In this document: one piece after another, positions 1-64,000 of the stretch | How positions within the stretch are numbered: position 1 is the stretch's first letter | Layout: each line of letters begins with the position of its first letter | Virus record (IMG/VR): IMGVR_UViG_3300009104_000002 | Span: 96,001-160,000 of that record | DNA: 64,000 nucleotides | Direction: 5' to 3' (one strand) | Origin: a virus | Program-made: the position numbers and the translations under genes | Notes under the pieces: generated by a model | The model's input: the letters and a program-made list of their open reading frames with translations, nothing else | What the model was told of the DNA's origin: nothing | The model's database searches: none

Positions 1-37
1 CGGATTTTTTCTTAAATAACCCGGCTAGCCACTTCAT
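1..37 (-). CDS. 5' fragment of a gene running off the window edge (MKWLAGLFKKKS...)
   Basis: ATG at 37 with GGAGG SD (47-51) and ACTATTTAG motif (63-71) upstream; frame open to position 1. Confidence 0.5.
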   Translation of the reverse strand, partial: MKWLAGLFKKKS

Positions 38-62
38 ATTTGAGTTCCTCCGCTGTTTTATT

Positions 63-71
63 CTAAATAGT
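63..71 (-). promoter_or_regulatory. putative late promoter motif ACTATTTAG
   Basis: variant of the recurrent intergenic ACTATTTAT motif; lies between a terminator and the next RBS. Confidence 0.5.
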
Positions 72-102
72 AAGAAGCCCCCCCTTGTTGCCAAGGGAGG
101 GC
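72..102 (-). terminator. rho-independent terminator after the 841-aa gene
   Basis: minus strand GCCCTCCCTTG-GCAA-CAAGGGGGGGC stem (one G:U pair) followed by TTCTT. Confidence 0.75.
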
Positions 103-138
103 GAAAAATCTAAAAATAAATCAGATTTTTAATTTAGA

Positions 139-2664
139 CTATGCAGAAGTTTTCTTGACGTACTTAATAACAACGTAATCACCAAGTTCAGAAGCTTGCT
201 TGAGTTCAATTTTATCATCAGTTACACCGAATTCCCAATCGAAAGTAGCTCCCATACGCTGCAGCATACCGTTAACGAATACCATTACGGACTCTTGGTG
301 TGCCTGTGCAGAGATAGTGAATAATGTTTGAGCAGCAGTTGCATCAAACTCTTCGACAACGTGATCACCCTTTCTTACGAAAGCGGCGTTACCTGCCTTG
401 AGGTCAATAACAGCTGTCTCGATAGCATCAATAGCCGAATCAAGCTCAACCATCGCGTCCTTCATGTTGACATCTGCGACATATCTCTCGGTACCAGCCC
501 AAGTGATAAGTCCGGAAGCTCCAATACCCATGTTGTCCATAGACAACTTGAGAGCAGCATCCAGCTTGGAATCCGCGTCGTCAAGCGAAGTGGCGGCGCC
601 AATGTAATTACGGGCACCAACAGCAACGTAAGCACCTGCAGCAGACAAGCCTGCTCCAGCCTGGGTTGCATCCAATTCGGACTGAATGCCAGCATCAGCA
701 GCGATCCTAGCAAGTTCTTCAACTTTGAGGGCAGCGGAGAGCTTTTCATCAGCGTCATCTAGATCAGTAGCAGCACCGATATAGTGCCTACCACCTACTG
801 CGAGGTAAGAGCCATTAGCCTGAAGACCTGCGCCGACCTGGGTTGCATCCAATTCAGCATGGTTTTCATTGATAGCCTCGATAAGTGTTGCAGCAGCAGT
901 ATCCAATGCTGACGCTGGGCTCGCTTCAATGCGGGCTGCGACTTCATTAAGAGTATCTAAAGATGCATCAACACCTGCTCGGATATCTTCCTTGGCATTC
1001 AAAATCATATTTGAAATGCTCGCCTCAAGACTACTTTGACTTCCCTCATTGAGAGCCGCCAAAGAGCTAGAAAGCTCGCTCAAGGTGGCTGCCATTTCTG
1101 TGCCTCCACCAATCGCCAAAGTAAGGGCTTGATCGATTTTGTATTCAACAGATCCGGCAACATTATCATCCGAACTAATAAGGTCAATTTGGTCGATAAT
1201 GGATTCGAAAGCAGCCTGAGCAGTGCCACCAGCAATTGCATAGTGTGCTCTACTATCAGTGCTTGCCGCTGCGGTTCCGGTATATGCCTTAAAACCAACC
1301 ATACCAGCACCAGTTGCTTGAGCAGCTAATGCAGCGATATGATCATCGGTAGCTTTCTTTTCAGCATCAAGTCCGCCTACGACAGAATCCAAAGAAGCCT
1401 CGATAGTTCCAGCAGCAACAGAAAATAGGCCATTTGTGCTAGTGTGTCCAGCGTAGCCCACCATTCCGCCACCAGTATTTGGATTAGCGAGAGCAGCGAT
1501 GTGATCGTCGGTAGCTTTCTTTTCAGCGTCCAAGCCAGTCACCAAGGAATCAAGAGCTACATCAACCTGAGAAGCAGCAAGAGAGAAAAGAAGGTTTGCA
1601 CCCGCTTGACCATCATAACCAACCTTTGCAGCGCCCTTGGCAGCAGCTTGGGAAAGTATATCCGCTTCATACACGTCGAACTCCTCTCTGTCAGCGTCAA
1701 TAGCATCGACAACTGAATCGAGAGCAGCATCTACTTGAGAGGCAGCAAGGGAGAAATCTCCATTGGCACCCGATTTTCCATCATAACCGATTTTGGCAGC
1801 ACCCTTGGTAGCAGCCTGACTTTCCAAATCGAAGCGATCAAGATCAATCGCATCGACAATGGCGTCCAAAGATGCCTCAACGGTACCAGCAACAACACTA
1901 AATTTATTGTTACCTGCACTATTATCCTCTCCAGAATAACCGACTTTGGCAGAACCTTTGCCAGCGACCTGTGAAAGAACGTCTGATTCAAATACGTCGA
2001 ATTCTTCACGATCGGCGTCAATAGCAACGACGATATCGTCGATTGCTTGATCTAGACGCTTTGCGGAAATAGAGAAATCTCCATTTGCACCAGCTTGCCC
2101 AGAATAACCAACCAAGTAAGAACCTGATAGAGAACCAGATGAAGCCATTGCGGCCTCATGCGCGGCCATCTCGCTTGTGCGAGCGTCCACTTCTGCCTTT
2201 AAAGCAGCATCTAGCAAATGATCTGCGTTATCAAGTGAAGTAGCAGCGCCGATATAATTTCTAGCGCCAACTGCAACATACGCACCGAGAGCAGACAAGC
2301 CTGCACCGGCTTGAGTCTCATCAACTTCATCTTGAAGAGATGTCGTTCCAAGACCCTGATCATCCAACTCATTTGCAAGAGTTGTGAGAGCCGCTTTGAA
2401 AGAAGAAGCTCCTTGAATGAGTGGTGCCTCGGCAGCACTCCACGAAATTGTCGCGGAAAGGCTATCCGAAACGCCCAAAAGAGCAGCCAAACGAGTTGCA
2501 ACGAAACCACTGTGTGCGATTGCTTTACGATCAGAGATAGCATATTCGCTATCCATCTTAACAGAACCATCTGCCAAGATCAAGTGACCATCACTACCGG
2601 CAACGTCAGTGGCGTTGTTGAGCTGAGTTTGTGCTCTAATTTTTGTTTTTTTGACTACAGCCAT
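139..2664 (-). CDS. repeat-rich virion fibre/structural protein, 841 aa
   Basis: AGGAGG SD; ~50-aa GAAK(V/I)GYxG repeats; three TQxGAGL...YIGAATSLDxAD..LDAALK repeats; SLDTLNEVA fibre motif; C-terminal VFVNG..Q...GDYVVIKY beta domain typical of jumbo-phage structural proteins. Confidence 0.7.
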   Translation of the reverse strand: MAVVKKTKIRAQTQLNNATDVAGSDGHLILADGSVKMDSEYAISDRKAIAHSGFVATRLAALLGVSDSLSATISWSAAEAPLIQGASSFKAALTTLANELDDQGLGTTSLQDEVDETQAGAGLSALGAYVAVGARNYIGAATSLDNADHLLDAALKAEVDARTSEMAAHEAAMASSGSLSGSYLVGYSGQAGANGDFSISAKRLDQAIDDIVVAIDADREEFDVFESDVLSQVAGKGSAKVGYSGEDNSAGNNKFSVVAGTVEASLDAIVDAIDLDRFDLESQAATKGAAKIGYDGKSGANGDFSLAASQVDAALDSVVDAIDADREEFDVYEADILSQAAAKGAAKVGYDGQAGANLLFSLAASQVDVALDSLVTGLDAEKKATDDHIAALANPNTGGGMVGYAGHTSTNGLFSVAAGTIEASLDSVVGGLDAEKKATDDHIAALAAQATGAGMVGFKAYTGTAAASTDSRAHYAIAGGTAQAAFESIIDQIDLISSDDNVAGSVEYKIDQALTLAIGGGTEMAATLSELSSSLAALNEGSQSSLEASISNMILNAKEDIRAGVDASLDTLNEVAARIEASPASALDTAAATLIEAINENHAELDATQVGAGLQANGSYLAVGGRHYIGAATDLDDADEKLSAALKVEELARIAADAGIQSELDATQAGAGLSAAGAYVAVGARNYIGAATSLDDADSKLDAALKLSMDNMGIGASGLITWAGTERYVADVNMKDAMVELDSAIDAIETAVIDLKAGNAAFVRKGDHVVEEFDATAAQTLFTISAQAHQESVMVFVNGMLQRMGATFDWEFGVTDDKIELKQASELGDYVVIKYVKKTSA

Positions 2665-2808
2665 ATTTTTTCCTCCTATTATGAAAATATGGTGGTTTTT
2701 AGAAAACCTAAATTTTCAAAAAACCGTGAACGCATACACAATGTGTATTTGTTCGCCCATAGATATAACCATTTTACGTTAAAAGAAGAAAAATATCACC
2801 ATTACCAC

Positions 2809-2847
2809 AAAAAATAAAAATCCCGTAATATATATTACAGGATTTTT
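2809..2847 (-). terminator. terminator downstream of prkA
   Basis: near-perfect palindrome 2816-2847 (AAAAATCCTGTAATATATATTACGGGATTTTT on minus) followed by ATTTTTT. Confidence 0.65.
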
Positions 2848-2881
2848 TTTAAAAAAAGGTTTTTATTTTTTTTTTATACTA

Positions 2882-4822
2882 TTAACTATCTCTCCAGAGG
2901 TTGTTCGAGGCATATTTTATAATTTCATTTGCAGATTTCTCATTATAACCATAGTCCTCTATTAGTGTCTTTACCATTTCATTATATTTAGTTTGCTGCT
3001 TCTTATCTCTGGATTTAGATTTAGTAACAATTCTGGATATATCCCTAACAGATGTTAGCAGCTTATTTTCAATGGCCTCCTTCAATGGGCCATAGGAATT
3101 CCAATCAATTTTCTCCCCTTTTCGAAGTTTTGCGAACATATAGGCGGTGATATCTGCTCTAAAATTCTCCCTTGCCGAACCAACGATACCAATTTGTTCT
3201 TCAATTGATTTTAGGAATTCCTCGTCGGCTTCCATTTCTTCCTTGGTTACGCTATCTTTCACCTTTGAGCCATTAACATAGGCCTCGGCGTGATCGAGAT
3301 AATTATCAAACAGAGATTCTGCCTGTTCTTGATATGCTGAAACAAATGCTTTTGTAATTTCTTTCTCAAGAATTTTCAAATATTCGTCATGAAGTTCCTT
3401 CTGAAGAAAAGATAAATATTTTTCCCGAAGATCATCAACAACAATTTGCTCCTTTACCTGCTTTATGAGAGCATCTCTAATAGAAATCGGAGTAACCATA
3501 TTATCATCAGAATCTGCCAGAGCGGCGTCAATAGCCTTCATAATAAACCTCGTTGAAATTCCAGTCATCCCCTCATCTCTCACTTCATCGCGCAAGTCTT
3601 CAATATCAATCTTCTTAATATAGCCCTTTTCCACCACCTCGTCTCCGTTATAAATTTTCATCTTAGTCATCGGGTCGACTTTGTTTGATAATTTAATTCT
3701 AGATAAAACTGCGAACATTGCAGCAACTTCCAGGGTGTGAGGGGCAATGTGAGAATCAAAATCAGATTCATCTAGCATCTTTTTATAAATTTTTTGCTCT
3801 TCGCCAACTTCCAAACAATATGGAACATTTACACGAACAATCCTATCTAAAATGGCCTCGTTCGTATTTTCCGATTTAAATTTAACCCACTCTGCCTCGT
3901 TACAGTGGGCCAAAATGACACCATCAAAATAGATCATTGCACCCTTACCTGGGCTTGGGATGGCTTTTTCCTGAGTTGCAGTAATCATTGTATGCAAAAA
4001 TTCAATTTCATTTTTGAATACCTCGACAAACTCTACTATTCCGCGATTTCCTACGTTAAAAGCCCCGTTAAGGCTTAAAGCACGAGGGTCGTCCTCTGGA
4101 TATAGGTCTAATTTTGAAATGTCTTCTGACCCTATTAGGATGCTTGTATCCTGCGTGTTTGCATCCATAGGGGGGACAACTCCAATTCCTCGCCTGCCCC
4201 TTATGGAGAAGGATGTTTCAATTACTGGGAAATTCATATAATCCCCCTGATATTCCTCCAGGAGACGATGCCTACAGACTGGACACAAATCTCCCTCTAT
4301 TTTTATTTCATATATTTCCCTAAATTTAGACCTCAGGCTTCTAGGTATTAAATGAATTGGATCTTCCTGTATCGGGCAGCCCCTTAGAGTATATAAGGGT
4401 CCGGATTTTTCAAGAGCGCGCTTTATGTGCTCCACCAAGGCAGATTTGCCTGCGCCGACTGGGCCCAGCAACAAGAGGACTTGTCGACTTTCTTCTCCCT
4501 TCATAGAGGCAGAATGAAGATATCTCATTATTTTTGCCAATGATCTCTCCATTCCAAAAAAATTACTTTGAAAATAATCATAAGTTTTTACTCTTTCCCC
4601 ATTAAATAAATTGTTGCATCTATTATTATCTTCCGACATCTTTGTAATGCCTTGGGAAACTATTGTCTGATAGAGCCTCTTATGGGCCAAAATAGCCAAC
4701 CCCTTATTTTCCTCAAGAATCTCCAAATATTGTGCAAAAGTTCCTGAAAACTTCTTTCTCTTACTATCTTTTTTGTGTTTTTCGGCAATTTCTAAAAAAC
4801 TGCTAGTTTTTGAGTCTGTCAT
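2882..4822 (-). CDS. prkA: PrkA/YeaG family AAA+ protein (annotated serine protein kinase)
   Basis: 646 aa; Walker A GPVGAGKS, CPIQEDP, LNGAFNVGNRGIVEFVEVFK, MITATQEK, AILDRI family motifs. Confidence 0.93.
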   Translation of the reverse strand: MTDSKTSSFLEIAEKHKKDSKRKKFSGTFAQYLEILEENKGLAILAHKRLYQTIVSQGITKMSEDNNRCNNLFNGERVKTYDYFQSNFFGMERSLAKIMRYLHSASMKGEESRQVLLLLGPVGAGKSALVEHIKRALEKSGPLYTLRGCPIQEDPIHLIPRSLRSKFREIYEIKIEGDLCPVCRHRLLEEYQGDYMNFPVIETSFSIRGRRGIGVVPPMDANTQDTSILIGSEDISKLDLYPEDDPRALSLNGAFNVGNRGIVEFVEVFKNEIEFLHTMITATQEKAIPSPGKGAMIYFDGVILAHCNEAEWVKFKSENTNEAILDRIVRVNVPYCLEVGEEQKIYKKMLDESDFDSHIAPHTLEVAAMFAVLSRIKLSNKVDPMTKMKIYNGDEVVEKGYIKKIDIEDLRDEVRDEGMTGISTRFIMKAIDAALADSDDNMVTPISIRDALIKQVKEQIVVDDLREKYLSFLQKELHDEYLKILEKEITKAFVSAYQEQAESLFDNYLDHAEAYVNGSKVKDSVTKEEMEADEEFLKSIEEQIGIVGSARENFRADITAYMFAKLRKGEKIDWNSYGPLKEAIENKLLTSVRDISRIVTKSKSRDKKQQTKYNEMVKTLIEDYGYNEKSANEIIKYASNNLWRDS

Positions 4823-4823
4823 C

Positions 4824-6101
4824 TTAAAATTCCCATGGTTCTCCCTCTATAACAGAGGTAAATGTAACTTGATCGTGCCACAAATAACAAATATAGTTGT
4901 AAACTTTGTCGGCATAGGAAAGATCTAAATCTCTACCATCGTGCTCGTGTTTAATATAAATAGTATTACTTCTCCTATCATAATCAGAGACATAAACAAC
5001 TGGTATGCTATTTAATCCTACTCCTCTAATTAGGGCGTTTTGAACGCTTTTCCACCCTTCTTTATCAGATATTTCATTAATAACATAATTTCCTCTTGAT
5101 TGTCCGTAAGAATAACTAAAAAGATTTAATTCCCTGCATAAATCCTCATCTAAGTATTTTCTGATAAAAGATTCGTCATTATGTATTTCCCTGGCAAACT
5201 TACATTCTTCAAATCCATGCTCTTTTTCTATTTTTTTAAATATTGTATATCCAAGATGATACGGATTTATTCTTCCGACAATAGGCCTCACAACTTGATT
5301 GTGTGTCTTTAAAAATGCTAAATGATATTTGTCTGGAAGGTTTAGATCTTTCATTATCTTTTCATGAATTGTAACTGCCCAGCCTTCATTCATAATCTTT
5401 GTTTGAGCTTGGGGAATAAAATATAGAGATCTCTTTTCCACCATTTCTATTATGTCTTGCTCCCAATCTTTTAGATCTCTTGCGTTTTCTTTTATAAAAT
5501 TTAATAAATTATAATCTCTCATCTCTTCCATCATAAGGTCGTCATTTTCAAGATCTTTTTCTTTTTTCTTTTTTCTAGAAATTCCCGGTGTTCGCGGGAT
5601 TTGATATTTTATTGCATGACAGGCATCCAAGACTTTCTCCACCCTCTCAATACCAATGTTTGGATCCTCGATATAGGCTTGAACTCTTTTCGCCGCACTT
5701 TTAAATCGTGATATAATATTATCCGGATCCGTTTTTTCGAACATCCTATTGTTTTTAAAAAAATCAGAATGGCCCACGCAGTGAGACATTGTCAAAAGAT
5801 GCGTACTTATTGGATTTTCAAGCATCAAGTAGGCAATTGAGGGATTTGAATTGATAATCATCTCATATGGCAAGCCCTCCATTCCCAGATTATATCTTGT
5901 AATTGTCCTCTCAAATGATTTACCAAAAGACCAATGCCGATAATGAGTTGGCAAGCCAGTATATGCCATTGCGCCAATCATTTCATGATAATTGAGAATT
6001 TCGTATTCAATAGGGAACCAATCGAGTCCATATTTTTCTTTAGCGATTTTACAAATCTCTTTGTCCCACTTTTGTAATTCTTTTATTGACCAATCCTTCA
6101 T
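4824..6101 (-). CDS. spoVR: SpoVR/YcgB family protein
   Basis: AYTGLPTHYRHWSFGK, LPYEMIINSNP, HCVGHSDFFKNN, TKIMNEGWA, NPYHLG motifs; ATGA overlap with the upstream gene. Confidence 0.93.
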   Translation of the reverse strand: MKDWSIKELQKWDKEICKIAKEKYGLDWFPIEYEILNYHEMIGAMAYTGLPTHYRHWSFGKSFERTITRYNLGMEGLPYEMIINSNPSIAYLMLENPISTHLLTMSHCVGHSDFFKNNRMFEKTDPDNIISRFKSAAKRVQAYIEDPNIGIERVEKVLDACHAIKYQIPRTPGISRKKKKEKDLENDDLMMEEMRDYNLLNFIKENARDLKDWEQDIIEMVEKRSLYFIPQAQTKIMNEGWAVTIHEKIMKDLNLPDKYHLAFLKTHNQVVRPIVGRINPYHLGYTIFKKIEKEHGFEECKFAREIHNDESFIRKYLDEDLCRELNLFSYSYGQSRGNYVINEISDKEGWKSVQNALIRGVGLNSIPVVYVSDYDRRSNTIYIKHEHDGRDLDLSYADKVYNYICYLWHDQVTFTSVIEGEPWEF

Positions 6102-7303
6102 GGCTTTCCACCAAATAGCTTTCTAAACGATGGCCAAATATGGGTTGGCTTGGAGATTTTTACTTTTTTAAATTTTGAATCTATGATTGGATCAAGTTTT
6201 AACCATAGATTGGATGCCTCGCTAGCATTATAGCTAAATGCTTTACTGAGTATTCCCAATTCAGATTCTGGATCCGAGTTAGGATCAATTTCTGCATAAC
6301 ATATCATTTGATTTATCTCTTTCAATTCACTGAAAAGGTTTATAGCCTTTGTATTATCAAAGGACCAATTCTCCCCGTCTCCAGAATAAAAAGTATAGAT
6401 GTTCCAATTAGATGGGTGATATCTTTTTGAAATAATATCCTTTTCGAGTTGTAATGCCGTCGACATAACTGTTCCTCCCGATGTTGCTTTTTTGAAAAAG
6501 TCGTCCTCCGTTACTTCTTTGGCTTCCGTAGAGTGCGAAATGAAAATAACATCAACATTTGAATATTTATAATTTAAAAATTGATAGAGTAAAAAATAAA
6601 AACTTCTTGCCATGTATTTCTTCTCCTTATCCATAGATCCAGAAACATCCATTAGAAAAAACACAACTGCAGAATTATTCTCTTGTGGCTTGTTTTTCAT
6701 ATGTTTATATTTAATATCATCTTCGTGAAAAGGAAACCTCTCGTCGGAATTTTCGTCATATGAGCCGACTGAAATGGCCATCTTTTTTCTTCTTATTTTT
6801 CTTTTTATTGTTTCTTTTTTGGAAAGTCTTGATCTCATCCCCTTCTTGCGAAAGCCAGACCTTTTCAATTTATGAGTTTTAATAAAACGAAATTTCTTCT
6901 TTTCTAAATCTGGAAGTTCTAAGTCTTGAAACAGATATTCGGCCAACTCATCAAGAGTTACCTCAACTTCATAATATTCTTCTCCCTTTTCATCTGAGCC
7001 CTTTGATCCCTGTGACTTTTGCTTTTTTCCGCCTTTTCGAAGAATTTGTCCTCTTTTTATTTTTTTGTCTCCTGCTGAGCCAGCTTTTTTATTTTCTTTA
7101 TTTTCTCCATATACAAACTGATATTCTTTTATTCCCTTGACTGGGATCTTTACTTTCTTTTTTCCGTCTTGTCCGATTATTGACTCATCGGCAACGACGT
7201 CTTTTATTCCCTCTCTCAAGGCTTTATCAATTTTTTGCTTATGCCTTTTTCTATCTGCGGCAGATCTATCAGCTATTGATTTATGTTCTCTAAAGATACT
7301 CAT
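6098..7303 (-). CDS. yeaH: YeaH/YhbH (DUF444) vWA-domain protein
   Basis: DRSAADRKRH, KIPVKGIKEYQF, DLELPDL, MIDAS DVSGSM, SGGT and SGDGEN motifs; start moved to MSIFRE (7303) because the longer ORF start runs through a terminator hairpin. Confidence 0.92.
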   Translation of the reverse strand: MSIFREHKSIADRSAADRKRHKQKIDKALREGIKDVVADESIIGQDGKKKVKIPVKGIKEYQFVYGENKENKKAGSAGDKKIKRGQILRKGGKKQKSQGSKGSDEKGEEYYEVEVTLDELAEYLFQDLELPDLEKKKFRFIKTHKLKRSGFRKKGMRSRLSKKETIKRKIRRKKMAISVGSYDENSDERFPFHEDDIKYKHMKNKPQENNSAVVFFLMDVSGSMDKEKKYMARSFYFLLYQFLNYKYSNVDVIFISHSTEAKEVTEDDFFKKATSGGTVMSTALQLEKDIISKRYHPSNWNIYTFYSGDGENWSFDNTKAINLFSELKEINQMICYAEIDPNSDPESELGILSKAFSYNASEASNLWLKLDPIIDSKFKKVKISKPTHIWPSFRKLFGGKP

Positions 7304-7309
7304 TATATA

Positions 7310-7319
7310 TATAATTAGA
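7310..7319 (-). promoter_or_regulatory. motif variant TCTAATTATA directly upstream of the yeaH ATG
   Basis: similar to ACTAATTATA at 20402-20411; 6 nt to ATG; no SD present. Confidence 0.4.
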
Positions 7320-7322
7320 AGT

Positions 7323-7351
7323 AAAAAAGGGTTTCCGACTGGAAACCCTTT
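7323..7351 (-). terminator. rho-independent terminator after the LamG gene
   Basis: AAAGGGTTTCC-AGTC-GGAAACCCTTT perfect stem running into a T tract on the minus strand. Confidence 0.8.
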
Positions 7352-7375
7352 GTTATTTTTCAATATTAATTTCTA

Positions 7376-10300
7376 CTAAATTAGAGTTGATAAATCATTC
7401 CCGCTATTTCCAGCATTATAGATGGCCAGAACTTCGGTGGCTGTTAGCTCGCGGGTCCAGGTAGCAATATCGTCCATTTCTCCGTTAAATCTTAAACTTT
7501 GGCCGGCTGGCATGGGAGGGCTGTGGGCATATTGTCCGAAACGGACGGGATTAGTCGGTGCTGTCATGCCCGGATATGGTCCAAGGTTGTCATCGGCGTT
7601 GTCTACCTGCACCCCATTTATGTAGATCTTAATGCTATTCGATGAGGTTCCACCACCATAGGTAAAGCACGCGTGATACCACACACCATCGGATGGGGCC
7701 GGTGCTGTCCTCGCGATGCGGCGGGCGCCGTTAAGGTTATAACAAGCAGATCCGATGACGCCTGACTGTATGTAACTCTTCCATTCGCGGGTGTTATCAA
7801 CGCCGTCTTTTGATATAAGCTCCTGAACACCATACGGCGCCGAAGATGCCCAACCTGGCGTATTTTTAAACCATCCCGAGATAGTAAAGCCGGCAGTGAA
7901 AGAGACAGAGGACATGCCCACATCTATATAGTTGCCGGCCGTTGCAGAAGACATACCGGCTGAATTACCAAACTTGCCACCCTGATAAGTTACTGTACCA
8001 TATTCGGTGCCGTTGTAGGTCCCCAAGGAATCATTGGCGTTGCCATTGAGGGGCCAATATCCCGCGAGGCCAGTAGCCAGAGGAAATGTTGTTAAATAAA
8101 GATCTGCAACCTCACTGTCATTAAGTACTCTTGACCAAATTCTGACATCATCCATTTGTCCGTCAAAATTCTCGGTACCGTGGTATTGGGCTCCAATTCT
8201 GACTGTTTGGCCAGAGTTGATTGCACCTGTATTTCCGTGCGATACAGTCGATACAAGTTGTCCGTTTTTATAAAATTTAGTAGTAGTTCCAGAATTGGAT
8301 ACTGTCCACAGCGCCCATTCACCTACAGTCGGCCTGTAAGTGGCTGATGATGCAATTGTGGTGCTGCCACCCATACCTAAATCAACTCTATTAGCTGACG
8401 AGTTATATCCAAAGAAGAATCTACCTCCAGAACTACCCCAACTCATATACCTTCGAGATCCAGAAAGTGAATCATGCTTAACCCACATAGACATTGTAAA
8501 GGTAGCATTGGAAGCGGTGAAAGGATCATTCGACAGTGTGATTTTAGAATTAGATCCACTGAAGTCTGCGTAAGTTCTTCCACCTGCGGTGGCAAAGGTG
8601 ACGTTTGAAGCAGTTCCGTTATCTGATCCCGCAGAGTCGTTTGCATTGCCAGAATCAAAGTTCCAAGCTCCAATCAAATCGTCCGTAAGAGAAATTCCAT
8701 CCTCTCTCCCTGCGGAGTGAAGTGATGATGCTTCCGAGGCTGAAAGTCCTCGATTCCATTGTCTCACATCGTCCATGGCGCCATTATAAAAGGTGCTTGA
8801 AAGGCCATTTCTATATCCCAAAAATATATCATTTGATGTACTTGATACATTTTGAGATCCTGGGTCTCCGTACGTTGATGAATTATCAACACCATCAATA
8901 TAGAGCCTCACATCGCTGCCGTTTCTGGTAAGAACAAGGTGCTGCCATTGACCCACCACAATCGGTGTATTTCCGTTGCAATTATGACCGGCGCCTCCGA
9001 AATAAGAACTTACTTGGCCCTGATAAATAAACAATTCCAAGTTAGTGTAGTGCTTACTCCAAAGCATGCCAGAATAATTTACTCCCGGTGACACTACATC
9101 TGGATTTATCCACATAGAAATTGCAAAATCCCCTGTTCCAAATGAGTTGCTAGCATCGTGGGGAATTTGAATATAATCATTTGATCCGTCAAAATTGACT
9201 TCTTTCTTGGTTCCGGCTAGAGAGAACGTTGCTCCCGAAATTGTTCCATCATTCGACCCAACAGAGTCTTTTGCATCAAAGTCAAGAGCGTATTTTGCGA
9301 CCAGTCCGTCTGTTATTGACTGGGCGTCTTCAGCGCCAGCAGAATAAAGGGTTGAAATTTCTGAAGCAGAGAGTACCCTGTTCCAGATGCGAACATCATC
9401 AATCCCGCCATCATGATTAAAATTAGGGTCGCCTCCGCCGTAGCCGAGATATATATCTTGTGCAGAAGAAAACGTTCCCGTAAACCCCCCGTTATAAGAA
9501 GCGTTCCAGGTATCGGCGACACCGTTCAAATAAACTTTCTTTTCATTGGTGTCTGGGTCGAGGGTAATAATAAAGTGATTCCATCCTGCGGGGACTGCTG
9601 TGTTACCCCTGTTGTCTATCCATCCACCGCCCGTATTGTGCTGCGTTCTTATCTTCCCATCTAAAACAAAGAGGTTAAAGTATGAGCCAGGGGAAGTACC
9701 CCATTGAAACATATATGCATAGGTGTGCCCAGAATAAGTATAAGTGGTATCTATCTTCGCCCAAAATGAGACGGATGATTTTCCGGTTAAATCAACTGTG
9801 GCTGATGACTGTAGATATCCTATTTTTGTGAAATCCGCGTACTTATCAGAGCCATTAGTTGCATGACCGACTGTTCCGTTGGTGGTAAGATTATTCGACC
9901 CAACAGAGTCAGCTGCATCAAAGTCAAGGGCGTATTTTGCGACCAGTCCGTCTGTTATTAGCTGTGTGGTTGAGTGAAGAGTGCTTACTTCTGATGCGCT
10001 GAGGGCGCGAGACCAAACTCTAACGTCGTCAACATAATCAGCAAAGGCCTGATTATGAGTCGTGGCATTTGAAGCGCCGATAGCGGCCAAAGTTTGTGAT
10101 GATTTCCATGGAATCGATCCAACGCTGGCGCCGTCAACATAATAAGTTGTAGTTGCGCCGGATCCGACTGCCGTTATCATATGCCAGCCAGTATAGTCAG
10201 CCGGATTCATATCAAATCCACAATCATGGAAGCCCGGACCGGACTGATAGCCGCCAAGATTATTGGAGTTCCATTCGATAATTACCGGATGATCATTGGG

Positions 10301-12529
10301 GGCTTTCATAGCAGTTCTCCAATATGACCCTCCCGGCTTTAATCCCTTAAACCACATCGAGAATGTCCAATCTCCAGCTAAACTAGGATTGCTTGACGGC
10401 ACAAGTGCAATAGAACTAACGCTCGGATACGACCAGGCTGTTCGCGAGTCTACTGTTGCAAGAGATGCGCCAGTAAGCGTTACATTCGCCGATCCGACAT
10501 CTGCGGTTGTATCTTCGCAATTATGTTGCAGAATTAAGCCAACAGTAAGTCCGACACCATATGTCGTAGAGCCTTTTACAACAATATTTCCAGATCCATC
10601 GATGAGGCCATAATATAGTGTGTAAACACCATCAGCAACGCCAGTCATTTGCGCTGTTGTTCCAGATGGAACTGCAGTTCCTCCGTGTGCAGCACCTACC
10701 GCACCGAGGGGTGATGTCGAATAAGCCCAGCCGCCCGCTGCATTACTTCCGGGATCTCCGATTGTAGCGGTAATATCAACGGTATCTCCAGTAACGACAA
10801 CTGATGCATCGATAGTAGAATCCGCAGTTATAATGTGGCGGCCAGTGCCAGAATTCCACATCCATTCAATTTCTGCTTGACTCAGGGATTTTGTCCAATA
10901 TGCGACCTCATCCATTTTAACCCCGACAGCTTCATTGAACCAACCTCCATATGAGCCGTGATTGGATTGTACTCCTCCCAGGCGCATGTTGTTGACAGTG
11001 AAATTAACTGCATTTACAGCATTTGTTATTTCTGTTGCCTTTACTCCGTCTACCCAAGTTTGCATTGTTGATCCATTTTGAACGGCAACAATATGATGCC
11101 ACGCTCCGGTTGATAGTCCAGGAATCGCACATTGATATGGCGTTACATTAGAGTTATTGTATCTATAATAAAATCCAGTTGCATTTGTGGTACTTCCGAA
11201 ATTAACGGCGATCCCGCCTGGGCCCCAGGTCTGGTAATAAATTCCGTTATCCATCAAGCCGCATGTCAACTCTGAGTCACTATATACCCACAAAGAAATT
11301 GAATATGTTCTCGTACTGGTAATCATTGGGTGACCAAGATCGACTAGTCTATTGTCGGCGCCGACGAAAGCCTTTTGGTTCCACTTGTCGACATCATATG
11401 TGGCGGTGCCAACTGCCATTGTGGCACTGTTTCCATTGCCAGAAGCGTCAAGAAGGTCTCCGTTGAAGTGATAATATCTATTTAGATCAGACAAAATTAT
11501 GGCCGAAATATCCCGGAGGTCAGACTGAATTGTAGCAGAAGGGCCCACAACATCTCCATTTGCGTCGACGGGTGCAACATAAATTGTATGTAAAGCAGAG
11601 GAGAGCCCAGTGATTATAACACTCGTTCCTGTCTGAAATGTTCCTCCGTGTGGCTGACCAGTGGCGCCAAGAGGGGTGCCGACGCGATAGGCCCAACCTG
11701 CGGCTGAACTTCCCGGATCTGTTAAAGTGACGCCCAATGTAGTGTCTGTTCCGTCATTTGATTCTGTTAATGCAACGGTAGCTACTTGTTCGTAAGAGTT
11801 CATAACTGTTTGTACCTCTGACTGAGCCAGGGCCTTATTATGAAGATGGAAATCGGAGATTTTTCCCTTGAAAGAAACGGTGCCGGAATAAGCAGGGTTG
11901 TGTCCCACGGCAAACGCAACACCATTCGCCATAACAGCAGAGATAGATGATGGTGTAGCTCCATTTTCAAAGTTACTTGCTGCAAGATTTCCGTCGATAT
12001 AAATTTCAATATCGGTACCGGTATATACCATAGAGATGTGGTGCCACGCGCCATAACCAGGATTTGGAGAGCCAGTGCCTAATGGGATACCACCTGCCGA
12101 CAAGGTAAATCCGTTAGATGCCGTATACAAAGCATATAGGCCAGGATTTAGGCGATATTGGGCGCCCCAATGCTGACGAGTATCCAAAATAAGCATGTTT
12201 GTGTTTCTATAGGGAGACTTTCCCCACAAGCACTGAAATTCATTGAGACTTAAATTTTGTCCTGTATCTGCCTTGAACCAAAAGCTTACAGTCATTTTAC
12301 CCGTTGATGCAATTTGTGCACCGAGTGTGGACTCGAAATTATCGATTGTCAAATATTTGCCACCAGTACAGTCAAGGACGCGGCGGCCGGAAGAGGTCTC
12401 GACCTCCGGAGAGGCGCCACCAACATAGGTGATGCCCGTATCTTCGCTAGAATCAAACTTTATTCTCTTTAATAATTCGCCCTCATCGGTGGCGGTGGCG
12501 GCAAAAAAGCCCATTGGTGCTACAAACAT
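7376..12529 (-). CDS. multi-LamG (concanavalin A-like) virion adhesin/fibre protein, 1717 aa
   Basis: seven repeats of the LamG pattern (YxF/LxG..D..G.N; WHHI; xYxDG; G.MDDVRIW.R.LS..EV..LY) and two DPGS.AAG.WAY..PLGA spacers; AAGGAG SD. Confidence 0.88.
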   Translation of the reverse strand: MFVAPMGFFAATATDEGELLKRIKFDSSEDTGITYVGGASPEVETSSGRRVLDCTGGKYLTIDNFESTLGAQIASTGKMTVSFWFKADTGQNLSLNEFQCLWGKSPYRNTNMLILDTRQHWGAQYRLNPGLYALYTASNGFTLSAGGIPLGTGSPNPGYGAWHHISMVYTGTDIEIYIDGNLAASNFENGATPSSISAVMANGVAFAVGHNPAYSGTVSFKGKISDFHLHNKALAQSEVQTVMNSYEQVATVALTESNDGTDTTLGVTLTDPGSSAAGWAYRVGTPLGATGQPHGGTFQTGTSVIITGLSSALHTIYVAPVDANGDVVGPSATIQSDLRDISAIILSDLNRYYHFNGDLLDASGNGNSATMAVGTATYDVDKWNQKAFVGADNRLVDLGHPMITSTRTYSISLWVYSDSELTCGLMDNGIYYQTWGPGGIAVNFGSTTNATGFYYRYNNSNVTPYQCAIPGLSTGAWHHIVAVQNGSTMQTWVDGVKATEITNAVNAVNFTVNNMRLGGVQSNHGSYGGWFNEAVGVKMDEVAYWTKSLSQAEIEWMWNSGTGRHIITADSTIDASVVVTGDTVDITATIGDPGSNAAGGWAYSTSPLGAVGAAHGGTAVPSGTTAQMTGVADGVYTLYYGLIDGSGNIVVKGSTTYGVGLTVGLILQHNCEDTTADVGSANVTLTGASLATVDSRTAWSYPSVSSIALVPSSNPSLAGDWTFSMWFKGLKPGGSYWRTAMKAPNDHPVIIEWNSNNLGGYQSGPGFHDCGFDMNPADYTGWHMITAVGSGATTTYYVDGASVGSIPWKSSQTLAAIGASNATTHNQAFADYVDDVRVWSRALSASEVSTLHSTTQLITDGLVAKYALDFDAADSVGSNNLTTNGTVGHATNGSDKYADFTKIGYLQSSATVDLTGKSSVSFWAKIDTTYTYSGHTYAYMFQWGTSPGSYFNLFVLDGKIRTQHNTGGGWIDNRGNTAVPAGWNHFIITLDPDTNEKKVYLNGVADTWNASYNGGFTGTFSSAQDIYLGYGGGDPNFNHDGGIDDVRIWNRVLSASEISTLYSAGAEDAQSITDGLVAKYALDFDAKDSVGSNDGTISGATFSLAGTKKEVNFDGSNDYIQIPHDASNSFGTGDFAISMWINPDVVSPGVNYSGMLWSKHYTNLELFIYQGQVSSYFGGAGHNCNGNTPIVVGQWQHLVLTRNGSDVRLYIDGVDNSSTYGDPGSQNVSSTSNDIFLGYRNGLSSTFYNGAMDDVRQWNRGLSASEASSLHSAGREDGISLTDDLIGAWNFDSGNANDSAGSDNGTASNVTFATAGGRTYADFSGSNSKITLSNDPFTASNATFTMSMWVKHDSLSGSRRYMSWGSSGGRFFFGYNSSANRVDLGMGGSTTIASSATYRPTVGEWALWTVSNSGTTTKFYKNGQLVSTVSHGNTGAINSGQTVRIGAQYHGTENFDGQMDDVRIWSRVLNDSEVADLYLTTFPLATGLAGYWPLNGNANDSLGTYNGTEYGTVTYQGGKFGNSAGMSSATAGNYIDVGMSSVSFTAGFTISGWFKNTPGWASSAPYGVQELISKDGVDNTREWKSYIQSGVIGSACYNLNGARRIARTAPAPSDGVWYHACFTYGGGTSSNSIKIYINGVQVDNADDNLGPYPGMTAPTNPVRFGQYAHSPPMPAGQSLRFNGEMDDIATWTRELTATEVLAIYNAGNSGNDLSTLI
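9251..9959. repeat. 67-bp direct repeat pair (9251-9317 and 9893-9959), 63/67 identical, in frame
   Basis: encodes ITDGLVAKYALDFDA(K/A)DSVGSN at the start of two consecutive LamG domains; spacing 642 bp. Confidence 0.9.
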
Positions 12530-12571
12530 TAATCTATGTCTCCTTTTGTTTATGATTTGAAATCTGTTTTT

Positions 12572-13426
12572 TTAGCTGAAATTCAAACTAGCAGCGATAT
12601 AATATTTTACTCCGTCATAAAAAATGGATAACATATCTTCTGCGGTGGCGGCTGTAGACAGAGTAATGGCTGTCCCTCCGGCTTTTTTGAAATCTGCCCC
12701 CAAGGTGAGTGTTCTTCCGCCGGTTGAGTCCTGCTTAATTTTAAGCATATATGTTCCCGGTGCAACATTAGTAACAGAGTTGAGTGTTAAATTTCCCGTT
12801 GCAACGAGTGAGGCGCAGTTGCCCAATTGTGCATCCCACGAAATGGCCCCGGAGACATTTCCCAAACTTTGGTGTTTTGTCATACCCAGAACATTGTCCG
12901 ACAAAGAAACCTCAATAGAATTACCAGAACCAGCTTGGGCAATAGCCATCTCACCCCCAGACTTAGCTGAAATTCTTTTAAAAGTCATCGCTCCGGATGC
13001 AACGGATCCCAGTACGGATTCACCTTCTGACGTGCCTCCCAGGCTAGTAATATTAGTAATTGCCTCTGAAGTGTCACCTGTCACAATTCCCGATGAAGAT
13101 TGAGCTTTTACCAAGGTAGAGGATGCTGCCGTAGAAGTCAGGGATACCCTATCATATGTCGTGACATTTAATGTGCCCTTGATTTTTAATTCGGTACCGC
13201 CTACGACGGTATCCAAATCTGATTGCGGGCCAACATATCCAATAACCTCCCAGAGACCATCGGAAATTTTTCTTCCGTAAACTTTCACCATGACACGGCT
13301 CAAGATAGCCAATTCGCTCTCTCCAGACGCATCAATGTTCGCAGCATAATTTTCGAGCGTGTGATCCACACTGCCGTCAACCTGCGCTATTAAACTGTTG
13401 GGTCCTAACCCTAAAACTTGTGCCAT
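12572..13426 (-). CDS. fibre-type structural protein, likely partner of the LamG protein
   Basis: AGGAGGT SD; G.SVLG...MTFKRI fibre motif; C-terminal ISWDA...LKIKQDSTGGRTLT...DMLSIFYDG domain common in phage fibres. Confidence 0.65.
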   Translation of the reverse strand: MAQVLGLGPNSLIAQVDGSVDHTLENYAANIDASGESELAILSRVMVKVYGRKISDGLWEVIGYVGPQSDLDTVVGGTELKIKGTLNVTTYDRVSLTSTAASSTLVKAQSSSGIVTGDTSEAITNITSLGGTSEGESVLGSVASGAMTFKRISAKSGGEMAIAQAGSGNSIEVSLSDNVLGMTKHQSLGNVSGAISWDAQLGNCASLVATGNLTLNSVTNVAPGTYMLKIKQDSTGGRTLTLGADFKKAGGTAITLSTAATAEDMLSIFYDGVKYYIAASLNFS

Positions 13427-13466
13427 TCTCTTACCTCCTGGTGCTTTTTTATTTGCACATTTTCAT

Positions 13467-13476
13467 TATAAATAGG
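13467..13476 (-). promoter_or_regulatory. putative late promoter motif CCTATTTATA
   Basis: intergenic, ~40 nt upstream of ATG 13426; abuts a hairpin. Confidence 0.55.
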
Positions 13477-13489
13477 CTCCACTGGAGCC
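13475..13489 (-). terminator. short hairpin GGCTCC-AGT-GGAGCC followed by TATTTAT
   Basis: perfect 6-bp GC-rich stem downstream of the gp14 paralogue. Confidence 0.45.
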
Positions 13490-13509
13490 AAACGATGTAA
13501 AAGTTTTAT

Positions 13510-14355
13510 TTAAACTAGCGTTAAAATCTCCAAGATTAATCGCGTGTCGGCGGGGATTTCAAAGTTTGTAAATATGTCGCCACAATGAATATAAAATTCG
13601 CCAGTAAGACTACTATCTGTCAATAATTGTCTCAAGCCATCATCATAGATTGCTGTCTTTTCCAAAATTATAGTCTCTGTGACTCCAAGCAACGACTTTA
13701 CAGATGAGCCGGCAGGTATTGTTGCATAAGTTTCCGGAGTGGTATAAACAACCCTAACAACATTTCCCGATATGGGGGATGATGGTGAAGATGGCGAAGA
13801 TGGCGACGATGTTGTGGTGGTGTCAGATGTTGTGGCCACCAAGGAGGCCTGGACATCCTCCGGTAAAACACTCAGATTAATTAAACCTCTCCTTGTCCTT
13901 ATACACTTTGCCTCAATTTGAAATAGGTGATTAACTTGTCCGAAAAGCTGCCTGTCTTCCAAAAGCGAGACGATTTCGAAAAAAGATGAGCCATATTGTA
14001 TATAATCTCCCTCCCTAACATATAAATTTTGATCCTCAAAGAGTCTACGTTCATGAAATCTAACAATTATAGAGTATGTTTTATCTAATCCAAAATTATC
14101 TGTTGTTGTGTTGATCCCCTCAAATTCAACCAAAGCATATACTCTAACTGGTGGTAAGAAGCATTTCTCTATTGCCTCGCCATAAAGTGGGTGGAAATTT
14201 GTCCTTTCCATTGATATTGGCAAGTAAGTAATCGCCTGACCCTCCACTCTCTCCAACAATTCATCATTGACCTGCTTTACTAAGTCTCGCTCTTTTTGTC
14301 CGAAAAATAACGGAGGTGGTGGGTTCGATGGTTTTGTCCATTTATTATCTGCCAT
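13510..14355 (-). CDS. gp14-like head closure/neck protein, paralogue with C-terminal extension
   Basis: first ~164 aa ~73% identical (hand count) to 14369-14872; then a S/T/P linker (SSPSSPSSPSSP) and an extra beta domain. Confidence 0.7.
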   Translation of the reverse strand: MADNKWTKPSNPPPPLFFGQKERDLVKQVNDELLERVEGQAITYLPISMERTNFHPLYGEAIEKCFLPPVRVYALVEFEGINTTTDNFGLDKTYSIIVRFHERRLFEDQNLYVREGDYIQYGSSFFEIVSLLEDRQLFGQVNHLFQIEAKCIRTRRGLINLSVLPEDVQASLVATTSDTTTTSSPSSPSSPSSPISGNVVRVVYTTPETYATIPAGSSVKSLLGVTETIILEKTAIYDDGLRQLLTDSSLTGEFYIHCGDIFTNFEIPADTRLILEILTLV

Positions 14356-14368
14356 TAATATTTTTTCC

Positions 14369-14872
14369 CTATTTAGAATCCAAGACTTTCAAGTCTATTA
14401 ATCCCTTTCTAGCGTGTATACATTTTGCGATTATTTGAAATTTATGTTCAATTTGTCCGAATAATTGTCTATTATCTTCTAAGCTTACGATCTCAAATAG
14501 AGTATCTCCATATAAAACAAAGTCCCCCTCTCTCACATATGTATCTTGATCTTCTTGCAGTCGTCTTTGGTGAAAATTAATTGTTATAGTGTGTTCCTTA
14601 TCTAAACCATAATTTTCAGTTTTTGTTTTTATTCCCCCGAACTCAACTAACGCATATACCCTTATTGGCGGTAAAAAGCTTTTTTGTACAGCCTCGCCAT
14701 AAAGTGGGTGAAAGTTTGTTCTCTCGACAGATACTGGTATATAGAGAATACTCTGACCAATGACCCTTTCCAGCAATTCATCATTGACTTGCTTTACTAA
14801 GTCTCGCTCTTTTTCGCCAAGAAATAGGGGGGGAGGCGGATTTGATGGTTTTGTCCATTTATTATCTGCCAT
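14369..14872 (-). CDS. gp14: gp14-like head closure/neck protein
   Basis: ELLERVIGQSILY, HPLYGEA, YVREGDFVLY motifs; position after the gp13/gp15-like genes. Confidence 0.7.
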   Translation of the reverse strand: MADNKWTKPSNPPPPLFLGEKERDLVKQVNDELLERVIGQSILYIPVSVERTNFHPLYGEAVQKSFLPPIRVYALVEFGGIKTKTENYGLDKEHTITINFHQRRLQEDQDTYVREGDFVLYGDTLFEIVSLEDNRQLFGQIEHKFQIIAKCIHARKGLIDLKVLDSK

Positions 14873-14875
14873 GGC

Positions 14876-15742
14876 TTAATATTCCTTTTTATCTCCGAAA
14901 ATCACTCTCTCGCGGGTGAATCTCAATTCTGCTGCCGACTCGCGAATTGTAATTTTTGGCTGTGGATCATTTTTATCTGAACCTATTATATATCCGAGGA
15001 CTTTTAAATTTATTGTTGTTATAAATTTCCTCTCTTCTTCTTGTAAATTTGATATATTATTATCTAAGGAAAATTGTCCCTCAATAAATCCCTCAAATCT
15101 ATGCCCGTCCCTATTTATAAAAAAATTATTTATTTGGCCAGTAGATGCTACAAATGGTGCAAATATTTCATTCATCTGCTGTTGATATTCCGTATTGATG
15201 GTAACTTTGTAATTTGCAACAACGTAGGTTGGGATTGGTATTGTCATTATTTCATAAACAATTTTTTTATTTTCAAATGGGTAGGTTTGTTGATTAAATC
15301 TGCGTCGGGAGTCTGCGTTCGCAAAATTGGATGTTTTCTCCTGCTGTATGCGCCTAGCAATTGTTATTGTACCCCCCTTAGCATCATTTTGGCGCGGAAT
15401 GTGTGACCAAGCAACCCCCCTCATATTGGGGTCTTTTATTAAAGATTCTCGCTCGATACTCATCACGGGCAGAGTAAAAATATTATCTTTATTTCTCAGT
15501 TCCTTATTATCTTTAATTTGATATGATCTTTCAGCCATTGACCAAATTATTGGAACTTTTCTCCAGCCCTCGTTTGTTGAACAAAAGATATTTAATTTTT
15601 CATTCACCCAGTCATAAAGAGCATAGTCTATTGTCTCAATGGTGGAGGGCATAAAGGAAATCTCTTTCAGGGCTGGGGACGCCTCACCCTTCGTTGGATA
15701 ATATGGCCTATAATCATCATATTTTTCTTTTTTGCTACTCAT
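14876..15742 (-). CDS. gp15: gp15-like tail completion/terminator protein
   Basis: TIETIDYALYDW, KVPIIWSMAER, LPVMSIER, PTYVVANYKVTI motifs; neck-module context. Confidence 0.65.
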   Translation of the reverse strand: MSSKKEKYDDYRPYYPTKGEASPALKEISFMPSTIETIDYALYDWVNEKLNIFCSTNEGWRKVPIIWSMAERSYQIKDNKELRNKDNIFTLPVMSIERESLIKDPNMRGVAWSHIPRQNDAKGGTITIARRIQQEKTSNFANADSRRRFNQQTYPFENKKIVYEIMTIPIPTYVVANYKVTINTEYQQQMNEIFAPFVASTGQINNFFINRDGHRFEGFIEGQFSLDNNISNLQEEERKFITTINLKVLGYIIGSDKNDPQPKITIRESAAELRFTRERVIFGDKKEY

Positions 15743-15748
15743 AATATT

Positions 15749-17017
15749 TTATCCCTGAAAAATTAACATCGGTACTAATTTTTGTATGTTCTCGACAGCC
15801 TGCGCCTTTTCGGCGTCTGATTTGGCGATTTCTGAATATGTCAACTGATCAAGTATTTCTTTCAATTCTGTTCTCAATGCCTCTTGTTCTGTTTGGGCCT
15901 GACTCAACAATTCCGATGCATTTAGGGTTACTGATTCTCCAGGAATCGGTATTGTCTGGAATTTTCCCCTAATTTGACCAAGAGTCTCTTTTGATAATGC
16001 TAATGCAAATCTTCGAATCCACTGTTTTCCTATTGAATTAATATTATTATATGGAATATTGTCAAATGGAATTGTATTCATATTATTAATTCCATCGGTT
16101 CCATTATCAAAATCCTCATTATTCTCCCACGGTGCTGGAATTACAGAGAACTCCACCCACATAAAGCGGTAAGAACTCAATAACTGTGGTTCTGGGAAAA
16201 TCCTTAATTTATTATTTTTTAATTCGTATGAATAATGAGACAACCTTGTCCATAAATGGTCTTCGTAAGCTTTTGCTTGCAATTTATTTTGCCAGACAGG
16301 AATCACCTCAAAAGATGAATCATCTGTATATTGGCCATAATACAACAAGTTTCCAACAACATTGAGACCACCATAATAACCAAAAAATCTCCACATTGCG
16401 GAGGGAGTTTTATAAAAAACCTTCTTTACCAAGACCCTCTTATCTCCAATAATCCCAGCAAATGCTGCGGGATCTCCATTTGGTTGTGTTCCGGTTGCCG
16501 AAGATCCTGAAATAATTGCTTGCAAATCGTAATCTTGCTGCCCCTCTTTTAACTCGAATGAAGCAGAATAAATTGGAATTGTTCCACCAATATTTGCCTC
16601 GAAAGAGAAGCCGTCCGAAACCCTTCTTGCGTATTCGAACATGACGCGAGGAAATTTTAAATTGACGTTTTCGGGGCCCGTTTTTCTTTCCCCTTCATGA
16701 TCGAATGTTCCCGTGGTTTGCCCCAGAACGTCCGATAAGATATTTTTTGATTGATGAAGGTTTACTAAATAACTATATTCTAATACTGCCTCTTGATAAT
16801 TCGCGTAAACATTTTCTGCTTTTAATTCTATATCTAAAACATCGCCGCCCAGCTTTCTATATGTGTACGAAACCTGCTCTGCCGCTCCCGATAAAAAATC
16901 CGTTGAATCACTATAAACACTCAGCGGCAGGCTATCTGCGACCTCTAATATACTGCCAGTTGATGGCAAAATTGATTTGCTTGACTGACTAGCTGGGGTT
17001 AGGGTGGGTAGTGCCAT
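15749..17017 (-). CDS. gp13: gp13-like neck/head-tail adaptor protein
   Basis: RKLGGDVLDIEL, WIRRFALALSKETLGQIRGKF, PGESVTLNASEL motifs; immediately downstream of the capsid gene. Confidence 0.8.
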   Translation of the reverse strand: MALPTLTPASQSSKSILPSTGSILEVADSLPLSVYSDSTDFLSGAAEQVSYTYRKLGGDVLDIELKAENVYANYQEAVLEYSYLVNLHQSKNILSDVLGQTTGTFDHEGERKTGPENVNLKFPRVMFEYARRVSDGFSFEANIGGTIPIYSASFELKEGQQDYDLQAIISGSSATGTQPNGDPAAFAGIIGDKRVLVKKVFYKTPSAMWRFFGYYGGLNVVGNLLYYGQYTDDSSFEVIPVWQNKLQAKAYEDHLWTRLSHYSYELKNNKLRIFPEPQLLSSYRFMWVEFSVIPAPWENNEDFDNGTDGINNMNTIPFDNIPYNNINSIGKQWIRRFALALSKETLGQIRGKFQTIPIPGESVTLNASELLSQAQTEQEALRTELKEILDQLTYSEIAKSDAEKAQAVENIQKLVPMLIFQG

Positions 17018-17035
17018 AATATAAGTTCTCCTGCT

Positions 17036-17044
17036 TTAAGTAGT
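17036..17044 (-). promoter_or_regulatory. motif variant ACTACTTAA
   Basis: between the capsid terminator and the gp13 SD (CAGGAG). Confidence 0.45.
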
Positions 17045-17050
17045 TTTCAC

Positions 17051-17084
17051 AAACACAAAACCCCTCCACAAATTTGTGGAGGGG
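17051..17084 (-). terminator. terminator after the major capsid gene
   Basis: 24-bp perfect palindrome CCCCTCCACAAATTTGTGGAGGGG (17061-17084) followed by TTTTGTGTTT on minus. Confidence 0.85.
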
Positions 17085-17114
17085 CATCATTTAACTTTAA
17101 TAGGAGGTTAAATT

Positions 17115-18842
17115 TTAGATAAGATCCTGGACAATAACCAATCCGTACATATCTGGTCGTACCATCTTCTTGGCATAACGAGTCATGACGCCTTTACGCG
17201 GCACGAAATCCTCTGTACCAAAAATGGTAGGAGTCATCTGGAGAGGCACATACGGTGCGTATACATATCCGCTTTCGAGGAAAGAAGAACCTTTACGTCC
17301 TGCGAGAACAACGTTCCGAGGGAAGTAAGGATCGACGTAAACGTCAAACTTCTTACTCAAAGAGCCGACTTTAACAGCACCAACCTGACCACGATCATCA
17401 TCGTGAGTCACAGCTCCACGGAATCCAGCGGTGAACTCAAGAAGATTTGCAACTTCTGGTGAACACACCAAAAAGTTTGCGCCTCCACGGAGAGTCTTGC
17501 GGTGAATTTGAGCCGAGACATCATTAATGGTCTCAATCAAGGTTTCATACCATTCGCTGACATTGCCGGTGAAGTCTGGGAATCCAGCTGTAGGATCCAA
17601 TGGAACTCCAGTTCCACGGTTCACAAACTTACCAGGAAGTCTAGACCAGAACAAGGTTTCAGCGGTTGCACCCTTTACGAGATCTTCCAAGATTTCTTGG
17701 TCGATTTCAAGAGCGATGTGCTCTGAAAGAACGCTTGTCAACTCAACTTCGGCATCCAAGTTATGGTATGCATTCAAATCTTGAGCCAATTCTGGCGTCC
17801 ACTTAGCCTTGAGCTTCTTGGTTTTAGCCGTAACAGAAACCGAGTCAACCTTGATATCGATTTCAGGAATCTGACTTTCATTCTCAAGTCCCCAGGTATC
17901 TAGGCCGACGACAGAGCCGAGAGCGCCGCCCTGGTTCATGTTATCATCGATGACGAAAGTTGCGTCATCATCAGCAACAAGCGTGCCAGAAAGAGCAATG
18001 GTATCGGTACCATCCGCAACAACAAGCAAGATATTTCCTGCAGTATTTGGATCGTCTCGGGTCAGGCGACGAACTTGAGTTGTATCAACAACTCCGCCGT
18101 CCTCAAGGGTAATAGTGACATAATCCTTGATATTGAACTGATCTGCAGTAAGAGTGCTCAGCGGAACAGAAACAACTGCTGCGGCTGTTCCAGAAGCAAT
18201 ATCCGGATCAAAACGCACCAAACGATCTCCAAGGGCCGCGAGAGCTGCACCAGCAGGTCCTGTACCAGACCAAGCGCTAGCATCTGATGGTCCGCCAACA
18301 GTGCCGGAAGCCATAGATAGGCCGGTAAGGGTAAGTCCACCAGTTACGGAACCAGTAGGGCTTGAGTAGCCGTTATTCAAGGAATAATAGCTTTGCTCTG
18401 CAAGGTCGCCAGCGAGCGATACGCCGCCGGTGATTTGCTGACCAACAACGCCACCACCATGAATAGAATCTCCACGTCGATAATCAAGGCGTCCAGCCAG
18501 TGGGCCGCCATAAGTAAAGTCGAGGAAGAAAATGAGTCCCGCTGGGAGGCTCATAGGTTGGACCGAAACGAGATCGTTTGCGATCAGTCCGCCAAAAACT
18601 CGGCGAACAATTGGAAATGCGACAGATGCGAAACCTTCCACATCACCGCCTGCCATTGAAGATGCTTCGCGAAGAAGCTCTTTGGCTTGATTTTCTAAAA
18701 GGCTTGCCATACCGTGCTTTCTGCGTTCATCAGAAAGCCCCTCTAAAAGACCAGTTTGTTCCCACTTGTCAACAAGTGCTGCACCTTCCTTAGAGAGATC
18801 ACGACGGACAATACCTTCGGTTAATTTATTTAAAATAGACAT
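17115..18842 (-). CDS. gp23: major capsid protein, T4 gp23 family
   Basis: VQPMSLPAGLIFFLDF, KLKAKWTPELAQDL, YAPYVPL, KGVMTRY motifs; AAGGAG SD. Confidence 0.97.
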   Translation of the reverse strand: MSILNKLTEGIVRRDLSKEGAALVDKWEQTGLLEGLSDERRKHGMASLLENQAKELLREASSMAGGDVEGFASVAFPIVRRVFGGLIANDLVSVQPMSLPAGLIFFLDFTYGGPLAGRLDYRRGDSIHGGGVVGQQITGGVSLAGDLAEQSYYSLNNGYSSPTGSVTGGLTLTGLSMASGTVGGPSDASAWSGTGPAGAALAALGDRLVRFDPDIASGTAAAVVSVPLSTLTADQFNIKDYVTITLEDGGVVDTTQVRRLTRDDPNTAGNILLVVADGTDTIALSGTLVADDDATFVIDDNMNQGGALGSVVGLDTWGLENESQIPEIDIKVDSVSVTAKTKKLKAKWTPELAQDLNAYHNLDAEVELTSVLSEHIALEIDQEILEDLVKGATAETLFWSRLPGKFVNRGTGVPLDPTAGFPDFTGNVSEWYETLIETINDVSAQIHRKTLRGGANFLVCSPEVANLLEFTAGFRGAVTHDDDRGQVGAVKVGSLSKKFDVYVDPYFPRNVVLAGRKGSSFLESGYVYAPYVPLQMTPTIFGTEDFVPRKGVMTRYAKKMVRPDMYGLVIVQDLI

Positions 18843-18858
18843 ATTTTCAAAATCTCCT

Positions 18859-19872
18859 TTATGGTTGTCTGTTTTTCTTTATTCCAGCTAAAATCTGCAT
18901 CCGATCCACCGCAGGTGTATCTTTGCTTCTTTTTGCTTTTCTAGGTAAAGTGGCAGAGGGTTTTTCGATGGTCTCGCGTAGTGATTGTGGTTGTGCTTTA
19001 CCTGTTACACTTCCCACTGCGCCCTTAAGAGTTTCAAATATTACCTTTGCTTCTTCGATTGAATCAGATTTTGACAGAGTATCGACAATTTTAGATTTTT
19101 GTCGCTCATTCAAGGAGGTGTCTGTTAAAATCCTATTCGTATAAATTAATCTCGCGTTAGAGAGATTAACCTTTTCAATGTTTTCTTTAAATGTTTTCAA
19201 CGCCATTATCATTTTGGCGTTTTTTTCTTTGAGAGTTTTATTTTCTTCCGAAAGTCTTTCGCCAGCATCAATCAACGCTTTTACTTGCTCTTTTGCTTGC
19301 GTTGCCGATCTTCTAGCTAGCTCCATCTCTTCTTTATAGTTCATAATATCTTCTGGAGTTCCTGCCCACCCTTCTTTTTCCGGATGGATATCTACGACTA
19401 GTTCTTCCAAAATTTCATCTAAATCTGCCATATCTAAATCAATTTCTTCCTCTAGTGTCGCGTCGACGGAAACAGAAGAAATTTCATCTTCCTCGGAACG
19501 AGACGGCATATCAGTCGAGACATTGTCAACAACATCCTCATGGGAAGATGCATCACCGACAAGCTCTTCATCCATTTCAGCTAGGGCCTCTGACATTTCT
19601 TTTAGCTCTTCCATACTTAGGACAATTTCACTGTCCGATGCAGTTTCGTCTGCAGAGCCGGCAAGAGGAATATTGTCCTCAAGAGAAGAAGAAATAGATG
19701 CAGATGTATCTTCTCCAGAAATATCAAATTCCTCCTCTTGTTCCAAGAGGTTTTCCACAGCTTCTTTAATGTCCGTAGAATACTTGCTTAAAATTGCAGA
19801 TTCTGCGTTCTTTATGGCAGCCTCTTTTAAGGCCGAGGCATCAACTATTGCTTGTTCCAATAATGAAGACAT
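18859..19872 (-). CDS. prohead core scaffolding protein (gp22-like)
   Basis: acidic and coiled-coil; VNLSNARLIYTNRIL motif; basic C-terminal MQILAGIKK; directly upstream of the capsid gene. Confidence 0.8.
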   Translation of the reverse strand: MSSLLEQAIVDASALKEAAIKNAESAILSKYSTDIKEAVENLLEQEEEFDISGEDTSASISSSLEDNIPLAGSADETASDSEIVLSMEELKEMSEALAEMDEELVGDASSHEDVVDNVSTDMPSRSEEDEISSVSVDATLEEEIDLDMADLDEILEELVVDIHPEKEGWAGTPEDIMNYKEEMELARRSATQAKEQVKALIDAGERLSEENKTLKEKNAKMIMALKTFKENIEKVNLSNARLIYTNRILTDTSLNERQKSKIVDTLSKSDSIEEAKVIFETLKGAVGSVTGKAQPQSLRETIEKPSATLPRKAKRSKDTPAVDRMQILAGIKKNRQP

Positions 19873-19902
19873 TTATATTCTCCCTTTATAAAAATACTCA
19901 AA

Positions 19903-19911
19903 ATAAATAGT
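19903..19911 (-). promoter_or_regulatory. putative late promoter ACTATTTAT for the scaffold-capsid operon
   Basis: exact motif ~30 nt upstream of the ATG, GGGAGA SD in between. Confidence 0.65.
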
Positions 19912-19973
19912 TATTCAATTTATAAAAAGACATATTTTTATAAAGAGCAAAAATGTATTTAAAAATTTATTAT

Positions 19974-20381
19974 TTAATCTGTTAATCCTGCGCCAGTTAG
20001 GGCAAACATTTCCGTTGATCGTATGCCCGTTAAATCCGCTACCAACTCGAATGAACCGTCCGTTCCAGCGGTGTCCAAAGAAATATAAATCTCCTTACAT
20101 TTACTGTTTAGGGTGATATTATCTCCCTTATTTGACAGGGTAAAATAGTGATGACCACTAATAACACTAGCGGTCGCTGATGAATTAAAGTGTACTCGGA
20201 TTGCTATACTTCCAGAGGTGTTTGAAATAAGAATGTTTTTTGTCACATTTGGAAATTCTACTTTAATTTCCCCGTTGTTTGGTCCTGCGCCATCCAAAAC
20301 CGATCCTGTCAAGTATGGAGTTCCACCAACTTGATAGGAACCGACATTTTGTAGCCCAGCCTTATATTGATAAATTGACAT
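19974..20381 (-). CDS. hypothetical, probable small virion (head decoration-type) beta protein
   Basis: AAGGAG SD; 135-aa Gly/Ser-rich beta-type sequence in the head module. Confidence 0.6.
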   Translation of the reverse strand: MSIYQYKAGLQNVGSYQVGGTPYLTGSVLDGAGPNNGEIKVEFPNVTKNILISNTSGSIAIRVHFNSSATASVISGHHYFTLSNKGDNITLNSKCKEIYISLDTAGTDGSFELVADLTGIRSTEMFALTGAGLTD

Positions 20382-20402
20382 TTATTGAACTCCTTGCATC
20401 TT

Positions 20403-20411
20403 ATAATTAGT
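20403..20411 (-). promoter_or_regulatory. motif variant ACTAATTAT
   Basis: intergenic, ~22 nt upstream of ATG 20381. Confidence 0.5.
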
Positions 20412-20432
20412 TTAAAGTTTTACAAACCTTAC

Positions 20433-20714
20433 TTATCTTTTATTTCTTTTTTTATTTTTCTTTTTGGCTTCTGCCAAAGTGGGGCCGGCCTCCCTCTTCT
20501 TTTCTTCTTCTAAAAGTTTTTGTAAAACCCTAACTCTCTTCTTTGCGGCCTTTCTTTTTTTTGTGGATGGCTTCTCATAATATATATTTTCACGAACTTT
20601 TTCCATGATTTTATTTTTTTTACATTTTCTTATAAATCTTTTAATCATTCTTTGCTGTGTATCGTTCCTGCCGCGCGGCCTTACTGACACATTTACTGGG
20701 TGTTTTTTTGACAT
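20433..20714 (-). CDS. rpsU: phage-encoded 30S ribosomal protein bS21
   Basis: V.V...DT..RMIKRFIRKCKK..IMEKVRENIYYEKPSTKKRKAAK matches the bS21 pattern (ALRRFKR...EKPS..RK); GGAG SD. Confidence 0.88.
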   Translation of the reverse strand: MSKKHPVNVSVRPRGRNDTQQRMIKRFIRKCKKNKIMEKVRENIYYEKPSTKKRKAAKKRVRVLQKLLEEEKKREAGPTLAEAKKKNKKRNKR

Positions 20715-20724
20715 TTTATCTCCG

Positions 20725-21315
20725 TTACAAATCTAAATAGGGTTGAGCAGCATTTTTTGCCGATGTTTCATCATTTGCGGCTAAAACAGCACTAATATAG
20801 GCTTGTGCTAATGCCCTTTCTGTGAAAACTGCTGCTGAAACCGTTCCCATAATAGCCGATAAGTCGGCACTATCAACAATGGCATAAGTCCCTCGCTCAT
20901 CGTTTGTTGTCACCTCAAATGGATAAGTAACCAAACCTCTCGAATCAAGGCTTGATAATTTTGACCAGTTGTCTTGACTCTTGGTTGAGCAAGAAAAATA
21001 ATTTCCACTTGATGGCGGGTATTCCGCAAGAACATCATTTTCAAGCCTATCGTTATCTCGTTTGTTCTTTATTTGATCAACCAGATTATCTTGATATGCT
21101 GGCAAACCAGAGTGGGCTGCGACGACAGCATCACACTGAGACTGTTCGGCTACGCTTGGGGTGGCTACAAAAAGAAGAGCAAAGTTGTCTCCACTTGTAT
21201 TCACGCCCTCAAAATCTGTAGTTATAAGTGGGTCGGCAACAATCTGTTGGCCCAAGGATACCGGATCTAGGGTCCCATCGGATGTATCCGCTGTTGTGTA
21301 ATTAGGAAATGACAT
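20725..21315 (-). CDS. DUF4376-like tail-fibre-associated protein
   Basis: QIKNKRDNDRL...YFSCSTKSQDNW pattern; last gene of a fibre block; TAATG overlap. Confidence 0.5.
   Translation of the reverse strand: MSFPNYTTADTSDGTLDPVSLGQQIVADPLITTDFEGVNTSGDNFALLFVATPSVAEQSQCDAVVAAHSGLPAYQDNLVDQIKNKRDNDRLENDVLAEYPPSSGNYFSCSTKSQDNWSKLSSLDSRGLVTYPFEVTTNDERGTYAIVDSADLSAIMGTVSAAVFTERALAQAYISAVLAANDETSAKNAAQPYLDL
20733..20741 (-). promoter_or_regulatory. motif variant CCTATTTAG inside the 3' end of the upstream gene, 19 nt before bS21
   Basis: same core as the intergenic motif and same spacing to the RBS; lies in coding DNA, so it could be chance. Confidence 0.35.
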
Positions 21316-22352
21316 TAACTAACCCTCCAAATCTCAATTCTTGCATCTTGAATTCCTGCTGTATTTCCACCTTGCTGTCTCCACTGAATCTCAAAAGACT
21401 TGGCGGCTCCAGAAAATACAACTTCGGCGAATCCGCCGACCGCTATCCTATTGGACGAATCTTTAGGCTCTTGAACTTGAAGGACTCCGACAACGGCAGC
21501 ATCGGTTGTATTATATAATTGAACCCAGCACTTATCCTGAGCATTGCTTTGGTCAACGACGGCGTGCCACCCAACTCGGTATGTTCCAGTCAACGACGGT
21601 GTCGTTAAGGTGACTTTTGTTTGAAATGTGGTTGAGGTAGTGGTATCTCTTGCGACAGAGATTGCTGTTTGGTAATCTTGTCCAAAAGTTCCGCCAGCAG
21701 ACCCATTAGAGGCCGCAGTCAATCTACCTTGGGCATCAACAGTAATATCAGCCGAAGTATACGATCCTGCGGAGACAGCCGTGGTAGATAAGCTGGGGTT
21801 TGGATATGTTCCCGTAAGATCGCCACCTGCGCTTCCGTTTGGTGGGCGACTGGCCGAAGAATCGTCTAAAGTTGCATCGGAGATTGCCGTATTTAGCTCG
21901 GCCAAAGTTCCGGCGCCAAGGTTTCCAACGTCTGTTGCGTGAGGATTTGCTGTGTCTGATGGATGCGAGCCAATAGTTGCTGCTACTGTTCCACCAACGG
22001 TCGCGACACTTGGATTCGGGTATGTTCCAGAAAGATCTCCGGCGGCGGCAGAGCCAGAAATTATAACATCTGGAAGTTCCGCGCTCTCTTCTGGAGTTGG
22101 CATGTTTGCCCATGAATAATCTGTGTCTACAATCTTGACAAATCCGGTTTGAGGGGAAGTCAAAGTAATTGTTAGGGAGTTTCTCGGATCTCCCGAGTCT
22201 AACTGAATAGAGGAAATGAGTTCCGAACTGTCTGCTGATCCGTCAATAGTGACTATAACACCCATCTGATATCTATCAAGAGAGTGATTAACCGTGATTG
22301 TATCAGTTGCTGCGAATTCTTGAGAAAATAGTAATTTGAAATTTCCAGCCAT
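21315..22352 (-). CDS. fibre-like structural protein
   Basis: two AxGDLxGTYPNP repeats; AGSYTSADITVDAQGRLTAASNG fibre motif; C-terminal jelly-roll-like domain. Confidence 0.7.
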   Translation of the reverse strand: MAGNFKLLFSQEFAATDTITVNHSLDRYQMGVIVTIDGSADSSELISSIQLDSGDPRNSLTITLTSPQTGFVKIVDTDYSWANMPTPEESAELPDVIISGSAAAGDLSGTYPNPSVATVGGTVAATIGSHPSDTANPHATDVGNLGAGTLAELNTAISDATLDDSSASRPPNGSAGGDLTGTYPNPSLSTTAVSAGSYTSADITVDAQGRLTAASNGSAGGTFGQDYQTAISVARDTTTSTTFQTKVTLTTPSLTGTYRVGWHAVVDQSNAQDKCWVQLYNTTDAAVVGVLQVQEPKDSSNRIAVGGFAEVVFSGAAKSFEIQWRQQGGNTAGIQDARIEIWRVS

Positions 22353-25300
22353 TAAATTGCCTTTCCTTCTGTAAATTTATGTCCTTCGACGATAATTGCC
22401 CAAATGGCAACATTATAGTTTGGAGTTCCGTCGTCGTCTAATTCGAAACGGATTGCAATTATATCGTCCTCATAATATTCCTCAATGGATAATGATTCAT
22501 ATTCTATAGAAAAGATTCTATTACTGAGATCATCAGTGGCGGCGGCGCCATCGGGCTGCATAGATAAAGATAGTGCGAGAGGGGCGGCCTTCGAGGTTAA
22601 AGTCTCTGTGTTGTCAAATTGGCGAGCAGTGGGAACCTTGCCTCCAGCGGGGTCCGCAACTTCTACCCCCGTGACCCCAAGTGGCATAGCAGATAAAATT
22701 CCGGTTGGGAAAGTAGTTACTCCAGTTGCGTTGTCCAGAGAATATAAGACCTTAAAAGTCAAAGGGAATGATGTGTTGATTCCAGACGGGAGTGCAAATT
22801 GAGTATAAATTGCATCACCATTCTGGTTTAAGAGGGAGTTCGGCATGTTGTGGGTCCAAGCATTTGGGGACACACCCGAACCAACTGAAATATCTGCTGT
22901 GACCACTCCACCCGTTTCTCCGAATATATTGCCGGCGCCTACAAGAGTCTGTTTCCACGCTGCTGAACCATGCGATTGTCTAACCCCTTCCGCGCTAACC
23001 ATGAAGTGGGAAGGCGTAAGCCACCAGCGCTCGAAAGTTGGAAGGCTGGCAGATGTTGTTATTCTGCATCTTGACCAATAAGCGTCTATGCCGTCAACCG
23101 AGGAAGTTGCCCAAGTTGTGCTTGGTGTTGTGCCAAGTCTTGTAAATTCTTTACTTGAAGATCTCATGAACGGATTGTTTGCGTATCTATATCCCTCCCC
23201 CAAGGACGTACACATGTAATCAATATCTGTCCAAGCTGTGCCATTCCAAATTTCGAAAGCATACGCGCCGGTGAGGGAGCCGACCGTGGTGTCAACGAGG
23301 GTTCCGAAATTCTTCACCAGCTCACCGTCAGAGGTCTTCCGGAGTGATCCATAATAAATACAATGATCTACTGCTCCACCCTCAAAAGTGAATGTTGAAT
23401 CAGCCAACGAAGAAGCCGTGGTTGATACATCGGTGACATTACCAACAGTTGTGGAAGTGTCTGTTCCGTCGCTCGTATAAACCTTGGTATTTATTCCATA
23501 CGAGGCGCCCTTGCCAGCCATCAGGCCAGCACCCTTTTCTGGGAAGCCGGCGATAAAATCGACACCAAGGAGTCTGGCTGCACCCAAATAGTTATCCCCT
23601 TTCTTTTGGGAATAGAATGCCTCGAATTGAGTGTCTAGGCCAGAGGGTGGGAAAAAATATGTTGGAACTATATTGGCGTTTATTAGATCAATGCTAGTTG
23701 CGCTTGTCCAAGTTGTGCCAAGATCCATCTTGACTGTATATGTTGATGGTTCAATTTTTCCACCATTTATTTCTACCGAAACACCGTCTTGCAGGAGGTT
23801 CATGCCATTTTGGACATTGAACCAATTGACGTTTAAACAAACCGCAGTTGCCGAACCAGAAACTGTTAGTGTGTTTACAACATTCGGGTTTCCGGCGTTA
23901 AAATTGATAAGTTGGGCCCGCCCAGAACCCTCTGCTATTGCCACATTTTCTATGACACCTGTGGCTCCGGGAACGTGTATTGACTCGAAAGCCATGACTC
24001 CCTGATCCACTCTTATAACAGAATTTAATCCACCCACAGCTAGTCTAACTTCCGCGCCGATGACCTTTCCCGTGCCCGTCTTTACAAAGCCGTCCCCAAG
24101 ACCAGAGGCGCCATCGCCGGCATAAGCCAAAGAATAGGCCTGCATTGTGCCACCCGTGCCAGTGAACCTAATTCCGGCGTTGCCAGATCCGGTTGGAACA
24201 TGGATGGTGAATCCCTCAACCCAAGTATCATCAACTGTCGCAATGATGTCGGTTGCCGACGATGTTATGCCCAAAGAGGTTTGAGTGTATCCGGCAGGAG
24301 CCAACAGGGCACGGCCGGTGGGGAGAGACAGACCGGATTCTGGATAGTCTCCAGGACCAACATAGATGACATCTCCGGATAAAGAGTCGGTAATCGCCGC
24401 GCCGACTGTCAAATAGGGAAGCGATTCATTTCCTCTTGTTGCGGTTCCATCATTTCCATTGACGCTATCGACAAAGAGAGAGTTGCCAACCAAAAGAGAT
24501 GCATTTACGTTTGTTAAATTTGAACCGTCACCGTAGAAAAATGATCCTGAGATGTTTCCTGAGCCAGAGATGTCTCCCGTGACCGTTAGTGTGTCTGTTG
24601 TCTTATTCCATGTAAATTCCGCATCTCCATTAAAAACACCGCCATCATTAAATTGGATTTGCGTGTCTAAACCACCCGGAGATCCTGCTGGAAGATTTGT
24701 TAAATTTGATCCGTCGCCATATAAGAAACTGGCAGATACAAGGGAGCTTGCTGTTACGTTTGTCACGCTAATCGTAGCTGGCAATCTTGCGTTGTCGAGA
24801 GTTCCCGCTGAAATGTTTGACGCATTTAGATCTGTTAAATTTGCGCCTCCACCATAAAAGTCAGAGCCCGAGATGTTTCCAGAGCCGCTTACTCCGCCGA
24901 GAGTTAGAATGTTGTTTAGTTTGTCCCAAGTAAATTCTGTGTCTGATGCAAATTTACCCGCTTCCTTATATTGAACCTGTGTGTCTGATCCTGCTGCAAT
25001 TCCGGTTAAATTCGATCCATCTCCGTAAAAAGAACTTGCGGAGACGAGAGTGCTCGCAGTTACGTTGGTGACACTAATTGTTGCTGGTAGTCTAACATTG
25101 TCTAAGGTTCCTGCCGAAATGTTGGATGCGTTTAGATCTGTTAAATTTGTCCCATTGCCGTAAAAAGCGCTACCTGATATATTAACCGAGGCGCTTATGT
25201 CACCCGTAATGGATAACTGATTTGCTGTTTTATCCCACACAAAATCTGAGTCTGCACCAAAGGCGCCACCGTCGTTAAATTGAATTTCTGTGTTTAGACC

Positions 25301-26281
25301 AGCAGGGTCGGTGGCCACATTTGTTAAGTTTGAGCCGTCACCGTAAAACAAGCTGGCAGAAACCAAATTGCTGGCTGTTATATTTGTTACGCTGATCGTT
25401 GCTGGAAGGTGTGAATTATCGAGAGTTCCTGCGGATATATTGGAGGCGTTTAAATCGGTCAGATTTGAGCCTCCGCCATAGAAATCTGATCCAGAGACAT
25501 TTCCGGAGCCAGATATATCTCCAGTTACAGCCAAAGTTGTGCCATCGAATGTTAAGCTCGCCTCACCCTGGACCGTTGTCGCATCTACAGAGGTGACAAT
25601 TCTGTCATCTCCCGGAGTATCATAGGTTGTAATGGCCGCAGAAGGTAAATTCGTCAACCCAGAGCCATCACCATAGAAGAAGGCGCCCGAAATGTTGGAA
25701 GAAGCTGTGATATTTCCTGTGACTGTGAGGGAATTACTTCCTGTTAGCCAAACAAGGTCTGCGTCTGCTGCGGTCACTCCGTCAGCATTAAACTGAATTT
25801 CTGTATTTGAGCCGGCGGGTGCTGCTGTTGCTGTGACTCCCGTTAGACCAGAACCATCACCATAAAAGAAGGCGCCTGAAACATTTGCAGACGCGGTAAT
25901 GTCGCCTGTTATGGTCAGTGCGCTTGTTGTGTCATTCCAAGTAAAATTAGCATCACCAGCGAAAGCACCTCCGTCATTATATTGAACAGATGTTAAAGGT
26001 GCGCCGGGTGTTGTGGCGCCCCCACCAACGATTGAGCTTGCTGAAAGCGGGCCGTCAATAAAAACTGATCCAGTAAATTGGTGAGTATCGTCAGGAGTAT
26101 CACCGAATTTCGTATTACCGTCCGCATCAATGTGAGTTACGTTTGTATTAATAACGTTGACGTTATATTCATTGGCAGTAATGGTACCGGAAACAACGAG
26201 ATCCCCCTCTATATCGACAGGACCTCCTGTTACAACAAATTCACCACTAACATAATTTCTACTGGGTCTAAATCTTGACAT
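22352..26281 (-). CDS. long fibre/tailspike with repeat shaft and beta-helix-like domain, 1309 aa
   Basis: nine SxxxxYG(D/G/N)GxxLT repeats, five Q(F/Y)N/K..G..F/W repeats, FVDSVNGND...PYLTVGAAI beta-helix start. Confidence 0.75.
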   Translation of the reverse strand: MSRFRPSRNYVSGEFVVTGGPVDIEGDLVVSGTITANEYNVNVINTNVTHIDADGNTKFGDTPDDTHQFTGSVFIDGPLSASSIVGGGATTPGAPLTSVQYNDGGAFAGDANFTWNDTTSALTITGDITASANVSGAFFYGDGSGLTGVTATAAPAGSNTEIQFNADGVTAADADLVWLTGSNSLTVTGNITASSNISGAFFYGDGSGLTNLPSAAITTYDTPGDDRIVTSVDATTVQGEASLTFDGTTLAVTGDISGSGNVSGSDFYGGGSNLTDLNASNISAGTLDNSHLPATISVTNITASNLVSASLFYGDGSNLTNVATDPAGLNTEIQFNDGGAFGADSDFVWDKTANQLSITGDISASVNISGSAFYGNGTNLTDLNASNISAGTLDNVRLPATISVTNVTASTLVSASSFYGDGSNLTGIAAGSDTQVQYKEAGKFASDTEFTWDKLNNILTLGGVSGSGNISGSDFYGGGANLTDLNASNISAGTLDNARLPATISVTNVTASSLVSASFLYGDGSNLTNLPAGSPGGLDTQIQFNDGGVFNGDAEFTWNKTTDTLTVTGDISGSGNISGSFFYGDGSNLTNVNASLLVGNSLFVDSVNGNDGTATRGNESLPYLTVGAAITDSLSGDVIYVGPGDYPESGLSLPTGRALLAPAGYTQTSLGITSSATDIIATVDDTWVEGFTIHVPTGSGNAGIRFTGTGGTMQAYSLAYAGDGASGLGDGFVKTGTGKVIGAEVRLAVGGLNSVIRVDQGVMAFESIHVPGATGVIENVAIAEGSGRAQLINFNAGNPNVVNTLTVSGSATAVCLNVNWFNVQNGMNLLQDGVSVEINGGKIEPSTYTVKMDLGTTWTSATSIDLINANIVPTYFFPPSGLDTQFEAFYSQKKGDNYLGAARLLGVDFIAGFPEKGAGLMAGKGASYGINTKVYTSDGTDTSTTVGNVTDVSTTASSLADSTFTFEGGAVDHCIYYGSLRKTSDGELVKNFGTLVDTTVGSLTGAYAFEIWNGTAWTDIDYMCTSLGEGYRYANNPFMRSSSKEFTRLGTTPSTTWATSSVDGIDAYWSRCRITTSASLPTFERWWLTPSHFMVSAEGVRQSHGSAAWKQTLVGAGNIFGETGGVVTADISVGSGVSPNAWTHNMPNSLLNQNGDAIYTQFALPSGINTSFPLTFKVLYSLDNATGVTTFPTGILSAMPLGVTGVEVADPAGGKVPTARQFDNTETLTSKAAPLALSLSMQPDGAAATDDLSNRIFSIEYESLSIEEYYEDDIIAIRFELDDDGTPNYNVAIWAIIVEGHKFTEGKAI

Positions 26282-27786
26282 TATGGAATAGCTCCTCCGA
26301 GAAGGCCCTCGACGGCGGCCGCCAATCTATCAATTGCATCTTGCGAATCATCTGGGGCAGTTGCTGCCCAATCTCCCGGAGTTCCCGGAGAATAGCGAAT
26401 TTCGTATTCTTTAAATGGTGGATTTGCGCCGCTAATAAAAGTTAAATCTGGCATCGTACTTATATTTGAGGTTCCGCCGTCAGCGGAGACCACATTGATA
26501 CCAAGAGAGCTTGACAGGGAAGAGTTGGGATTATAGAAAACTCTCGCTCCATTTGCTGCCTCGACAGCATAATCTCCCGTAATTGCTCCGTACATTTCTG
26601 GCAAATCAACGACCCCATCGTAATAATCGGATGCTATCGTATTTACCCCAACGGCGCGGGGGCATGTTGTGGAGCCAGTAAACTCAAGAAATCTAAAAAG
26701 TGCCGCATTTGAATCATAAGTCGTTGTGCCATTCACCTGAATGCCATCTGATTCTCTAAACACAACTTCCCCTTGAACAATTAATGATCCTGCACTAAGT
26801 GCCTTAATCAATTGGTTTGATCCGTCCATAACTGTCGATTTAATATAAAGGGCGCCCTGCGTTCCTCCGTTTAGGGCAGTTGTCATTTGAGAATAACATG
26901 TTGTTATATTAACTCTTCCAAAGTTGGCAGATAGTGCCTTCAATATTGAGCCTGGTGCACCAAACTTGCAGCCATTATAAACGATCTTTTGAACACACTT
27001 ATTATAAAGAGTGGTTCCGGCGCCAGCTGCGGGATCTGCATCGAACTCGATATCCCAAAATGTCAACTCTGAAGAAAAGTGAACACTAGGATCTGATGTG
27101 CTTCCGTTTACAGCATCGGGTGGGATGACGAATTTTGTACCAAGGCCCTTAATTGAAAGAGTGTTTGTTCCTGGGAGGCTTGTGGGACCCTGAGAGTGGG
27201 CGATATAAAGTCTGGTGGCAGGGCCAGATGTAGCCTCGTTTGCGTAAATCCAAGCTTTTCGGAAAGGTAAAAATCCATTGTCCCCAATCTCAATCGGGCT
27301 GCCTCGCAAATCGTCTTCTGCGTAAGTGCTCCCAAGAATTGCATCGATAATCGAGCCATCTGCTTTCGAGGAAGAAACTGTCGTCCAGGTGCCAGCGTCA
27401 AGACTTGATGTTGTACCATAGAAGATGGCATTATGGGCTTGAAAATTTAAAGGAAGGGTATAGTCGCCCTGTGCGCAGTAGACAGAAACAGCCTGATAAG
27501 TGCCCCCCGAATCGTAAAGCTCAATTCCAGTTGGTATTCTTTCCAATACCTTCTTTAGTGTTTTCAGGGCACTACCAGAGGTTAGGCCATCATTTTTATC
27601 ACTTCCAGATGAAGAATCGACATATAAGTTGAGTGTTTCTCCAACTTCTCCGCCGTAGCCCAGACCATCGCCTCCGTCGTCAAGCAAATAGCGGCGGACG
27701 CCTTCAATATTTTTTGAGACATCCAAATCTCCATCTATCGTGGAGTCCCCAGATATTCTACTCCTACTTGGCCTATATCTTGACAT
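26281..27786 (-). CDS. tailspike/pectin-lyase-fold-like structural protein
   Basis: LYVDSSSGSDKNDGL...LKTLKK motif; C-terminal YSPGTPGDW..APDDSQDAIDRLA fibre motif. Confidence 0.65.
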   Translation of the reverse strand: MSRYRPSRSRISGDSTIDGDLDVSKNIEGVRRYLLDDGGDGLGYGGEVGETLNLYVDSSSGSDKNDGLTSGSALKTLKKVLERIPTGIELYDSGGTYQAVSVYCAQGDYTLPLNFQAHNAIFYGTTSSLDAGTWTTVSSSKADGSIIDAILGSTYAEDDLRGSPIEIGDNGFLPFRKAWIYANEATSGPATRLYIAHSQGPTSLPGTNTLSIKGLGTKFVIPPDAVNGSTSDPSVHFSSELTFWDIEFDADPAAGAGTTLYNKCVQKIVYNGCKFGAPGSILKALSANFGRVNITTCYSQMTTALNGGTQGALYIKSTVMDGSNQLIKALSAGSLIVQGEVVFRESDGIQVNGTTTYDSNAALFRFLEFTGSTTCPRAVGVNTIASDYYDGVVDLPEMYGAITGDYAVEAANGARVFYNPNSSLSSSLGINVVSADGGTSNISTMPDLTFISGANPPFKEYEIRYSPGTPGDWAATAPDDSQDAIDRLAAAVEGLLGGAIP

Positions 27787-27801
27787 ATTTCTTCCCTCTC
27801 A

Positions 27802-27810
27802 ATAAATAGT
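27802..27810 (-). promoter_or_regulatory. putative late promoter ACTATTTAT
   Basis: exact motif in a 36-nt gap, followed by GAGAGGGA SD. Confidence 0.65.
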
Positions 27811-27822
27811 CAAAAAAATAAA

Positions 27823-28245
27823 CTAAATCATGTTTTTCCAATTGTTTCCGCCGGCAATTGCCATAATTCCACTTATATCAACGCCGGGATCATCTGGAGA
27901 ATAATTTGATAGTGGGCCATTGCTTGTTTTTTGGCCTGGGGATCCGGGCCTCTTGATGGGTTCAACGTTTTCGAATATTCCCGCAAAACCACCACCGAGT
28001 GATTCTTCTAATTTTCTTTTTTTCGCACTCATGGATTGCCGAGCCTCTTCTTGAAGCTCGACTCGCTGTCTTGAGAAGTCGCGTTCTGGCTCTGGCGTCT
28101 TGGCTTCAACAATCGTTTGCTGGGAGCCAATACCAACTGCCACCTCTTTGATTAAATTTGACAAAACTCCCTCTTCAAAAATGACTTCTTTGATGCATTG
28201 CTTAATGAGGGGTTTTAAAATTTTTTGTAGTTCTTGTTTTTTCAT
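27823..28245 (-). CDS. hypothetical, possible prohead core/internal protein
   Basis: ATGA overlap with the protease gene; N-terminal KQELQKILKPLIKQCIKE helix; several (I/L)xE motifs. Confidence 0.65.
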   Translation of the reverse strand: MKKQELQKILKPLIKQCIKEVIFEEGVLSNLIKEVAVGIGSQQTIVEAKTPEPERDFSRQRVELQEEARQSMSAKKRKLEESLGGGFAGIFENVEPIKRPGSPGQKTSNGPLSNYSPDDPGVDISGIMAIAGGNNWKNMI

Positions 28246-28856
28246 TTATTATCCAAAATATTGTTCAAGGCACGATTAATCCTATCGGCTTTAGTAAAAA
28301 TGTTTGGCTCTTTATATTGCTTGCCTTCCTGCAAATTCATAAATGCATTTGGCGTGCTTGGCTCTGAGACAAAATCAAAGCAAATAAGCTGAAAATCATC
28401 TTCGACCATTGTTCCCTGTTGTCCTTCTGTGACCGAACCAAGTCCTCGCGAAGAAATACCCAATTGAACTCCCGATTCAACGAGGGATCTCAAAATCCCT
28501 CCGGATGGAGTATCGAGAATTTTAACTGTTCCCATAACTTTTGGGCCATCTGCCCAGATATTTGTAACCATGTGGCTTGCATTTTTTAGATTAATAACGG
28601 AATCGTCTGGATGATCCAGCTCGCCCAGGGCACGCCGCTCTTTGACAAGTTTTTGATATGTTTTTATCTCTCTCATAAGAGTTTGCATAGGATAAATTCT
28701 CCCATTACCATTCGGAGTCTCAGCTAGCTGCATTAACCCAGTAAGATACATGGAATTATTTTCTGTGATATCTCTCTTTTCTGCCTCTGTCAGAAGATCT
28801 TGGCAGATGCCCCCTTCGCAGAGAGCGTAGTATTCTCTTAGTAAAATTTTACTCAT
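28242..28856 (-). CDS. gp21: prohead core protease, T4 gp21 family
   Basis: RALGELDHP (His) and LGISSRGLGS (Ser) catalytic motifs; FDFVSEPSTPNA. Confidence 0.95.
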   Translation of the reverse strand: MSKILLREYYALCEGGICQDLLTEAEKRDITENNSMYLTGLMQLAETPNGNGRIYPMQTLMREIKTYQKLVKERRALGELDHPDDSVINLKNASHMVTNIWADGPKVMGTVKILDTPSGGILRSLVESGVQLGISSRGLGSVTEGQQGTMVEDDFQLICFDFVSEPSTPNAFMNLQEGKQYKEPNIFTKADRINRALNNILDNK

Positions 28857-28878
28857 TTTCTCCCCTCCCTAAAAGTAG

Positions 28879-28932
28879 TCAACAACCGTTTTTGCAGCGG
28901 CGGACGTTTTGAAGCATATATCTTTTAAGCAT
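28879..28932 (-). CDS. 17-aa micro-ORF MLKRYMLQNVRRCKNGC (absent from the ORF track)
   Basis: GGAGGTG SD 5 nt upstream; fills the gap before the protease gene; in frame directly after the TAA of the upstream gene. Confidence 0.5.
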   Translation of the reverse strand: MLKRYMLQNVRRCKNGC

Positions 28933-29226
28933 TTAATCACCTCCCTTGTTTTGGATTTTGATGCCACAGTCGTCAAAGACCATGTTTAGTATATATGATG
29001 TCCCTGAACTTAGCCAGCCGCAAATTAAAAAATTCACGGGCGTTAATTCATAAGTAAATAGTTCGGTAAAAGGATTAACGCCGCATAAAAAGACACCAAC
29101 CCAAAATCCCACACACATAGGGCAAGTCCAAAAATAACCACTTGGCCTTATCTTGGCAAAAACTTTTCCGTAACAAAGAAGTTGAGTCAAGCCGTAGGCT
29201 GTTAGGATAAAATAAAAAAGACTCAC
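28933..29226 (-). CDS. small membrane protein, DUF1360-like
   Basis: hydrophobic helices with CPMCVGFWVG; GTG start at 29226 overlapping the upstream TAG (TAGTG). Confidence 0.6.
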   Translation of the reverse strand: MSLFYFILTAYGLTQLLCYGKVFAKIRPSGYFWTCPMCVGFWVGVFLCGVNPFTELFTYELTPVNFLICGWLSSGTSYILNMVFDDCGIKIQNKGGD

Positions 29227-29777
29227 TAGTCCTTCTTTTGTTCTTCGAGCATATAGCTCATCCAATATGGCTGATAAGTGTATCCCGGCTTGATTGACCC
29301 CTTTTCTGCAGCCTGCGGAACTTCTCCAAGCTCTGTTGAGTCTTTATCTGTGGGGTGTGTATAATAATCATCGAGCATCTTTTCATAATCTTCAATATAA
29401 TCATAATATGGTTGCTCTTCTTTTAAAAATTTATAAATTCCATAAATTGTGTAATCTACAGCGTTGATGTCCTCATCTTTCGGAGTCGGAATTAGACCCT
29501 CAAGAGACCCATAAACACTACCTCCCCTTACGGACTCGTAATCAACCACTCCGCGCCTCTTTAGAAATTCAAAAAGACGACTTTGCGCCTCATAAACTGT
29601 TTCCGAAAAGTCATTTTTAGCGAAAGTTACGACTTTGCTCTTTTGCGGCATTATTACAATATCCATTTCTTCGTGATCAAAAATTAGAATATTCCCATCC
29701 AGAGATTTTCTAGCTTTTAATTCTAGAGTAACTGTTTTTTCTAGATGTGCGCCTCCGACCTGAATTGTAATTGGCAT
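29226..29777 (-). CDS. hypothetical protein in the head module
   Basis: 183 aa, tightly packed between neighbours. Confidence 0.75.
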   Translation of the reverse strand: MPITIQVGGAHLEKTVTLELKARKSLDGNILIFDHEEMDIVIMPQKSKVVTFAKNDFSETVYEAQSRLFEFLKRRGVVDYESVRGGSVYGSLEGLIPTPKDEDINAVDYTIYGIYKFLKEEQPYYDYIEDYEKMLDDYYTHPTDKDSTELGEVPQAAEKGSIKPGYTYQPYWMSYMLEEQKKD

Positions 29778-29778
29778 T

Positions 29779-30597
29779 TTATTGTAATTCCTTAACTAAA
29801 TTCTGAATTTTTAGAATTTCGTGAATAAATTTATTATCAAGAGTTCGCTTTGATGTTGATTCCAATATTTCTAAAACTTTTTTTGTTTTTTCGAACATCT
29901 CTACGTCTGATTTTATCTCTCTCGAATTTAAAGATTCAGTTACCGCCCTTCTTAATCTTGGTATTTCTTCATTTAAAAAAATTTTCATTTCAACACCATT
30001 ATCCGAAAATGACCCAATATATCTGCTTAAAAGAAGTTTTTGCTCTTCTAAAAGTTGTCCTGAGTATTTTTCATTGAATTTTTTAACGAATGTCTTATAT
30101 GTTAAATTATCAATTGGCTTTAATAAATCCCTATCCTTCTCTTCTTGACTAATCATACCGCTAACCATTTGATTTTCCAGCAATACTCTTTGTCTTGTTT
30201 TAACCCTAGGATTGAAAATTTGGAAAACTGTTGCCAAATCTTTATAGTTTGGAATAAAATTTGAAAAAACCTCCGAGGATACATTCTTATTTATCTTATT
30301 GATAATCGCACTCTGCTCTTCGAAGAGCTGTTTATGATTTATTCCCTTTTTCTGCATTCTTGATTCAAAAATAATTCTTTGGGCAGTATTTTTATCTACA
30401 TTCTTAGTATAAAGGATGGATTTATAAATTTCCAAATCTTTAGCCAAAGTAGTGTTGCCCTTAAAGTGCTCTCTTATCAGCGTCATTATCGTGCGCTTTT
30501 TATGATCATCTTTATCAATAACTGACTTTGTCAATTCTCTTATTAGCGCCTCAAAAATAAAGGCTGTATTACGCTTTTTGTTGTGTTTCATCTTCAT
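29779..30597 (-). CDS. hypothetical helical protein downstream of the portal
   Basis: 272 aa; overlaps the portal end by 29 nt; KHNKKRNT N-terminus. Confidence 0.75.
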   Translation of the reverse strand: MKMKHNKKRNTAFIFEALIRELTKSVIDKDDHKKRTIMTLIREHFKGNTTLAKDLEIYKSILYTKNVDKNTAQRIIFESRMQKKGINHKQLFEEQSAIINKINKNVSSEVFSNFIPNYKDLATVFQIFNPRVKTRQRVLLENQMVSGMISQEEKDRDLLKPIDNLTYKTFVKKFNEKYSGQLLEEQKLLLSRYIGSFSDNGVEMKIFLNEEIPRLRRAVTESLNSREIKSDVEMFEKTKKVLEILESTSKRTLDNKFIHEILKIQNLVKELQ

Positions 30598-32545
30598 TTA
30601 TCTGAATCTCCGAATTTTCTAATTCTACAATTAAATCACGAATTTCTGATTTAGCCTCGAATAGCAATGTTTCCTCGCTATTATAAGTAGGCTCTCCAAC
30701 TTCGTAAATACCCCTAGAAAGACCCATTAAATCGGACATTCCTGGGGTAATATCTTTTTGTTTTGGTATGGCCATGGCTGAATAATTGTGTTGACGGCCG
30801 GTGCGGCTGTCTCCGCCTCTAAATTTTTTAGAAACGTATTTCTTTCCCTTAGCTTTCTTGGAGAGAGATCTTTTTGTGTGTTTTCTTGAGCGATCATCTC
30901 TTTTTGCCGGAGCTGCCAAGAGGGCACCTTCGTCATCGTCGCCGGGACCCTCTCCTCCGAGATCCTCTCCACCGAGATCCTCTCCACCGAGATCAAAATC
31001 ATCTCCACCCATATCATCACCCAAATCTCCCATTTCATCAGAACCGAGTCCGAGGTCCCCACCCAAACTGGCGGCGGCCTGTTCGCCGGCGGATTCGGCG
31101 GCTGCATTCAATTCTGCCTCATACGTTCTGTCGTGAAACATTTCTCTTTGATTTCTGACAAATTCCTCTTCCGATAAATTAAAAATATTTTGAGCAATCC
31201 AGCGACGGCTAAAGAAATTCTCCGTTGCACCCCCCGCAATATCAAATTTAATTTTCCAGTGCTCTAATTCCTGCATTTCTGCTATCTTGGAGGGATTATT
31301 TAGCTTCAACCTGAAACCAACAAGATCGTCACCCCTGAAACCAAGCGTATAGAGGTGGACAATTCCTATTTTTTCAAGTTCTGCGATAACGGCGCGCTGC
31401 AACCTCTGGATTGTCCGTGCAAATCTTACGTCTTTTTGTGCTAAAGTTGTTTTATCCTCGTTAGCTCCCCCCTCCGAATCACTTGAGAGGTATGCGGACG
31501 GAATTTTCAGTGCAGCAAAGAGTTTATCTCTAAGATATTTAACATCATCAATGTCTCCAGTGAACTGTCCACCCTGCAATGTTTCGATTTTTGATGATTC
31601 ACCGCCGCGAACTGGAATGAAATAGTCCTCTTCTACCGAAAGCGGATTATAACGTAAGTCGACGCGGCCCGTATTGGCATCAACTACTTGATTTCTCTTC
31701 ATGGAAGTAATTGTTTTCTGGACAAAGGTTTCGACATCTTGCGGAGCGATGTTACCCACATCAATATAAAAAACGCGGCGCTCAGCAGAGCGAACGATGC
31801 GATAAGCCATCATTGCGTCTTCCATTAGTGTCAATTGTCTCCAAATTCTCCTTCCAGACTCAAGAACCGAAGTACCATACGGGGAGTATTTGTCATTTCC
31901 CAACACTCTAAAGTGAGCAATTTGCCAATTTTCAAAAGTCATACCGGCAGAATTCCACTGGTACTGGACATAATTGGGATTTGTTGGATCTTCTCCCTCC
32001 ATTCTCTCCACCTCTTTAAGCGGGATGGGGATTACGGATTTAATTCCAATTCTCTCGTCAATATCGAGATAAAGAATAAAATCTCCGAATTTGCACATAG
32101 ATCGGCACCAGCCATAGAGATTGTGATTAATATTTAAAATATTTTCGTATAATGACCTCAAAATAGATTTAATTTCTTCGTTTGAACACTCAACGTGCAA
32201 CATGGGAGACAATGCTGAATGAGTCGTCATCTCATCTGCATAAATATCCATAGCAGATGCAATTTCGGGCATATATTCCATCTGCTCATAGTCAATATAT
32301 CTTTCTGCCCTGTTTTGTTGTGCCATTATTTTTGAATGCATGACATCAAACGGGCTGTATTCTGATCTTCTGAATTGTTGACCCGACGCTGACCTGAATT
32401 GCGTGGAATATTTGTCCAGGGCGCTTCTTCGAATCTTCCGGTTCATTTGTGTACGCCAGTTTACAATTGGTCCGGAAAATAGTCTTGTTAGTCTTCTAAA
32501 TAATTCAGATTGTGGATTATTTGGATTCTTTTTTTGATCAGCCAT
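30569..32545 (-). CDS. gp20: portal vertex protein, T4 gp20 family
   Basis: AMMAYRIVRSAERRVFYIDVGN, EEDYFIPVRGG, DVKYLRDKLFAALKIP motifs. Confidence 0.96.
   Translation of the reverse strand: MADQKKNPNNPQSELFRRLTRLFSGPIVNWRTQMNRKIRRSALDKYSTQFRSASGQQFRRSEYSPFDVMHSKIMAQQNRAERYIDYEQMEYMPEIASAMDIYADEMTTHSALSPMLHVECSNEEIKSILRSLYENILNINHNLYGWCRSMCKFGDFILYLDIDERIGIKSVIPIPLKEVERMEGEDPTNPNYVQYQWNSAGMTFENWQIAHFRVLGNDKYSPYGTSVLESGRRIWRQLTLMEDAMMAYRIVRSAERRVFYIDVGNIAPQDVETFVQKTITSMKRNQVVDANTGRVDLRYNPLSVEEDYFIPVRGGESSKIETLQGGQFTGDIDDVKYLRDKLFAALKIPSAYLSSDSEGGANEDKTTLAQKDVRFARTIQRLQRAVIAELEKIGIVHLYTLGFRGDDLVGFRLKLNNPSKIAEMQELEHWKIKFDIAGGATENFFSRRWIAQNIFNLSEEEFVRNQREMFHDRTYEAELNAAAESAGEQAAASLGGDLGLGSDEMGDLGDDMGGDDFDLGGEDLGGEDLGGEGPGDDDEGALLAAPAKRDDRSRKHTKRSLSKKAKGKKYVSKKFRGGDSRTGRQHNYSAMAIPKQKDITPGMSDLMGLSRGIYEVGEPTYNSEETLLFEAKSEIRDLIVELENSEIQINEDETQQKA
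30957..30994. repeat. 15-bp tandem repeat (CCGAGATCCTCTCCA x2.5) encoding (D)LGGE repeats
   Basis: read directly from sequence, in the acidic tail of the portal. Confidence 0.85.
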
Positions 32546-32548
32546 TTC

Positions 32549-34138
32549 TTATCCTTTTATTAGCCATGAATATTGCTTATAGTCTTCTTTTGCCTTAAAC
32601 ATTTTTTCATCCAAGGCCTCTTTCTTATTATAACCTTCCATTCCTGGAATTGTTGTATTTATTTTTGTATTGACAGCAACCATTGAGTTTAAACAAGCTT
32701 TTTTAAATTCTATATCTCTTTTATTTACTGTTAGCGCCGTGTCTCTTACCCAGCATGCTATTGCTAATGACATTATTAAGTCATCATTATATCCCCTCAT
32801 TGCTTGAGGTTTGCCATTATGCCAGATAAAAGTGCGCAATTCGTTGGAAAAGCGAACAGAATATACTTTAATTAGTTTGTTTCTCACAAATTCTTCCAAT
32901 TTTGCCACAATAAGGGGCCGTGTTTTTAAAGAAGTAGTAAATCCCGCCACTGCGTTGGCCATTCTTTCGCCCTGGTGACTCTCTACAAACTCATGAGTGC
33001 TTTTTACGGAGTAATATAAGTTTGAATATTCTAAATCAATGAGCTTTTCAAGCACAGATATTCCAATTCCAACATTTTCCACCACCAATAAGCAGTTTCC
33101 ATATTCTTTTCCCGCTTGCATGAGGACGTTGGAGTACATATCCAAACTTGGTTTTCCTTGATATTCCGCAACAACCTCCATTGTTTCTAGTTTTATAATA
33201 TGAAACACAGAATAATCTGCGCCGTCGCCTCTGGCAACGTCTGCCACCAGCAAATAAGAACATTGAGGATCATATTCTTCCCAAATCCACATATTTCTGT
33301 CGAATCCTGCCCTATATTTAGGATCACATACCATTCCCTCTATCCAGTTAATGTCGTCTGGGTGGATCACGCTCTCACCTGATGTATTGAAGTTGCATTC
33401 TAGCTCTTGGGCTATCTCTCGGCGAGACATATTCCTTGTTTCTTTGTCGAACCAAGCCTGATCTCTGTCAGGATGGACGTCCCAGTTCAACATAATGGGA
33501 TGAAAATCGTTTGATCCCTCCGATGCCTCGCTATATGTCTTGTGAAACCAATTTCCCACACCATTTGGAGTTGATAATGCGATCACTCGACCACCAGTTG
33601 AGATTGTGGGATATAAGCCGGCCCATAATTCATCCAAATTCTCAACGTGTGCGGCCTCGTCGATCACCAGAAGAGAGAGGGCTTCAGAACGACCAGCATC
33701 GCCGGAAGTAGATGCGGCTTGGATCTGAGAGCCGTTAGAAAGTTCGAAAGATGCCCTATTGTCGATAGATATTTCCGCGATGAGAAGGAAATTCGGAATA
33801 TTTTTCATAATTGCCTTGACTTTCTTAACAAGGTTGGCCGCTGTTTTGAACTTTGTGGCCATAACGAGGATGTTTTTGTCTCTATGAAACAACATCATCC
33901 AAACAATATAGCCGGCAGCGATGGTTGAGATACCCAACTGTCGTGCTTTGAGGATTACATTAAAGCGATAATCATTAAAATCAACTAACAAATCCGCCTG
34001 ATAATCATATGTCTTGAATGGAATAAGTCCCTTGATCGGATGTGAGATTCTTGCGTAATTATTTACGAAATAGACCGGATCTTTTCCACACTTTAATATT
34101 TCAGCTACTATTTCCTTTTTGGATAGTGTGTATGACAT
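32549..34138 (-). CDS. gp17: terminase large subunit, T4 gp17 family
   Basis: LKARQLGIST Walker A, LLVIDEAAH Walker B, STPNG, VADVARGDGADYS and NDDLIMS nuclease motifs. Confidence 0.96.
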   Translation of the reverse strand: MSYTLSKKEIVAEILKCGKDPVYFVNNYARISHPIKGLIPFKTYDYQADLLVDFNDYRFNVILKARQLGISTIAAGYIVWMMLFHRDKNILVMATKFKTAANLVKKVKAIMKNIPNFLLIAEISIDNRASFELSNGSQIQAASTSGDAGRSEALSLLVIDEAAHVENLDELWAGLYPTISTGGRVIALSTPNGVGNWFHKTYSEASEGSNDFHPIMLNWDVHPDRDQAWFDKETRNMSRREIAQELECNFNTSGESVIHPDDINWIEGMVCDPKYRAGFDRNMWIWEEYDPQCSYLLVADVARGDGADYSVFHIIKLETMEVVAEYQGKPSLDMYSNVLMQAGKEYGNCLLVVENVGIGISVLEKLIDLEYSNLYYSVKSTHEFVESHQGERMANAVAGFTTSLKTRPLIVAKLEEFVRNKLIKVYSVRFSNELRTFIWHNGKPQAMRGYNDDLIMSLAIACWVRDTALTVNKRDIEFKKACLNSMVAVNTKINTTIPGMEGYNKKEALDEKMFKAKEDYKQYSWLIKG

Positions 34139-34149
34139 TTGTTATTCTT

Positions 34150-34857
34150 TTAAGATTTAACGTGCTTCTTTAAAATATGGTCCCCGATGGGAACGCTCGA
34201 AGTTTCATTGTGGTTACCTGTGAGCCACACAAATTTGCCGTCGCGGGGCTCCAGGTGCGTTTTCAAAATATCACCCTCTGCGCGTCCGTCGTATGTATTC
34301 TCGATTCCTCCGTTTATATCAGAAGTTAATGTAAGGGTCCAATAATGGTTTGAAAATCTGCCTTCTTTCAAAAACTTTTGGTATTTTACATCCACAGAAT
34401 TTGAAATTCCCTCACCAAGAGTCTCAACGTTCTTCATTCCACCAATTTTAAAAAGTTTATGACACATAACAAACGTCCTAATTCGACTCGTATTTTGCAC
34501 AATACATTTTATTTCCTCTTTTGGAGAGAGTGAAAGAGATTTCCCTGTGATTATTTTATATTCTTTTTTAAGAAAGTCCGCAATTGCATGAATTCTGCGA
34601 TCACACTCCTCTTCGAATCCAGATGCATAAACATCGGACAATTTTATATTTGCCTCATAATTAATTTGAAGCATATCTCCGATAATTTTCACCCCGAAGC
34701 CGTCTAGGACGCGAGAATCGATAATTGGACAGCCCTCCTCTCGACTTAGTCCGATTTTCTTGGCATCTCCACTTACGAAGCGTTCGTCGTGGGCGCCATC
34801 ATAGGCATTTGCGGCTGCCTGATTAATACCTTGTATAATTTCTAATGTTGTTGCCAT
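34150..34857 (-). CDS. hypothetical protein upstream of the terminase
   Basis: 235 aa; TAATG overlap; possible appended domain after FLKE. Confidence 0.75.
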   Translation of the reverse strand: MATTLEIIQGINQAAANAYDGAHDERFVSGDAKKIGLSREEGCPIIDSRVLDGFGVKIIGDMLQINYEANIKLSDVYASGFEEECDRRIHAIADFLKKEYKIITGKSLSLSPKEEIKCIVQNTSRIRTFVMCHKLFKIGGMKNVETLGEGISNSVDVKYQKFLKEGRFSNHYWTLTLTSDINGGIENTYDGRAEGDILKTHLEPRDGKFVWLTGNHNETSSVPIGDHILKKHVKS

Positions 34858-35198
34858 TATTCTTCCCTCGTGTCGGCCATTAATTGCCGGATCTTGTCTG
34901 CGAGCCTCTCGCGTTGGCCCACTGGCGTTTCTTTTCCGGAATAACGCGACACTCGCACATCGCCACTTGACAGGGCGTTGACGGCCGCGATTAAATTAAT
35001 CCAATGCTGCTCTTCTGATGTTTGTGGAGACTCTGTACTCTGGCGACCGTCGAAAGAGTCGCTAAACGGAGTTCCGCCCAGGTCAACGTCGCCACCCTCC
35101 TCCTCGCTCCAGTCCCATTTCCCACCTTTAAAACCTTCAGAAATAGATTCAAGCTCTTCTTTAATGATTTTTCTCAATTGTGATTTCGTAAGTTTCAT
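34857..35198 (-). CDS. leader-bearing protein (MKLTKSQLRKIIKEE), putative internal head protein
   Basis: GAGGA SD; leader shared with 36420-37259 and 41628-41924. Confidence 0.7.
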   Translation of the reverse strand: MKLTKSQLRKIIKEELESISEGFKGGKWDWSEEEGGDVDLGGTPFSDSFDGRQSTESPQTSEEQHWINLIAAVNALSSGDVRVSRYSGKETPVGQRERLADKIRQLMADTREE

Positions 35199-35201
35199 AA
35201 T

Positions 35202-35585
35202 TTATTCCTCTTGTTGTGGGCGCCAGCCTGCTTTCCAGCGATTTTCTCTGCCTTCGACCCATTGTATATAACATTTAAAGCAACAATCAAACTTTGTCAT
35301 GTAAACATTGTCTCGCAAATCAAAAGAAAATGAAGAACAAACCGGACAAACTCGATCCTCGTCTTTACTAAATAGTTTTTTACTTATTAAAATGCCATCA
35401 ACTTCTACTTTTTCGTTCTTTTCTCGGTATTTTACCTCTTTTTGATACAATTCGCGAAGTTGTTGCTGGTATTCTTTTTCTTTCTCGTCAGTCCAATCAG
35501 ATTTGGGGTGTTTTATAGCCTCTTTTCCATACTTCTTAGAAATGGCGATTTCATACTTGGCGATTTCGTTTAAATCTTTCTTCAT
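35202..35585 (-). CDS. hypothetical protein with C-terminal CxxC...CxxC zinc finger
   Basis: start MKKDLNE at 35585 (ATGA overlap); CPVC...CFKC. Confidence 0.7.
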   Translation of the reverse strand: MKKDLNEIAKYEIAISKKYGKEAIKHPKSDWTDEKEKEYQQQLRELYQKEVKYREKNEKVEVDGILISKKLFSKDEDRVCPVCSSFSFDLRDNVYMTKFDCCFKCYIQWVEGRENRWKAGWRPQQEE

Positions 35586-36013
35586 TTGTTTACCGCGTAA
35601 GATAATCCAACTGTTGCTCCGACTCCGACAACAAATCCTCCGATAATTCCCCACATAAGGGCGTTCTTACCGGGCTTTTTGGCGATGATTTTGTTTAATT
35701 GCTCAATCTCTGTATTTTTTATATTTAGGGTTGTCTCAAATCTTTCCCTTTCTGTGTCAATTGTAATATTTAGCTGATCTATTTTTAACTCATACTGAGC
35801 TTTTTGTTTTTCGAGTTCGAATCCCAGCTTTAGGTCGTACTCTTCTTTCAAAAACTTATTATTCGCCAATAATCTTGCCGTTGCCTCTGGATCAAAGAGA
35901 GTTCCGGTAAACGGGGCCGGCTCCCCCGCTTGAATAAAGGTAAATTTACCATCAGACGCCTGGGCTGTGTTTAAGAATCCCAAAAAGAATAACAGCAGTG
36001 CCTTATTCCACAT
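35582..36013 (-). CDS. secreted/membrane coiled-coil protein (spanin-like?)
   Basis: signal peptide MWNKALLLFFLGFLNTAQA, coiled coil, C-terminal Gly-rich TM; start reassigned to 36013. Confidence 0.55.
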   Translation of the reverse strand: MWNKALLLFFLGFLNTAQASDGKFTFIQAGEPAPFTGTLFDPEATARLLANNKFLKEEYDLKLGFELEKQKAQYELKIDQLNITIDTERERFETTLNIKNTEIEQLNKIIAKKPGKNALMWGIIGGFVVGVGATVGLSYAVNK

Positions 36014-36404
36014 ATTCAAACCCAAAAGCCTCCTCAATTTCTCTTGCCAATTCTTCTGGCTGTTCCTCGAAGTCTCGGATGAACTCTTTTATGTCCTCTT
36101 CTTTAGCCTTCTTTAAATCTTCTACCGCCTCTTCGTATTTGTCGGTTATTTCTTTTAGCTCTCTTTCATATTCTATGATTGCGGCTTCTCTTGCTGCCAA
36201 CTCTTTCTTGTGAAGTTCCTCAAGTGCGGCAATTTGCTCTTCATAGCTCGTGCTCATGACCTCCATAGACTTTCTCAAGGAGGCATAATCATTTTTTGTA
36301 ACAAAAAATAAGACAAGCATAACAACTAAGCCAACACCTTGCCAGTTTTTAATCAGAAATGAACCTGCTGACTTAAAAATGTCGCCAATGTTGATGTTAA
36401 TCAA
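36003..36404 (-). CDS. N-anchored coiled-coil membrane protein (i-spanin-like)
   Basis: TTG start with AAGGAA; TM WQGVGLVVMLVLFFV followed by a long coiled coil. Confidence 0.55.
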   Translation of the reverse strand: MININIGDIFKSAGSFLIKNWQGVGLVVMLVLFFVTKNDYASLRKSMEVMSTSYEEQIAALEELHKKELAAREAAIIEYERELKEITDKYEEAVEDLKKAKEEDIKEFIRDFEEQPEELAREIEEAFGFEYVE

Positions 36405-36419
36405 TTTTAATTCCTTTTA

Positions 36420-37259
36420 TTACCCAAAGTCCACCACTTCATCGATAGCTTCCAAGAAAGCTGCGTATGAAAGTTCGTCGTTGTATCCCATTTCGGACAG
36501 CTTCTTTTTTCGACTCTGAAAGCTTTCAATTGTGCCCTTAGGGGGAATAGTTCTTATGATTTCACCCCTGGTTTTACCGAGTTGATGGCCGTATTTGGCG
36601 ACAATGGACCTGATGTCTCGCCATGGCTTCATAGAAAGGCTCGCATAATGATTTGTGATTTCGTTTTCGAAGCCGCCAGTGAGCATCTCCAGAAATGGCA
36701 TCAGCTTATCATATCCCCCAAGATCAATGGCAGAACCAATAGTGGCAGCCCACATGTCCACAACATCGGGGTAGGTGTCCCACATATCGAGTTCGTCCTC
36801 TTTTCGGGCGCGCTTTTCTTCTTCGGTATCTTGACTGCCCTGACTTTGTGGTCGTGGGTATCCACCTTGACCTCCTTGTCCTTGCGACTCATCTTCTTCT
36901 TTGAAAAGTCTGGACAATTCCTCTTTGATGATCTTTTTGAGGTATTTTTTAGAGATATCTACTTCAATTCTAGCTGATTTCTTTTTTTCATAAAGGTGGC
37001 TATTATCGTCCGGATCCAGTATGCGCCGGAGCTTATCATATGCCCCTCTCAATGCCTCGAATTCCATCGGCACCAACCCAAAAACTCCGGCTTCGAGCTG
37101 GTGTACAAAGGTCGGTAGTGACATTCCCTCGGGCGTGCGGGGGATTGGATTGTCCGCAATATATTGTTGGATTTGTGCGATGACATCTTCATCTTCCGCC
37201 AGAATTGTTGACTTCTCCTCTTTAATAATTTCCCTAAGTTGCTTTTTTGTAATTTTCAT
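36420..37259 (-). CDS. protein with two tandem leader+cargo modules, putative internal head polyprotein
   Basis: MKITKKQLREIIKEE at the N-terminus and ISKKYLKKIIKEE internally (36918-36956); GGGAG SD. Confidence 0.75.
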   Translation of the reverse strand: MKITKKQLREIIKEEKSTILAEDEDVIAQIQQYIADNPIPRTPEGMSLPTFVHQLEAGVFGLVPMEFEALRGAYDKLRRILDPDDNSHLYEKKKSARIEVDISKKYLKKIIKEELSRLFKEEDESQGQGGQGGYPRPQSQGSQDTEEEKRARKEDELDMWDTYPDVVDMWAATIGSAIDLGGYDKLMPFLEMLTGGFENEITNHYASLSMKPWRDIRSIVAKYGHQLGKTRGEIIRTIPPKGTIESFQSRKKKLSEMGYNDELSYAAFLEAIDEVVDFG

Positions 37260-37262
37260 TTC

Positions 37263-37463
37263 TCATGCTCCCTTCAATTTAACGATTGCGTCAATTACGG
37301 ATTGACCCCCGATATATAGCGCGCTCAGAATAAGCCAATCTCCACTTTCGATATTGGAGGTAAACATCAGCGCGGTGGCCGTGACCCAAACGAGTAGTTT
37401 TCTTGAAACCACTTTTTCTAAAACTTTATCTACTGCACCTTTTGCCATTTCAGTCATTGTCAT
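37263..37463 (-). CDS. putative holin
   Basis: 66 aa; SRK motif followed by two hydrophobic helices; basic C-terminus. Confidence 0.6.
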   Translation of the reverse strand: MTMTEMAKGAVDKVLEKVVSRKLLVWVTATALMFTSNIESGDWLILSALYIGGQSVIDAIVKLKGA

Positions 37464-37482
37464 AAATTCCTTCTCAATAACT

Positions 37483-37491
37483 ATAAATAGT
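37483..37491 (-). promoter_or_regulatory. putative late promoter ACTATTTAT(A)
   Basis: exact motif in a 29-nt gap right after the Mre11-Rad50 stop. Confidence 0.65.
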
Positions 37492-37492
37492 T

Positions 37493-40400
37493 CTATTGTT
37501 GAATAAAGGCATATCCATTTTTCTTGTCAATCGTGATTTGTACATCAACACAATCTTTTAGGCTATCAAGGTGGGAAATAAGCAGGACGGTCTTAAAATA
37601 GGATCTTATCAAATCAAGAATATCAATGAATCCCTGCATATTTTCCTCATCCAATGCTGTTCCTGGCTCATCAAGAATAAAAATATCTGACTTTGGAAGA
37701 GAAGATACACTCAAAAGGGCAAGACGAATGGCCATTGCTGCAATTGTCTTCTCTGCTCCAGAACCCATCTCAAGCGGGCGCGGCTCATGGCGAGGATGTT
37801 TGATGAAGATGTCCAATCTTTTGCCATCATCTTCAAAAAAGACCTCAAAATCGACAATATTTGCTAGAATTTTTGCAATCTCTTCGTTAATAACGGGAAG
37901 CTTTCTCTTAATTACGTCATACGCGATGCCGTTCGGGTGCATAGCTCGCATATAGAGATCATATGCAGAAAATTCTTCCTGTAAATCTAAAAATTCCTCT
38001 TTTTTGGCGACAAGATTGTTTACTTTCTCCTCCAGAGACCCAACCGTTTTGTACAAAGCAAGAATTGAGGCATTACAACTCTCCATACTATTCTGAAAGT
38101 TTTGAGATTTTATTTTCAGTGTTTTCAAACTCTTTGCAAGGTTCTCAAGGTTCTCGATTACATCTTTATTCAATTCATATTCTGATACTTTTTCCTCAAG
38201 GCCTTCGATATCTTTCATCAAAGACTTCATCAAGGTTGAATTTTTCTCTATTTTCAAATCATAGTTTGTTATTTTATTAGATAGCTCGTTTCTCCTATCA
38301 AGAAGGCCATTGTATGCCTTAATCTCTTCTTCGACGCCGTCTGGATTAATTTCTTGAATATCGTCACTCAAATCATCGATTTGGTCTGTTAGGTTTTCCA
38401 CCTCTTTCTCGTTGAGTGGAATTGTTGCCTTTGCAACATAGGCGTCCTTAATAAACTTACATTTTGGAAAAGAAGTTCCACAAGGAATACCACTTAGAAG
38501 TGTTTCTTTGTTTTTATTCCTCTTTAGTTCCTCTTCCTCGGTCGATAATGAGTTCTCTAATGAAGCAATTTGATCTAAAAGGTCATTTGCTCGATCTTGC
38601 TTATCAAATAAGGATTTTACATCAAATTCCTCCAAAAATTCAATTACCCTGCGATATGTATCCCTGTCTTGATCTCTACTAAGATAAAATTCTTCATTTT
38701 GATCTGAAACAGAGATCAATTGATTCTTTTTATCGGACAAATCTTGTTGAACCTTCATAACATCAATGATTTCGGCCGGGATTGACTTGATTTTCTCGTT
38801 GATTTCTCCAATTTGACCACTACAATCTTCTAGGCCGATCTTAAAGTTCTCGCATGCTGACTTTTTCTTTTCTAACTTATTGTTTGCTTCCTCAAGATCG
38901 TCTTCGGCTGCTAAAATCTCACTGTTAAAATCTCTTCCTTCGGATTTTTTCAGTGCTCCTCTCGTATCCGAGGCATCTTCCTTTGCCAAGCGAAACTTAT
39001 GTTCAAAAAATTCAAGATCAAGGAACTTTGCAAGAATTTCTTTCCTCTTTGTTGACCCTTCCTTTATAAAAGTCAGAGAATCAAGCTGTGAGGCCATCGA
39101 CGAATATAGAAAGTCATCTAGAGTTCCAAAAACCTTGCGAATATTCTTATCTGTCTGGTTTCTTGTAAGGCCATTTAGACTCTCTGTATCTCCAAAGTTC
39201 GGGTCATACATGGTGAAATCAACATTTGTTTTCGCTTCTTGTGTTGTCTGCCCCTTGAGTTTCCTGGTATATTTTTCTGAATTTCTATCAATGTAATAAT
39301 CTGTATCACCAATGGAAATTTTAATTTTTCCACTACCATATTCCCTATTCTGGTTAATAATATTTAGGTTTTTTCGATCATTTTTGGATGTCGAATTAAA
39401 AATGGTGTACAAAATTGAATCAATGATACTAGATTTGCCGGAAAAATTCTTTCCGAAAATACCAACGATCCCCTCAATATTATCAAAATTTATACTGTTT
39501 CCCTCTCCGTAGTTAAAGAGATTATTCCATTCAACTGATCGCAACCTCCAATTAATATTTCTGGAAACCTCCTCCTTCTCTTCTGCAATTTTATTATATT
39601 TCAGATTTAAATCCAAAACTCTTTTCATTAATTCTTCATCAACTTCAAAATCCTTTAAATATTCTTTGATTAATTCCTCCTGAATTTGGATATTTCGAAG
39701 ATCCTCTGTTTCGAGACCATCCGTAATATTCTGAACATCTCCCCGCTGACCAGTTGCACGATTTAAGAATGTAATACTCTCTGGCTTAAATCTTCGCTTT
39801 GCCACCTCGACTGCTTTTCTCATAACATCTAGCGGCAAATTATTGTTTGAAACAAGTCGTAGGCGAGCGGTGGAGGGAATTTTTTTGGATGCATTTCGGG
39901 GCATCTTCCCCTTCGGGGTCAATTCAATTGTTACAAAAGGCCTCGGATTTTTAAGCTCAATATGGCGACAAATAAAGTCTTCTTTATCTTGAATGTCCCA
40001 TAGTAAGATTCCCTTATCGTTTGTTTCTCCATGATTCTGTTGAATTGTTGACCCACAGTACCTAATCCTCCCCTCTTTGTCCAATGATTGATTTGTTTTA
40101 TGAATATCTCCCAAAAAGCCATAATCATGACCTTCGAAAATCTCAATTGGATGCTCGCCGTGAGTCATTACCCACCCAGTATCCGTGACGACGCCCGAGA
40201 CAGATCCGTGATAAAGTGCAATATTAATTCTGTTCGGATTTGATGGCTCAGCCCACCCACCTTCGTCGAAAACAGACAAAACATTTAGCGTTACATTTCC
40301 CCGTAGGGGGATTTCGCCGGATTTCTTAAGTAAGTGTAGGTTTTTGTGTGCCAAAGCCTCCACGATGGGTGTCAGGGCGTCCTGACGGCTGCTATTGCGC

Positions 40401-40651
40401 AGGTTTCCGTCGTGATTTCCCAAAATAACGTAAGTTGGCGCAATATCAGCAAGTGAGCTTAAAAATTCAGAGCACATTTCCACGAACTCTGGGCTGATTT
40501 GTGTCTTGGTGTGAGCAATGTCGCCACAATGGACAATATAATCTGGCCTCTCCTTTCTCAAAATGTCGTACAGCTTGTCAAAAACAATCCTATACTCGTA
40601 ATGATATTTTAAATTTTTAATGTGGGTATCTGCTATGTGGGCAAACTTCAA
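37493..40651 (-). CDS. fused Mre11/SbcD (gp47-like) nuclease and Rad50/SbcC (gp46-like) ATPase
   Basis: DTH, GD, GNHD, YHG, GDIH phosphoesterase motifs; GKNFSGKSS Walker A, coiled coil, GSGAEK signature, ILDEP Walker B, ISH; TTG start with AGGAG SD. Confidence 0.92.
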   Translation of the reverse strand: MKFAHIADTHIKNLKYHYEYRIVFDKLYDILRKERPDYIVHCGDIAHTKTQISPEFVEMCSEFLSSLADIAPTYVILGNHDGNLRNSSRQDALTPIVEALAHKNLHLLKKSGEIPLRGNVTLNVLSVFDEGGWAEPSNPNRINIALYHGSVSGVVTDTGWVMTHGEHPIEIFEGHDYGFLGDIHKTNQSLDKEGRIRYCGSTIQQNHGETNDKGILLWDIQDKEDFICRHIELKNPRPFVTIELTPKGKMPRNASKKIPSTARLRLVSNNNLPLDVMRKAVEVAKRRFKPESITFLNRATGQRGDVQNITDGLETEDLRNIQIQEELIKEYLKDFEVDEELMKRVLDLNLKYNKIAEEKEEVSRNINWRLRSVEWNNLFNYGEGNSINFDNIEGIVGIFGKNFSGKSSIIDSILYTIFNSTSKNDRKNLNIINQNREYGSGKIKISIGDTDYYIDRNSEKYTRKLKGQTTQEAKTNVDFTMYDPNFGDTESLNGLTRNQTDKNIRKVFGTLDDFLYSSMASQLDSLTFIKEGSTKRKEILAKFLDLEFFEHKFRLAKEDASDTRGALKKSEGRDFNSEILAAEDDLEEANNKLEKKKSACENFKIGLEDCSGQIGEINEKIKSIPAEIIDVMKVQQDLSDKKNQLISVSDQNEEFYLSRDQDRDTYRRVIEFLEEFDVKSLFDKQDRANDLLDQIASLENSLSTEEEELKRNKNKETLLSGIPCGTSFPKCKFIKDAYVAKATIPLNEKEVENLTDQIDDLSDDIQEINPDGVEEEIKAYNGLLDRRNELSNKITNYDLKIEKNSTLMKSLMKDIEGLEEKVSEYELNKDVIENLENLAKSLKTLKIKSQNFQNSMESCNASILALYKTVGSLEEKVNNLVAKKEEFLDLQEEFSAYDLYMRAMHPNGIAYDVIKRKLPVINEEIAKILANIVDFEVFFEDDGKRLDIFIKHPRHEPRPLEMGSGAEKTIAAMAIRLALLSVSSLPKSDIFILDEPGTALDEENMQGFIDILDLIRSYFKTVLLISHLDSLKDCVDVQITIDKKNGYAFIQQ

Positions 40652-40660
40652 ACTTTTCTC

Positions 40661-41584
40661 CTATAAGTCAAAAATTGCAGATACTAAAGAATCCTCTTCT
40701 CTAATAACTGGCGCATCTTGACTTAATTTTTCTACTTCTTCTTTGGACATATCGCCTACGTCCCTCTCATCATCATACTGCAGTTCGCGGACTTCGATTC
40801 CGTACTTAAAAAGCAATCTTTTGATGTTTTCAGCTTTGTATTTTGCATCTGGGTCTAATGCCAACAAAACCGGCGTATTGTTCTTGACTATCTTTTTGAA
40901 TAGTCTAGATGTTTCTCTAATTGTTGAGCCCAAAATAGGAACTGCGTTATCTGCTTTGACAGCATCAAACGCTCCTTCAACAATTGTGACCTCTTTATCA
41001 AAATCAACATACAATTCATTGAATACTATGTCGCGACTGACTGGAGGATTTTTATATCTTCTATAATCGTCTGTAAATGTTCTTGCTATGAAATAATTTA
41101 AGTCTCCATTTTCATTAAATGATGGGATTATGATCCTTCCCTTGAATGGGCCATCGGAACAAAAGCCAATTTTCCATTTTAGGATGTCCTTTCTTGTAAT
41201 GCCTCGTTTTTCAAGGTACCCCAATGGTACCCTAAATTTGCAATTTCCAGTCAAAGTATGAAAATTTGGTGGCATTTCTATAATCTGCTCAATTTTATCC
41301 TCTTCGATCTCTTCAAAAAGACTTTCAAATTCATTTAAGTCTGTTTTCTCACCAGAAAATGCCTTCCAAGCCTCTTGATCCCTGTGTGATCCGAACTTGC
41401 GAACCAATCGATAAAGATTCCTTCCTTTTTCGTCGCAAACCCAGCACTTGTAAACACCGCGCTGGATATTGACAGAGAATTTCCTCTTGTGATGCTTACA
41501 AAACGGGCATTTAAACAAATGCTCGTTGTTTGATTTATAAGATTTCCCAAGGAAGCCAATTATAATCGAAAGCTTTTCGTCCAT
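40661..41584 (-). CDS. DNA primase-like protein (Zn ribbon + TOPRIM)
   Basis: CPFC...CWVC, GRIIIP, EGAFD and LDPD motifs. Confidence 0.8.
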   Translation of the reverse strand: MDEKLSIIIGFLGKSYKSNNEHLFKCPFCKHHKRKFSVNIQRGVYKCWVCDEKGRNLYRLVRKFGSHRDQEAWKAFSGEKTDLNEFESLFEEIEEDKIEQIIEMPPNFHTLTGNCKFRVPLGYLEKRGITRKDILKWKIGFCSDGPFKGRIIIPSFNENGDLNYFIARTFTDDYRRYKNPPVSRDIVFNELYVDFDKEVTIVEGAFDAVKADNAVPILGSTIRETSRLFKKIVKNNTPVLLALDPDAKYKAENIKRLLFKYGIEVRELQYDDERDVGDMSKEEVEKLSQDAPVIREEDSLVSAIFDL

Positions 41585-41590
41585 ATTAAT

Positions 41591-41619
41591 AATATAACAT
41601 GAATACCACTGCGTGTCAA
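41591..41619 (-). promoter_or_regulatory. sigma70-type promoter TTGACA-N17-TATATT with TG extended -10
   Basis: -35 at 41619-41614, -10 at 41596-41591, 6 nt before the primase ATG. Confidence 0.8.
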
Positions 41620-41627
41620 GGATTATT

Positions 41628-41924
41628 TTAATTTGGTGATTGCGATTGAGACCTGTCCCTTATACGGAATAATAGGGCTTGAAGATGTTGTCTATATTTA
41701 TTTAGATCATCCGATTCTGCAATTTTTATTAGGAGTTCCTCAACATCCTGAATAATTGCTCTCTCCCTATTCGAGACGTCGCCGCCCAGAGTTTCTCCGG
41801 AACGAATAGATTTTGATCGCTCCCTTTCTGATGATGCAAGTGCACTCTTTGTTACACCAGTGGCGCCGATTCTCCCCATTTCTTCATTAATGATATTAAT
41901 CAAATCTTTTTTAGATATTTTCAT
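41628..41924 (-). CDS. leader-bearing protein (MKISKKDLINIINEE), putative internal head protein
   Basis: AAGGAG SD; shared leader; helical cargo. Confidence 0.7.
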   Translation of the reverse strand: MKISKKDLINIINEEMGRIGATGVTKSALASSERERSKSIRSGETLGGDVSNRERAIIQDVEELLIKIAESDDLNKYRQHLQALLFRIRDRSQSQSPN

Positions 41925-41929
41925 CTTAA

Positions 41930-42445
41930 CTAACTCCTTTCCTGTAATAAATAGTGCCCTGCACGAGCAACTACCACAGCGTCAGCAATATCGTAGCAGT
42001 ATTTCTGAACGTTGCCGTGTCTTGTATAAATTATTTCGAACTCTTCGCTTTCAATAAAATGTTCCATGACAACTTCTTTGGCTTTTTTGCCCTTGGCTAC
42101 CTTTATTCCACATTTTGATCTTGCCGAGATGGGAGTTATATAGTTTGGCTCCATATCGAAGAGTTGATAGGACTGCCAGGATACAATTCCATTGAATCTC
42201 TGGAGAACGGACATTGTTTTTGCCGTTGAGCCTCCTCTGCGGAAGAACATGAGAGCTTGCTCAATAAAGATGTGCTCGATATTGTGATTCTTCTTTATTT
42301 CTTTCAGGGAATCTTCAACTTTTCGGGCCTTTTCAAAGAAGTTTCCAACTTTTCGCAAGTCAATGTACTCCGTATGAACGATTTTGTTATCGTTCATGAC
42401 GCATACTCCGACTATGCTTGTGCTTATGTCTAATCCTAATATCAC
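41930..42445 (-). CDS. RuvC-like Holliday junction resolvase
   Basis: ILGLDIST, IFIEQ and DIADAVVVA acidic motifs; GTG start overlapping the upstream TAG. Confidence 0.8.
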   Translation of the reverse strand: MILGLDISTSIVGVCVMNDNKIVHTEYIDLRKVGNFFEKARKVEDSLKEIKKNHNIEHIFIEQALMFFRRGGSTAKTMSVLQRFNGIVSWQSYQLFDMEPNYITPISARSKCGIKVAKGKKAKEVVMEHFIESEEFEIIYTRHGNVQKYCYDIADAVVVARAGHYLLQERS

Positions 42446-43614
42446 TAAATATCCAACTTTAATTTAAAAGTAATGTCCCTATCTTGAGTTTTTTTAACGG
42501 GAGATGCCACCGTTGCAACGCCAATTAGATTTTTTTCTTCATCATAAATTCCGATTTTAGAAATATATGTTATTTTTTCAAAAGAACCAGTAGGATCAAC
42601 GTATGAAGAGCTTACTGTGTTTTTTATTTTTATGTTTTTGCCCTCTATATACGAAAATGTTCCCGTCGAAGGAGCCGTTGATTGGCCGTGTTCTATGTAA
42701 GTTGGATTGTTGGAGTGATTCATTTCGGCCTTGTTTGCATGTGCGAACATCGTTAGGGTGGGTATTTTATTTACACCATTCATATTCAAAGAATAACTTG
42801 ACGAAGGGATAATTCCAGACGGCAAATCATCATTGGCACCACATCCGTAAAAGAGCCACGAGGAAGTTTGTAAATTTGAAATATCATTTAAATAATTTCT
42901 AGCAATTCCCGTTTCTAAAGTCCATGATCCGGTTAATAAAATAAATCCTTCATTATATAAAGCAACTCCTGCGACGGATCCAGAGCCATTACTACCAGGA
43001 GGGCCAGTTTGAACCATTTCTCCATTTCTTCTCTCGTCTTTTAGGCTACCAATTAATGTGCCAGAAATATAGAAATCCAATTCCAAGCTTCCCTTCTTAA
43101 TTGAATCTCCATATAGAATTGAAGGAATAGAAATCAACCCCAGAGGCTGCGTTTCCTTATCCCCAAAGGAAGAATTATATTCGTATTGTCTAGACAGGAT
43201 GGTATAAGAGTTTAGTACATTTTTTAGCGCATTTATTTCTGGACGTGCTTGACCGAGTTGATAAAAATCTCTCTTTATGCTGGAAGATAGTGGATAGCTC
43301 CCAGTAATCGTATCGCCATAAGAAAAATCCGTATTGAATGTTGTTGTGGATATCGTTTTTGTGCCTATTAGGCTCCCATCTTTCGTAACAAAGGGGTAGA
43401 TTAATCCGGTAGCAGCTTCATTTCTATCTACATTTAATTCATATAGAGAAACGAATCCCTGCGGTACCAAAAGTGTTGGATCTGCAAACGATCCAGAAAT
43501 TACTGCCTTATTGTTGTGATATATTTTTGCGTCGTATACCTTGAAGGACTGCTCTGGGTTTGTTTCCAAAACATTATAGAGTATATCTTTTTCCTCGAAC
43601 TTCTTAAATGTCAT
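42445..43614 (-). CDS. baseplate/tail-collar-like structural protein
   Basis: C-terminal YISKIGIYDEEKNLIGVATVASPVKK motif; paralogous to 43661-44698. Confidence 0.6.
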   Translation of the reverse strand: MTFKKFEEKDILYNVLETNPEQSFKVYDAKIYHNNKAVISGSFADPTLLVPQGFVSLYELNVDRNEAATGLIYPFVTKDGSLIGTKTISTTTFNTDFSYGDTITGSYPLSSSIKRDFYQLGQARPEINALKNVLNSYTILSRQYEYNSSFGDKETQPLGLISIPSILYGDSIKKGSLELDFYISGTLIGSLKDERRNGEMVQTGPPGSNGSGSVAGVALYNEGFILLTGSWTLETGIARNYLNDISNLQTSSWLFYGCGANDDLPSGIIPSSSYSLNMNGVNKIPTLTMFAHANKAEMNHSNNPTYIEHGQSTAPSTGTFSYIEGKNIKIKNTVSSSYVDPTGSFEKITYISKIGIYDEEKNLIGVATVASPVKKTQDRDITFKLKLDI

Positions 43615-43621
43615 ATCATTA

Positions 43622-43630
43622 ATAAATAGT
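43622..43630 (-). promoter_or_regulatory. putative late promoter ACTATTTAT
   Basis: exact motif 7 nt before ATG 43614; no SD. Confidence 0.6.
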
Positions 43631-43660
43631 AGTTATTTCAACTTCTTTCGCGAGGAGTCA

Positions 43661-44698
43661 CTAATAATCTAATCTAACCCTAATCGTAAGTTCGTTTGTT
43701 GGATCCTTCTTGAGAGGTTCCGAAACTTTTGCAACAGCCAACAATTCATTGTCGTCGGAATATAGTCCAATTGTGGTAATATAAGATGCTGGAGTGTCTG
43801 TTGAGATATTTTTTAATCTGATTTTACTGCCAGAAAGATAGGTCGGATTTGAACTATAGTTAAATTCATTAGTTCCTGCTCTGCAAAAATAAATTGTTGA
43901 ATTTAATTCAGTCGTATTATTGAAATCCAAATCATTCCATCTATTTCTTATCCCGTCACAGGAAGAGGAAATTTCTGATCCTGTCAAAACTGCGTCAATC
44001 GAGGCCGTATCATAGGTTGCAGCAGGTGCTCCAAATTCCCCGTCAAAAATTGATGCTGTCAATACCGCGATTCCTGCTTGATAATATAGCAAGCCAACCC
44101 CAGTATCCTCTGCCGCGATTGAAGATGTATACAAAATTCCGTATTCTCCGGCTGGCGAATTTGTTCTGTAATCGTCGTTTGCTCCGTAATCCGAGATTGT
44201 CAAAAGAGATCCAAAATCTGGAGAAGAGGGCGTACCACCGGTCGCAAACGACAAGATGAACGATTGTTTTTTAATTTCATCTTTTGATAAGAGGCGAGAG
44301 AAGTTGATGAAAACACATTCCTTCATGCTATCGCCAGCACTACTATAGTCACCGTCCTTATCGAATTGGCGAATATTGTTATTTTCATCAAAACCAGCCA
44401 ATACCATGGCCATCTGATTATAAATATTAATCTTTTTTGCGTTTTGAGAAGAGGCAGAGCCGGAAAGTGGAGAATCGGAAGTATATCCGACACTCAAATC
44501 AAAAATATGATTAGCCGACGAACTCAAATATGGATAATCATATACACTCTGAAACATTCCGTGTGCATAATTTTTTATATTTTCGTCATCGTAAGTTCCT
44601 GAAACAATCGATCCAGTAATTGGTATAGCCTCGTGGAGCAATGTTCTCGTATTTGCTATATCTTTGTCTAATACTAAAGTTTTATATGTTGTTGCCAT
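43661..44698 (-). CDS. baseplate/tail-collar-like structural protein
   Basis: FNYSSNPTY and YITTIGLYSDDNELLAVAKVSEPLKK motifs. Confidence 0.6.
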   Translation of the reverse strand: MATTYKTLVLDKDIANTRTLLHEAIPITGSIVSGTYDDENIKNYAHGMFQSVYDYPYLSSSANHIFDLSVGYTSDSPLSGSASSQNAKKINIYNQMAMVLAGFDENNNIRQFDKDGDYSSAGDSMKECVFINFSRLLSKDEIKKQSFILSFATGGTPSSPDFGSLLTISDYGANDDYRTNSPAGEYGILYTSSIAAEDTGVGLLYYQAGIAVLTASIFDGEFGAPAATYDTASIDAVLTGSEISSSCDGIRNRWNDLDFNNTTELNSTIYFCRAGTNEFNYSSNPTYLSGSKIRLKNISTDTPASYITTIGLYSDDNELLAVAKVSEPLKKDPTNELTIRVRLDY

Positions 44699-44712
44699 AC
44701 TCTAATCCTATC

Positions 44713-45609
44713 CTATTGTTTCTTTAAAAGTCTAATTGGTAAATCAACTCTGTATCCAGTTGTTTGACCGCTGATTCGTATATTTGTGTCTACAAAATAA
44801 TATGTTGAGACAGTGCCGCCCAGAGTTGTAAATAAATAAGTACTCGATTGAAGGTCAATTGTGGACCTTAGGCCGATCGTCAGGGTGCTCCCCCTTGGGC
44901 CAGCAATTGCGTTAGAATCTCCGGTGTCTCCCGTACTATCGGTGACAAATGTTGTCTCCGACACCGAATAAGATGCTATTGAGTCATCATCAATGAATGA
45001 TGGAGTCGCGTCAAGTCCCGATGAATCAGTCAATGTTATCAGGCGATTATCCATCTCTATCGTATATTGAGTTTCATTTAGGTCCGGTGGAATTGCAGCG
45101 TCCTTGCTAATTGCCGTCGTATCGAGACCTTGATTGAGAATAAGTGGGTTTTCGGCATTTTTTGGATCAAACGCATCGTATGCTGTACCAATGCCCGCAG
45201 AATCGGCGCCAGAGCCAAGAGCAACGCGAGTATCTTTGTCAACTGCGACCGCAATTAGTCCAGATGCTAAAGTTGCAACCTGATTCAATTGATATCCAGT
45301 GCCATTATTATTAAATTTAATGATTGGCAAATAAAGAACGTTTGTTCTGGTAATTGTGATCAATTTTGACTTCATTGAAGAAGTGTTGTTTGTGAATCCT
45401 TCCAATACTGGAGTTTGCAGGATTTGCAAATCATAAAATGCGGATCCCCTAGAATCATTGCTATTATACAATTCATAATTGATCTCATCATCTCCGAAAG
45501 CAAATTTGGTAATTTTAAAACTACCATCACCCCTTGCTAATCTCTCTCTTCCCGCGTCTGTCAATACGGCATCCAAAATAATGTCGCCGCTGTTATCTAA
45601 AAAAGCCAT
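44713..45609 (-). CDS. baseplate/tail-collar-like structural protein
   Basis: N-terminal AVLTDAGRERLA...FKITKFAFGDDEINY resembles the tail-collar fibre N-terminus. Confidence 0.55.
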   Translation of the reverse strand: MAFLDNSGDIILDAVLTDAGRERLARGDGSFKITKFAFGDDEINYELYNSNDSRGSAFYDLQILQTPVLEGFTNNTSSMKSKLITITRTNVLYLPIIKFNNNGTGYQLNQVATLASGLIAVAVDKDTRVALGSGADSAGIGTAYDAFDPKNAENPLILNQGLDTTAISKDAAIPPDLNETQYTIEMDNRLITLTDSSGLDATPSFIDDDSIASYSVSETTFVTDSTGDTGDSNAIAGPRGSTLTIGLRSTIDLQSSTYLFTTLGGTVSTYYFVDTNIRISGQTTGYRVDLPIRLLKKQ

Positions 45610-45641
45610 ATTAATATATCCTCGTAATACTTTTTTACAAA

Positions 45642-45650
45642 ATAAATAGT
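45642..45650 (-). promoter_or_regulatory. putative late promoter ACTATTTAT
   Basis: exact motif ~32 nt upstream of ATG 45609, GAGGA SD in between. Confidence 0.65.
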
Positions 45651-45679
45651 TTCTTTTTTACTTATTATTCAAAAACATT

Positions 45680-48600
45680 TTATTTTTCAACCTCCGGAAG
45701 TGTTGTGTGAACAGTTGATTTAAAATTAACATTCAAATCAACAACTTTTCCGGTCTTTTTCGAACTCAATCTTATCTTAAATGTTTTTCCGAATAATGCC
45801 TCTTCTTCTGTTCCCAAAATAGATGTTTCTCCGCGAGATAAATCGGCATATGTTTCCGGGCTGCTTTCTCTTGGTAAGATCTGAGAAATTCTCGGCACAA
45901 TATTAAATAGTCTCTTGAAACTTTTATTTATTTTCTGTTCGCCCTCTGGAAAGTCATAGCTTCTTATCAGGGGATAAATTGCTCCGCTATTTTCTACTAA
46001 CTCTATCTCATAGACGGGCGTTGGGTTGGAAGCAATCCCTCGTCTGTCAAAAACTCTAAACATGTAGTAATATTTCTTATTTGGCGTTATATTATCCAAA
46101 AAAGATGCAGAAGGGGACTTTTCCCCGATTTCAAGAGTTTTTGTAATTATTTGTGGTGAAGAATTTTTAAAATCTTCATAGCTCTCCGGTGGAGATGCGA
46201 GGCGTCTTATTTCGAAAGCCGATGCAAGATTCTCAAATTCATCGGATATAAATAAAATTTCTTGGAAATCAGTTAATTTTCTTGCTTCCCTAAAAGTTTT
46301 GTAAAAATTTTCCTCTTCTTCGCTAAAAATAATTGGTGCTTGCTCCAGACTTCCTTGGCCAGAATTCATAAAGAAAGAAATTTTATCATCGATTCCACGA
46401 TATGTGACAAAATTAATATTTGGAAAGAGTGGCGGATTATCCAAGATAGTTCCAACGCTCTCATAATATGGAATTTCAATCAATTTAAGAGATGGCTTCG
46501 TAAAAACACTGTAAACGAGCTTATCAAATGCCTTTTCGACAGTAAAGCTTAAATTAACTAAATCAAAATATTCTTCTTGAGATTTTACAAAATCTTTAAC
46601 ATGGCCTTCAAGTATTCTTATTCTCTTGGAAAATTCATCTAGGCCACTTTGTATTTCCGCGAAACTTAATTTTTTTTCTTTATCTTTGTCGTCTGTATCA
46701 AAGAGATTCATAGAGTACGCTATCGTATTATCAAATTTTCTAAAAGAAGTTAATCTATCAAAATTTTTATTTTTTGCATCTTTTTGAATATTGCCTCTCT
46801 TTATCGCGTTGCTGACCAAATCGATCAAAAGGGCGCCCAATAATCCGACGCCAGCCAGAACGGTACCAATACCCCCGCCAACAATAAGCGATGCGCCGCC
46901 GAGGGCGCCAGAGATTGCGGCAGCAGTTCCTTCGTCAAAATCACTAAAATCCTCGCGGGAAAGGACAATATCTCTAAATTCTGATAAGAATTTGGACACA
47001 CGAGTATTCCATTGTACAAAATCCAGCAGTCCTCCTGCACGATCTATATCTTTGAAAGTTCCGGGAACCGTTGAACTACCAAAACCCTTTGAGCCGTATA
47101 TGTTCGTCTCTAGACCTACTATATCCTCAAATCTCCCCAAGACCACCGGATCTATTTCTTCTTTTAAAATTTCGTTTCCAAAGCGGTCGACTCCGGTGCC
47201 GGTATTCAGAATGCTCCTGATAAAATCGGTATAAGGTTGGATATTTTTTTGATAAGATGTTCTTAAGCCGAAAAATCCCTCCTTACTTGTGGACCCTATT
47301 TCTACCAAACTTTGGGCAATAAAGGCATCAGCTATGGCGTCTGCATTGGGGATTCCTAGATCAGAAATCGTGTCTCTAATTTCTGCTATGAATTTTAATT
47401 TTTGCATTTCGTCAAAACTTTCTTCTAAAAATCCAGAAGTACCGCCAACAATAGAAAATTCGTCACCGAAAGAACTGGCGCCATAAGAGGCTTCCAAAAT
47501 GGAGATTTGTTCTTGATATGCATATTCCGACCCGACTTCCATTTTATAGGCAAAAATTTTATATCTATATTTCTTTCCATACTTTACTTGAGAATCAATA
47601 TAATTTAATCCCAAATATGTATTTTCGGCGGGAATCCAAAAATTCTGAATTGGCGTTATTGATCCTATTTCAAATTTTGCAATTCTATAAAATAAAGCCT
47701 TTGATGTATACGGCTTCACCCCCAATACAACGTCCTTATAACTTCTGGAATTTTCATCCAATAATTTTTGATATTCTTCTTTTAATTTGTCTAAATTTTC
47801 TAAATATGATGTCTCGATTGTTTTGTCGGATAGAGGACCTATTAAGTTATTTTTGGTAAAGCTAGCTTCTTCAGAAAAATTCTTATATATTGAAGATTCT
47901 TCAGTTGGATCGGTAGAAATAGGCGCCTCATACATTTTTCGCAATATTTTCAACGCATCAAATACTTTTAGATTATTTTCTTGTATCTGATATATCTCTT
48001 CATAATCTTCCTGTTTTTCATCCAGATAGCTAGATGAGAGAAAGGTGCTTATAAACGGAGTTGAGACAACGGGACTTTCTGGATCTAGCTTTAGGGAGTC
48101 CTCCAATGTGGATATTTCTTGATTCATGATGTCGCAGAATGCCGTTGCCAAAAGACCGTCATATATAGCACTTCTGAAATCATCCTCTTCTGCATTTCCT
48201 GGCGGATTTCCAAAAGAGATTTTTGCAAAAAATGGAAATATATCAACATTTTCCAGCAACGCAGAACTATCTTTAAAATTTTCTTTTGTTATAAAATAAT
48301 CTGCTACATTTTCAATAAAAAGTCCCGTGGCGCTGCTTTTCAGTGATGCCAGAGCATTTTCTCTTGATGGGTCAAGCGGATCAGGCGTCACAATGACTTC
48401 TAATTTTTTTGTTGTTTTTGTGTCCTTATCATAAAATGTGCTATATTGAGTTCTTGTTTCTTTATCTCCAAAATATTTATAAAAATTTAATAATCTTTTT
48501 TCCAAAACGGTAGCAGAAGATATGGACGATTCATAATTTTCATTTCCATAATTGAAAGTATATTCCACCTCCCCCACTATTAGGGATCTATTATTAATAT

Positions 48601-49096
48601 TCGAAGAATACATGATTGGCGCGTCGATTTCTAAATAATGATCAGAATATGGCCCAAGAATAGCGTCAGAACCCTCACCACTATAAGATTCTCTCAATTG
48701 TTCAGCAAAATCTTCGAATACAGATTGGGGTGATTGTCGCAAATCAGAAACATTTATGATTGGTAAATCCAAATTCGGAGTTAATGTGACTTTCTCTGAA
48801 TATATTGGGATCTCAATTACTTCTACGATGTCTGTTCCTGGAATCAGAAGGAAAAACGGCTCAAATTCATCCGAACCAATTTCCTCTATTTCCATATTTG
48901 CTTTATTGCCGCTCTTTCCATCTGCTTGATAAAATTTGAATGGCGCATCAGGATTTAGAATGATTTTTTTACCATTACTGAATTTATCAGTCCAATAGCT
49001 ATCTATATTTTGTCTAACTAGATCCGTAGAAGAATCATAATTCTCCGCTAAAACAAAATCTTTGTTATTAATCTTTGCGTCTTCTCTTACTGTCAT
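45680..49096 (-). CDS. large hypothetical structural protein, 1138 aa
   Basis: two FN3-like D.V..GKKY.Y / PNKKYYY strands; central Gly-zipper hydrophobic segment; baseplate context. Confidence 0.7.
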   Translation of the reverse strand: MTVREDAKINNKDFVLAENYDSSTDLVRQNIDSYWTDKFSNGKKIILNPDAPFKFYQADGKSGNKANMEIEEIGSDEFEPFFLLIPGTDIVEVIEIPIYSEKVTLTPNLDLPIINVSDLRQSPQSVFEDFAEQLRESYSGEGSDAILGPYSDHYLEIDAPIMYSSNINNRSLIVGEVEYTFNYGNENYESSISSATVLEKRLLNFYKYFGDKETRTQYSTFYDKDTKTTKKLEVIVTPDPLDPSRENALASLKSSATGLFIENVADYFITKENFKDSSALLENVDIFPFFAKISFGNPPGNAEEDDFRSAIYDGLLATAFCDIMNQEISTLEDSLKLDPESPVVSTPFISTFLSSSYLDEKQEDYEEIYQIQENNLKVFDALKILRKMYEAPISTDPTEESSIYKNFSEEASFTKNNLIGPLSDKTIETSYLENLDKLKEEYQKLLDENSRSYKDVVLGVKPYTSKALFYRIAKFEIGSITPIQNFWIPAENTYLGLNYIDSQVKYGKKYRYKIFAYKMEVGSEYAYQEQISILEASYGASSFGDEFSIVGGTSGFLEESFDEMQKLKFIAEIRDTISDLGIPNADAIADAFIAQSLVEIGSTSKEGFFGLRTSYQKNIQPYTDFIRSILNTGTGVDRFGNEILKEEIDPVVLGRFEDIVGLETNIYGSKGFGSSTVPGTFKDIDRAGGLLDFVQWNTRVSKFLSEFRDIVLSREDFSDFDEGTAAAISGALGGASLIVGGGIGTVLAGVGLLGALLIDLVSNAIKRGNIQKDAKNKNFDRLTSFRKFDNTIAYSMNLFDTDDKDKEKKLSFAEIQSGLDEFSKRIRILEGHVKDFVKSQEEYFDLVNLSFTVEKAFDKLVYSVFTKPSLKLIEIPYYESVGTILDNPPLFPNINFVTYRGIDDKISFFMNSGQGSLEQAPIIFSEEEENFYKTFREARKLTDFQEILFISDEFENLASAFEIRRLASPPESYEDFKNSSPQIITKTLEIGEKSPSASFLDNITPNKKYYYMFRVFDRRGIASNPTPVYEIELVENSGAIYPLIRSYDFPEGEQKINKSFKRLFNIVPRISQILPRESSPETYADLSRGETSILGTEEEALFGKTFKIRLSSKKTGKVVDLNVNFKSTVHTTLPEVEK

Positions 49097-49099
49097 CTG

Positions 49100-52039
49100 T
49101 TAATTCCCCAAATTAATATTGCTGGCCGGGAATATTCCAGCTTGTACGGCTTCCGGAACGTCAACTGGTTCGAACGGGGCTTCCGGACCGAATGGCGATT
49201 CCGTTGTAGCGCTGGCGTTAAAAATTGGTGCACCCGTGATACCTATCGTGAAAGTGCCCTCGATCAAGAAATATTTATCTGAATATTTTCTTTTTCCGAA
49301 AGAGCTTCCTATTTTATATTTCTGATCCGAATATAGGGTTGCCCTGCAGAGTATAAATCTCCCAGATTCTAAATTTCTCACCCTTGAGCGAGTTAATTTG
49401 GTAAATTTTGGAGACTTAACATTTGGAGCACCAGTAGAATCTTTTTCAAATTCAGATAATACTTCTATTTTTACCAAATTCATATAATTTTCCTTTATCA
49501 TATAATAATTATCCGGACTTGCAAAAAAATCATTAACCATATTTAACCATTGGTTTACAGTTTTGTCAGATTTTGAAGCAAAAATAGCCTTTATGTGATT
49601 TGGTAAATTTTCTATTTCTTGCCGCAACCTTATGGCCGGATCAACTGTTGAGTCTAGAGAACTTATTGATCTTCCTGGCTTTGTTCGCTTTGGCGGATTA
49701 TCAATCTCTTCCCTTGTTAGTAGGCTCATTGGCTGGTTTGTAATGTCAAAATTATTTACAGATAAATCCCACCCTTCTTCTTCTCTCAAAATAGAATTGA
49801 TAAAGGAAGTATACTTATTTGTTTCATCAATTTGTCCCTCATAGCCTCCAACAACAGTGTCATATGAGTCTGGAATTGCCTCTGGAGCGCTTGAATTAAA
49901 ATCATCAGTGAATCCCTGCTCTGTGGAATTTATATAAGAATCATTTTCCAAATCTAATGGATCAGTATTTCCCGTCCACCATGATTCACCTATCGATACA
50001 CCAATTGATTGCAAAAAATAAGATATTGACAGATTTGATGGGAGGCTCGTGTCATATTTGTTTTTATAATTTTGATCATTAAAAACTCCGTTATCAAATG
50101 AGTTCGTTTCTGTTAATATTGTATTATTTATTTTTTTCGGTGCCAAGAATGAACAATAATTTTCCTCAAAATCAAAAAGTCCGCGATATTCTTTAAAGGG
50201 ATCAGTCGGACCGGTCAGACCAAGAGATATATCAGAATTTAATTGACTGAAATCTATCTCTCCTGAATCAAATTGATAGTCTTTTATTAGTCTTCTAAAA
50301 TCAAATTCGCATCTAGACAGAAAATCTACATCTGTAAATTTAGAAATACCAATATTACTGTTTTTGTTTATGTTGAGATAATCATAATTTAGATTTGTCG
50401 CATCTAAAAAGTCTGCGTATGTCTTAAAATCCTTTTCGAATTGTAGGAAAAATAAATCTGAATTATTTTTTGAATATGATTTTGAAAATTGTGAGTTTAC
50501 TTGAGAGATTACTCCCGCATTCCCTATCATTTCAGATAATTTAGATATTAATGACAGGTTGTGTCTCATTAATTCAGATGTGGTTTTCTCATATTTCAGT
50601 AAATTTTGAAGATATTTTCTTTGGGTCTCAATATCCTTAATATTAGAATTTAAAGTAAACAAAATATTAAGGATATTGTTGACGGCAGCTAGTGCGCTGC
50701 CCATTTCTGTTGGGCGAGAAATGTTGAATGTTTGCAGTAAATTTTGTGCATTTTCCAATTTTTTCAAAGACTCTATTAGCCACAGCAATATTCCATCTTG
50801 TACCCTTAGTGATACAGAATAGCTATATTTGCCCCCCAATAATGTATCATAATCGCTGAAACCGTATACTTTTAGATACATGTTTTCCGCAGATGCAGAA
50901 TCAATCTGAATTGGGAGATTTATTTCTGATATTTCTGCCAATATTGTGTCATCGATTTTGCTCGACTTGGCGGCCCTTATTAAAGATGGAGAATCCGCCA
51001 ATAAATTATCGGAAGTTTCAATAACAATTTTATTTATTTGATCTTTATTTACGGAAATTTTCTCTTTTGTTCCAATTGGATCAAAATTTAATATATCTTT
51101 AATCTCTCTCCTCTTCAATATTAGGCTAGCTATTTTTGAATTATTTAACATCGATAATATTTCTGAAGAAATTCCGTCTTGTCTTTCCAAGATTTGACCA
51201 TATCTGCTATTATCTATTAAAAATTGCCCCTTATCAAAGAAAAAGACACCTTTTACATCTTGATCTTTTCCATACGAAGCAAACAAATCAGAAATATTAG
51301 AATTTTTTCTCTGTGTGTTTAGGGAAAATATATCGAAATCAAATAAATTATCATAATAATCTGTTCTCATATCTTCAATCTTTGAAGAAATAACGAGATT
51401 ACCATTCTCTATGACTGGAATTCTACTGAATGCAGCATCTTTTTGGGATGTTCCGGTTTGCATAAAAACATATATAACTAAAGTATTTGTTTTCTTAGGG
51501 GAACTCTTCATCGAGAATGGATAATGATATGCAATTGGATTATTAGATGTTCTCGCATAATCTACCTTTATTTTTGGATTAACGCTTCCATCTTCGAGAA
51601 AGGTTTGAAATGTTAATTTTTGAGGAGTAAACGTTATTATGCCGTCTTTTTTATCATCAATATCTTGGGATCTTAAATTAGATTTTACTGACAAAGTTCT
51701 ATCTCTACTCTCGCTTGTTACTATATATACCCTCATATACATATTTAAATTTTTCGATAAATCAAGAGAGGGCAACCCAAAACCATCTGCACCGGTTTTT
51801 AATTGATAATTTAATTCTACAGAGTATTCATCATTATCTTCAGTTGAGGATAAATTTATATTTTTAATGGAAATATTCTTACTTTCCAAGGACAACAGTG
51901 CTGATCGAGTGCGGCTAACCCTACGTCCATCCGCGACTCTGACTCTGCGGGAGATTACACCGGAACCAAAAGGACTTTTTCTTTCTGTTGTCCTGGGTGT
52001 GGGGGCTGCTCCTATAGATTTTTTATCTTTTGTTGTCAT
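49100..52039 (-). CDS. large hypothetical structural protein, 979 aa
   Basis: long ORF packed within the baseplate block. Confidence 0.7.
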   Translation of the reverse strand: MTTKDKKSIGAAPTPRTTERKSPFGSGVISRRVRVADGRRVSRTRSALLSLESKNISIKNINLSSTEDNDEYSVELNYQLKTGADGFGLPSLDLSKNLNMYMRVYIVTSESRDRTLSVKSNLRSQDIDDKKDGIITFTPQKLTFQTFLEDGSVNPKIKVDYARTSNNPIAYHYPFSMKSSPKKTNTLVIYVFMQTGTSQKDAAFSRIPVIENGNLVISSKIEDMRTDYYDNLFDFDIFSLNTQRKNSNISDLFASYGKDQDVKGVFFFDKGQFLIDNSRYGQILERQDGISSEILSMLNNSKIASLILKRREIKDILNFDPIGTKEKISVNKDQINKIVIETSDNLLADSPSLIRAAKSSKIDDTILAEISEINLPIQIDSASAENMYLKVYGFSDYDTLLGGKYSYSVSLRVQDGILLWLIESLKKLENAQNLLQTFNISRPTEMGSALAAVNNILNILFTLNSNIKDIETQRKYLQNLLKYEKTTSELMRHNLSLISKLSEMIGNAGVISQVNSQFSKSYSKNNSDLFFLQFEKDFKTYADFLDATNLNYDYLNINKNSNIGISKFTDVDFLSRCEFDFRRLIKDYQFDSGEIDFSQLNSDISLGLTGPTDPFKEYRGLFDFEENYCSFLAPKKINNTILTETNSFDNGVFNDQNYKNKYDTSLPSNLSISYFLQSIGVSIGESWWTGNTDPLDLENDSYINSTEQGFTDDFNSSAPEAIPDSYDTVVGGYEGQIDETNKYTSFINSILREEEGWDLSVNNFDITNQPMSLLTREEIDNPPKRTKPGRSISSLDSTVDPAIRLRQEIENLPNHIKAIFASKSDKTVNQWLNMVNDFFASPDNYYMIKENYMNLVKIEVLSEFEKDSTGAPNVKSPKFTKLTRSRVRNLESGRFILCRATLYSDQKYKIGSSFGKRKYSDKYFLIEGTFTIGITGAPIFNASATTESPFGPEAPFEPVDVPEAVQAGIFPASNINLGN

Positions 52040-52051
52040 CTAAAATAATTC

Positions 52052-53077
52052 CTATTCACATAAATCTTCTGAAGAAACATTTGTGCCATAAATGTCGGCA
52101 ACGGCCAATTTTATAAAAGGATTATCTTCAGATACAAAATTCTCATCCGTATAAAACCCTTGTGATCGCAAAATGCTAACAGAATTACTTATCAACTCTC
52201 TGTCAACATCATGATCATAAAAAATATCAAAATAATATTCTACATTATCAGTAGTTAATTGGATTTCTAAATCCTCGTCTTCATCGGCCTCGTCTAACAA
52301 TATATTGTTGACGATCTTTTTTCTGATATCTTTTGCGAAACTTAAAGATATCAACTGTTCTTCACCAGTCTCATCCGTGGTGATCTCAAACACCTCTATA
52401 TCAAAGTTCTCCATTTTGAAATCTGTATTTTCTTCCACTATGTCTGCTAAAATATAATTATTTATTATTTTCAAAAAGGTGCCGTCGTCTGCGGCGTTGG
52501 AGATGATGCTCGGACTTGTCAGCTGATCTTCATAAAATAGTGCGGCTCCCTCCAGGGAGTGCTCATCCATTGCTTCTCCGCCCTCAAATTCAAAATCGTA
52601 TTTACCGACATCAATTAAATATTCCATTGTCATGTTGATTTGTGGAATCTTCTTTTTACCAAATTTTGTTTCATAGTCCAAATTGTATGAATCTGCCTCT
52701 CCCTTGAGAAATCTAATATTTATTGCAGGCAATTTATCGCTTGATGGCTTTGAATTTCCTAGATCACTGGATAGGCTTGTTCGTTCGGATGGTATAGTCG
52801 GAGTAAGTTTATCCCCAGTTCCAAAATCTACTTCTATGCTTTTTTCAAATTTTCCGGTAAATTTATATTGTGTCTGTAATTGTGGCGTAAGCTCCCTTAT
52901 TCTGCCCTGTGTATCGTTCTGATTTTCCGAGAATCCTCCGAATTCAGAATCATACACAATATTATCATCAAAAAATGCATAATAAACTGGTCGCATTTTT
53001 CCTCTTGAGAGAAGGTATTTTCCATATGGAGTTAATTTTAAATCTAAAACTTCTTCTTTTTTATTTAAAAAGAGCAT
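52052..53077 (-). CDS. baseplate-associated protein
   Basis: N-terminal LKLTPYGKYLLS...YYAFFDDNIVYD resembles the N-terminus of 44713-45609; TAATG overlap. Confidence 0.6.
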   Translation of the reverse strand: MLFLNKKEEVLDLKLTPYGKYLLSRGKMRPVYYAFFDDNIVYDSEFGGFSENQNDTQGRIRELTPQLQTQYKFTGKFEKSIEVDFGTGDKLTPTIPSERTSLSSDLGNSKPSSDKLPAINIRFLKGEADSYNLDYETKFGKKKIPQINMTMEYLIDVGKYDFEFEGGEAMDEHSLEGAALFYEDQLTSPSIISNAADDGTFLKIINNYILADIVEENTDFKMENFDIEVFEITTDETGEEQLISLSFAKDIRKKIVNNILLDEADEDEDLEIQLTTDNVEYYFDIFYDHDVDRELISNSVSILRSQGFYTDENFVSEDNPFIKLAVADIYGTNVSSEDLCE

Positions 53078-56000
53078 TATTTCTTCTCCTGTTCAGATAA
53101 TTGTTTGGCGACAGCGCCCTGAGTTAATACGTCTGATTTTCTCTTTTTTGCTTCGGCTGTTGTGGAGGTGTTTGTTAGTGATATATCATTGGTCGAAGGC
53201 AGCCCAGTTTGTGATACTGGTGCTAACGATGTATCAAGAGTGAGTGGAGAACCATAAGAAATTTGTGCATCCATTTTAGCAAACTCCACCATTGAAAAGT
53301 TATCATAAGGCCAATTATAACCAAATAGCCTATCTTCCGCCTTGGAAGATCCAACAATCTTATTGTAATAATTAGTTTCTGCCCTTTGTTTTACTTTGAA
53401 TACCATCCATTTTACTTTGTTTTTCATAGTTTTTATCATTTCCCCAGTCATCAGTGGGTGAGATATTGTTGCTACGGACTCCTTAAACTGGGTTCCAAAT
53501 TTCGGAGCAATATTTTGCCATATATAAGATAGATCATTTTTATCAAACGTGTGTTCAAAATCAAATATATACATAGCAACTGGCTTCGTTTTTAAGTTTC
53601 TTATAAAATCAAATTGTGGCGGAAAAACATACCTTTTCCAAACTTTCTCTGCCATGTCGAGAATATCTTGACTTGTACCTGGTGGGAATAGAACTTTCGG
53701 ATTCCTCTTGTTTATTTCTGTGTCTTCTGCGAAAGACGCTATCACAGGAAGTTCGAAAAACAGCTTTTTATCTCTATTTAAATTTTCAGCTTTTCCCAAT
53801 TTTTTAATTGCCTCGTTTTCAACAAATGGTACCGCGACAACGGCCTCATATACTTTTTTAGAGTCTGAGAGTTTTCCCATTCTTGATACCTTGGTCGTTG
53901 GGGCGCCAGCTGTTGATTCACTAAATCCAACAACTTCTGCGAGGGATTTAAAATTCCCGTCATTATAAAATGCCCTATCTTCTGGAGAGAGGGGGGTTCC
54001 ACCGATGATCGCGCCAGGATCTGCCGCATATTCCCTCCATTGTTGTGATATCTCCCTGACTTCCAAAGAAATACCATTATTTCCCTCCGGGATTGTTCCA
54101 AATTGATGCCACATTCCAATGGGAGTCGTTGTTTTCCCGCAATAACCCAACCACGGGTCGCTACCGGTAGTTGGAGTTGTGATATTTCCAAAATTGAGGG
54201 GAGAGGTTTTTTGATCTCCAAAGTTTAAAATTGGAGTCTCGAATTTACTCTGAATTACCCAACGAGGAGTAAGTTTTGTTAAATCATTGCTGGGGACAAA
54301 TTCTTTAAGAAATAAATTAACAGATGATGAAATCTGCATTGCATTGAGATTGATATTCTTTTGATGCATTGGATAACTATTATCCTCTCCGCTTGGCCAT
54401 TGCCCTCCAGCATTTAAGGTGCCATTGATAAAGTTATTAAATACTCTCCAATATTTTACCGATGCGTTTGCAAAAATTTCGTCTAAAGTGACATTCCCGT
54501 CAGCGGAGGCCTGGAACATAACATCTGCCCATGCCTCGCCAATATAGTAAGGGGGAGTATATGGGGTGTAATAACCATTCACAGAATCATTTAAAAGAGT
54601 ATCGACGATAAGGCCGGGGGATGCATCAAATGTTCCGGAAAAGGAACTCGTTCCTGCCATTGGTGGCCCGAAAGCCGATGGTCTAGAATACATAGTCATT
54701 AATTCAGGCTCGTTAAGGGCGTCGGAGGGTACTCCTATTCGAGCTTTTCCAAATTGCTGAGGGACGTCTCCTGCGGATTGCAGGCCGAGGGAATTTGTGG
54801 ATTTTTTCCCCCTTATTGCTATACGCATTCCATAATATTCTCCATTTTTAACAGTAAAGCCATCTTCTTGATTTTTTGAAACAAGAGAAGTTAATGATTC
54901 GTTTTTTAAGAAAAAATTGGGAATTTCTCCAAAAAAGTTATTAACTATGAGCTTATAATTATTTAAGTTGAGGTCTGACTCTTCTGGATTTTGAAGTTTG
55001 GCAGTAACAGGAATTGAACAAGATGGATGTGGTTCCATATCATAGATACTAATATCTTTAATATTTGATACCGGATCAAGTAATGACTCAAATGAGAACC
55101 TGTGATGTAATATGCCACCCTCTCCTGCGTCCCTCCCAACTGCATAATAATCGCTATAGTCTACCGCAGCGGGTGCGCCAGAGCCAGAATAATTGAAATA
55201 TCTAATTGTCTCATAAGACGATGTGTAGATCGGATAATCAACAGCGATGCCAGATTTTATAGTATTATACATAATCCCCGGCGAGAAAAATGGTGCCATA
55301 AAGGGTCGCATCTTCAATGTATCTATATCTCCAGCAATAGCCGAGCTGGGTCCAAGGCCTGGTATATCCTTAGAATATGTTGACCCCACGACGAACGGCG
55401 CATAACTTTCAGAAAATGCATTTGCTATTTCCAGCGTTCTTTCGGCCGGATAAAAACCATCATATGCTATGAATTTCATCAGGGCCTTGCAACTAAGAGT
55501 CAGTGATTTTGGTAGATCTTCAATTTTGTCATGCTCTTCGGAAACTATATCAAAGTACTCCATAAAATCAGAAAATGAATAAATTCTATAAAAATTATCT
55601 TGCCCACTATTTTGAGGAGTATCCTCAGAAACTTGTATATCATAGAGGAATGGCTGGCTGCCTGTAGTTTTATAAAAAACTGTCTCTGTGTTGTCCTGAT
55701 TTATTCCGAAAATCGAAAATGAAGCAGTATTCGATGCTAAAAATCCATTTGAATCATTCAAATATTTTTGAATATGATCACTTATCCTAAATTCGGGAAT
55801 TAATGACATATCTTTATTTTTTAGCCTCATATTATGAACATATAATTCATATTTGTCATAAAACGGAGTTGATGGTGATGATATAAATTGACCATCTTCA
55901 ATATATCCCGCCATCTCATGAGCTTCAAATTTGGCATTTCCCCCGAAAATTGATATGTGACCCAACTGATTGAACGTGGAAATAGTTGGCCACGCGGAGG

Positions 56001-59000
56001 CAGTTAATTCAGACGAAGTTAGGAAAGTTGGAGAAAGAACGGCATTTCGGAGTGCTTGTGGTCCAGTTGGAGAAACCGCTGAATAAACGCTCCCCATCGT
56101 ATGTTTTCTTGCGTATATTGGAGAAGGTAGAATGGCCTCGTCGTCACCGACATTTCCGTCGATTAATCTATAAGCCATTGTATAATCATTTTGAAGTTCT
56201 CCGGACGACCCAATGGACGCACTTTCCGCTATGTATGTTGACAATCCTGTTCCAAATTGCTCTGCGGCGTCAAGTGCCCACGCACTCTGAGATACAACAT
56301 ATCCTTGCGAATTTTCTCCGCCAAATTTATCTTTGCCCAGATCAGTCCTATCTTCTCTTGAATTTCTCCAAAATGTATTTTTATATCCAATCCTCTCTCT
56401 GTTTCTTTTACTATACATGTTTATAGTGGAGGGATATATTTGTTCTTGATATGAAAAATACTTTATTTCTTGAACGGGGTTTGCTACAACATCTAGTGCA
56501 CTATTTGTATATAAATTTAACACCCTGTCATATGATGTTAGGAAATTATCATTAGATTTTTCAATATCAAGAGATATTTGCCTATTTGCAAATAATGTTT
56601 TCTCGTTTCCATAAGAACTGTTAATTCTAAGGTTGTCAAAAGTTATCATTGGCGCGCCAGAATCTACAACATTTCTTGCAACCTTCAAAATATGATTCAT
56701 TGGCCTATATTTCGATATAATTGGAGGATCTTCTCTGAATTTCGCACTATCATCTCTCAAATTATACGCAGTAATATTCGAGCTATTCCACTTTTTGACT
56801 AATGGATTTTCATAACCTCGGGTTTGTTTCCAGGAGGGGTGCCGATAAGGTCCGTTTCTCTTAAGCAGGGTGGCGTTTAGAAGAGAAGGCTTTCCATCAA
56901 AAGGAAGTTTTCCCATAAATCCTCCATCAATTAATTTACCATTAACGGAACTTGAAATGTCTACATCTGTCGGACTGAATCCTGTAAAAGAATTCAAATA
57001 TTCCAGCGGCTCATAAACATTATAGTTTAACCAATTATAGACTGTTGGAATAAATTCCGTAATTGTGTATGCAAATGGTCCAGCTCCAAAGGATCCAAGC
57101 TCTTTTTTGTCAGATCCAAAAGATGATGGCGAAGGTATAAAGCCAGTGCGGGCATATGAAACAAAATCACTCGCGGAAGAGAAGGTTACCAAATCGCCTT
57201 CGCCGTCATAAGGAAGATATCCAAACGTATTATAAGAAATGGCCGAGGCGGTTATCCAAGCATATTGTAAATCTGTTCTTGGAATTGGGTGCTGGACATA
57301 AAAGTTATTATAAACCGATGCCGTAACCGTTGTCGACCCCGAATCTTTCATTTGTCTAATTGTATTTCTATTAACCTGATAAACGCTGCCTGTTCCGTTG
57401 TAGTTTAATGAATTTACGAAAGACGGGCCGTTGCCAATACCAAAGGAATCTGAATAAAACCCAAATTGGCTAACATGGGATGACAATAGGAGCCTCTGTA
57501 TTTCCCTTACTTCCGTATTTCTATAATTAATCGCGTTATAAACTGAAAATTCAGCCGCTTCGGGATCTAATTGTGGTCCGCCATCGGAGTCGCCGGCAGT
57601 AGATGGGTCTCCGGGAGATGAAAATCTATTGACAAAGACGTGCTCGGTCCTTCCTCTTTGTGGCTTTGCATAGTCGTTCATGCCCGCAATATAGGGTGAT
57701 GGTGATTCTGTCACACTAAAGCCGCCTGCCTTCACAAATGCAGAATTATTTTCTGTTCTTCCGCAGGTTTGTACAATTTCATAATCTTTTCTATAATTTC
57801 CAAGCTCACCAGTGGCTGAATTATCCTTTATATTCTTAATATTAAGGATTCTTTTAGCAACCATGTCGCGGTAAAGCATTGCGCGAGGGCTATTAACTGG
57901 CTGGTGTATGAATTTTAGAGCCGTTGGGACTGATTGGAATTCCATATTCCAAGCCTCGGGCCTGTTTGATGAATTATCTGTTCCCTTATTCAGCGGAATA
58001 TGGCGATGCTGATTTCCTCCCACCCATTTTTCAGTAAAGGGGCCCTGGAGAGGGACTTCAGAGTTTACATACGAGTCAATATGCATATTTTCAATACTGA
58101 ATCCTGGTTGAAACTCATCATTTATTTTTTTATTGTATCCCGAATTTATAGTTATTCCATTTTTTAAGAAATTTTCTGTGACGACAGACACAAATGGGGC
58201 CAATAAATCCCCGGCGGCGGTCATATATGGGTCGGCACTTATTTTGTTCTGAATTTCATAAGGAATTTTTATTTTAGACACTGGTGTTAAATCGTCAACA
58301 CAATTTACTGTGGAATCTAACTTGTCTGCCGGGACCTCAATCCCTTCAGAAACCCCAAATTTGACAGATTTTTTAATATTTTCTCGAATATTGTTTTTAA
58401 TATTCAAACCTGTACTTATTATTTTTGATTCATCAACCTTTAGTCTGAGTGGAGTTGAGAATTTTCTATTTAATGCAGAGATTGTTGTCGATAAAATTTG
58501 CTCTTTATCAGAATCGACGCCAGCATCCCCGGTGGCAAGAGGAGGTTCATCTCTTTCAGCGCGCTCTTTCCACCAAAAGCAAGACTCTCTTTCTTCGCCG
58601 CTTACGGGGCGGTGTCCGGATTTCCAATTATACAGCAGTTCATTAATGCCACGGATTCCGGATTCAGGATCTGATTGCTTCATGTCTACTGTGGGGTATT
58701 TATTCCAATATTTATTCCTTTCCAGGATGTGGCTTTCTATAACTGTCCTCAAGCCATCTTGTTTAATCGCCGAAGCTGGGAAAAGATTCATTAACATTTC
58801 TGATAATGAGCTATCTATCCATTTATAATACTCAATATATCTCTCGACATCGGGAGTGTCGTCTACTTTTTCAAAAAACAAACTCCTTAGTTTACCAAGA
58901 GCTTTATATTCTTGCCTATATCGATTTACTGGAGCGCCTATTAAATTATTGAAATCTAAAATTGTTGAAAAGAAGTTCACTATTTCATCAGTTATTGCGC

Positions 59001-62000
59001 GATACATACTCTTTTCTATCATATAGTAGAAATTTACTGGGCGAGTTTGTTTTGTAAAAAGCTGCTCGTCCTCGATATTGAAGACCTTGACCATATCGTA
59101 TGAATTTACTATTTCCGGAGTTGTCTGTTTTGCGACTGGCAAAAATTCAACATTTATGGCCTTTATATCTTCTGGATAGAAGAAATCTGCGCGGCCAGTA
59201 TGTTGTTTTCCTACGACATTCCCCATCCAGGAGTATCTTTGGGAAATTTCAGAGGATCCAGAGGAATAATCTAAAACAGTAAATCCCGCATCTGGAACTG
59301 TTGGTACTCCACCTCCAGAATCTGAACCAGTTATTTGATCAAATCTCCATTGAAGTGCCAGAGTTTCCATTTCTGGAATTTCTGTTCCTGTTAAAGATGT
59401 CACAAAATTATAAGAATTTTTATATGGAGAATAAGATCCAAAATTATCTGAATTTTTAGCGTGTGCTATAATTTCACTATCATTAAGATGTTTCATCCAA
59501 TATTTTACACTAGATATCTTTAAATCAGATCTGTGAATTGTGGAGCCAGTGAAATCTTGCCGGTGGGCGCCAACATAAATTCTCTTTGGCTCTGTTAAGT
59601 ATTTGTCTCCGTCAGTCGTGACTGAGCTGGTTAACAAAATTTCTTGATTAATTATATCTGCGTCTGTGTTGACGGCATAAAGTTCCAAGTCATACTCGGA
59701 AACATCCGTGCCATCTACTAAGTCAGCATGCTTTCGTGTTGGCCCAAATCTTAAAGCAATATTCCATTTTTTATTGGTATATAGATCCTCGATAATATCA
59801 CTTTGAACATCTATTCCGAAAAAAGAACTAGTTACCACAAGATATCCATCTTTTTGGTTTCTATTCGTATTCGGTCGTACAGAATATACTTGTAAATCGT
59901 AATCTGTAGAAGGCCAGGAGAAATCTGTCGGCGTTGTCGCGTCTGCCGTATGAAATCCAAAAATAGAGGACGTTTGGAACGGCGTCACATAATAAACATT
60001 GTTGTCAATTTCTTTCTTTTTCGGAAAAATTGTTTCGACTTCGTAAGTGAAAGATGTATATTTTTCCAAAGAGTCGGACGAGGCGGAAATAAAAGAGACA
60101 CTATTTGGATTTCCGGAAGAGGTTTGCTGATATATTGTTGAATTGAAAGTATCTGGTCGATAAAAATCCACAAAATTCTTCTTTGTATATGAAAAATCAT
60201 AATTTTCATTTAGGTTATATACCAGATTGTTCGCATAAGCGTTAATTTTAATTAAATTCTCGTCTACTCCATAACACCTTATTAAGTTTCTGAAAGAATT
60301 TGTTGTACCCTTTGATTTATAAATTGATACAATATTGTTGTAAATGTTTTTATATATGATGTTTTTTATATTAAACAGCTCGTCAGAAAAATCCTTCTCT
60401 TCATCTCTGTTAAAAATTTGATTCAATACGGAAGAATCTGTAAAGATTTCTGGAGATATTAATCCAATATGTCCCAGCAATTCATCAGAAAATGGAATTT
60501 CCTTGTTACTTCCGCTCACATATGAAATATTTTTAATCTTATTAATTTCTTGGATTTGAAGTTGGAGAGTATCCAAATAGCTTGACATTACTTGGGTTAG
60601 CTTCTTTAGGTTTCCACTTTCATCGCCAGCAGTATCTTCGTCGATTATCCAATTTGGAAAATTATTATATAATGAAGTTGAGTTATTGTAATCATAATAT
60701 GCTCCAGATAACTCCATCTCATTAGATAATGAAATAACCAATGGATGCTCTGGATAAATAATTGGGTCCCTGAACTCTGCTTGAGCTGCGCCTGCCAATA
60801 CCATGGCGGAAGAGGTTTTTCTAGAATTTGAAGTGTATCCTGTCCAATTCCCGTTTGTTATTCTTCCCGAGTAATCAAGAACCGATGAATCAATGGAGGA
60901 ATCTCCAACAATTCCTTCATTAAATTTATAATAAACTCCCAAAGAGGCATTTGATATGTCGCTATTTGTTCCGCCATATACTTGTGTAAACCAATATCGA
61001 CCTATATCCTCCGAAGTTCTTGACTCTTTCCAAAATCTAAATTCATCCAGCGATCCAGAGAATTTTCCCCAGCCACGGCCGGCGAAGTCCGAAGTTCCAT
61101 TTGAGGCAGATGTAATTAGGGCGCCTATTTGTGCGTTTAGGGCGCCTGTAACTTCATTAAGATTTGATCCAGATGAAGTTGATTCTATTAGATCTCCGTT
61201 TATATAAAAATCCGTATTTAATGTTGATCCAGAATTATATACTCTAAAAGCATAGTGCCCAAAAGTTTCCAGGGCTGCCAGAGTGATTGAAGATCCAAAT
61301 GGTTGACTTATAAATCCATCAGAGCCAGATCTAACAGTTAATTTAAATGGTTGAGGAGATGCCGTAAATAAATCAAAAGTGTTTAATTCGAGAGTAACCC
61401 TCCCATAAGACCCAAGAGATGACGTTGTATTATTCCATAAATCAAAAATTACTTCTTTTTGGGTTTTATTTATGTCTACGCCTTCTTTTTTCAGCCAAAA
61501 TTCAATTGTGATTCCATTATCAAAGTTTGTTTTAAGGTTACTTTCCCTACTCCCCTTATCGATAAATCCCTTATCATCATAAATATTTTCGTTATATATA
61601 TTAGAATCATCAAATGTCGAGTTTAGCGCCTTCCCTATCATTCCCCCGGAGGCTGTATGAGGGCCGCCCTGGAAATGTATGTATTCATCCACTGTGGGGT
61701 GACCATAATAATAGTTTCCGATATTTGGAAATCCACCGGGCTCTACACCCCCCCAACCCTCTGCGGAAATATCTATATATCCATTTGTTCTCGGATATTT
61801 ATTCTCCAGTAACCACAAATCTATGTACGTTGATTGATTTAAAAATTCTTGCTTTTCTTTTGAGGCGCCGTCATAAGGATAATTTTCATAGATTCTTGTT
61901 ATTGAATCTTCATAATATTGTTTTGCAGATCCATATCTAGCAAAATTTTCAGGATTGGAAAAATCAATTTGAGGTATAAATCTATTTTTATTTTTCCAAG

Positions 62001-62106
62001 TTTCCGAAATATTTCCCAAAGATTCCCCGTCATTCCTTATATCCTCCGGCTCTTGTGAGAATATTGAATACGGTGTTTCCCCATCAAAAAGATTTCTAAT
62101 GCTCAT
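53077..62106 (-). CDS. giant baseplate wedge-like protein with LamG domains, 3009 aa
   Basis: LamG patterns (GITIEFWLKK...FSGSLDEFRFWK); QVMSSYLDTLQLQI...IYKSKGT..SFRNLIRCYG wedge-like segment; ATGA overlap. Confidence 0.65.
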   Translation of the reverse strand: MSIRNLFDGETPYSIFSQEPEDIRNDGESLGNISETWKNKNRFIPQIDFSNPENFARYGSAKQYYEDSITRIYENYPYDGASKEKQEFLNQSTYIDLWLLENKYPRTNGYIDISAEGWGGVEPGGFPNIGNYYYGHPTVDEYIHFQGGPHTASGGMIGKALNSTFDDSNIYNENIYDDKGFIDKGSRESNLKTNFDNGITIEFWLKKEGVDINKTQKEVIFDLWNNTTSSLGSYGRVTLELNTFDLFTASPQPFKLTVRSGSDGFISQPFGSSITLAALETFGHYAFRVYNSGSTLNTDFYINGDLIESTSSGSNLNEVTGALNAQIGALITSASNGTSDFAGRGWGKFSGSLDEFRFWKESRTSEDIGRYWFTQVYGGTNSDISNASLGVYYKFNEGIVGDSSIDSSVLDYSGRITNGNWTGYTSNSRKTSSAMVLAGAAQAEFRDPIIYPEHPLVISLSNEMELSGAYYDYNNSTSLYNNFPNWIIDEDTAGDESGNLKKLTQVMSSYLDTLQLQIQEINKIKNISYVSGSNKEIPFSDELLGHIGLISPEIFTDSSVLNQIFNRDEEKDFSDELFNIKNIIYKNIYNNIVSIYKSKGTTNSFRNLIRCYGVDENLIKINAYANNLVYNLNENYDFSYTKKNFVDFYRPDTFNSTIYQQTSSGNPNSVSFISASSDSLEKYTSFTYEVETIFPKKKEIDNNVYYVTPFQTSSIFGFHTADATTPTDFSWPSTDYDLQVYSVRPNTNRNQKDGYLVVTSSFFGIDVQSDIIEDLYTNKKWNIALRFGPTRKHADLVDGTDVSEYDLELYAVNTDADIINQEILLTSSVTTDGDKYLTEPKRIYVGAHRQDFTGSTIHRSDLKISSVKYWMKHLNDSEIIAHAKNSDNFGSYSPYKNSYNFVTSLTGTEIPEMETLALQWRFDQITGSDSGGGVPTVPDAGFTVLDYSSGSSEISQRYSWMGNVVGKQHTGRADFFYPEDIKAINVEFLPVAKQTTPEIVNSYDMVKVFNIEDEQLFTKQTRPVNFYYMIEKSMYRAITDEIVNFFSTILDFNNLIGAPVNRYRQEYKALGKLRSLFFEKVDDTPDVERYIEYYKWIDSSLSEMLMNLFPASAIKQDGLRTVIESHILERNKYWNKYPTVDMKQSDPESGIRGINELLYNWKSGHRPVSGEERESCFWWKERAERDEPPLATGDAGVDSDKEQILSTTISALNRKFSTPLRLKVDESKIISTGLNIKNNIRENIKKSVKFGVSEGIEVPADKLDSTVNCVDDLTPVSKIKIPYEIQNKISADPYMTAAGDLLAPFVSVVTENFLKNGITINSGYNKKINDEFQPGFSIENMHIDSYVNSEVPLQGPFTEKWVGGNQHRHIPLNKGTDNSSNRPEAWNMEFQSVPTALKFIHQPVNSPRAMLYRDMVAKRILNIKNIKDNSATGELGNYRKDYEIVQTCGRTENNSAFVKAGGFSVTESPSPYIAGMNDYAKPQRGRTEHVFVNRFSSPGDPSTAGDSDGGPQLDPEAAEFSVYNAINYRNTEVREIQRLLLSSHVSQFGFYSDSFGIGNGPSFVNSLNYNGTGSVYQVNRNTIRQMKDSGSTTVTASVYNNFYVQHPIPRTDLQYAWITASAISYNTFGYLPYDGEGDLVTFSSASDFVSYARTGFIPSPSSFGSDKKELGSFGAGPFAYTITEFIPTVYNWLNYNVYEPLEYLNSFTGFSPTDVDISSSVNGKLIDGGFMGKLPFDGKPSLLNATLLKRNGPYRHPSWKQTRGYENPLVKKWNSSNITAYNLRDDSAKFREDPPIISKYRPMNHILKVARNVVDSGAPMITFDNLRINSSYGNEKTLFANRQISLDIEKSNDNFLTSYDRVLNLYTNSALDVVANPVQEIKYFSYQEQIYPSTINMYSKRNRERIGYKNTFWRNSREDRTDLGKDKFGGENSQGYVVSQSAWALDAAEQFGTGLSTYIAESASIGSSGELQNDYTMAYRLIDGNVGDDEAILPSPIYARKHTMGSVYSAVSPTGPQALRNAVLSPTFLTSSELTASAWPTISTFNQLGHISIFGGNAKFEAHEMAGYIEDGQFISSPSTPFYDKYELYVHNMRLKNKDMSLIPEFRISDHIQKYLNDSNGFLASNTASFSIFGINQDNTETVFYKTTGSQPFLYDIQVSEDTPQNSGQDNFYRIYSFSDFMEYFDIVSEEHDKIEDLPKSLTLSCKALMKFIAYDGFYPAERTLEIANAFSESYAPFVVGSTYSKDIPGLGPSSAIAGDIDTLKMRPFMAPFFSPGIMYNTIKSGIAVDYPIYTSSYETIRYFNYSGSGAPAAVDYSDYYAVGRDAGEGGILHHRFSFESLLDPVSNIKDISIYDMEPHPSCSIPVTAKLQNPEESDLNLNNYKLIVNNFFGEIPNFFLKNESLTSLVSKNQEDGFTVKNGEYYGMRIAIRGKKSTNSLGLQSAGDVPQQFGKARIGVPSDALNEPELMTMYSRPSAFGPPMAGTSSFSGTFDASPGLIVDTLLNDSVNGYYTPYTPPYYIGEAWADVMFQASADGNVTLDEIFANASVKYWRVFNNFINGTLNAGGQWPSGEDNSYPMHQKNINLNAMQISSSVNLFLKEFVPSNDLTKLTPRWVIQSKFETPILNFGDQKTSPLNFGNITTPTTGSDPWLGYCGKTTTPIGMWHQFGTIPEGNNGISLEVREISQQWREYAADPGAIIGGTPLSPEDRAFYNDGNFKSLAEVVGFSESTAGAPTTKVSRMGKLSDSKKVYEAVVAVPFVENEAIKKLGKAENLNRDKKLFFELPVIASFAEDTEINKRNPKVLFPPGTSQDILDMAEKVWKRYVFPPQFDFIRNLKTKPVAMYIFDFEHTFDKNDLSYIWQNIAPKFGTQFKESVATISHPLMTGEMIKTMKNKVKWMVFKVKQRAETNYYNKIVGSSKAEDRLFGYNWPYDNFSMVEFAKMDAQISYGSPLTLDTSLAPVSQTGLPSTNDISLTNTSTTAEAKKRKSDVLTQGAVAKQLSEQEKK

Positions 62107-63578
62107 GCGTTTTCTACCCTAAATTTCCACTCATATGGCTGCTCTATATAACTATCTACAGACTCGTCATAGTATGCAACACTAATTTTATAAGAATAGC
62201 CAGACTCCAGCAACCCCATATCAAAATCAAAATAATTCCCACTCATATCATATGATAATGCTGTAGCATTATCGCTTCCGGTATCGTGTGGTACCACAAT
62301 CAAATCATCAATAATTCTAGTTATTTGATAGGACGCGCTCTCGATTGTCATAGTATCTGTCTCTGTTGTTGCGACAGTATAAATTGTTGGACTCCAATCC
62401 TTGTCTCTGACATAAAATTCAAATCTTGTTGTCTCATTTTGATTATAAACTGACTTTAGATTTGTCAAAGCTGTGACCAATTTTGGATATGGACTATAAG
62501 TACTTGCTGCGTACTGGGTGATTGCGAATGTGCCGGTATGATAAACCTCCGTCATTCCAAAATCAAACCACCTATCATAAGCAACGCTTGAAGTAGTATC
62601 AAGAGAAAAAGAAGCAGTATAAATTCCCGTAGATGAGTGACCCCCGGTGATAGTTGGTCCGATTGTAGATCCACCCGATATTGAATCATATATACAAACC
62701 TTCAACTGGCCTGTTCCAATACCTGGAATGTTTTTTAGTCTTCCTCTTATAACATTATATAGATACAGGGTTTGTATATTTTCTTCTGCTGTTACTAGGG
62801 AGCTGCTGGCATAAAAATTACCCCTATCATCTTTTATTGTATTATTCCATTTTGCCTCTATTGTTGGGCGCTTGAAGAAATATTCAGATCCCCTTCCAAA
62901 AAATTTCTTCGTATACCAAGTATCTGTACTTCCGCCTGGATTAAAGAGTTGGCTTCCCACATCAGCACCCACAGAGTTTGAAAAAAAGGCCTCCTGACTA
63001 GAGGTAAAGTGTATTCCAATTCCATAATTATCTATTGTTCCATCTATCCAATTTTCTACCAAAGCTGTAATGTCCATTTTAAGATTTTCATTTCCAATCG
63101 GGAAAACTTGAGAATATACCGGCGATGATAAATAATCTCCGCCCTCTCTTGTCCATGGTACTGATTTTCCAGCATTTATCCAGTTTGATCCCTCATTTTG
63201 TTTAACGACATCTTTATATTCATCCATATCAAGGCCGGTGCCCTCTTGCCACGATTGAGATATAGGCAATATAACCAATTCGCCTTCCCTTGGGGTAGTC
63301 TGATTATGCGGAGCATTATACATATTTAAGTAAAAACTAACTTTTCCACTATCGGGGATAATCCCAGAAGACCTATCGGAAGATATTTGACTTACTGGAA
63401 ATTTTATTAATATTCTTTCCAACTCCGTGGATCCAGAAGATGCCTGACCGTAGATTGAAAATGTTTCCAAAATGTCCGAAAGACCCATGTTCGCGCCTGT
63501 TCCGCGAGTTTGCAAATCCATCTTAAATGCATTTGTTATAGTATTGTCAGCATCAGAAAAGTATTTTTTAATCGCCAT
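62103..63578 (-). CDS. baseplate-associated protein with DNRLRE-like domain
   Basis: ADNTI, ILIKF, FYLNMYN, ISQSWQEGTG, W..EGGD pattern; C-terminal Ig-like region. Confidence 0.55.
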   Translation of the reverse strand: MAIKKYFSDADNTITNAFKMDLQTRGTGANMGLSDILETFSIYGQASSGSTELERILIKFPVSQISSDRSSGIIPDSGKVSFYLNMYNAPHNQTTPREGELVILPISQSWQEGTGLDMDEYKDVVKQNEGSNWINAGKSVPWTREGGDYLSSPVYSQVFPIGNENLKMDITALVENWIDGTIDNYGIGIHFTSSQEAFFSNSVGADVGSQLFNPGGSTDTWYTKKFFGRGSEYFFKRPTIEAKWNNTIKDDRGNFYASSSLVTAEENIQTLYLYNVIRGRLKNIPGIGTGQLKVCIYDSISGGSTIGPTITGGHSSTGIYTASFSLDTTSSVAYDRWFDFGMTEVYHTGTFAITQYAASTYSPYPKLVTALTNLKSVYNQNETTRFEFYVRDKDWSPTIYTVATTETDTMTIESASYQITRIIDDLIVVPHDTGSDNATALSYDMSGNYFDFDMGLLESGYSYKISVAYYDESVDSYIEQPYEWKFRVENA

Positions 63579-64000
63579 TATTTCACCACTCCAGTTATAT
63601 CTACATTGGGAAATTTTACCTCAAAACAAACATTTGCTGGACAAGATAAATATCTTCCATCTGCAGATAAATTTTCTGATATATTATATCCGACATCCGA
63701 ATAAATTCCCCCATTTTTGTTTATGAGAAATACATTTTGTGTGTCTATTACTCCCCTTATCCTATTAAGTTCGTAATAAATATCAGTTATATAGAGGGGG
63801 TCTCCCATTTGTAGTGGTTTTAAATATTTTTCTGCCAATACACTAATACATTCACTATATATATCCTCCTTATTGAAGCTTGGATCTCCGATTATTTCGA
63901 AAGAAATTCCCAAATTAACCATCTTTCCATCGACAATATCGATTGTATCATTGATCATTTTATAATTTGATATCCAAATTCTTAAATTTTCCTTCAGAAC
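63578..64000 (-). CDS. C-terminal part of baseplate wedge protein (gp6-like), truncated by the window edge
   Basis: frame open to 64000 (VLKENLRIWISNYKMINDTIDIVDG...NLGISFEI...YYELNRIRGVIDT...FEVKFPNVDITGVVK). Confidence 0.75.
   Translation of the reverse strand, partial: VLKENLRIWISNYKMINDTIDIVDGKMVNLGISFEIIGDPSFNKEDIYSECISVLAEKYLKPLQMGDPLYITDIYYELNRIRGVIDTQNVFLINKNGGIYSDVGYNISENLSADGRYLSCPANVCFEVKFPNVDITGVVK

Follow-up and report, generated by a model that had tools for sequence, protein, structure and literature searches.

The genome of IMGVR_UViG_3300009104_000002, an uncultured marine T4-type phage, carries yeaH, spoVR and prkA as a self-contained operon, which is well supported as a permuted phage form of the cellular prkA-yhbH-spoVR module. 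It is likewise well supported that the trio was gained once, by the ancestor of a lineage of large marine T4-type ('Far-T4'-like) phages of 178–298 kb, and that its descent since then has been largely vertical, with strong purifying selection acting on it. The phage did not capture the genes recently from bacteria. Our best explanation of the locus as a whole, to which we give roughly an even chance, is a late-expressed, ATP-driven machine for protein turnover or remodelling that feeds virion synthesis. The window analysed is a stretch of 64,000 nt (positions 96,001 to 160,000 of the record).

Organisation of the locus

The phage genome is complete (CheckV 100%) and 190,479 bp in length, slightly below the 200-kb line for the 'jumbo' phage of the preliminary description; the clade does include genomes of 293 and 298 kb. 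The trio consists of three minus-strand open reading frames inside the virion-gene region, with one terminator on each side (Table 1). Open reading frames, Pfam matches and motifs confirmed the earlier observation of three intact, translationally coupled genes with Walker A and MIDAS motifs, and the profile search matched all three expected families. The order had been given as PrkA-YeaH-SpoVR, but transcription runs yeaH-spoVR-prkA. As read from the sequence, the spoVR start overlaps the yeaH stop (ATGA at 6101–6098), and the prkA start lies 1 nt past the spoVR stop (TAA-G-ATG at 4824–4820).

Table 1 Features of the yeaH-spoVR-prkA locus (positions in the window)
Feature	Position	Strand	Remarks
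Intrinsic-terminator-like hairpin	7326..7351	-	11-bp stem, then T-run; ends the LamG-repeat gene and parts it from the trio
CTAATTAT box, candidate late promoter	7311..7318	-	7 nt ahead of the yeaH ATG; one mismatch to CTATTTAT
yeaH/yhbH (DUF444)	6098..7303	-	401 aa; PF04285, E 3e-107
DVSGSM MIDAS codons	6632..6649	-	YeaH residues 219–224; sequence and alignment
spoVR/ycgB	4824..6101	-	425 aa; PF04293, E 6e-117
prkA (yeaG/spdA family)	2882..4822	-	646 aa; PF08298 AAA_PrkA, E 3e-145; PF06798 PrkA C-terminal domain, E 6e-81
Walker A GPVGAGKS codons	4442..4465	-	PrkA residues 120–127; sequence and alignment
Intrinsic-terminator-like hairpin	2816..2847	-	14-bp stem, then T-run; 35 nt past the prkA stop, ends the trio unit

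YeaH starts with a conserved motif (MSIFREH..ADRSAADRKRHK), followed by a linker of basic, low-complexity sequence and, at the C-terminus, a vWA domain. Its MIDAS is complete (D219-x-S221-x-S223, T278, D309), and these residues are invariant in an alignment of 40 sequences. PrkA is composed of an N-terminal AAA+ domain with the Walker A motif and the PrkA C-terminal domain. It matches a solved 'Serine protein kinase' structure (9xip, E 1e-97), and 65 of its columns are at least 97% conserved among 136 phage and bacterial homologues. Residue K126 in Walker A is the counterpart of K108 in Bacillus subtilis PrkA, whose replacement by alanine abolished ATP binding and the sporulation function (PMC9512850).

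Placement and transcription signals

The preliminary description placed the trio between fibre genes. This holds to the extent that the upstream neighbour encodes a 1717-aa protein with seven Laminin_G_3 domains; the 841-aa protein encoded downstream matched no family in Pfam or in further family searches. The flanking terminators described earlier were recovered as hairpins on both sides. The CTATTTAT box recurs upstream of phage structural genes in nine copies, eight on the coding strand and most in intergenic gaps; this count was reached in 3 of 100 shuffles. Since the box ahead of yeaH differs from this structural-gene box at one position, it is a candidate late promoter. An exact copy is found between yeaH and the homologous terminator in a relative (L014).

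The trio follows a structural-region gene by only a few nucleotides in most close relatives. Among the closest, about 3 kb separate it from the major capsid protein (MCP) gene upstream, and a conserved structural-region gene immediately precedes it. In the half of the clade that is more distant (PrkA identity 61–77%), none of the structural-region genes of the window is present within 10 kb of the trio. Placement and box suggest that the operon is expressed with or beside the late structural genes.

Phylogeny and cellular relatives

Counted by PrkA (61–100% identity), the trio is present on at least 137 contigs of IMG/VR. The order yeaH-spoVR-prkA was found in 74 of the 74 loci in which all three genes are complete, and at most yeaH-spoVR junctions the genes overlap or are separated by a few nucleotides. 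The phage sequences form a single clade (FastTree, SH 100; IQ-TREE LG+C20, SH-aLRT 97); the phage-specific clade for which the preliminary description proposed a test is thus real. Five more complete or near-complete genomes have the same MCP (56–76%) and large terminase (TerL, 45–65%); a sixth, chosen on TerL alone, likewise has PrkA. Pairwise identities of PrkA correlate with those of TerL (Spearman 0.79), and in 27 of 28 pairs PrkA is conserved better than TerL. Values of dN/dS are about 0.038 for yeaH and spoVR and about 0.033 for prkA. Inheritance was not purely vertical, because the TerL and PrkA affinities of one genome (G327) disagree.

The best cellular match of PrkA comes from Bdellovibrionota, at 55–60% identity and with canonical gene order; near-identity to a bacterial chromosome is thus absent. 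Identity is 51% to a clostridial protein from Epulonipiscium, 40% to the Bacillus protein and 31–36% to the YeaG type. The earlier assignment as clostridial-type was therefore roughly right in favouring the PrkA type over the YeaG type, but the nearest sampled cellular clade is Bdellovibrionota and not Clostridia. The Bdellovibrionota-subtype module shares with the phage trio the three families including every family-wide invariant residue (Walker A, MIDAS and the SpoVR His/Glu set), the adjacency of the genes and the tight coupling of yeaH and spoVR. Identities to the phage proteins of YeaH (41–47%) and SpoVR (41–45%, a single complete one) are lower than for PrkA. All cellular loci sampled are arranged PrkA-YeaH(-SpoVR), whereas the phage order is permuted, and the phage trio forms its own clade on a lytic-type phage, in or beside late structural genes. 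SpoVR is indeed short, as had been noted: 425–436 aa in the phage clade (425 aa here) compared to 485–508 aa in Bdellovibrionota (about 485 aa in the module compared) and proteobacteria.

Other phage-borne trios

Complete or near-complete PrkA, DUF444 and SpoVR sets are also present in GenBank genomes of tailed phages, namely the Thermus phages phiYS40, TMA, phiLo, Lalka and MN1, the Ralstonia jumbo phage RsoM2USA and the huge phages LR756502, LR756511 and LR745206. These are just 30–35% identical to the present trio and branch with other cellular subfamilies, and therefore represent independent acquisitions. In phiYS40, DUF444 and SpoVR likewise precede PrkA, but an additional 616-aa ORF separates spoVR and prkA; RsoM2USA differs in keeping the canonical order. 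No new kind of system is therefore discovered here: GenBank annotations of the trio in phages go back to 2006, phiYS40 (DQ997624) is among the annotated genomes, and the genes are listed for RsoM2USA as table entries (PMC8504454). It is already recorded in phages but unstudied there: the GenBank trios appear in the literature as table entries only, none analysed as a module (PMC8504454). Of the 'little-described phage system' proposed earlier, a complete, phage-adapted and little-studied module remains.

Predicted structures of SpoVR and the YeaH-SpoVR complex

Residues 1 to about 330 of SpoVR were modelled as a zincin-like fold, followed by a small C-terminal alpha/beta domain (AF2, pLDDT 82.7–84.2). 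In VIA-align, nearly all of the top 50 rows for the N-terminal domain were zincin-fold proteins, mostly zinc metallopeptidases, with Z up to 11.5 and 10.7 (170–190 residues aligned, rmsd 3.5–4 Å), where Z values of 9–11.5 fall within the chance range of helical models. Foldseek yielded no significant PDB match for the SpoVR model. The alignment identified H107, G110, H111, D113, E239 (in NEGWA), H246 and H267 as invariant. Of these, H107-x3-H111 and E239 resemble the HExxH...NEGFA pattern; in HCxGH, the catalytic Glu of HExxH is absent and Cys108 takes its position. A zincin-peptidase-like fold (HCxGH...NEGWA) is thus predicted for SpoVR as a new lead.

For YeaH and SpoVR, a complex was predicted with an ipSAE of 0.82, whereas the best control gave 0.01; 58 of 80 solved complexes scored this high, as did 2 of 110 mismatched pairs. 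Three runs shared at least 84% of contacts, with a partner pLDDT of at least 85. The predicted interface joins YeaH residues 1–24 and 57–90, including the invariant D17 and R20, with SpoVR residues 55–61 and 385–400. No solved complex of the two families exists among known structures. As a second new lead, the models predict that the conserved YeaH N-terminus clamps SpoVR.

Function of the trio

Protein turnover is favoured because Escherichia coli YeaG/SpdA is needed for bulk starvation-induced proteolysis yielding amino acids and ATP, in work (PNAS) that covered YeaG/SpdA and not YeaH or YcgB (PMC13684143), and because ATP-dependent protease activity, reported to be Lon-like, was found for PrkA (PMC9512850). 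However, the activity of PrkA itself is under dispute: protease and kinase activity of Bacillus anthracis PrkA was negligible in vitro (PMC13001217), and E. coli YeaG is reportedly a kinase. By analogy, the trio most plausibly serves the breakdown or remodelling of host proteins late in infection. The three proteins would work as a single machine, with PrkA as the AAA+ motor, SpoVR as a zincin-like, metal-binding subunit and YeaH as an adaptor, whose N-terminal motif would grip SpoVR and leave the vWA/MIDAS domain free for PrkA or substrates.

Such a machine would resemble FtsH and Lon in its way of working only: these combine an AAA+ ATPase with a peptidase-type domain (of zincin fold in FtsH) for ATP-dependent bulk or regulated proteolysis. 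In the phage, the parts are three separate proteins, with a vWA protein as the adaptor that links them. SpoVR carries HCxGH in place of HExxH, and no sequence homology to the M41 or S16 peptidase families was detected. MoxR-vWA, RavA-ViaA and BchI-BchD, also comparable in working only, likewise pair an AAA+ ATPase gene with a neighbouring vWA/MIDAS gene. PrkA differs from them in belonging to another AAA+ family and having a large C-terminal domain, and the trio includes an obligatory third partner, SpoVR, whose predicted contact with YeaH is at the end away from the vWA domain.

Control of the host state is the strongest alternative, albeit an unlikely one. The trio would then be a 'metabolic brake' or signalling unit (kinase/ATPase), as in nitrogen-starved E. 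coli, rather than a device for bulk degradation, and would reset a stationary-phase, RpoS or quiescence programme so that a starved cell is kept productive or held quiet. Marine hosts are chronically starved, and independent gain by at least four phage groups fits a general lever on host physiology. According to one report, YeaG works together with YeaH to quiesce metabolism, mutants recovering faster from starvation, and this nitrogen-starvation work reads them as a brake and not a protease (PMC10954441); YeaG is given as an AceA kinase in work cited by PMC9512850. On the other hand, the late, structural-region placement is odd for a takeover function, the P-loop of the C-terminal 'kinase' is degenerate and kinase activity of PrkA was not found (PMC9512850, PMC13001217), and the quiescence phenotype may itself result from proteolysis (PMC13684143). 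The preliminary description named a dormancy/sporulation module and had the phage pushing its host into or out of dormancy; nothing links the trio to sporulation or to such a push, and the most recent functional work on the family points to turnover (PMC13684143, PMC9512850), with quiescence as the rival (PMC10954441).

AAA+/vWA pairs are known remodelling chaperones. A role in virion assembly or maturation, also suggested earlier, would have the pair act on a phage structural protein in the fashion of MoxR-vWA or RavA-ViaA, by remodelling, by inserting a metal or cofactor or by processing via SpoVR. We found no specific support for such repurposing and consider it improbable. The position behind the MCP gene and a conserved structural-region gene in the closest relatives speaks for it, but this proximity is not seen in the distant half of the clade, and in the Thermus and Ralstonia phages the trio sits among non-structural genes. 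Moreover, the trio proteins have no capsid-targeting-type leader, and they keep all residues that are invariant across the families of the cellular module, which argues for unchanged core activity.

Slightly less probable still is counter-defence or competition, in which the machine would selectively destroy proteins of host defence, of stress or of toxin-antitoxin systems, or those of competing phages. An ATP-dependent protease could plausibly be put to targeted proteolysis, and Bacillus PrkA is described in cited literature as influencing regulators such as ScoC and sigma-K. The trio is, however, without defence-island context, and its lack of diversifying selection (dN/dS about 0.03) and the conservation of PrkA beyond TerL are the reverse of what an arms race would leave.

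An artefact, whether through bacterial contamination, a chimeric assembly or a dead set of passenger genes gained recently, is refuted: the p284-LamG-trio-p841 arrangement is repeated with its junctions at 98–100% identity on an independent contig of 18 kb (L003) that comes from a different sample, dozens of further assemblies have the trio directly behind phage structural genes, the viral carriers are numerous and the genes under strong purifying selection, the GC content of the trio (36–39.5%) is that of the phage (genome 39.7%; flanking genes 44–47%), and the two related loci found in bacterial MAG bins both nest within the phage clade, one of these MAGs also having the matching MCP and TerL.

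Taken together, the earlier interpretation is partly supported, and we favour a turnover machine expressed late in infection. Its substrates, timing and benefit to the phage, as we infer them, would follow from YeaG/SpdA-dependent starvation proteolysis in E. coli: bulk host cytoplasmic protein would be broken down, and the amino acids and energy gained would go into virion synthesis in ocean hosts starved of nutrients.

Genome context and organisation of the trio

The window spans bases 96001-160000 of an IMG/VR virus record. This source record is complete (CheckV 100%) and 190,479 bp in length, which is just below the 200-kb threshold, so the term 'jumbo' used in the preliminary description does not apply to this phage. 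Two relatives from the same clade, with terminal repeats and lengths of 293,409 and 297,894 bp, do pass that line. The genome encodes a gp23-type MCP, a portal and a large terminase (phrog_138, phrog_213 and phrog_2) and belongs to a T4-type ('Far-T4'-like) phage. The closest cultured MCPs are those of Flavobacterium phage immuto, Microcystis phage Mel-JY01 and Rhodothermus phage RM378, which are of the 'Far-T4' type.

The genes yeaH, spoVR and prkA are head-to-tail ORFs on a single strand (Table). The ORFs are intact, and in HMM searches all three products match their own Pfam families far above the threshold. The gene order had been given as prkA-yeaH-spoVR and is corrected here to yeaH-spoVR-prkA. 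The suggested translational coupling is real: the yeaH stop and the spoVR start overlap in ATGA, and prkA starts 1 base after the spoVR stop. Terminator-like hairpins were found at both ends of the trio, as previously described, indicating that it forms a transcription unit of its own in the source genome. The G + C content of the trio (36–39.5%) matches the genome mean of 39.7%, while the flanking genes are richer in G + C.

Of the two neighbours originally described as fibre genes, the upstream one indeed encodes an adhesin-like protein of 1717 aa with seven Laminin_G_3 domains, whereas the downstream neighbour lacks recognisable content of this kind. The gene of the 1717-aa protein and that of a 284-aa protein with a weak tail-fibre match constitute an insertion between a structural-region gene and the trio, which is present only in the source genome and in L003, an independent contig of 18 kb from a different sample. 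L003 repeats the entire arrangement, from the 284-aa protein and the Laminin_G protein through the trio to the 841-aa protein on the other side, with protein identities of 98–100%. An assembly chimera and an artefactual origin of the trio are excluded.

Features of the trio region (positions in the window)
Feature	Position	Strand	Description
yeaH/DUF444	7303-6098	-	401 aa; ORF + Pfam
spoVR	6101-4824	-	425 aa; ORF + Pfam
prkA	4822-2882	-	646 aa; ORF + Pfam
Upstream hairpin	7351-7326	coding strand	terminator-like
Downstream hairpin	2847-2816	coding strand	terminator-like
Insertion	7376-13426		genes of the 1717-aa and 284-aa proteins
Structural-region gene	13510-14355		homologue directly precedes the trio in the closest relatives
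CTATTTAT box	13468, 19903, 27802, 37483, 43622, 45642 and others	coding strand	candidate late-promoter box; short gaps before structural genes, often just 3' of terminators

The upstream terminator and the yeaH ATG are only 22 nt apart. This gap contains CTAATTAT, located 7 nt before the ATG, which is a one-mismatch variant of the recurrent box CTATTTAT. The latter occurs nine times in the window (3 of 100 shuffles reached this count); eight of these copies are on the coding strand, and most lie between genes, ahead of structural genes. In L014, a relative with a homologous terminator and yeaH, an exact CTATTTAT box is found at the position homologous to the gap before yeaH. CTATTTAT is a candidate late-promoter box of this phage group. 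In relatives, the trio continues directly from a structural-region gene.

A tmRNA gene with the tag peptide ANNNNHFQAVALAA was detected with ARAGORN outside the window (G000:C1:22470-22842, minus strand), together with genes for tRNA-Arg(TCT) and tRNA-Met. A tmRNA tags proteins for proteolysis, and its combination with the PrkA module may be an adaptation of the phage to the control of proteostasis in hosts that are stalled or starved. Moreover, the tag could be of use in host identification.

Family membership of PrkA and YeaH

PrkA yielded 484.2 bits with AAA_PrkA and 272.3 bits with the PrkA C-terminal domain (Pfam; cut-off 25), and matched the solved structure 9xip with an E value of 1e-97. 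The Walker A motif GPVGAGKS is intact (residues 120–127) and retains the equivalent of lysine K108 of B. subtilis. Among 136 homologues, 65 columns of PrkA are at least 97% conserved. YeaH matches the DUF444 profile of Pfam with 359.6 bits and has a complete MIDAS (DxSxS...T...D), whose residues D219, S221, S223, T278 and D309 do not vary among 40 sequences.

In L012 (IMGVR_UViG_3300002231_000541, a 120-kb relative), a frameshift splits yeaH just 5' of the MIDAS (7453-8662; the same region is concerned in L010). The first ORF of L012 runs out of frame after '...SAAILF' and the second begins with MDVSGSM. This split could be due to an error in sequencing, to pseudogenisation or to programmed frameshifting.

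Phage lineage and conservation

At least 137 IMG/VR contigs encode a PrkA with 61–100% identity, and each retained locus with sufficient flanking sequence has all three genes. Close homologues of PrkA are also encoded by a 373-kb contig and by further long contigs. The order YeaH-SpoVR-PrkA was found in 74 of the 74 phage-clade loci holding three complete genes. In the closest group (PrkA identity of at least 82%), the trio lies directly 3' of a homologue of the structural-region gene listed in the Table, approximately 3 kb downstream of the capsid gene. More distant members, which make up half of the clade, belong to the same phage type but have the trio in a different neighbourhood.

Five complete or near-complete genomes of 178–298 kb, two of them with terminal repeats, showed identities of 56–76% for MCP and 45–65% for TerL. 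A sixth complete genome, selected by TerL alone, likewise encodes PrkA. Pairwise identities of PrkA and TerL correlate across eight genomes (Spearman 0.79; pairs not independent), with PrkA being more conserved than TerL in 27 of 28 pairs. Since one genome (G327) is discordant for the two proteins, an occasional exchange is possible. Synonymous sites are saturated between the source genome and its relatives with 82–88% identity; closer pairs gave dN/dS values of 0.033–0.038 for all three genes.

Origin and cellular relatives

The phage sequences form a single clade in both trees (SH 100; SH-aLRT 97), as would be expected of the phage-specific clade for which the preliminary description had suggested phylogenies. 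The best cellular matches are chromosomal PrkA proteins of Bdellovibrionota with 55–60% identity, present in 114 of 121 genomes sampled. Among 1.84 billion cluster representatives, only three full-length or near-full-length PrkA matches exceeded 50%, one of them from Candidatus Epulonipiscium (Clostridia), and the next best reached at most 41%. Identities are about 40% to Bacillus and Thermomicrobium and 31–36% to the YeaG type of Legionella, rhizobia and, via an unclassified 'Proteobacteria' MAG (G123), a further phylum. In the trees, a long Epulonipiscium branch is sister to the phage clade and the Bdellovibrionota clade adjoins that pair. Bdellovibrionota loci always have the canonical order prkA-yeaH-spoVR, which was also found in Legionella, Thermomicrobium and Ralstonia phage RsoM2USA, in contrast to yeaH-spoVR-prkA in the phage clade. 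A recent transfer from bacteria is rejected based on the maximum identity to cellular proteins, the saturated synonymous sites and the phage-average G + C content.

Two loci from bacterial MAG bins nest within the phage clade. In L083 (PBIO01000025.1, contig G002:C25 of a Halobacteriovorax MAG), the trio lies beside MT-A70, helicase, HD protein, tubulin-like, PhoH-PIN and RNaseH-like genes; another contig of the same bin (G002:C13) encodes an MCP and a TerL approximately 50% identical to those of the source phage. L084 (JBBAUR010000009.1, contig G001:C9 of Bdellovibrionota MAG EUL_302) has a trio in phage order flanked by GroEL-like, UvdE, Fpg, AAA, GDSL-lipase and PAS histidine-kinase genes. 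A search of this MAG for MCP and TerL found neither; its contig C5 carries a separate canonical cellular trio. In both trees, the L084 PrkA groups with that of a 298-kb phage having terminal repeats, which makes it probable that the contig is a piece of a jumbo phage that ended up in the bin. Both loci are best read as binned phage DNA. Bdellovibrionota were considered as hosts because clade members occur in these two bins, one of them that of a marine predatory bacterium (Halobacteriovorax), and because the nearest cellular PrkA clade is from this phylum; co-binning is perhaps a weak host clue.

Peptidase genes were observed next to cellular trios, namely an M42 metallopeptidase gene in Thermomicrobium roseum (L132) and aminopeptidase N and M20 hydrolase genes in Legionella adelaidensis (L133). 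These anecdotal neighbours fit a role in protein and amino-acid recycling.

Trios in other phages

The trios of Thermus phages, RsoM2USA and huge phages branch apart from the phage clade and were therefore gained independently. A 'distant' blastn search of the locus against GenBank phages returned nothing, and other phages were reached at the protein level only. Phage copies have been annotated in GenBank from Thermus phage phiYS40 onwards, and the trio genes of RsoM2USA have been listed (PMC8504454). Our literature search found no paper analysing phage copies as a module. The source trio is thus a further, well-supported case of a trio known but unstudied in phages. In phiYS40 (L130:3001-4851), a 616-aa ORF without a Pfam family (YS40_058) lies between spoVR and prkA and may represent a fourth component of the module.

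Predicted fold and putative metal site of SpoVR

SpoVR matches its Pfam profile with 391.4 bits. SpoVR_C scored 22.4 bits, which is below the cut-off of 27.6; nonetheless, the region aligns throughout. H56, H107, H111, D113, E239, H246, H267 and H385 are invariant in the family alignment. The AlphaFold2 model reached a pLDDT of 82.7 and a pTM of 0.82 (84.2 and 0.83 for the N-domain alone). Foldseek searches of the PDB with the whole model and the N-domain gave no match at E ≤ 0.001. VIA-align against representatives yielded a Z of 11.5 with the full model and of 10.7 with the domain alone (170–190 residues, rmsd 3.5–4 Å); for helical models, Z values under approximately 13 are attainable by chance. 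Zincin-fold proteins fill almost all of the top 50 rows and are mostly catalytic domains of zinc metallopeptidases, including DUF885, M1 aminopeptidases and LTA4H, M3, M30, M32, thermolysin, DPP III and MATCAP. Also among these proteins are TAF2, a peptidase-like TFIID subunit, and YbeY.

The residues invariant in the family are compatible with a zincin fold: H107-x3-H111 and D113 lie on a predicted helix (98–117), and E239 lies in 'NEGWA' on another (235–252). The arrangement HCxGH...NEGWA resembles HExxH...NEGFA of M1 enzymes, and E239 could be the third ligand of a putative metal site. Compared to zincin peptidases, however, the motif reads H107-C108-V-G-H111, with a nearly invariant Cys in place of the catalytic Glu. 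For this reason, SpoVR is regarded as zincin-like in its predicted fold, and is not assigned to the zincin (gluzincin) peptidases, which calls for HExxH. Even weak matches to peptidase families were absent when SpoVR was searched with hmmscan up to an E value of 10, and the literature search brought up nothing relevant that links SpoVR to metalloproteases.

Predicted YeaH-SpoVR complex

Structure prediction of YeaH with SpoVR gave an ipSAE of 0.82, compared to 0.01 for the best control. Of the solved complexes, 58 of 80 reached this score, as did 2 of 110 mismatched pairs; these counts calibrate the prediction only roughly, since it was made with alignments of our own. Three runs shared at least 84% of the contacts, with a partner pLDDT of at least 85. 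The predicted interface is formed by YeaH residues 1–24 and 57–90, comprising the conserved N-terminal motif with the invariant D17 and R20, and by SpoVR residues 55–61 and the C-terminal domain. A phmmer search of the PDB had no match for SpoVR and none above noise for YeaH. Since solved structures do not include a complex of these families, the score cannot stem from a known one. The predicted contact agrees with the yeaH-spoVR junction, which is tight or overlapping in most phage-clade loci and in other sampled loci, as well as the rearrangement that moved prkA and kept yeaH and spoVR together. The putative HCxGH/NEGWA site and the predicted YeaH-SpoVR clamp are testable additions of this work.

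Proposed function

The literature on the activity of the PrkA family is conflicting. PrkA of B. subtilis binds and hydrolyses ATP via Walker A; its degradation of casein depends on ATP, and it shows no activity as a kinase (PMC9512850). In contrast, B. anthracis PrkA showed negligible protease and kinase activity in vitro, although sporulation and the tolerance of osmotic stress depend on it (PMC13001217). In E. coli, YeaG (named SpdA since October 2026) is necessary for the breakdown of cytoplasmic proteins induced by starvation, a largely non-specific process that yields amino acids and ATP (PMC13684143). YeaH and YcgB/SpoVR were still described as uncharacterised in mid-2026.

From these data we infer, as our preferred reading, a three-part ATP-driven machine for protein turnover or remodelling, in which PrkA would act as the motor, YeaH as the adaptor and SpoVR as the metal-site subunit. 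Made along with the late genes, it would break down the cytoplasmic protein of starved ocean hosts and thereby provide the amino acids and energy needed to build very large virions.

The main alternative is a control of host state or quiescence; in earlier work, YeaG and YeaH were interpreted as acting together as a 'metabolic brake' (PMC10954441). A more specific proposal, which we consider rather improbable, is a previously unrecognised split ATP-dependent protease that an entire lineage of abundant marine phages would deploy at a late stage of infection to recycle the host proteome into material for virions. PrkA would be the unfoldase, SpoVR (HCxGH...NEGWA) the missing peptidase subunit with a zincin-derived fold and YeaH the tether, its N-terminal motif clamping SpoVR and its vWA-MIDAS binding PrkA or substrates. 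Such a division would account for the weak or absent protease activity of PrkA on its own despite the need for YeaG in bulk starvation proteolysis. Recycling of the host proteome would be the protein-level counterpart of the phage nucleases that recycle host DNA. An assembly chaperone, as might be suspected from the structural genes nearby, is unlikely, since this neighbourhood is conserved neither across the phage clade nor in other phages. A role in an arms race conflicts with the extreme conservation of the trio.

Of the bacterial gene sets without an established mechanism, the PrkA/YeaG-YeaH-SpoVR module is one of the most widely distributed. An abundant marine phage lineage constrains the trio more strongly than its own terminase and at least three other phage groups captured it independently, which argues that the three proteins are one unit that pays off in infection. 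The compact phage copies can be tested in E. coli mutants and offer a minimal version for reconstitution, while concrete mutations to try follow from the clamp predicted between YeaH and SpoVR and from the zincin-like fold of SpoVR. If the turnover machine of our preferred reading indeed allows phages to digest the host proteome for its amino acids in starved cells, it would represent an unrecognised class of auxiliary metabolic function that affects nutrient flow in the ocean.

Follow-up and report, generated by a model that had tools for sequence, protein, structure and literature searches.

A shared tag on unrelated small proteins of an uncultured marine T4-type phage: a candidate capsid-targeting propeptide

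The DNA analysed here (the window) is a stretch of 64,000 nt, positions 96,001–160,000 of the IMG/VR record IMGVR_UViG_3300009104_000002, which derives from an uncultured marine T4-type phage with a genome of 190,479 bp. The window encodes a T4-type head module and three small genes, designated C, D and E (Table 1). A preliminary description of the sequence had drawn attention to these three because all open with the leader MK(I/L)(T/S)KxxLxxIIxEE and have nothing in common thereafter. Both points hold: the three minus-strand ORFs carry the 15 residues as described, and BLASTP detects no similarity among the bodies that follow.

Table 1. Tagged genes, head-module genes and promoter-like motifs of the phage (window coordinates unless marked G000)
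Feature	Position	Strand	Remarks
Major capsid protein (T4 gp23 type)	17115..18842	-	
Acidic helical scaffold-like protein (putative), 337 aa	18859..19872	-	Upstream of capsid gene; preceded by ACTATTTAT
Head-module protein, 140 aa	27823..28245	-	Directly after protease; outside tag family; I-K-E-V-I-F-E-E at residues 18-25
Prohead protease, Peptidase_S77 (T4 gp21 type)	28242..28856	-	L-L-R-E near own N-terminus
272-aa protein	29779..30597	-	After portal gene; F-E-A-L-I-R-E at residues 15-21, same core pattern as tag
T4-type portal protein	30569..32545	-	PF07230, 4e-75
Large terminase	32549..34138	-	Gene C lies one gene upstream
Tagged gene C	34857..35198	-	113 aa; tag residues 1-21, the last three I-S-E
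Tagged gene D	36420..37259	-	279 aa; tag, cargo 1, internal tag, cargo 2
Internal tag copy in D	36906..36962	-	Residues 100-118; 34.5 bits in profile
ACTATTTAT motif	37483..37491	-	Head of operon holding D and, further down, C
Tagged gene E	41628..41924	-	98 aa; cassette between RuvC-like gene and primase gene
ACTATTTAT promoter-like motif	41947..41955	-	22 nt upstream of E start
Tagged gene outside window	G000 24555-24917		120 aa, N-terminal copy
Tagged gene outside window	G000 26798-27217		139 aa, N-terminal copy

A motif profile run against all 190,479 bp in six frames scores the tag copies at 31–37 bits and the runner-up at 7.4 bits, so the recurrence of the tag in this genome is not due to chance. 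The scan added one internal copy and two genes (A and B, both outside the window), giving five small N-terminally tagged proteins in this genome. The tag extends to ~22 residues, not the 15 first described, and, because internal copies are common, is not strictly N-terminal. The copy inside D has Val-Asp in place of Met-Lys and retains the core. The 140-aa head-module protein, which had been taken to open with a looser version of the leader, is missed by the profile and has just the core hydrophobic-x-x-hydrophobic-I-x-E-E.

The five tagged genes occupy five different neighbourhoods with no neighbour gene in common. Gene C, in which the tag is followed by an acidic disordered linker and two C-terminal helices, adjoins the terminase/portal/protease module in a slot that is kept across relatives, and four out of four close homologues of C retain both the tag and E21. 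Gene D is an insertion with a holin-like 66-aa gene on one side and an Rz-like spanin gene on the other; A, B and E are placed among non-structural genes.

Conservation of the tag is maintained through residue 22 and then drops to ~0.3 bits. Among 43 profile-detected copies, L8 and I12 are present in 43, E14 in 42 and I11 in 39, with E15 variable; the DNA pattern that gathered most copies already required L8, I11, I12 and E14, and the profile derived from those copies favours the same four, so that their invariance is partly circular. It could be argued that the conserved 45–66 nt are a nucleic-acid feature, such as a translation-initiation enhancer or a recombination arm, with the peptide being incidental: initiation can be helped by a run of A-rich codons behind the ATG, and the tag forms the left boundary of one cargo swap (described below). 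Synonymous sites are free to vary, however, with all six Leu codons used at L8 and a third-position identity of 0.55 where amino acids are identical, and internal copies that have no Met still retain the core. The codon evidence indicates that selection on the tag acts at the protein level, and we reject the DNA-level explanation as extremely improbable.

Beyond this genome, at least 119 IMG/VR stretches match a degenerate DNA pattern of the tag. These hold at least 183 tagged ORFs; among the matches listed the median ORF has 104 aa, and 2–5 often stand in tandem. Searching a library of 1.84 billion proteins with the tag profile (E<=0.001) identified 12,105 matching protein clusters (50% identity), and three complete relatives hold 12, 6 and 25 tag copies, respectively. 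The tag is restricted to a single T4-type clade. Profile searches of T4, Mel-JY01, HTVC008M, Syn9 and S-PM2 were empty, that of P-SSM2 returned a single match at chance level, and a tblastn search of 50,697 cultured-phage records with a typical tagged protein yielded nothing useful. A cultured carrier is Flavobacterium phage vB_FspM_immuto (NC_055915; host Flavobacterium sp. LMO8), in which gp080, gp095 and gp072 bear shortened forms of the tag, and gp076, gp077 and gp092 have a third tag in common. One matching contig (L049) is labelled as a giant-virus MAG, yet its ORFs match prokaryotic-virus families and it is not, therefore, counted as an occurrence of the tag in a eukaryotic virus.

The cargos behind the tag are almost all unrelated, both to each other and to known families: among the matches listed, clustering the cargos of 161 tagged proteins gives 141 clusters. 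Downstream of a single conserved zinc-ribbon gene, five different cargos are found behind the tag. When the window is compared with relative L118, the DNA is near-identical as far as codon 16–17 or so of the tag and then unalignable up to the next gene. A second relative (L001), ~90% identical, has neither D nor E but has one additional tagged gene; its primase gene directly adjoins the RuvC-like gene at the point where E would be. Cargo swaps behind an intact tag, the gain and loss of cassettes at ~90% identity and the thousands of unrelated cargos strongly support the earlier suggestion of a plug-in tag with exchangeable cargo.

A variable body behind a conserved leader is also what would be seen if the tag were recognised not by the head protease but by some other enzyme that modifies or sorts proteins, as in a RiPP-like system or with a dedicated chaperone. 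We consider this very unlikely: the five tagged genes share no neighbour, the tandem arrays that (together with in-frame fusions) are frequent in relatives contain tagged genes only, and cargos spanning 60 to >300 aa are not peptide-like.

As the preliminary description had it, the cargos are not recognisable. Pfam and PHROG searches of C, D and E found no family match, and no relatives of D or E were found beyond the tag. With a pLDDT of only 52, the AlphaFold model of C is not good enough to search for related folds; the Atlas model of D, likewise poor (pLDDT 0.44), gave no usable structural neighbour. Nor does the leader prove to be a piece of a known full-length domain: 120 tagged proteins gave only weak, sub-threshold matches to an S-100 helix, the tag being a generic charged amphipathic helix. 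In the sole confident model of a tagged protein (with a type-B tag) pLDDT is below 50 over tag residues 1–13, as would be expected of a flexible appendage. The type-B tagged protein, which has an HExxH motif, gave a usable model (pLDDT 79), but Foldseek gave no match at E<=0.001, the best VIA hit (Z 6.4) is a helical bundle only and PDB sequence searches were empty. Atlas leads to LPD23 or a SprT-like metallopeptidase fell below the reliable range and were set aside. One tag fusion contains an S-AdoMet lyase domain.

What, then, might the tag do? We favour the view, at a probability of about one half, that in a large clade of uncultured aquatic T4-type phages it serves as a capsid-targeting propeptide and does there what the capsid targeting sequence (CTS) does in T4. 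The preliminary description had proposed as much, and its interpretation, as distinct from its observation, is partly supported. The gp21 homologue it named is present (Peptidase_S77, 2e-28; PHROG head maturation protease, 2e-55), and in the capsid protein the predicted maturation site, L-R-E59/A60, aligns with the part of T4 gp23 that holds the site L-T-E65/A66. In T4, an Asp at the cut site prevents processing. The tag itself offers two candidate sites for such a protease. The first, I12-x-E14, would fit the (L/I)-x-E site of gp21-type enzymes in 42 of the 43 profile-found copies. The second is a hydrophobic-x-E ending at residue 21 or 22, found in 57% of 171 tags as against 2% per position in cargos and coinciding exactly with the end of conservation, with the caveat that hydrophobic-x-Glu is a motif of low information. 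Gene E does not possess this second site, which counts against a capsid-targeting role.

Co-occurrence and a promoter-like motif also link the tag indirectly to the head. Peptidase_S77 is found in 20 of 29 tag-bearing records, including all three that are at least 90% complete (the remainder are fragments), although, with the tag limited to one T4-type clade, the link could be a product of phylogenetic hitch-hiking; T4, Syn9, S-PM2, P-SSM2, HTVC008M and Mel-JY01 all encode an S77 protease and have no tag. Alt-like ADP-ribosyltransferases (PF03496), sought as a positive control, were found in none of 30 tag-bearing records. Three of the five tagged genes have the motif ACTATTTAT at a distance of 20–22 nt upstream, and it is likewise found ahead of the scaffold/capsid operon, the tail sheath gene (PHROG 4e-66), a fibre-like gene and a tube-like gene. 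The coding strand has 23 copies and the opposite strand five, and in relatives CTATTTA is present in 15 of 177 upstream regions where 1.3 would be expected. The genes that lie behind it, and these only, suggest that ACTATTTAT may be a late promoter.

The same evidence bears on the possibility that the tag is a docking helix for a hub outside the capsid (RNA polymerase, the replisome, the membrane or a chaperone) and is neither cleaved nor packaged. Helices of this generic kind are common, as the sub-threshold S-100 matches illustrate; A, B and E lie among non-structural genes; and acidic, partly disordered cargos resemble many early host-takeover proteins. Such a helix would not, however, explain why conservation ends abruptly at a hydrophobic-x-E, and the promoter-like motif common to sheath, capsid and fibre genes, the presence of S77 in every complete tag-bearing genome and the conserved slot of gene C beside the terminase/portal/protease module all argue against it, making it unlikely in our judgement.

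Were the tag a capsid-targeting propeptide, the following sequence of events can be envisaged. Tagged genes would be transcribed late, together with virion genes. The N-terminal amphipathic helix (residues ~1–20, with a hydrophobic face formed by I3, L8, I11, I12, L16 and L19/20) would dock onto the scaffolding core during prohead assembly. The S77 prohead protease would then cut after Glu, at I12-x-E14 and/or at the hydrophobic-x-Glu ending at residue 21/22, releasing the cargo within the head, and in-frame multi-unit tag–cargo fusions would be tolerated because each tag brings its own cut site. The mature cargos would remain with the DNA and may enter the host alongside it. The 337-aa protein is scaffold-like by position and composition only and has no family match; complex prediction of the tag (alignment A2) with this protein and with the 140-aa protein scored 0.00 in runs that had no controls and speaks neither for nor against binding.

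Comparison with T4 is instructive. Of the residues of the T4 CTS, 4 and 7 act in targeting, 8 and 10 in processing (PMC9026906). The T4 sequence, read from T4 DNA as MKTYQEFIAE, has the same hydrophobic-x-x-hydrophobic-I-x-E spacing as the tag: Y4, F7, I8 and E10 in T4 correspond to L8, I11, I12 and E14 here. Both are short N-terminal peptides ending in (I/L)-x-E that are carried by unrelated small proteins in phages with a gp21-type protease; in both the genes are scattered and vary between relatives, and cargo sizes are alike (95–193 aa in T4, median 104 aa here). A profile search of the T4 genome for homology to the CTS (MKTYQEFIAE / MKTFKEF...) was empty at E<=10, so the likeness is one of pattern only. 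There are also differences. The tag is 14–22 aa long and the CTS 10–19 aa, there are 5–25 tagged genes per genome (and 12,105 clusters overall) compared with three in T4, and tandem arrays and in-frame multi-unit fusions occur here in contrast to T4. The tag, unlike the T4 system, is known from sequence alone. The cargos are mostly acidic (median pI 5.1, 65% below 6, ~20% basic) whereas mature T4 IPI–III are basic (pI 9.0–9.7), which counts against a capsid-targeting role.

This acidity is easier to reconcile with tagged proteins being sacrificial parts of the core, auxiliary scaffolds or fillers that are packaged and cut but then degraded and expelled before DNA entry rather than delivered as effectors. 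T4 gp22, gp67 and gp68 are broken down by cleavage and for the most part exit the head (PMC9026906), the cargos are, like the 337-aa scaffold-like protein, acidic, of low complexity and poorly structured, and sites of the core pattern are found in head-module proteins too. The extreme diversity of the cargos and the fast turnover of cassettes between ~90% identical relatives fit better with arms-race proteins, however, and the ~20% of basic cargos and the enzyme-like motifs on some tagged or tag-fused proteins (HExxH, S-AdoMet lyase domain) also count against it. On balance we regard the sacrificial role as distinctly unlikely.

The capsid-targeting role has further parallels. In the giant phages phiKZ, 201phi2-1 and SPN3US, a gp21-related protease cleaves the propeptides of ejection and inner-body proteins at (S/A)-x-E (PMC9026906, PMC5694885). 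As proposed here, many head-internal proteins of these phages are processed after Glu by a T4-related protease, and redundant cut sites within their propeptides are reminiscent of the two sites in the tag. The giant phages differ in having no single shared portable tag and in the P3 residue of the cut motif. Encapsulin cargo-loading peptides are likewise short and portable and bring unrelated cargos into an HK97-fold shell. They usually stand at the C-terminus, however, and attach to the shell protein itself; no protease takes them off, and neither DNA nor injection is involved.

A capsid-targeting role would provide a cellular address for more than 12,000 protein families that are now without annotation, and would make sequence alone enough to predict the packaged, probably injected proteins of a very abundant group of marine and freshwater phages. 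What T4 does with three internal proteins would here be done with up to 25 per genome, with arrays and polyprotein-like fusions, and the tag and its matching protease would constitute a natural portable system for loading foreign proteins into T4-type capsids other than those of E. coli phages. It is possible, though doubtful, that the tag goes further and labels the 'ejectome' of a globally abundant aquatic T4-type clade: more than 12,000 dark families would be head-loaded, trimmed and injected before gene expression, with promoter–tag–cargo cassettes swapped behind the tag and with many cargos acting in counter-defence or host takeover, possibly as acidic DNA mimics or metallopeptidase-like enzymes. 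The anti-defence or host-takeover role, also raised in the preliminary description, is purely conjectural. The exchange of cargo as a unit behind an intact tag in near-identical phages is itself a clean case of modular evolution at a peptide boundary.

The genome from which the window comes (G000) is that of an uncultured T4-type myovirus, with a large terminase that shares 48% identity with its counterpart in Flavobacterium phage vB_FspM_immuto and 44% with the one in Microcystis phage Mel-JY01, a portal protein matching Portal_T4 at 4e-75 and a capsid protein of the gp23 type. The three ORFs that the preliminary description reported as opening with MK(I/L)(T/S)KxxLxxIIxEE (genes C, D and E) are present, as is the gp21 homologue. 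When the whole 190,479-bp genome, of which the window is bases 96001–160000, was searched in six frames, by regular expression and then by profile, six copies of the tag were recovered (31–37 bits; next best match 7.4 bits), including those on two further genes (A and B) and one inside D. The bodies behind the tag, said to share nothing, are indeed mutually dissimilar in all five proteins by BLASTP. An ORF described as opening with a looser version falls outside the profile, although it does have I-K-E-V-I-F-E-E at residues 18–25.

The tagged genes occupy varied neighbourhoods. C is found one gene upstream of the terminase gene, D is flanked by genes for a holin-like 66-aa protein and an Rz-like spanin, within a probable lysis cassette, and E by RuvC-like and primase genes. 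A and B lie among clustered genes for low-complexity proteins of high charge, and two of these proteins have truncated tag-like starts (MAIKIKIIKEE and MPKKKILIKILKE). Elsewhere in the window, Mre11-like phosphoesterase and Rad50/SMC-like ATPase domains are fused in a single ORF, the T4 counterparts being two separate genes, 47 and 46, and two large fibre-like genes separate the protease module from the scaffold/capsid genes, breaking up the order of head genes usual in T4.

Coordinates of tagged genes and other features (window numbering unless a genome or locus is named)
Feature	Coordinates	Strand	Length	Remarks
Tagged gene A	G000 24555-24917		120 aa	N-terminal copy, far outside window
Tagged gene B	G000 26798-27217		139 aa	N-terminal copy, far outside window
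Tagged gene C	34857-35198	minus	113 aa	
Tagged gene D	36420-37259	minus	279 aa	
Internal tag copy in D	36906-36962		residues 100-118	Met-Lys replaced by Val-Asp, core kept
Tagged gene E	41628-41924	minus	98 aa	
Charged cluster with A and B	L006 5115-9217 = G000:C1 23115-27217			
ORF with looser version	27823-28245			
gp21 homologue	28242-28856			Peptidase_S77, 2e-28
Fibre-like genes	22352-27786	minus	501 and 1309 aa	common N-terminus MSR(Y/F)RPSR
Probable lysis cassette	35582-37463	minus		D inserted after first gene; members: holin-like 66-aa membrane protein; 133-aa Rz-like spanin (PHROG 2e-4); 151-aa protein, signal-like N-terminus and C-terminal membrane helix
Mre11/Rad50-like fusion	37493-40651	minus	1052 aa	
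ACTATTTAT sites	41947-41955, 37483-37491, 27802-27810, 19903-19911, 43622-43630, 45642-45650			more elsewhere in genome
Second-tag proteins	G000 10337-10828, 10825-11898, 11895-12644, 66879-67874		163-357 aa	loci L151, L152; outside window
768-aa protein	G000:C1 6924-9230 (L151:924-3230)	minus	768 aa	
S-AdoMet lyase fusion (L148)	G004:C1 146500-148330		about 655 aa	one open frame
Short tags, immuto (L126, NC_055915)	3260, 14154, 24321			
Third shared tag, immuto (L126)	4772, 18597, 19598			

Conservation extends beyond the original pattern. In 171 non-redundant copies among the matches listed, Q7, K/R9, Q10, K/R13 and a hydrophobic residue at 16 are conserved though left free in the search, and conservation reaches residue 22 before dropping to about 0.3 bits in a stretch rich in Gly, Asp, Ser and Pro. 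A second hydrophobic-x-Glu, ending at residue 21 or 22, is found in 57% of these copies, against 2.1% per cargo position, and in five of the six copies of this genome. In 43 copies found by profile, a partly circular count since pattern-selected copies went into the profile, L8 and I12 are present in all 43, E14 in 42, I11 in 39 and E15 in only 31. Selection on the tag acts at the level of the protein, as L8 is encoded across copies by all six Leu codons and, where tag residues are identical, the third codon position matches in only 55%. The same figures make it highly improbable that what is conserved is a feature of the nucleic acid.

Behind the tag, variation is extreme: 161 tagged proteins among the matches listed fall into 141 cargo clusters, 129 of them singletons. 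The slot of C, directly downstream of a conserved zinc-ribbon gene, holds five different tag-borne cargos across phages. Compared with L118, the window DNA is near-identical over the upstream gene and the first 16–17 tag codons and then unalignable as far as the following gene's start codon: the cargo has been replaced behind an intact tag. In the relative L001, whose proteins are about 90% identical to those here, D and E are missing and the flanking genes abut, and C is followed by a further tagged gene not present in G000. By comparison with L001, the E cassette comes with a promoter motif of its own and takes the place of the final few RuvC-like codons.

Cassettes have also been joined. 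Met is kept in 67% of 277 internal tag copies, (G/E)-E-x-K typically stands just before them, as a Shine-Dalgarno region would give if read in frame, and the median spacing between copies is 137 aa, roughly the length of one gene; the multi-copy proteins are in-frame fusions of tandem cassettes. A fusion of this kind would do no harm if each tag has its own cut site, and is harder to reconcile with a signal requiring a free N-terminus. In a complete relative (G004), a single frame, L148, combines an S-AdoMet lyase domain (Pfam 4.9e-13), similar to the T3 SAMase with its anti-restriction activity, with a Cys-rich region, an internal tag copy and a basic Cys-rich cargo.

The tag is widespread within one clade of T4-type phages, to which it is confined. 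Degenerate back-translation matched at least 119 IMG/VR stretches, with 183 tagged ORFs among the matches listed (165 complete; median length 104 aa), commonly in tandem groups of 2–5. Complete genomes of relatives carry 12, 6 and 25 copies by profile, and the 288-kb genome has an array of about 15. A 40-column profile run against 1.84 billion cluster representatives returned 12,105 proteins at E<=0.001, and the 188 best-scoring of these, at E<=1e-10, have two to four copies apiece. No tagged database protein has a name other than 'hypothetical' in any source, none is from a cultured phage, and no Pfam family spans the tag. Diverged versions occur in LR756508, a 484-kb uncultured phage in GenBank, and short ones (MKKSQLRQIIKEAL, MKKSELVKLIKEEL, MKKSQIVKAVQEVLEE) in the cultured relative immuto. 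Three tagged genes lie on a 17-kb contig assigned to a giant-virus MAG (L049, IMGVR_UViG_GVMAG-S-1030632-100_000001), probably a mis-binned phage fragment because its other ORFs match prokaryotic-virus ATPase families.

What might such a tag do? We favour, at a probability of about 0.5, the proposal that it targets proteins to the capsid and is released by the phage protease. Read from T4 DNA, internal proteins IPII and IPIII start MKTYQEFIAE, followed by Ala, whilst IPI starts MKTFKEF, with cleavage following I-T-E at residue 19. In the IPIII tag, residues 4 and 7 govern targeting and 8 and 10 processing (PMC9026906), and the spacing of Y4, F7, I8 and E10 is identical to that of L8, I11, I12 and E14 here. 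The two putative cut sites of the present tag fit the redundant sites known in giant-phage propeptides (PMC9026906). The likeness to T4 is best regarded as a common pattern rather than demonstrated homology, because the tag profile matches nothing in the T4 genome. The protease itself probably keeps T4 specificity, since L-R-E59|A60 of the capsid protein, followed by G-G-D, aligns with L-T-E65|A66 of T4 gp23 and its G-G-D.

Peptidase_S77 is present in 20 of 29 searchable tag-bearing records among the matches listed. All three records of at least 90% completeness have it, and the nine without it are 11–62% complete. This association is strong but confounded with phylogeny, and the tag is absent from the S77 phages T4, Syn9, S-PM2, P-SSM2, HTVC008M and Mel-JY01. 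Two points count against capsid targeting: the hydrophobic-x-Glu motif is low in information, and the cargos are mostly acidic (median pI 5.1), in contrast to mature T4 internal proteins (pI 9.0–9.7). Among the alternatives, it is rather unlikely that the tag is a helix docking onto something other than the capsid, quite unlikely that the tagged proteins are packaged but sacrificial parts of the core, and improbable that the tag is a leader for some other enzyme. The further proposal that the cargos are injected effectors is doubtful. The concept is already known from T4, and reviewers of T4 work have proposed that the CTS allows a variety of proteins to be packaged by T4-like phages (PMC9026906). 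A full-text literature search for core hexapeptides found no relevant paper, and this tag, its scale, arrays, fusions and cassette-style evolution appear undescribed.

The sense-strand motif ACTATTTAT stands 20–22 nt ahead of the A, B and E start codons and at the head of the operon containing D and C. It also precedes the tail sheath gene (PHROG 4e-66), tube-like, fibre-like and two structural-looking genes and the scaffold-like/capsid operon, with 23 occurrences on the coding strand and 5 on the other. It is probably the late promoter, and differs from that of T4 (TATAAATA). Upstream of relatives' tagged genes, CTATTTA is the most enriched 7-mer (15/177 against 1.3 expected, among the matches listed).

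A second tag, MKLL(M/L/I)ENW(K/R)x(Y/F)(L/I)(N/K)E, is shared by four unrelated G000 proteins, its core (W8, Y/F11, L/I12, E14) having the spacing of the first. This core pattern occurs within the first 30 residues of 30 genes against 10.4 expected, two head-module proteins included. One second-tag protein has about 30 homologues, and throughout this family the tag, HExxH and the block N-S-T-E-E-I-Q-A-R do not vary. It is a putative metallopeptidase whose fold is unrecognised: its model (pLDDT 79; tag residues 1–13 below 50) recovered no known fold. A 768-aa protein starting MKSEDFKNILRE, with the same core pattern, ends in a metallopeptidase-like H-E-L-V-H motif and has no family or PDB match. 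In immuto, a third shared tag, ME(N)FDLKKFLVENKL, is found on three proteins, one of which bears the annotation cob(I)alamin adenosyltransferase, while another is encoded immediately upstream of the terminase.
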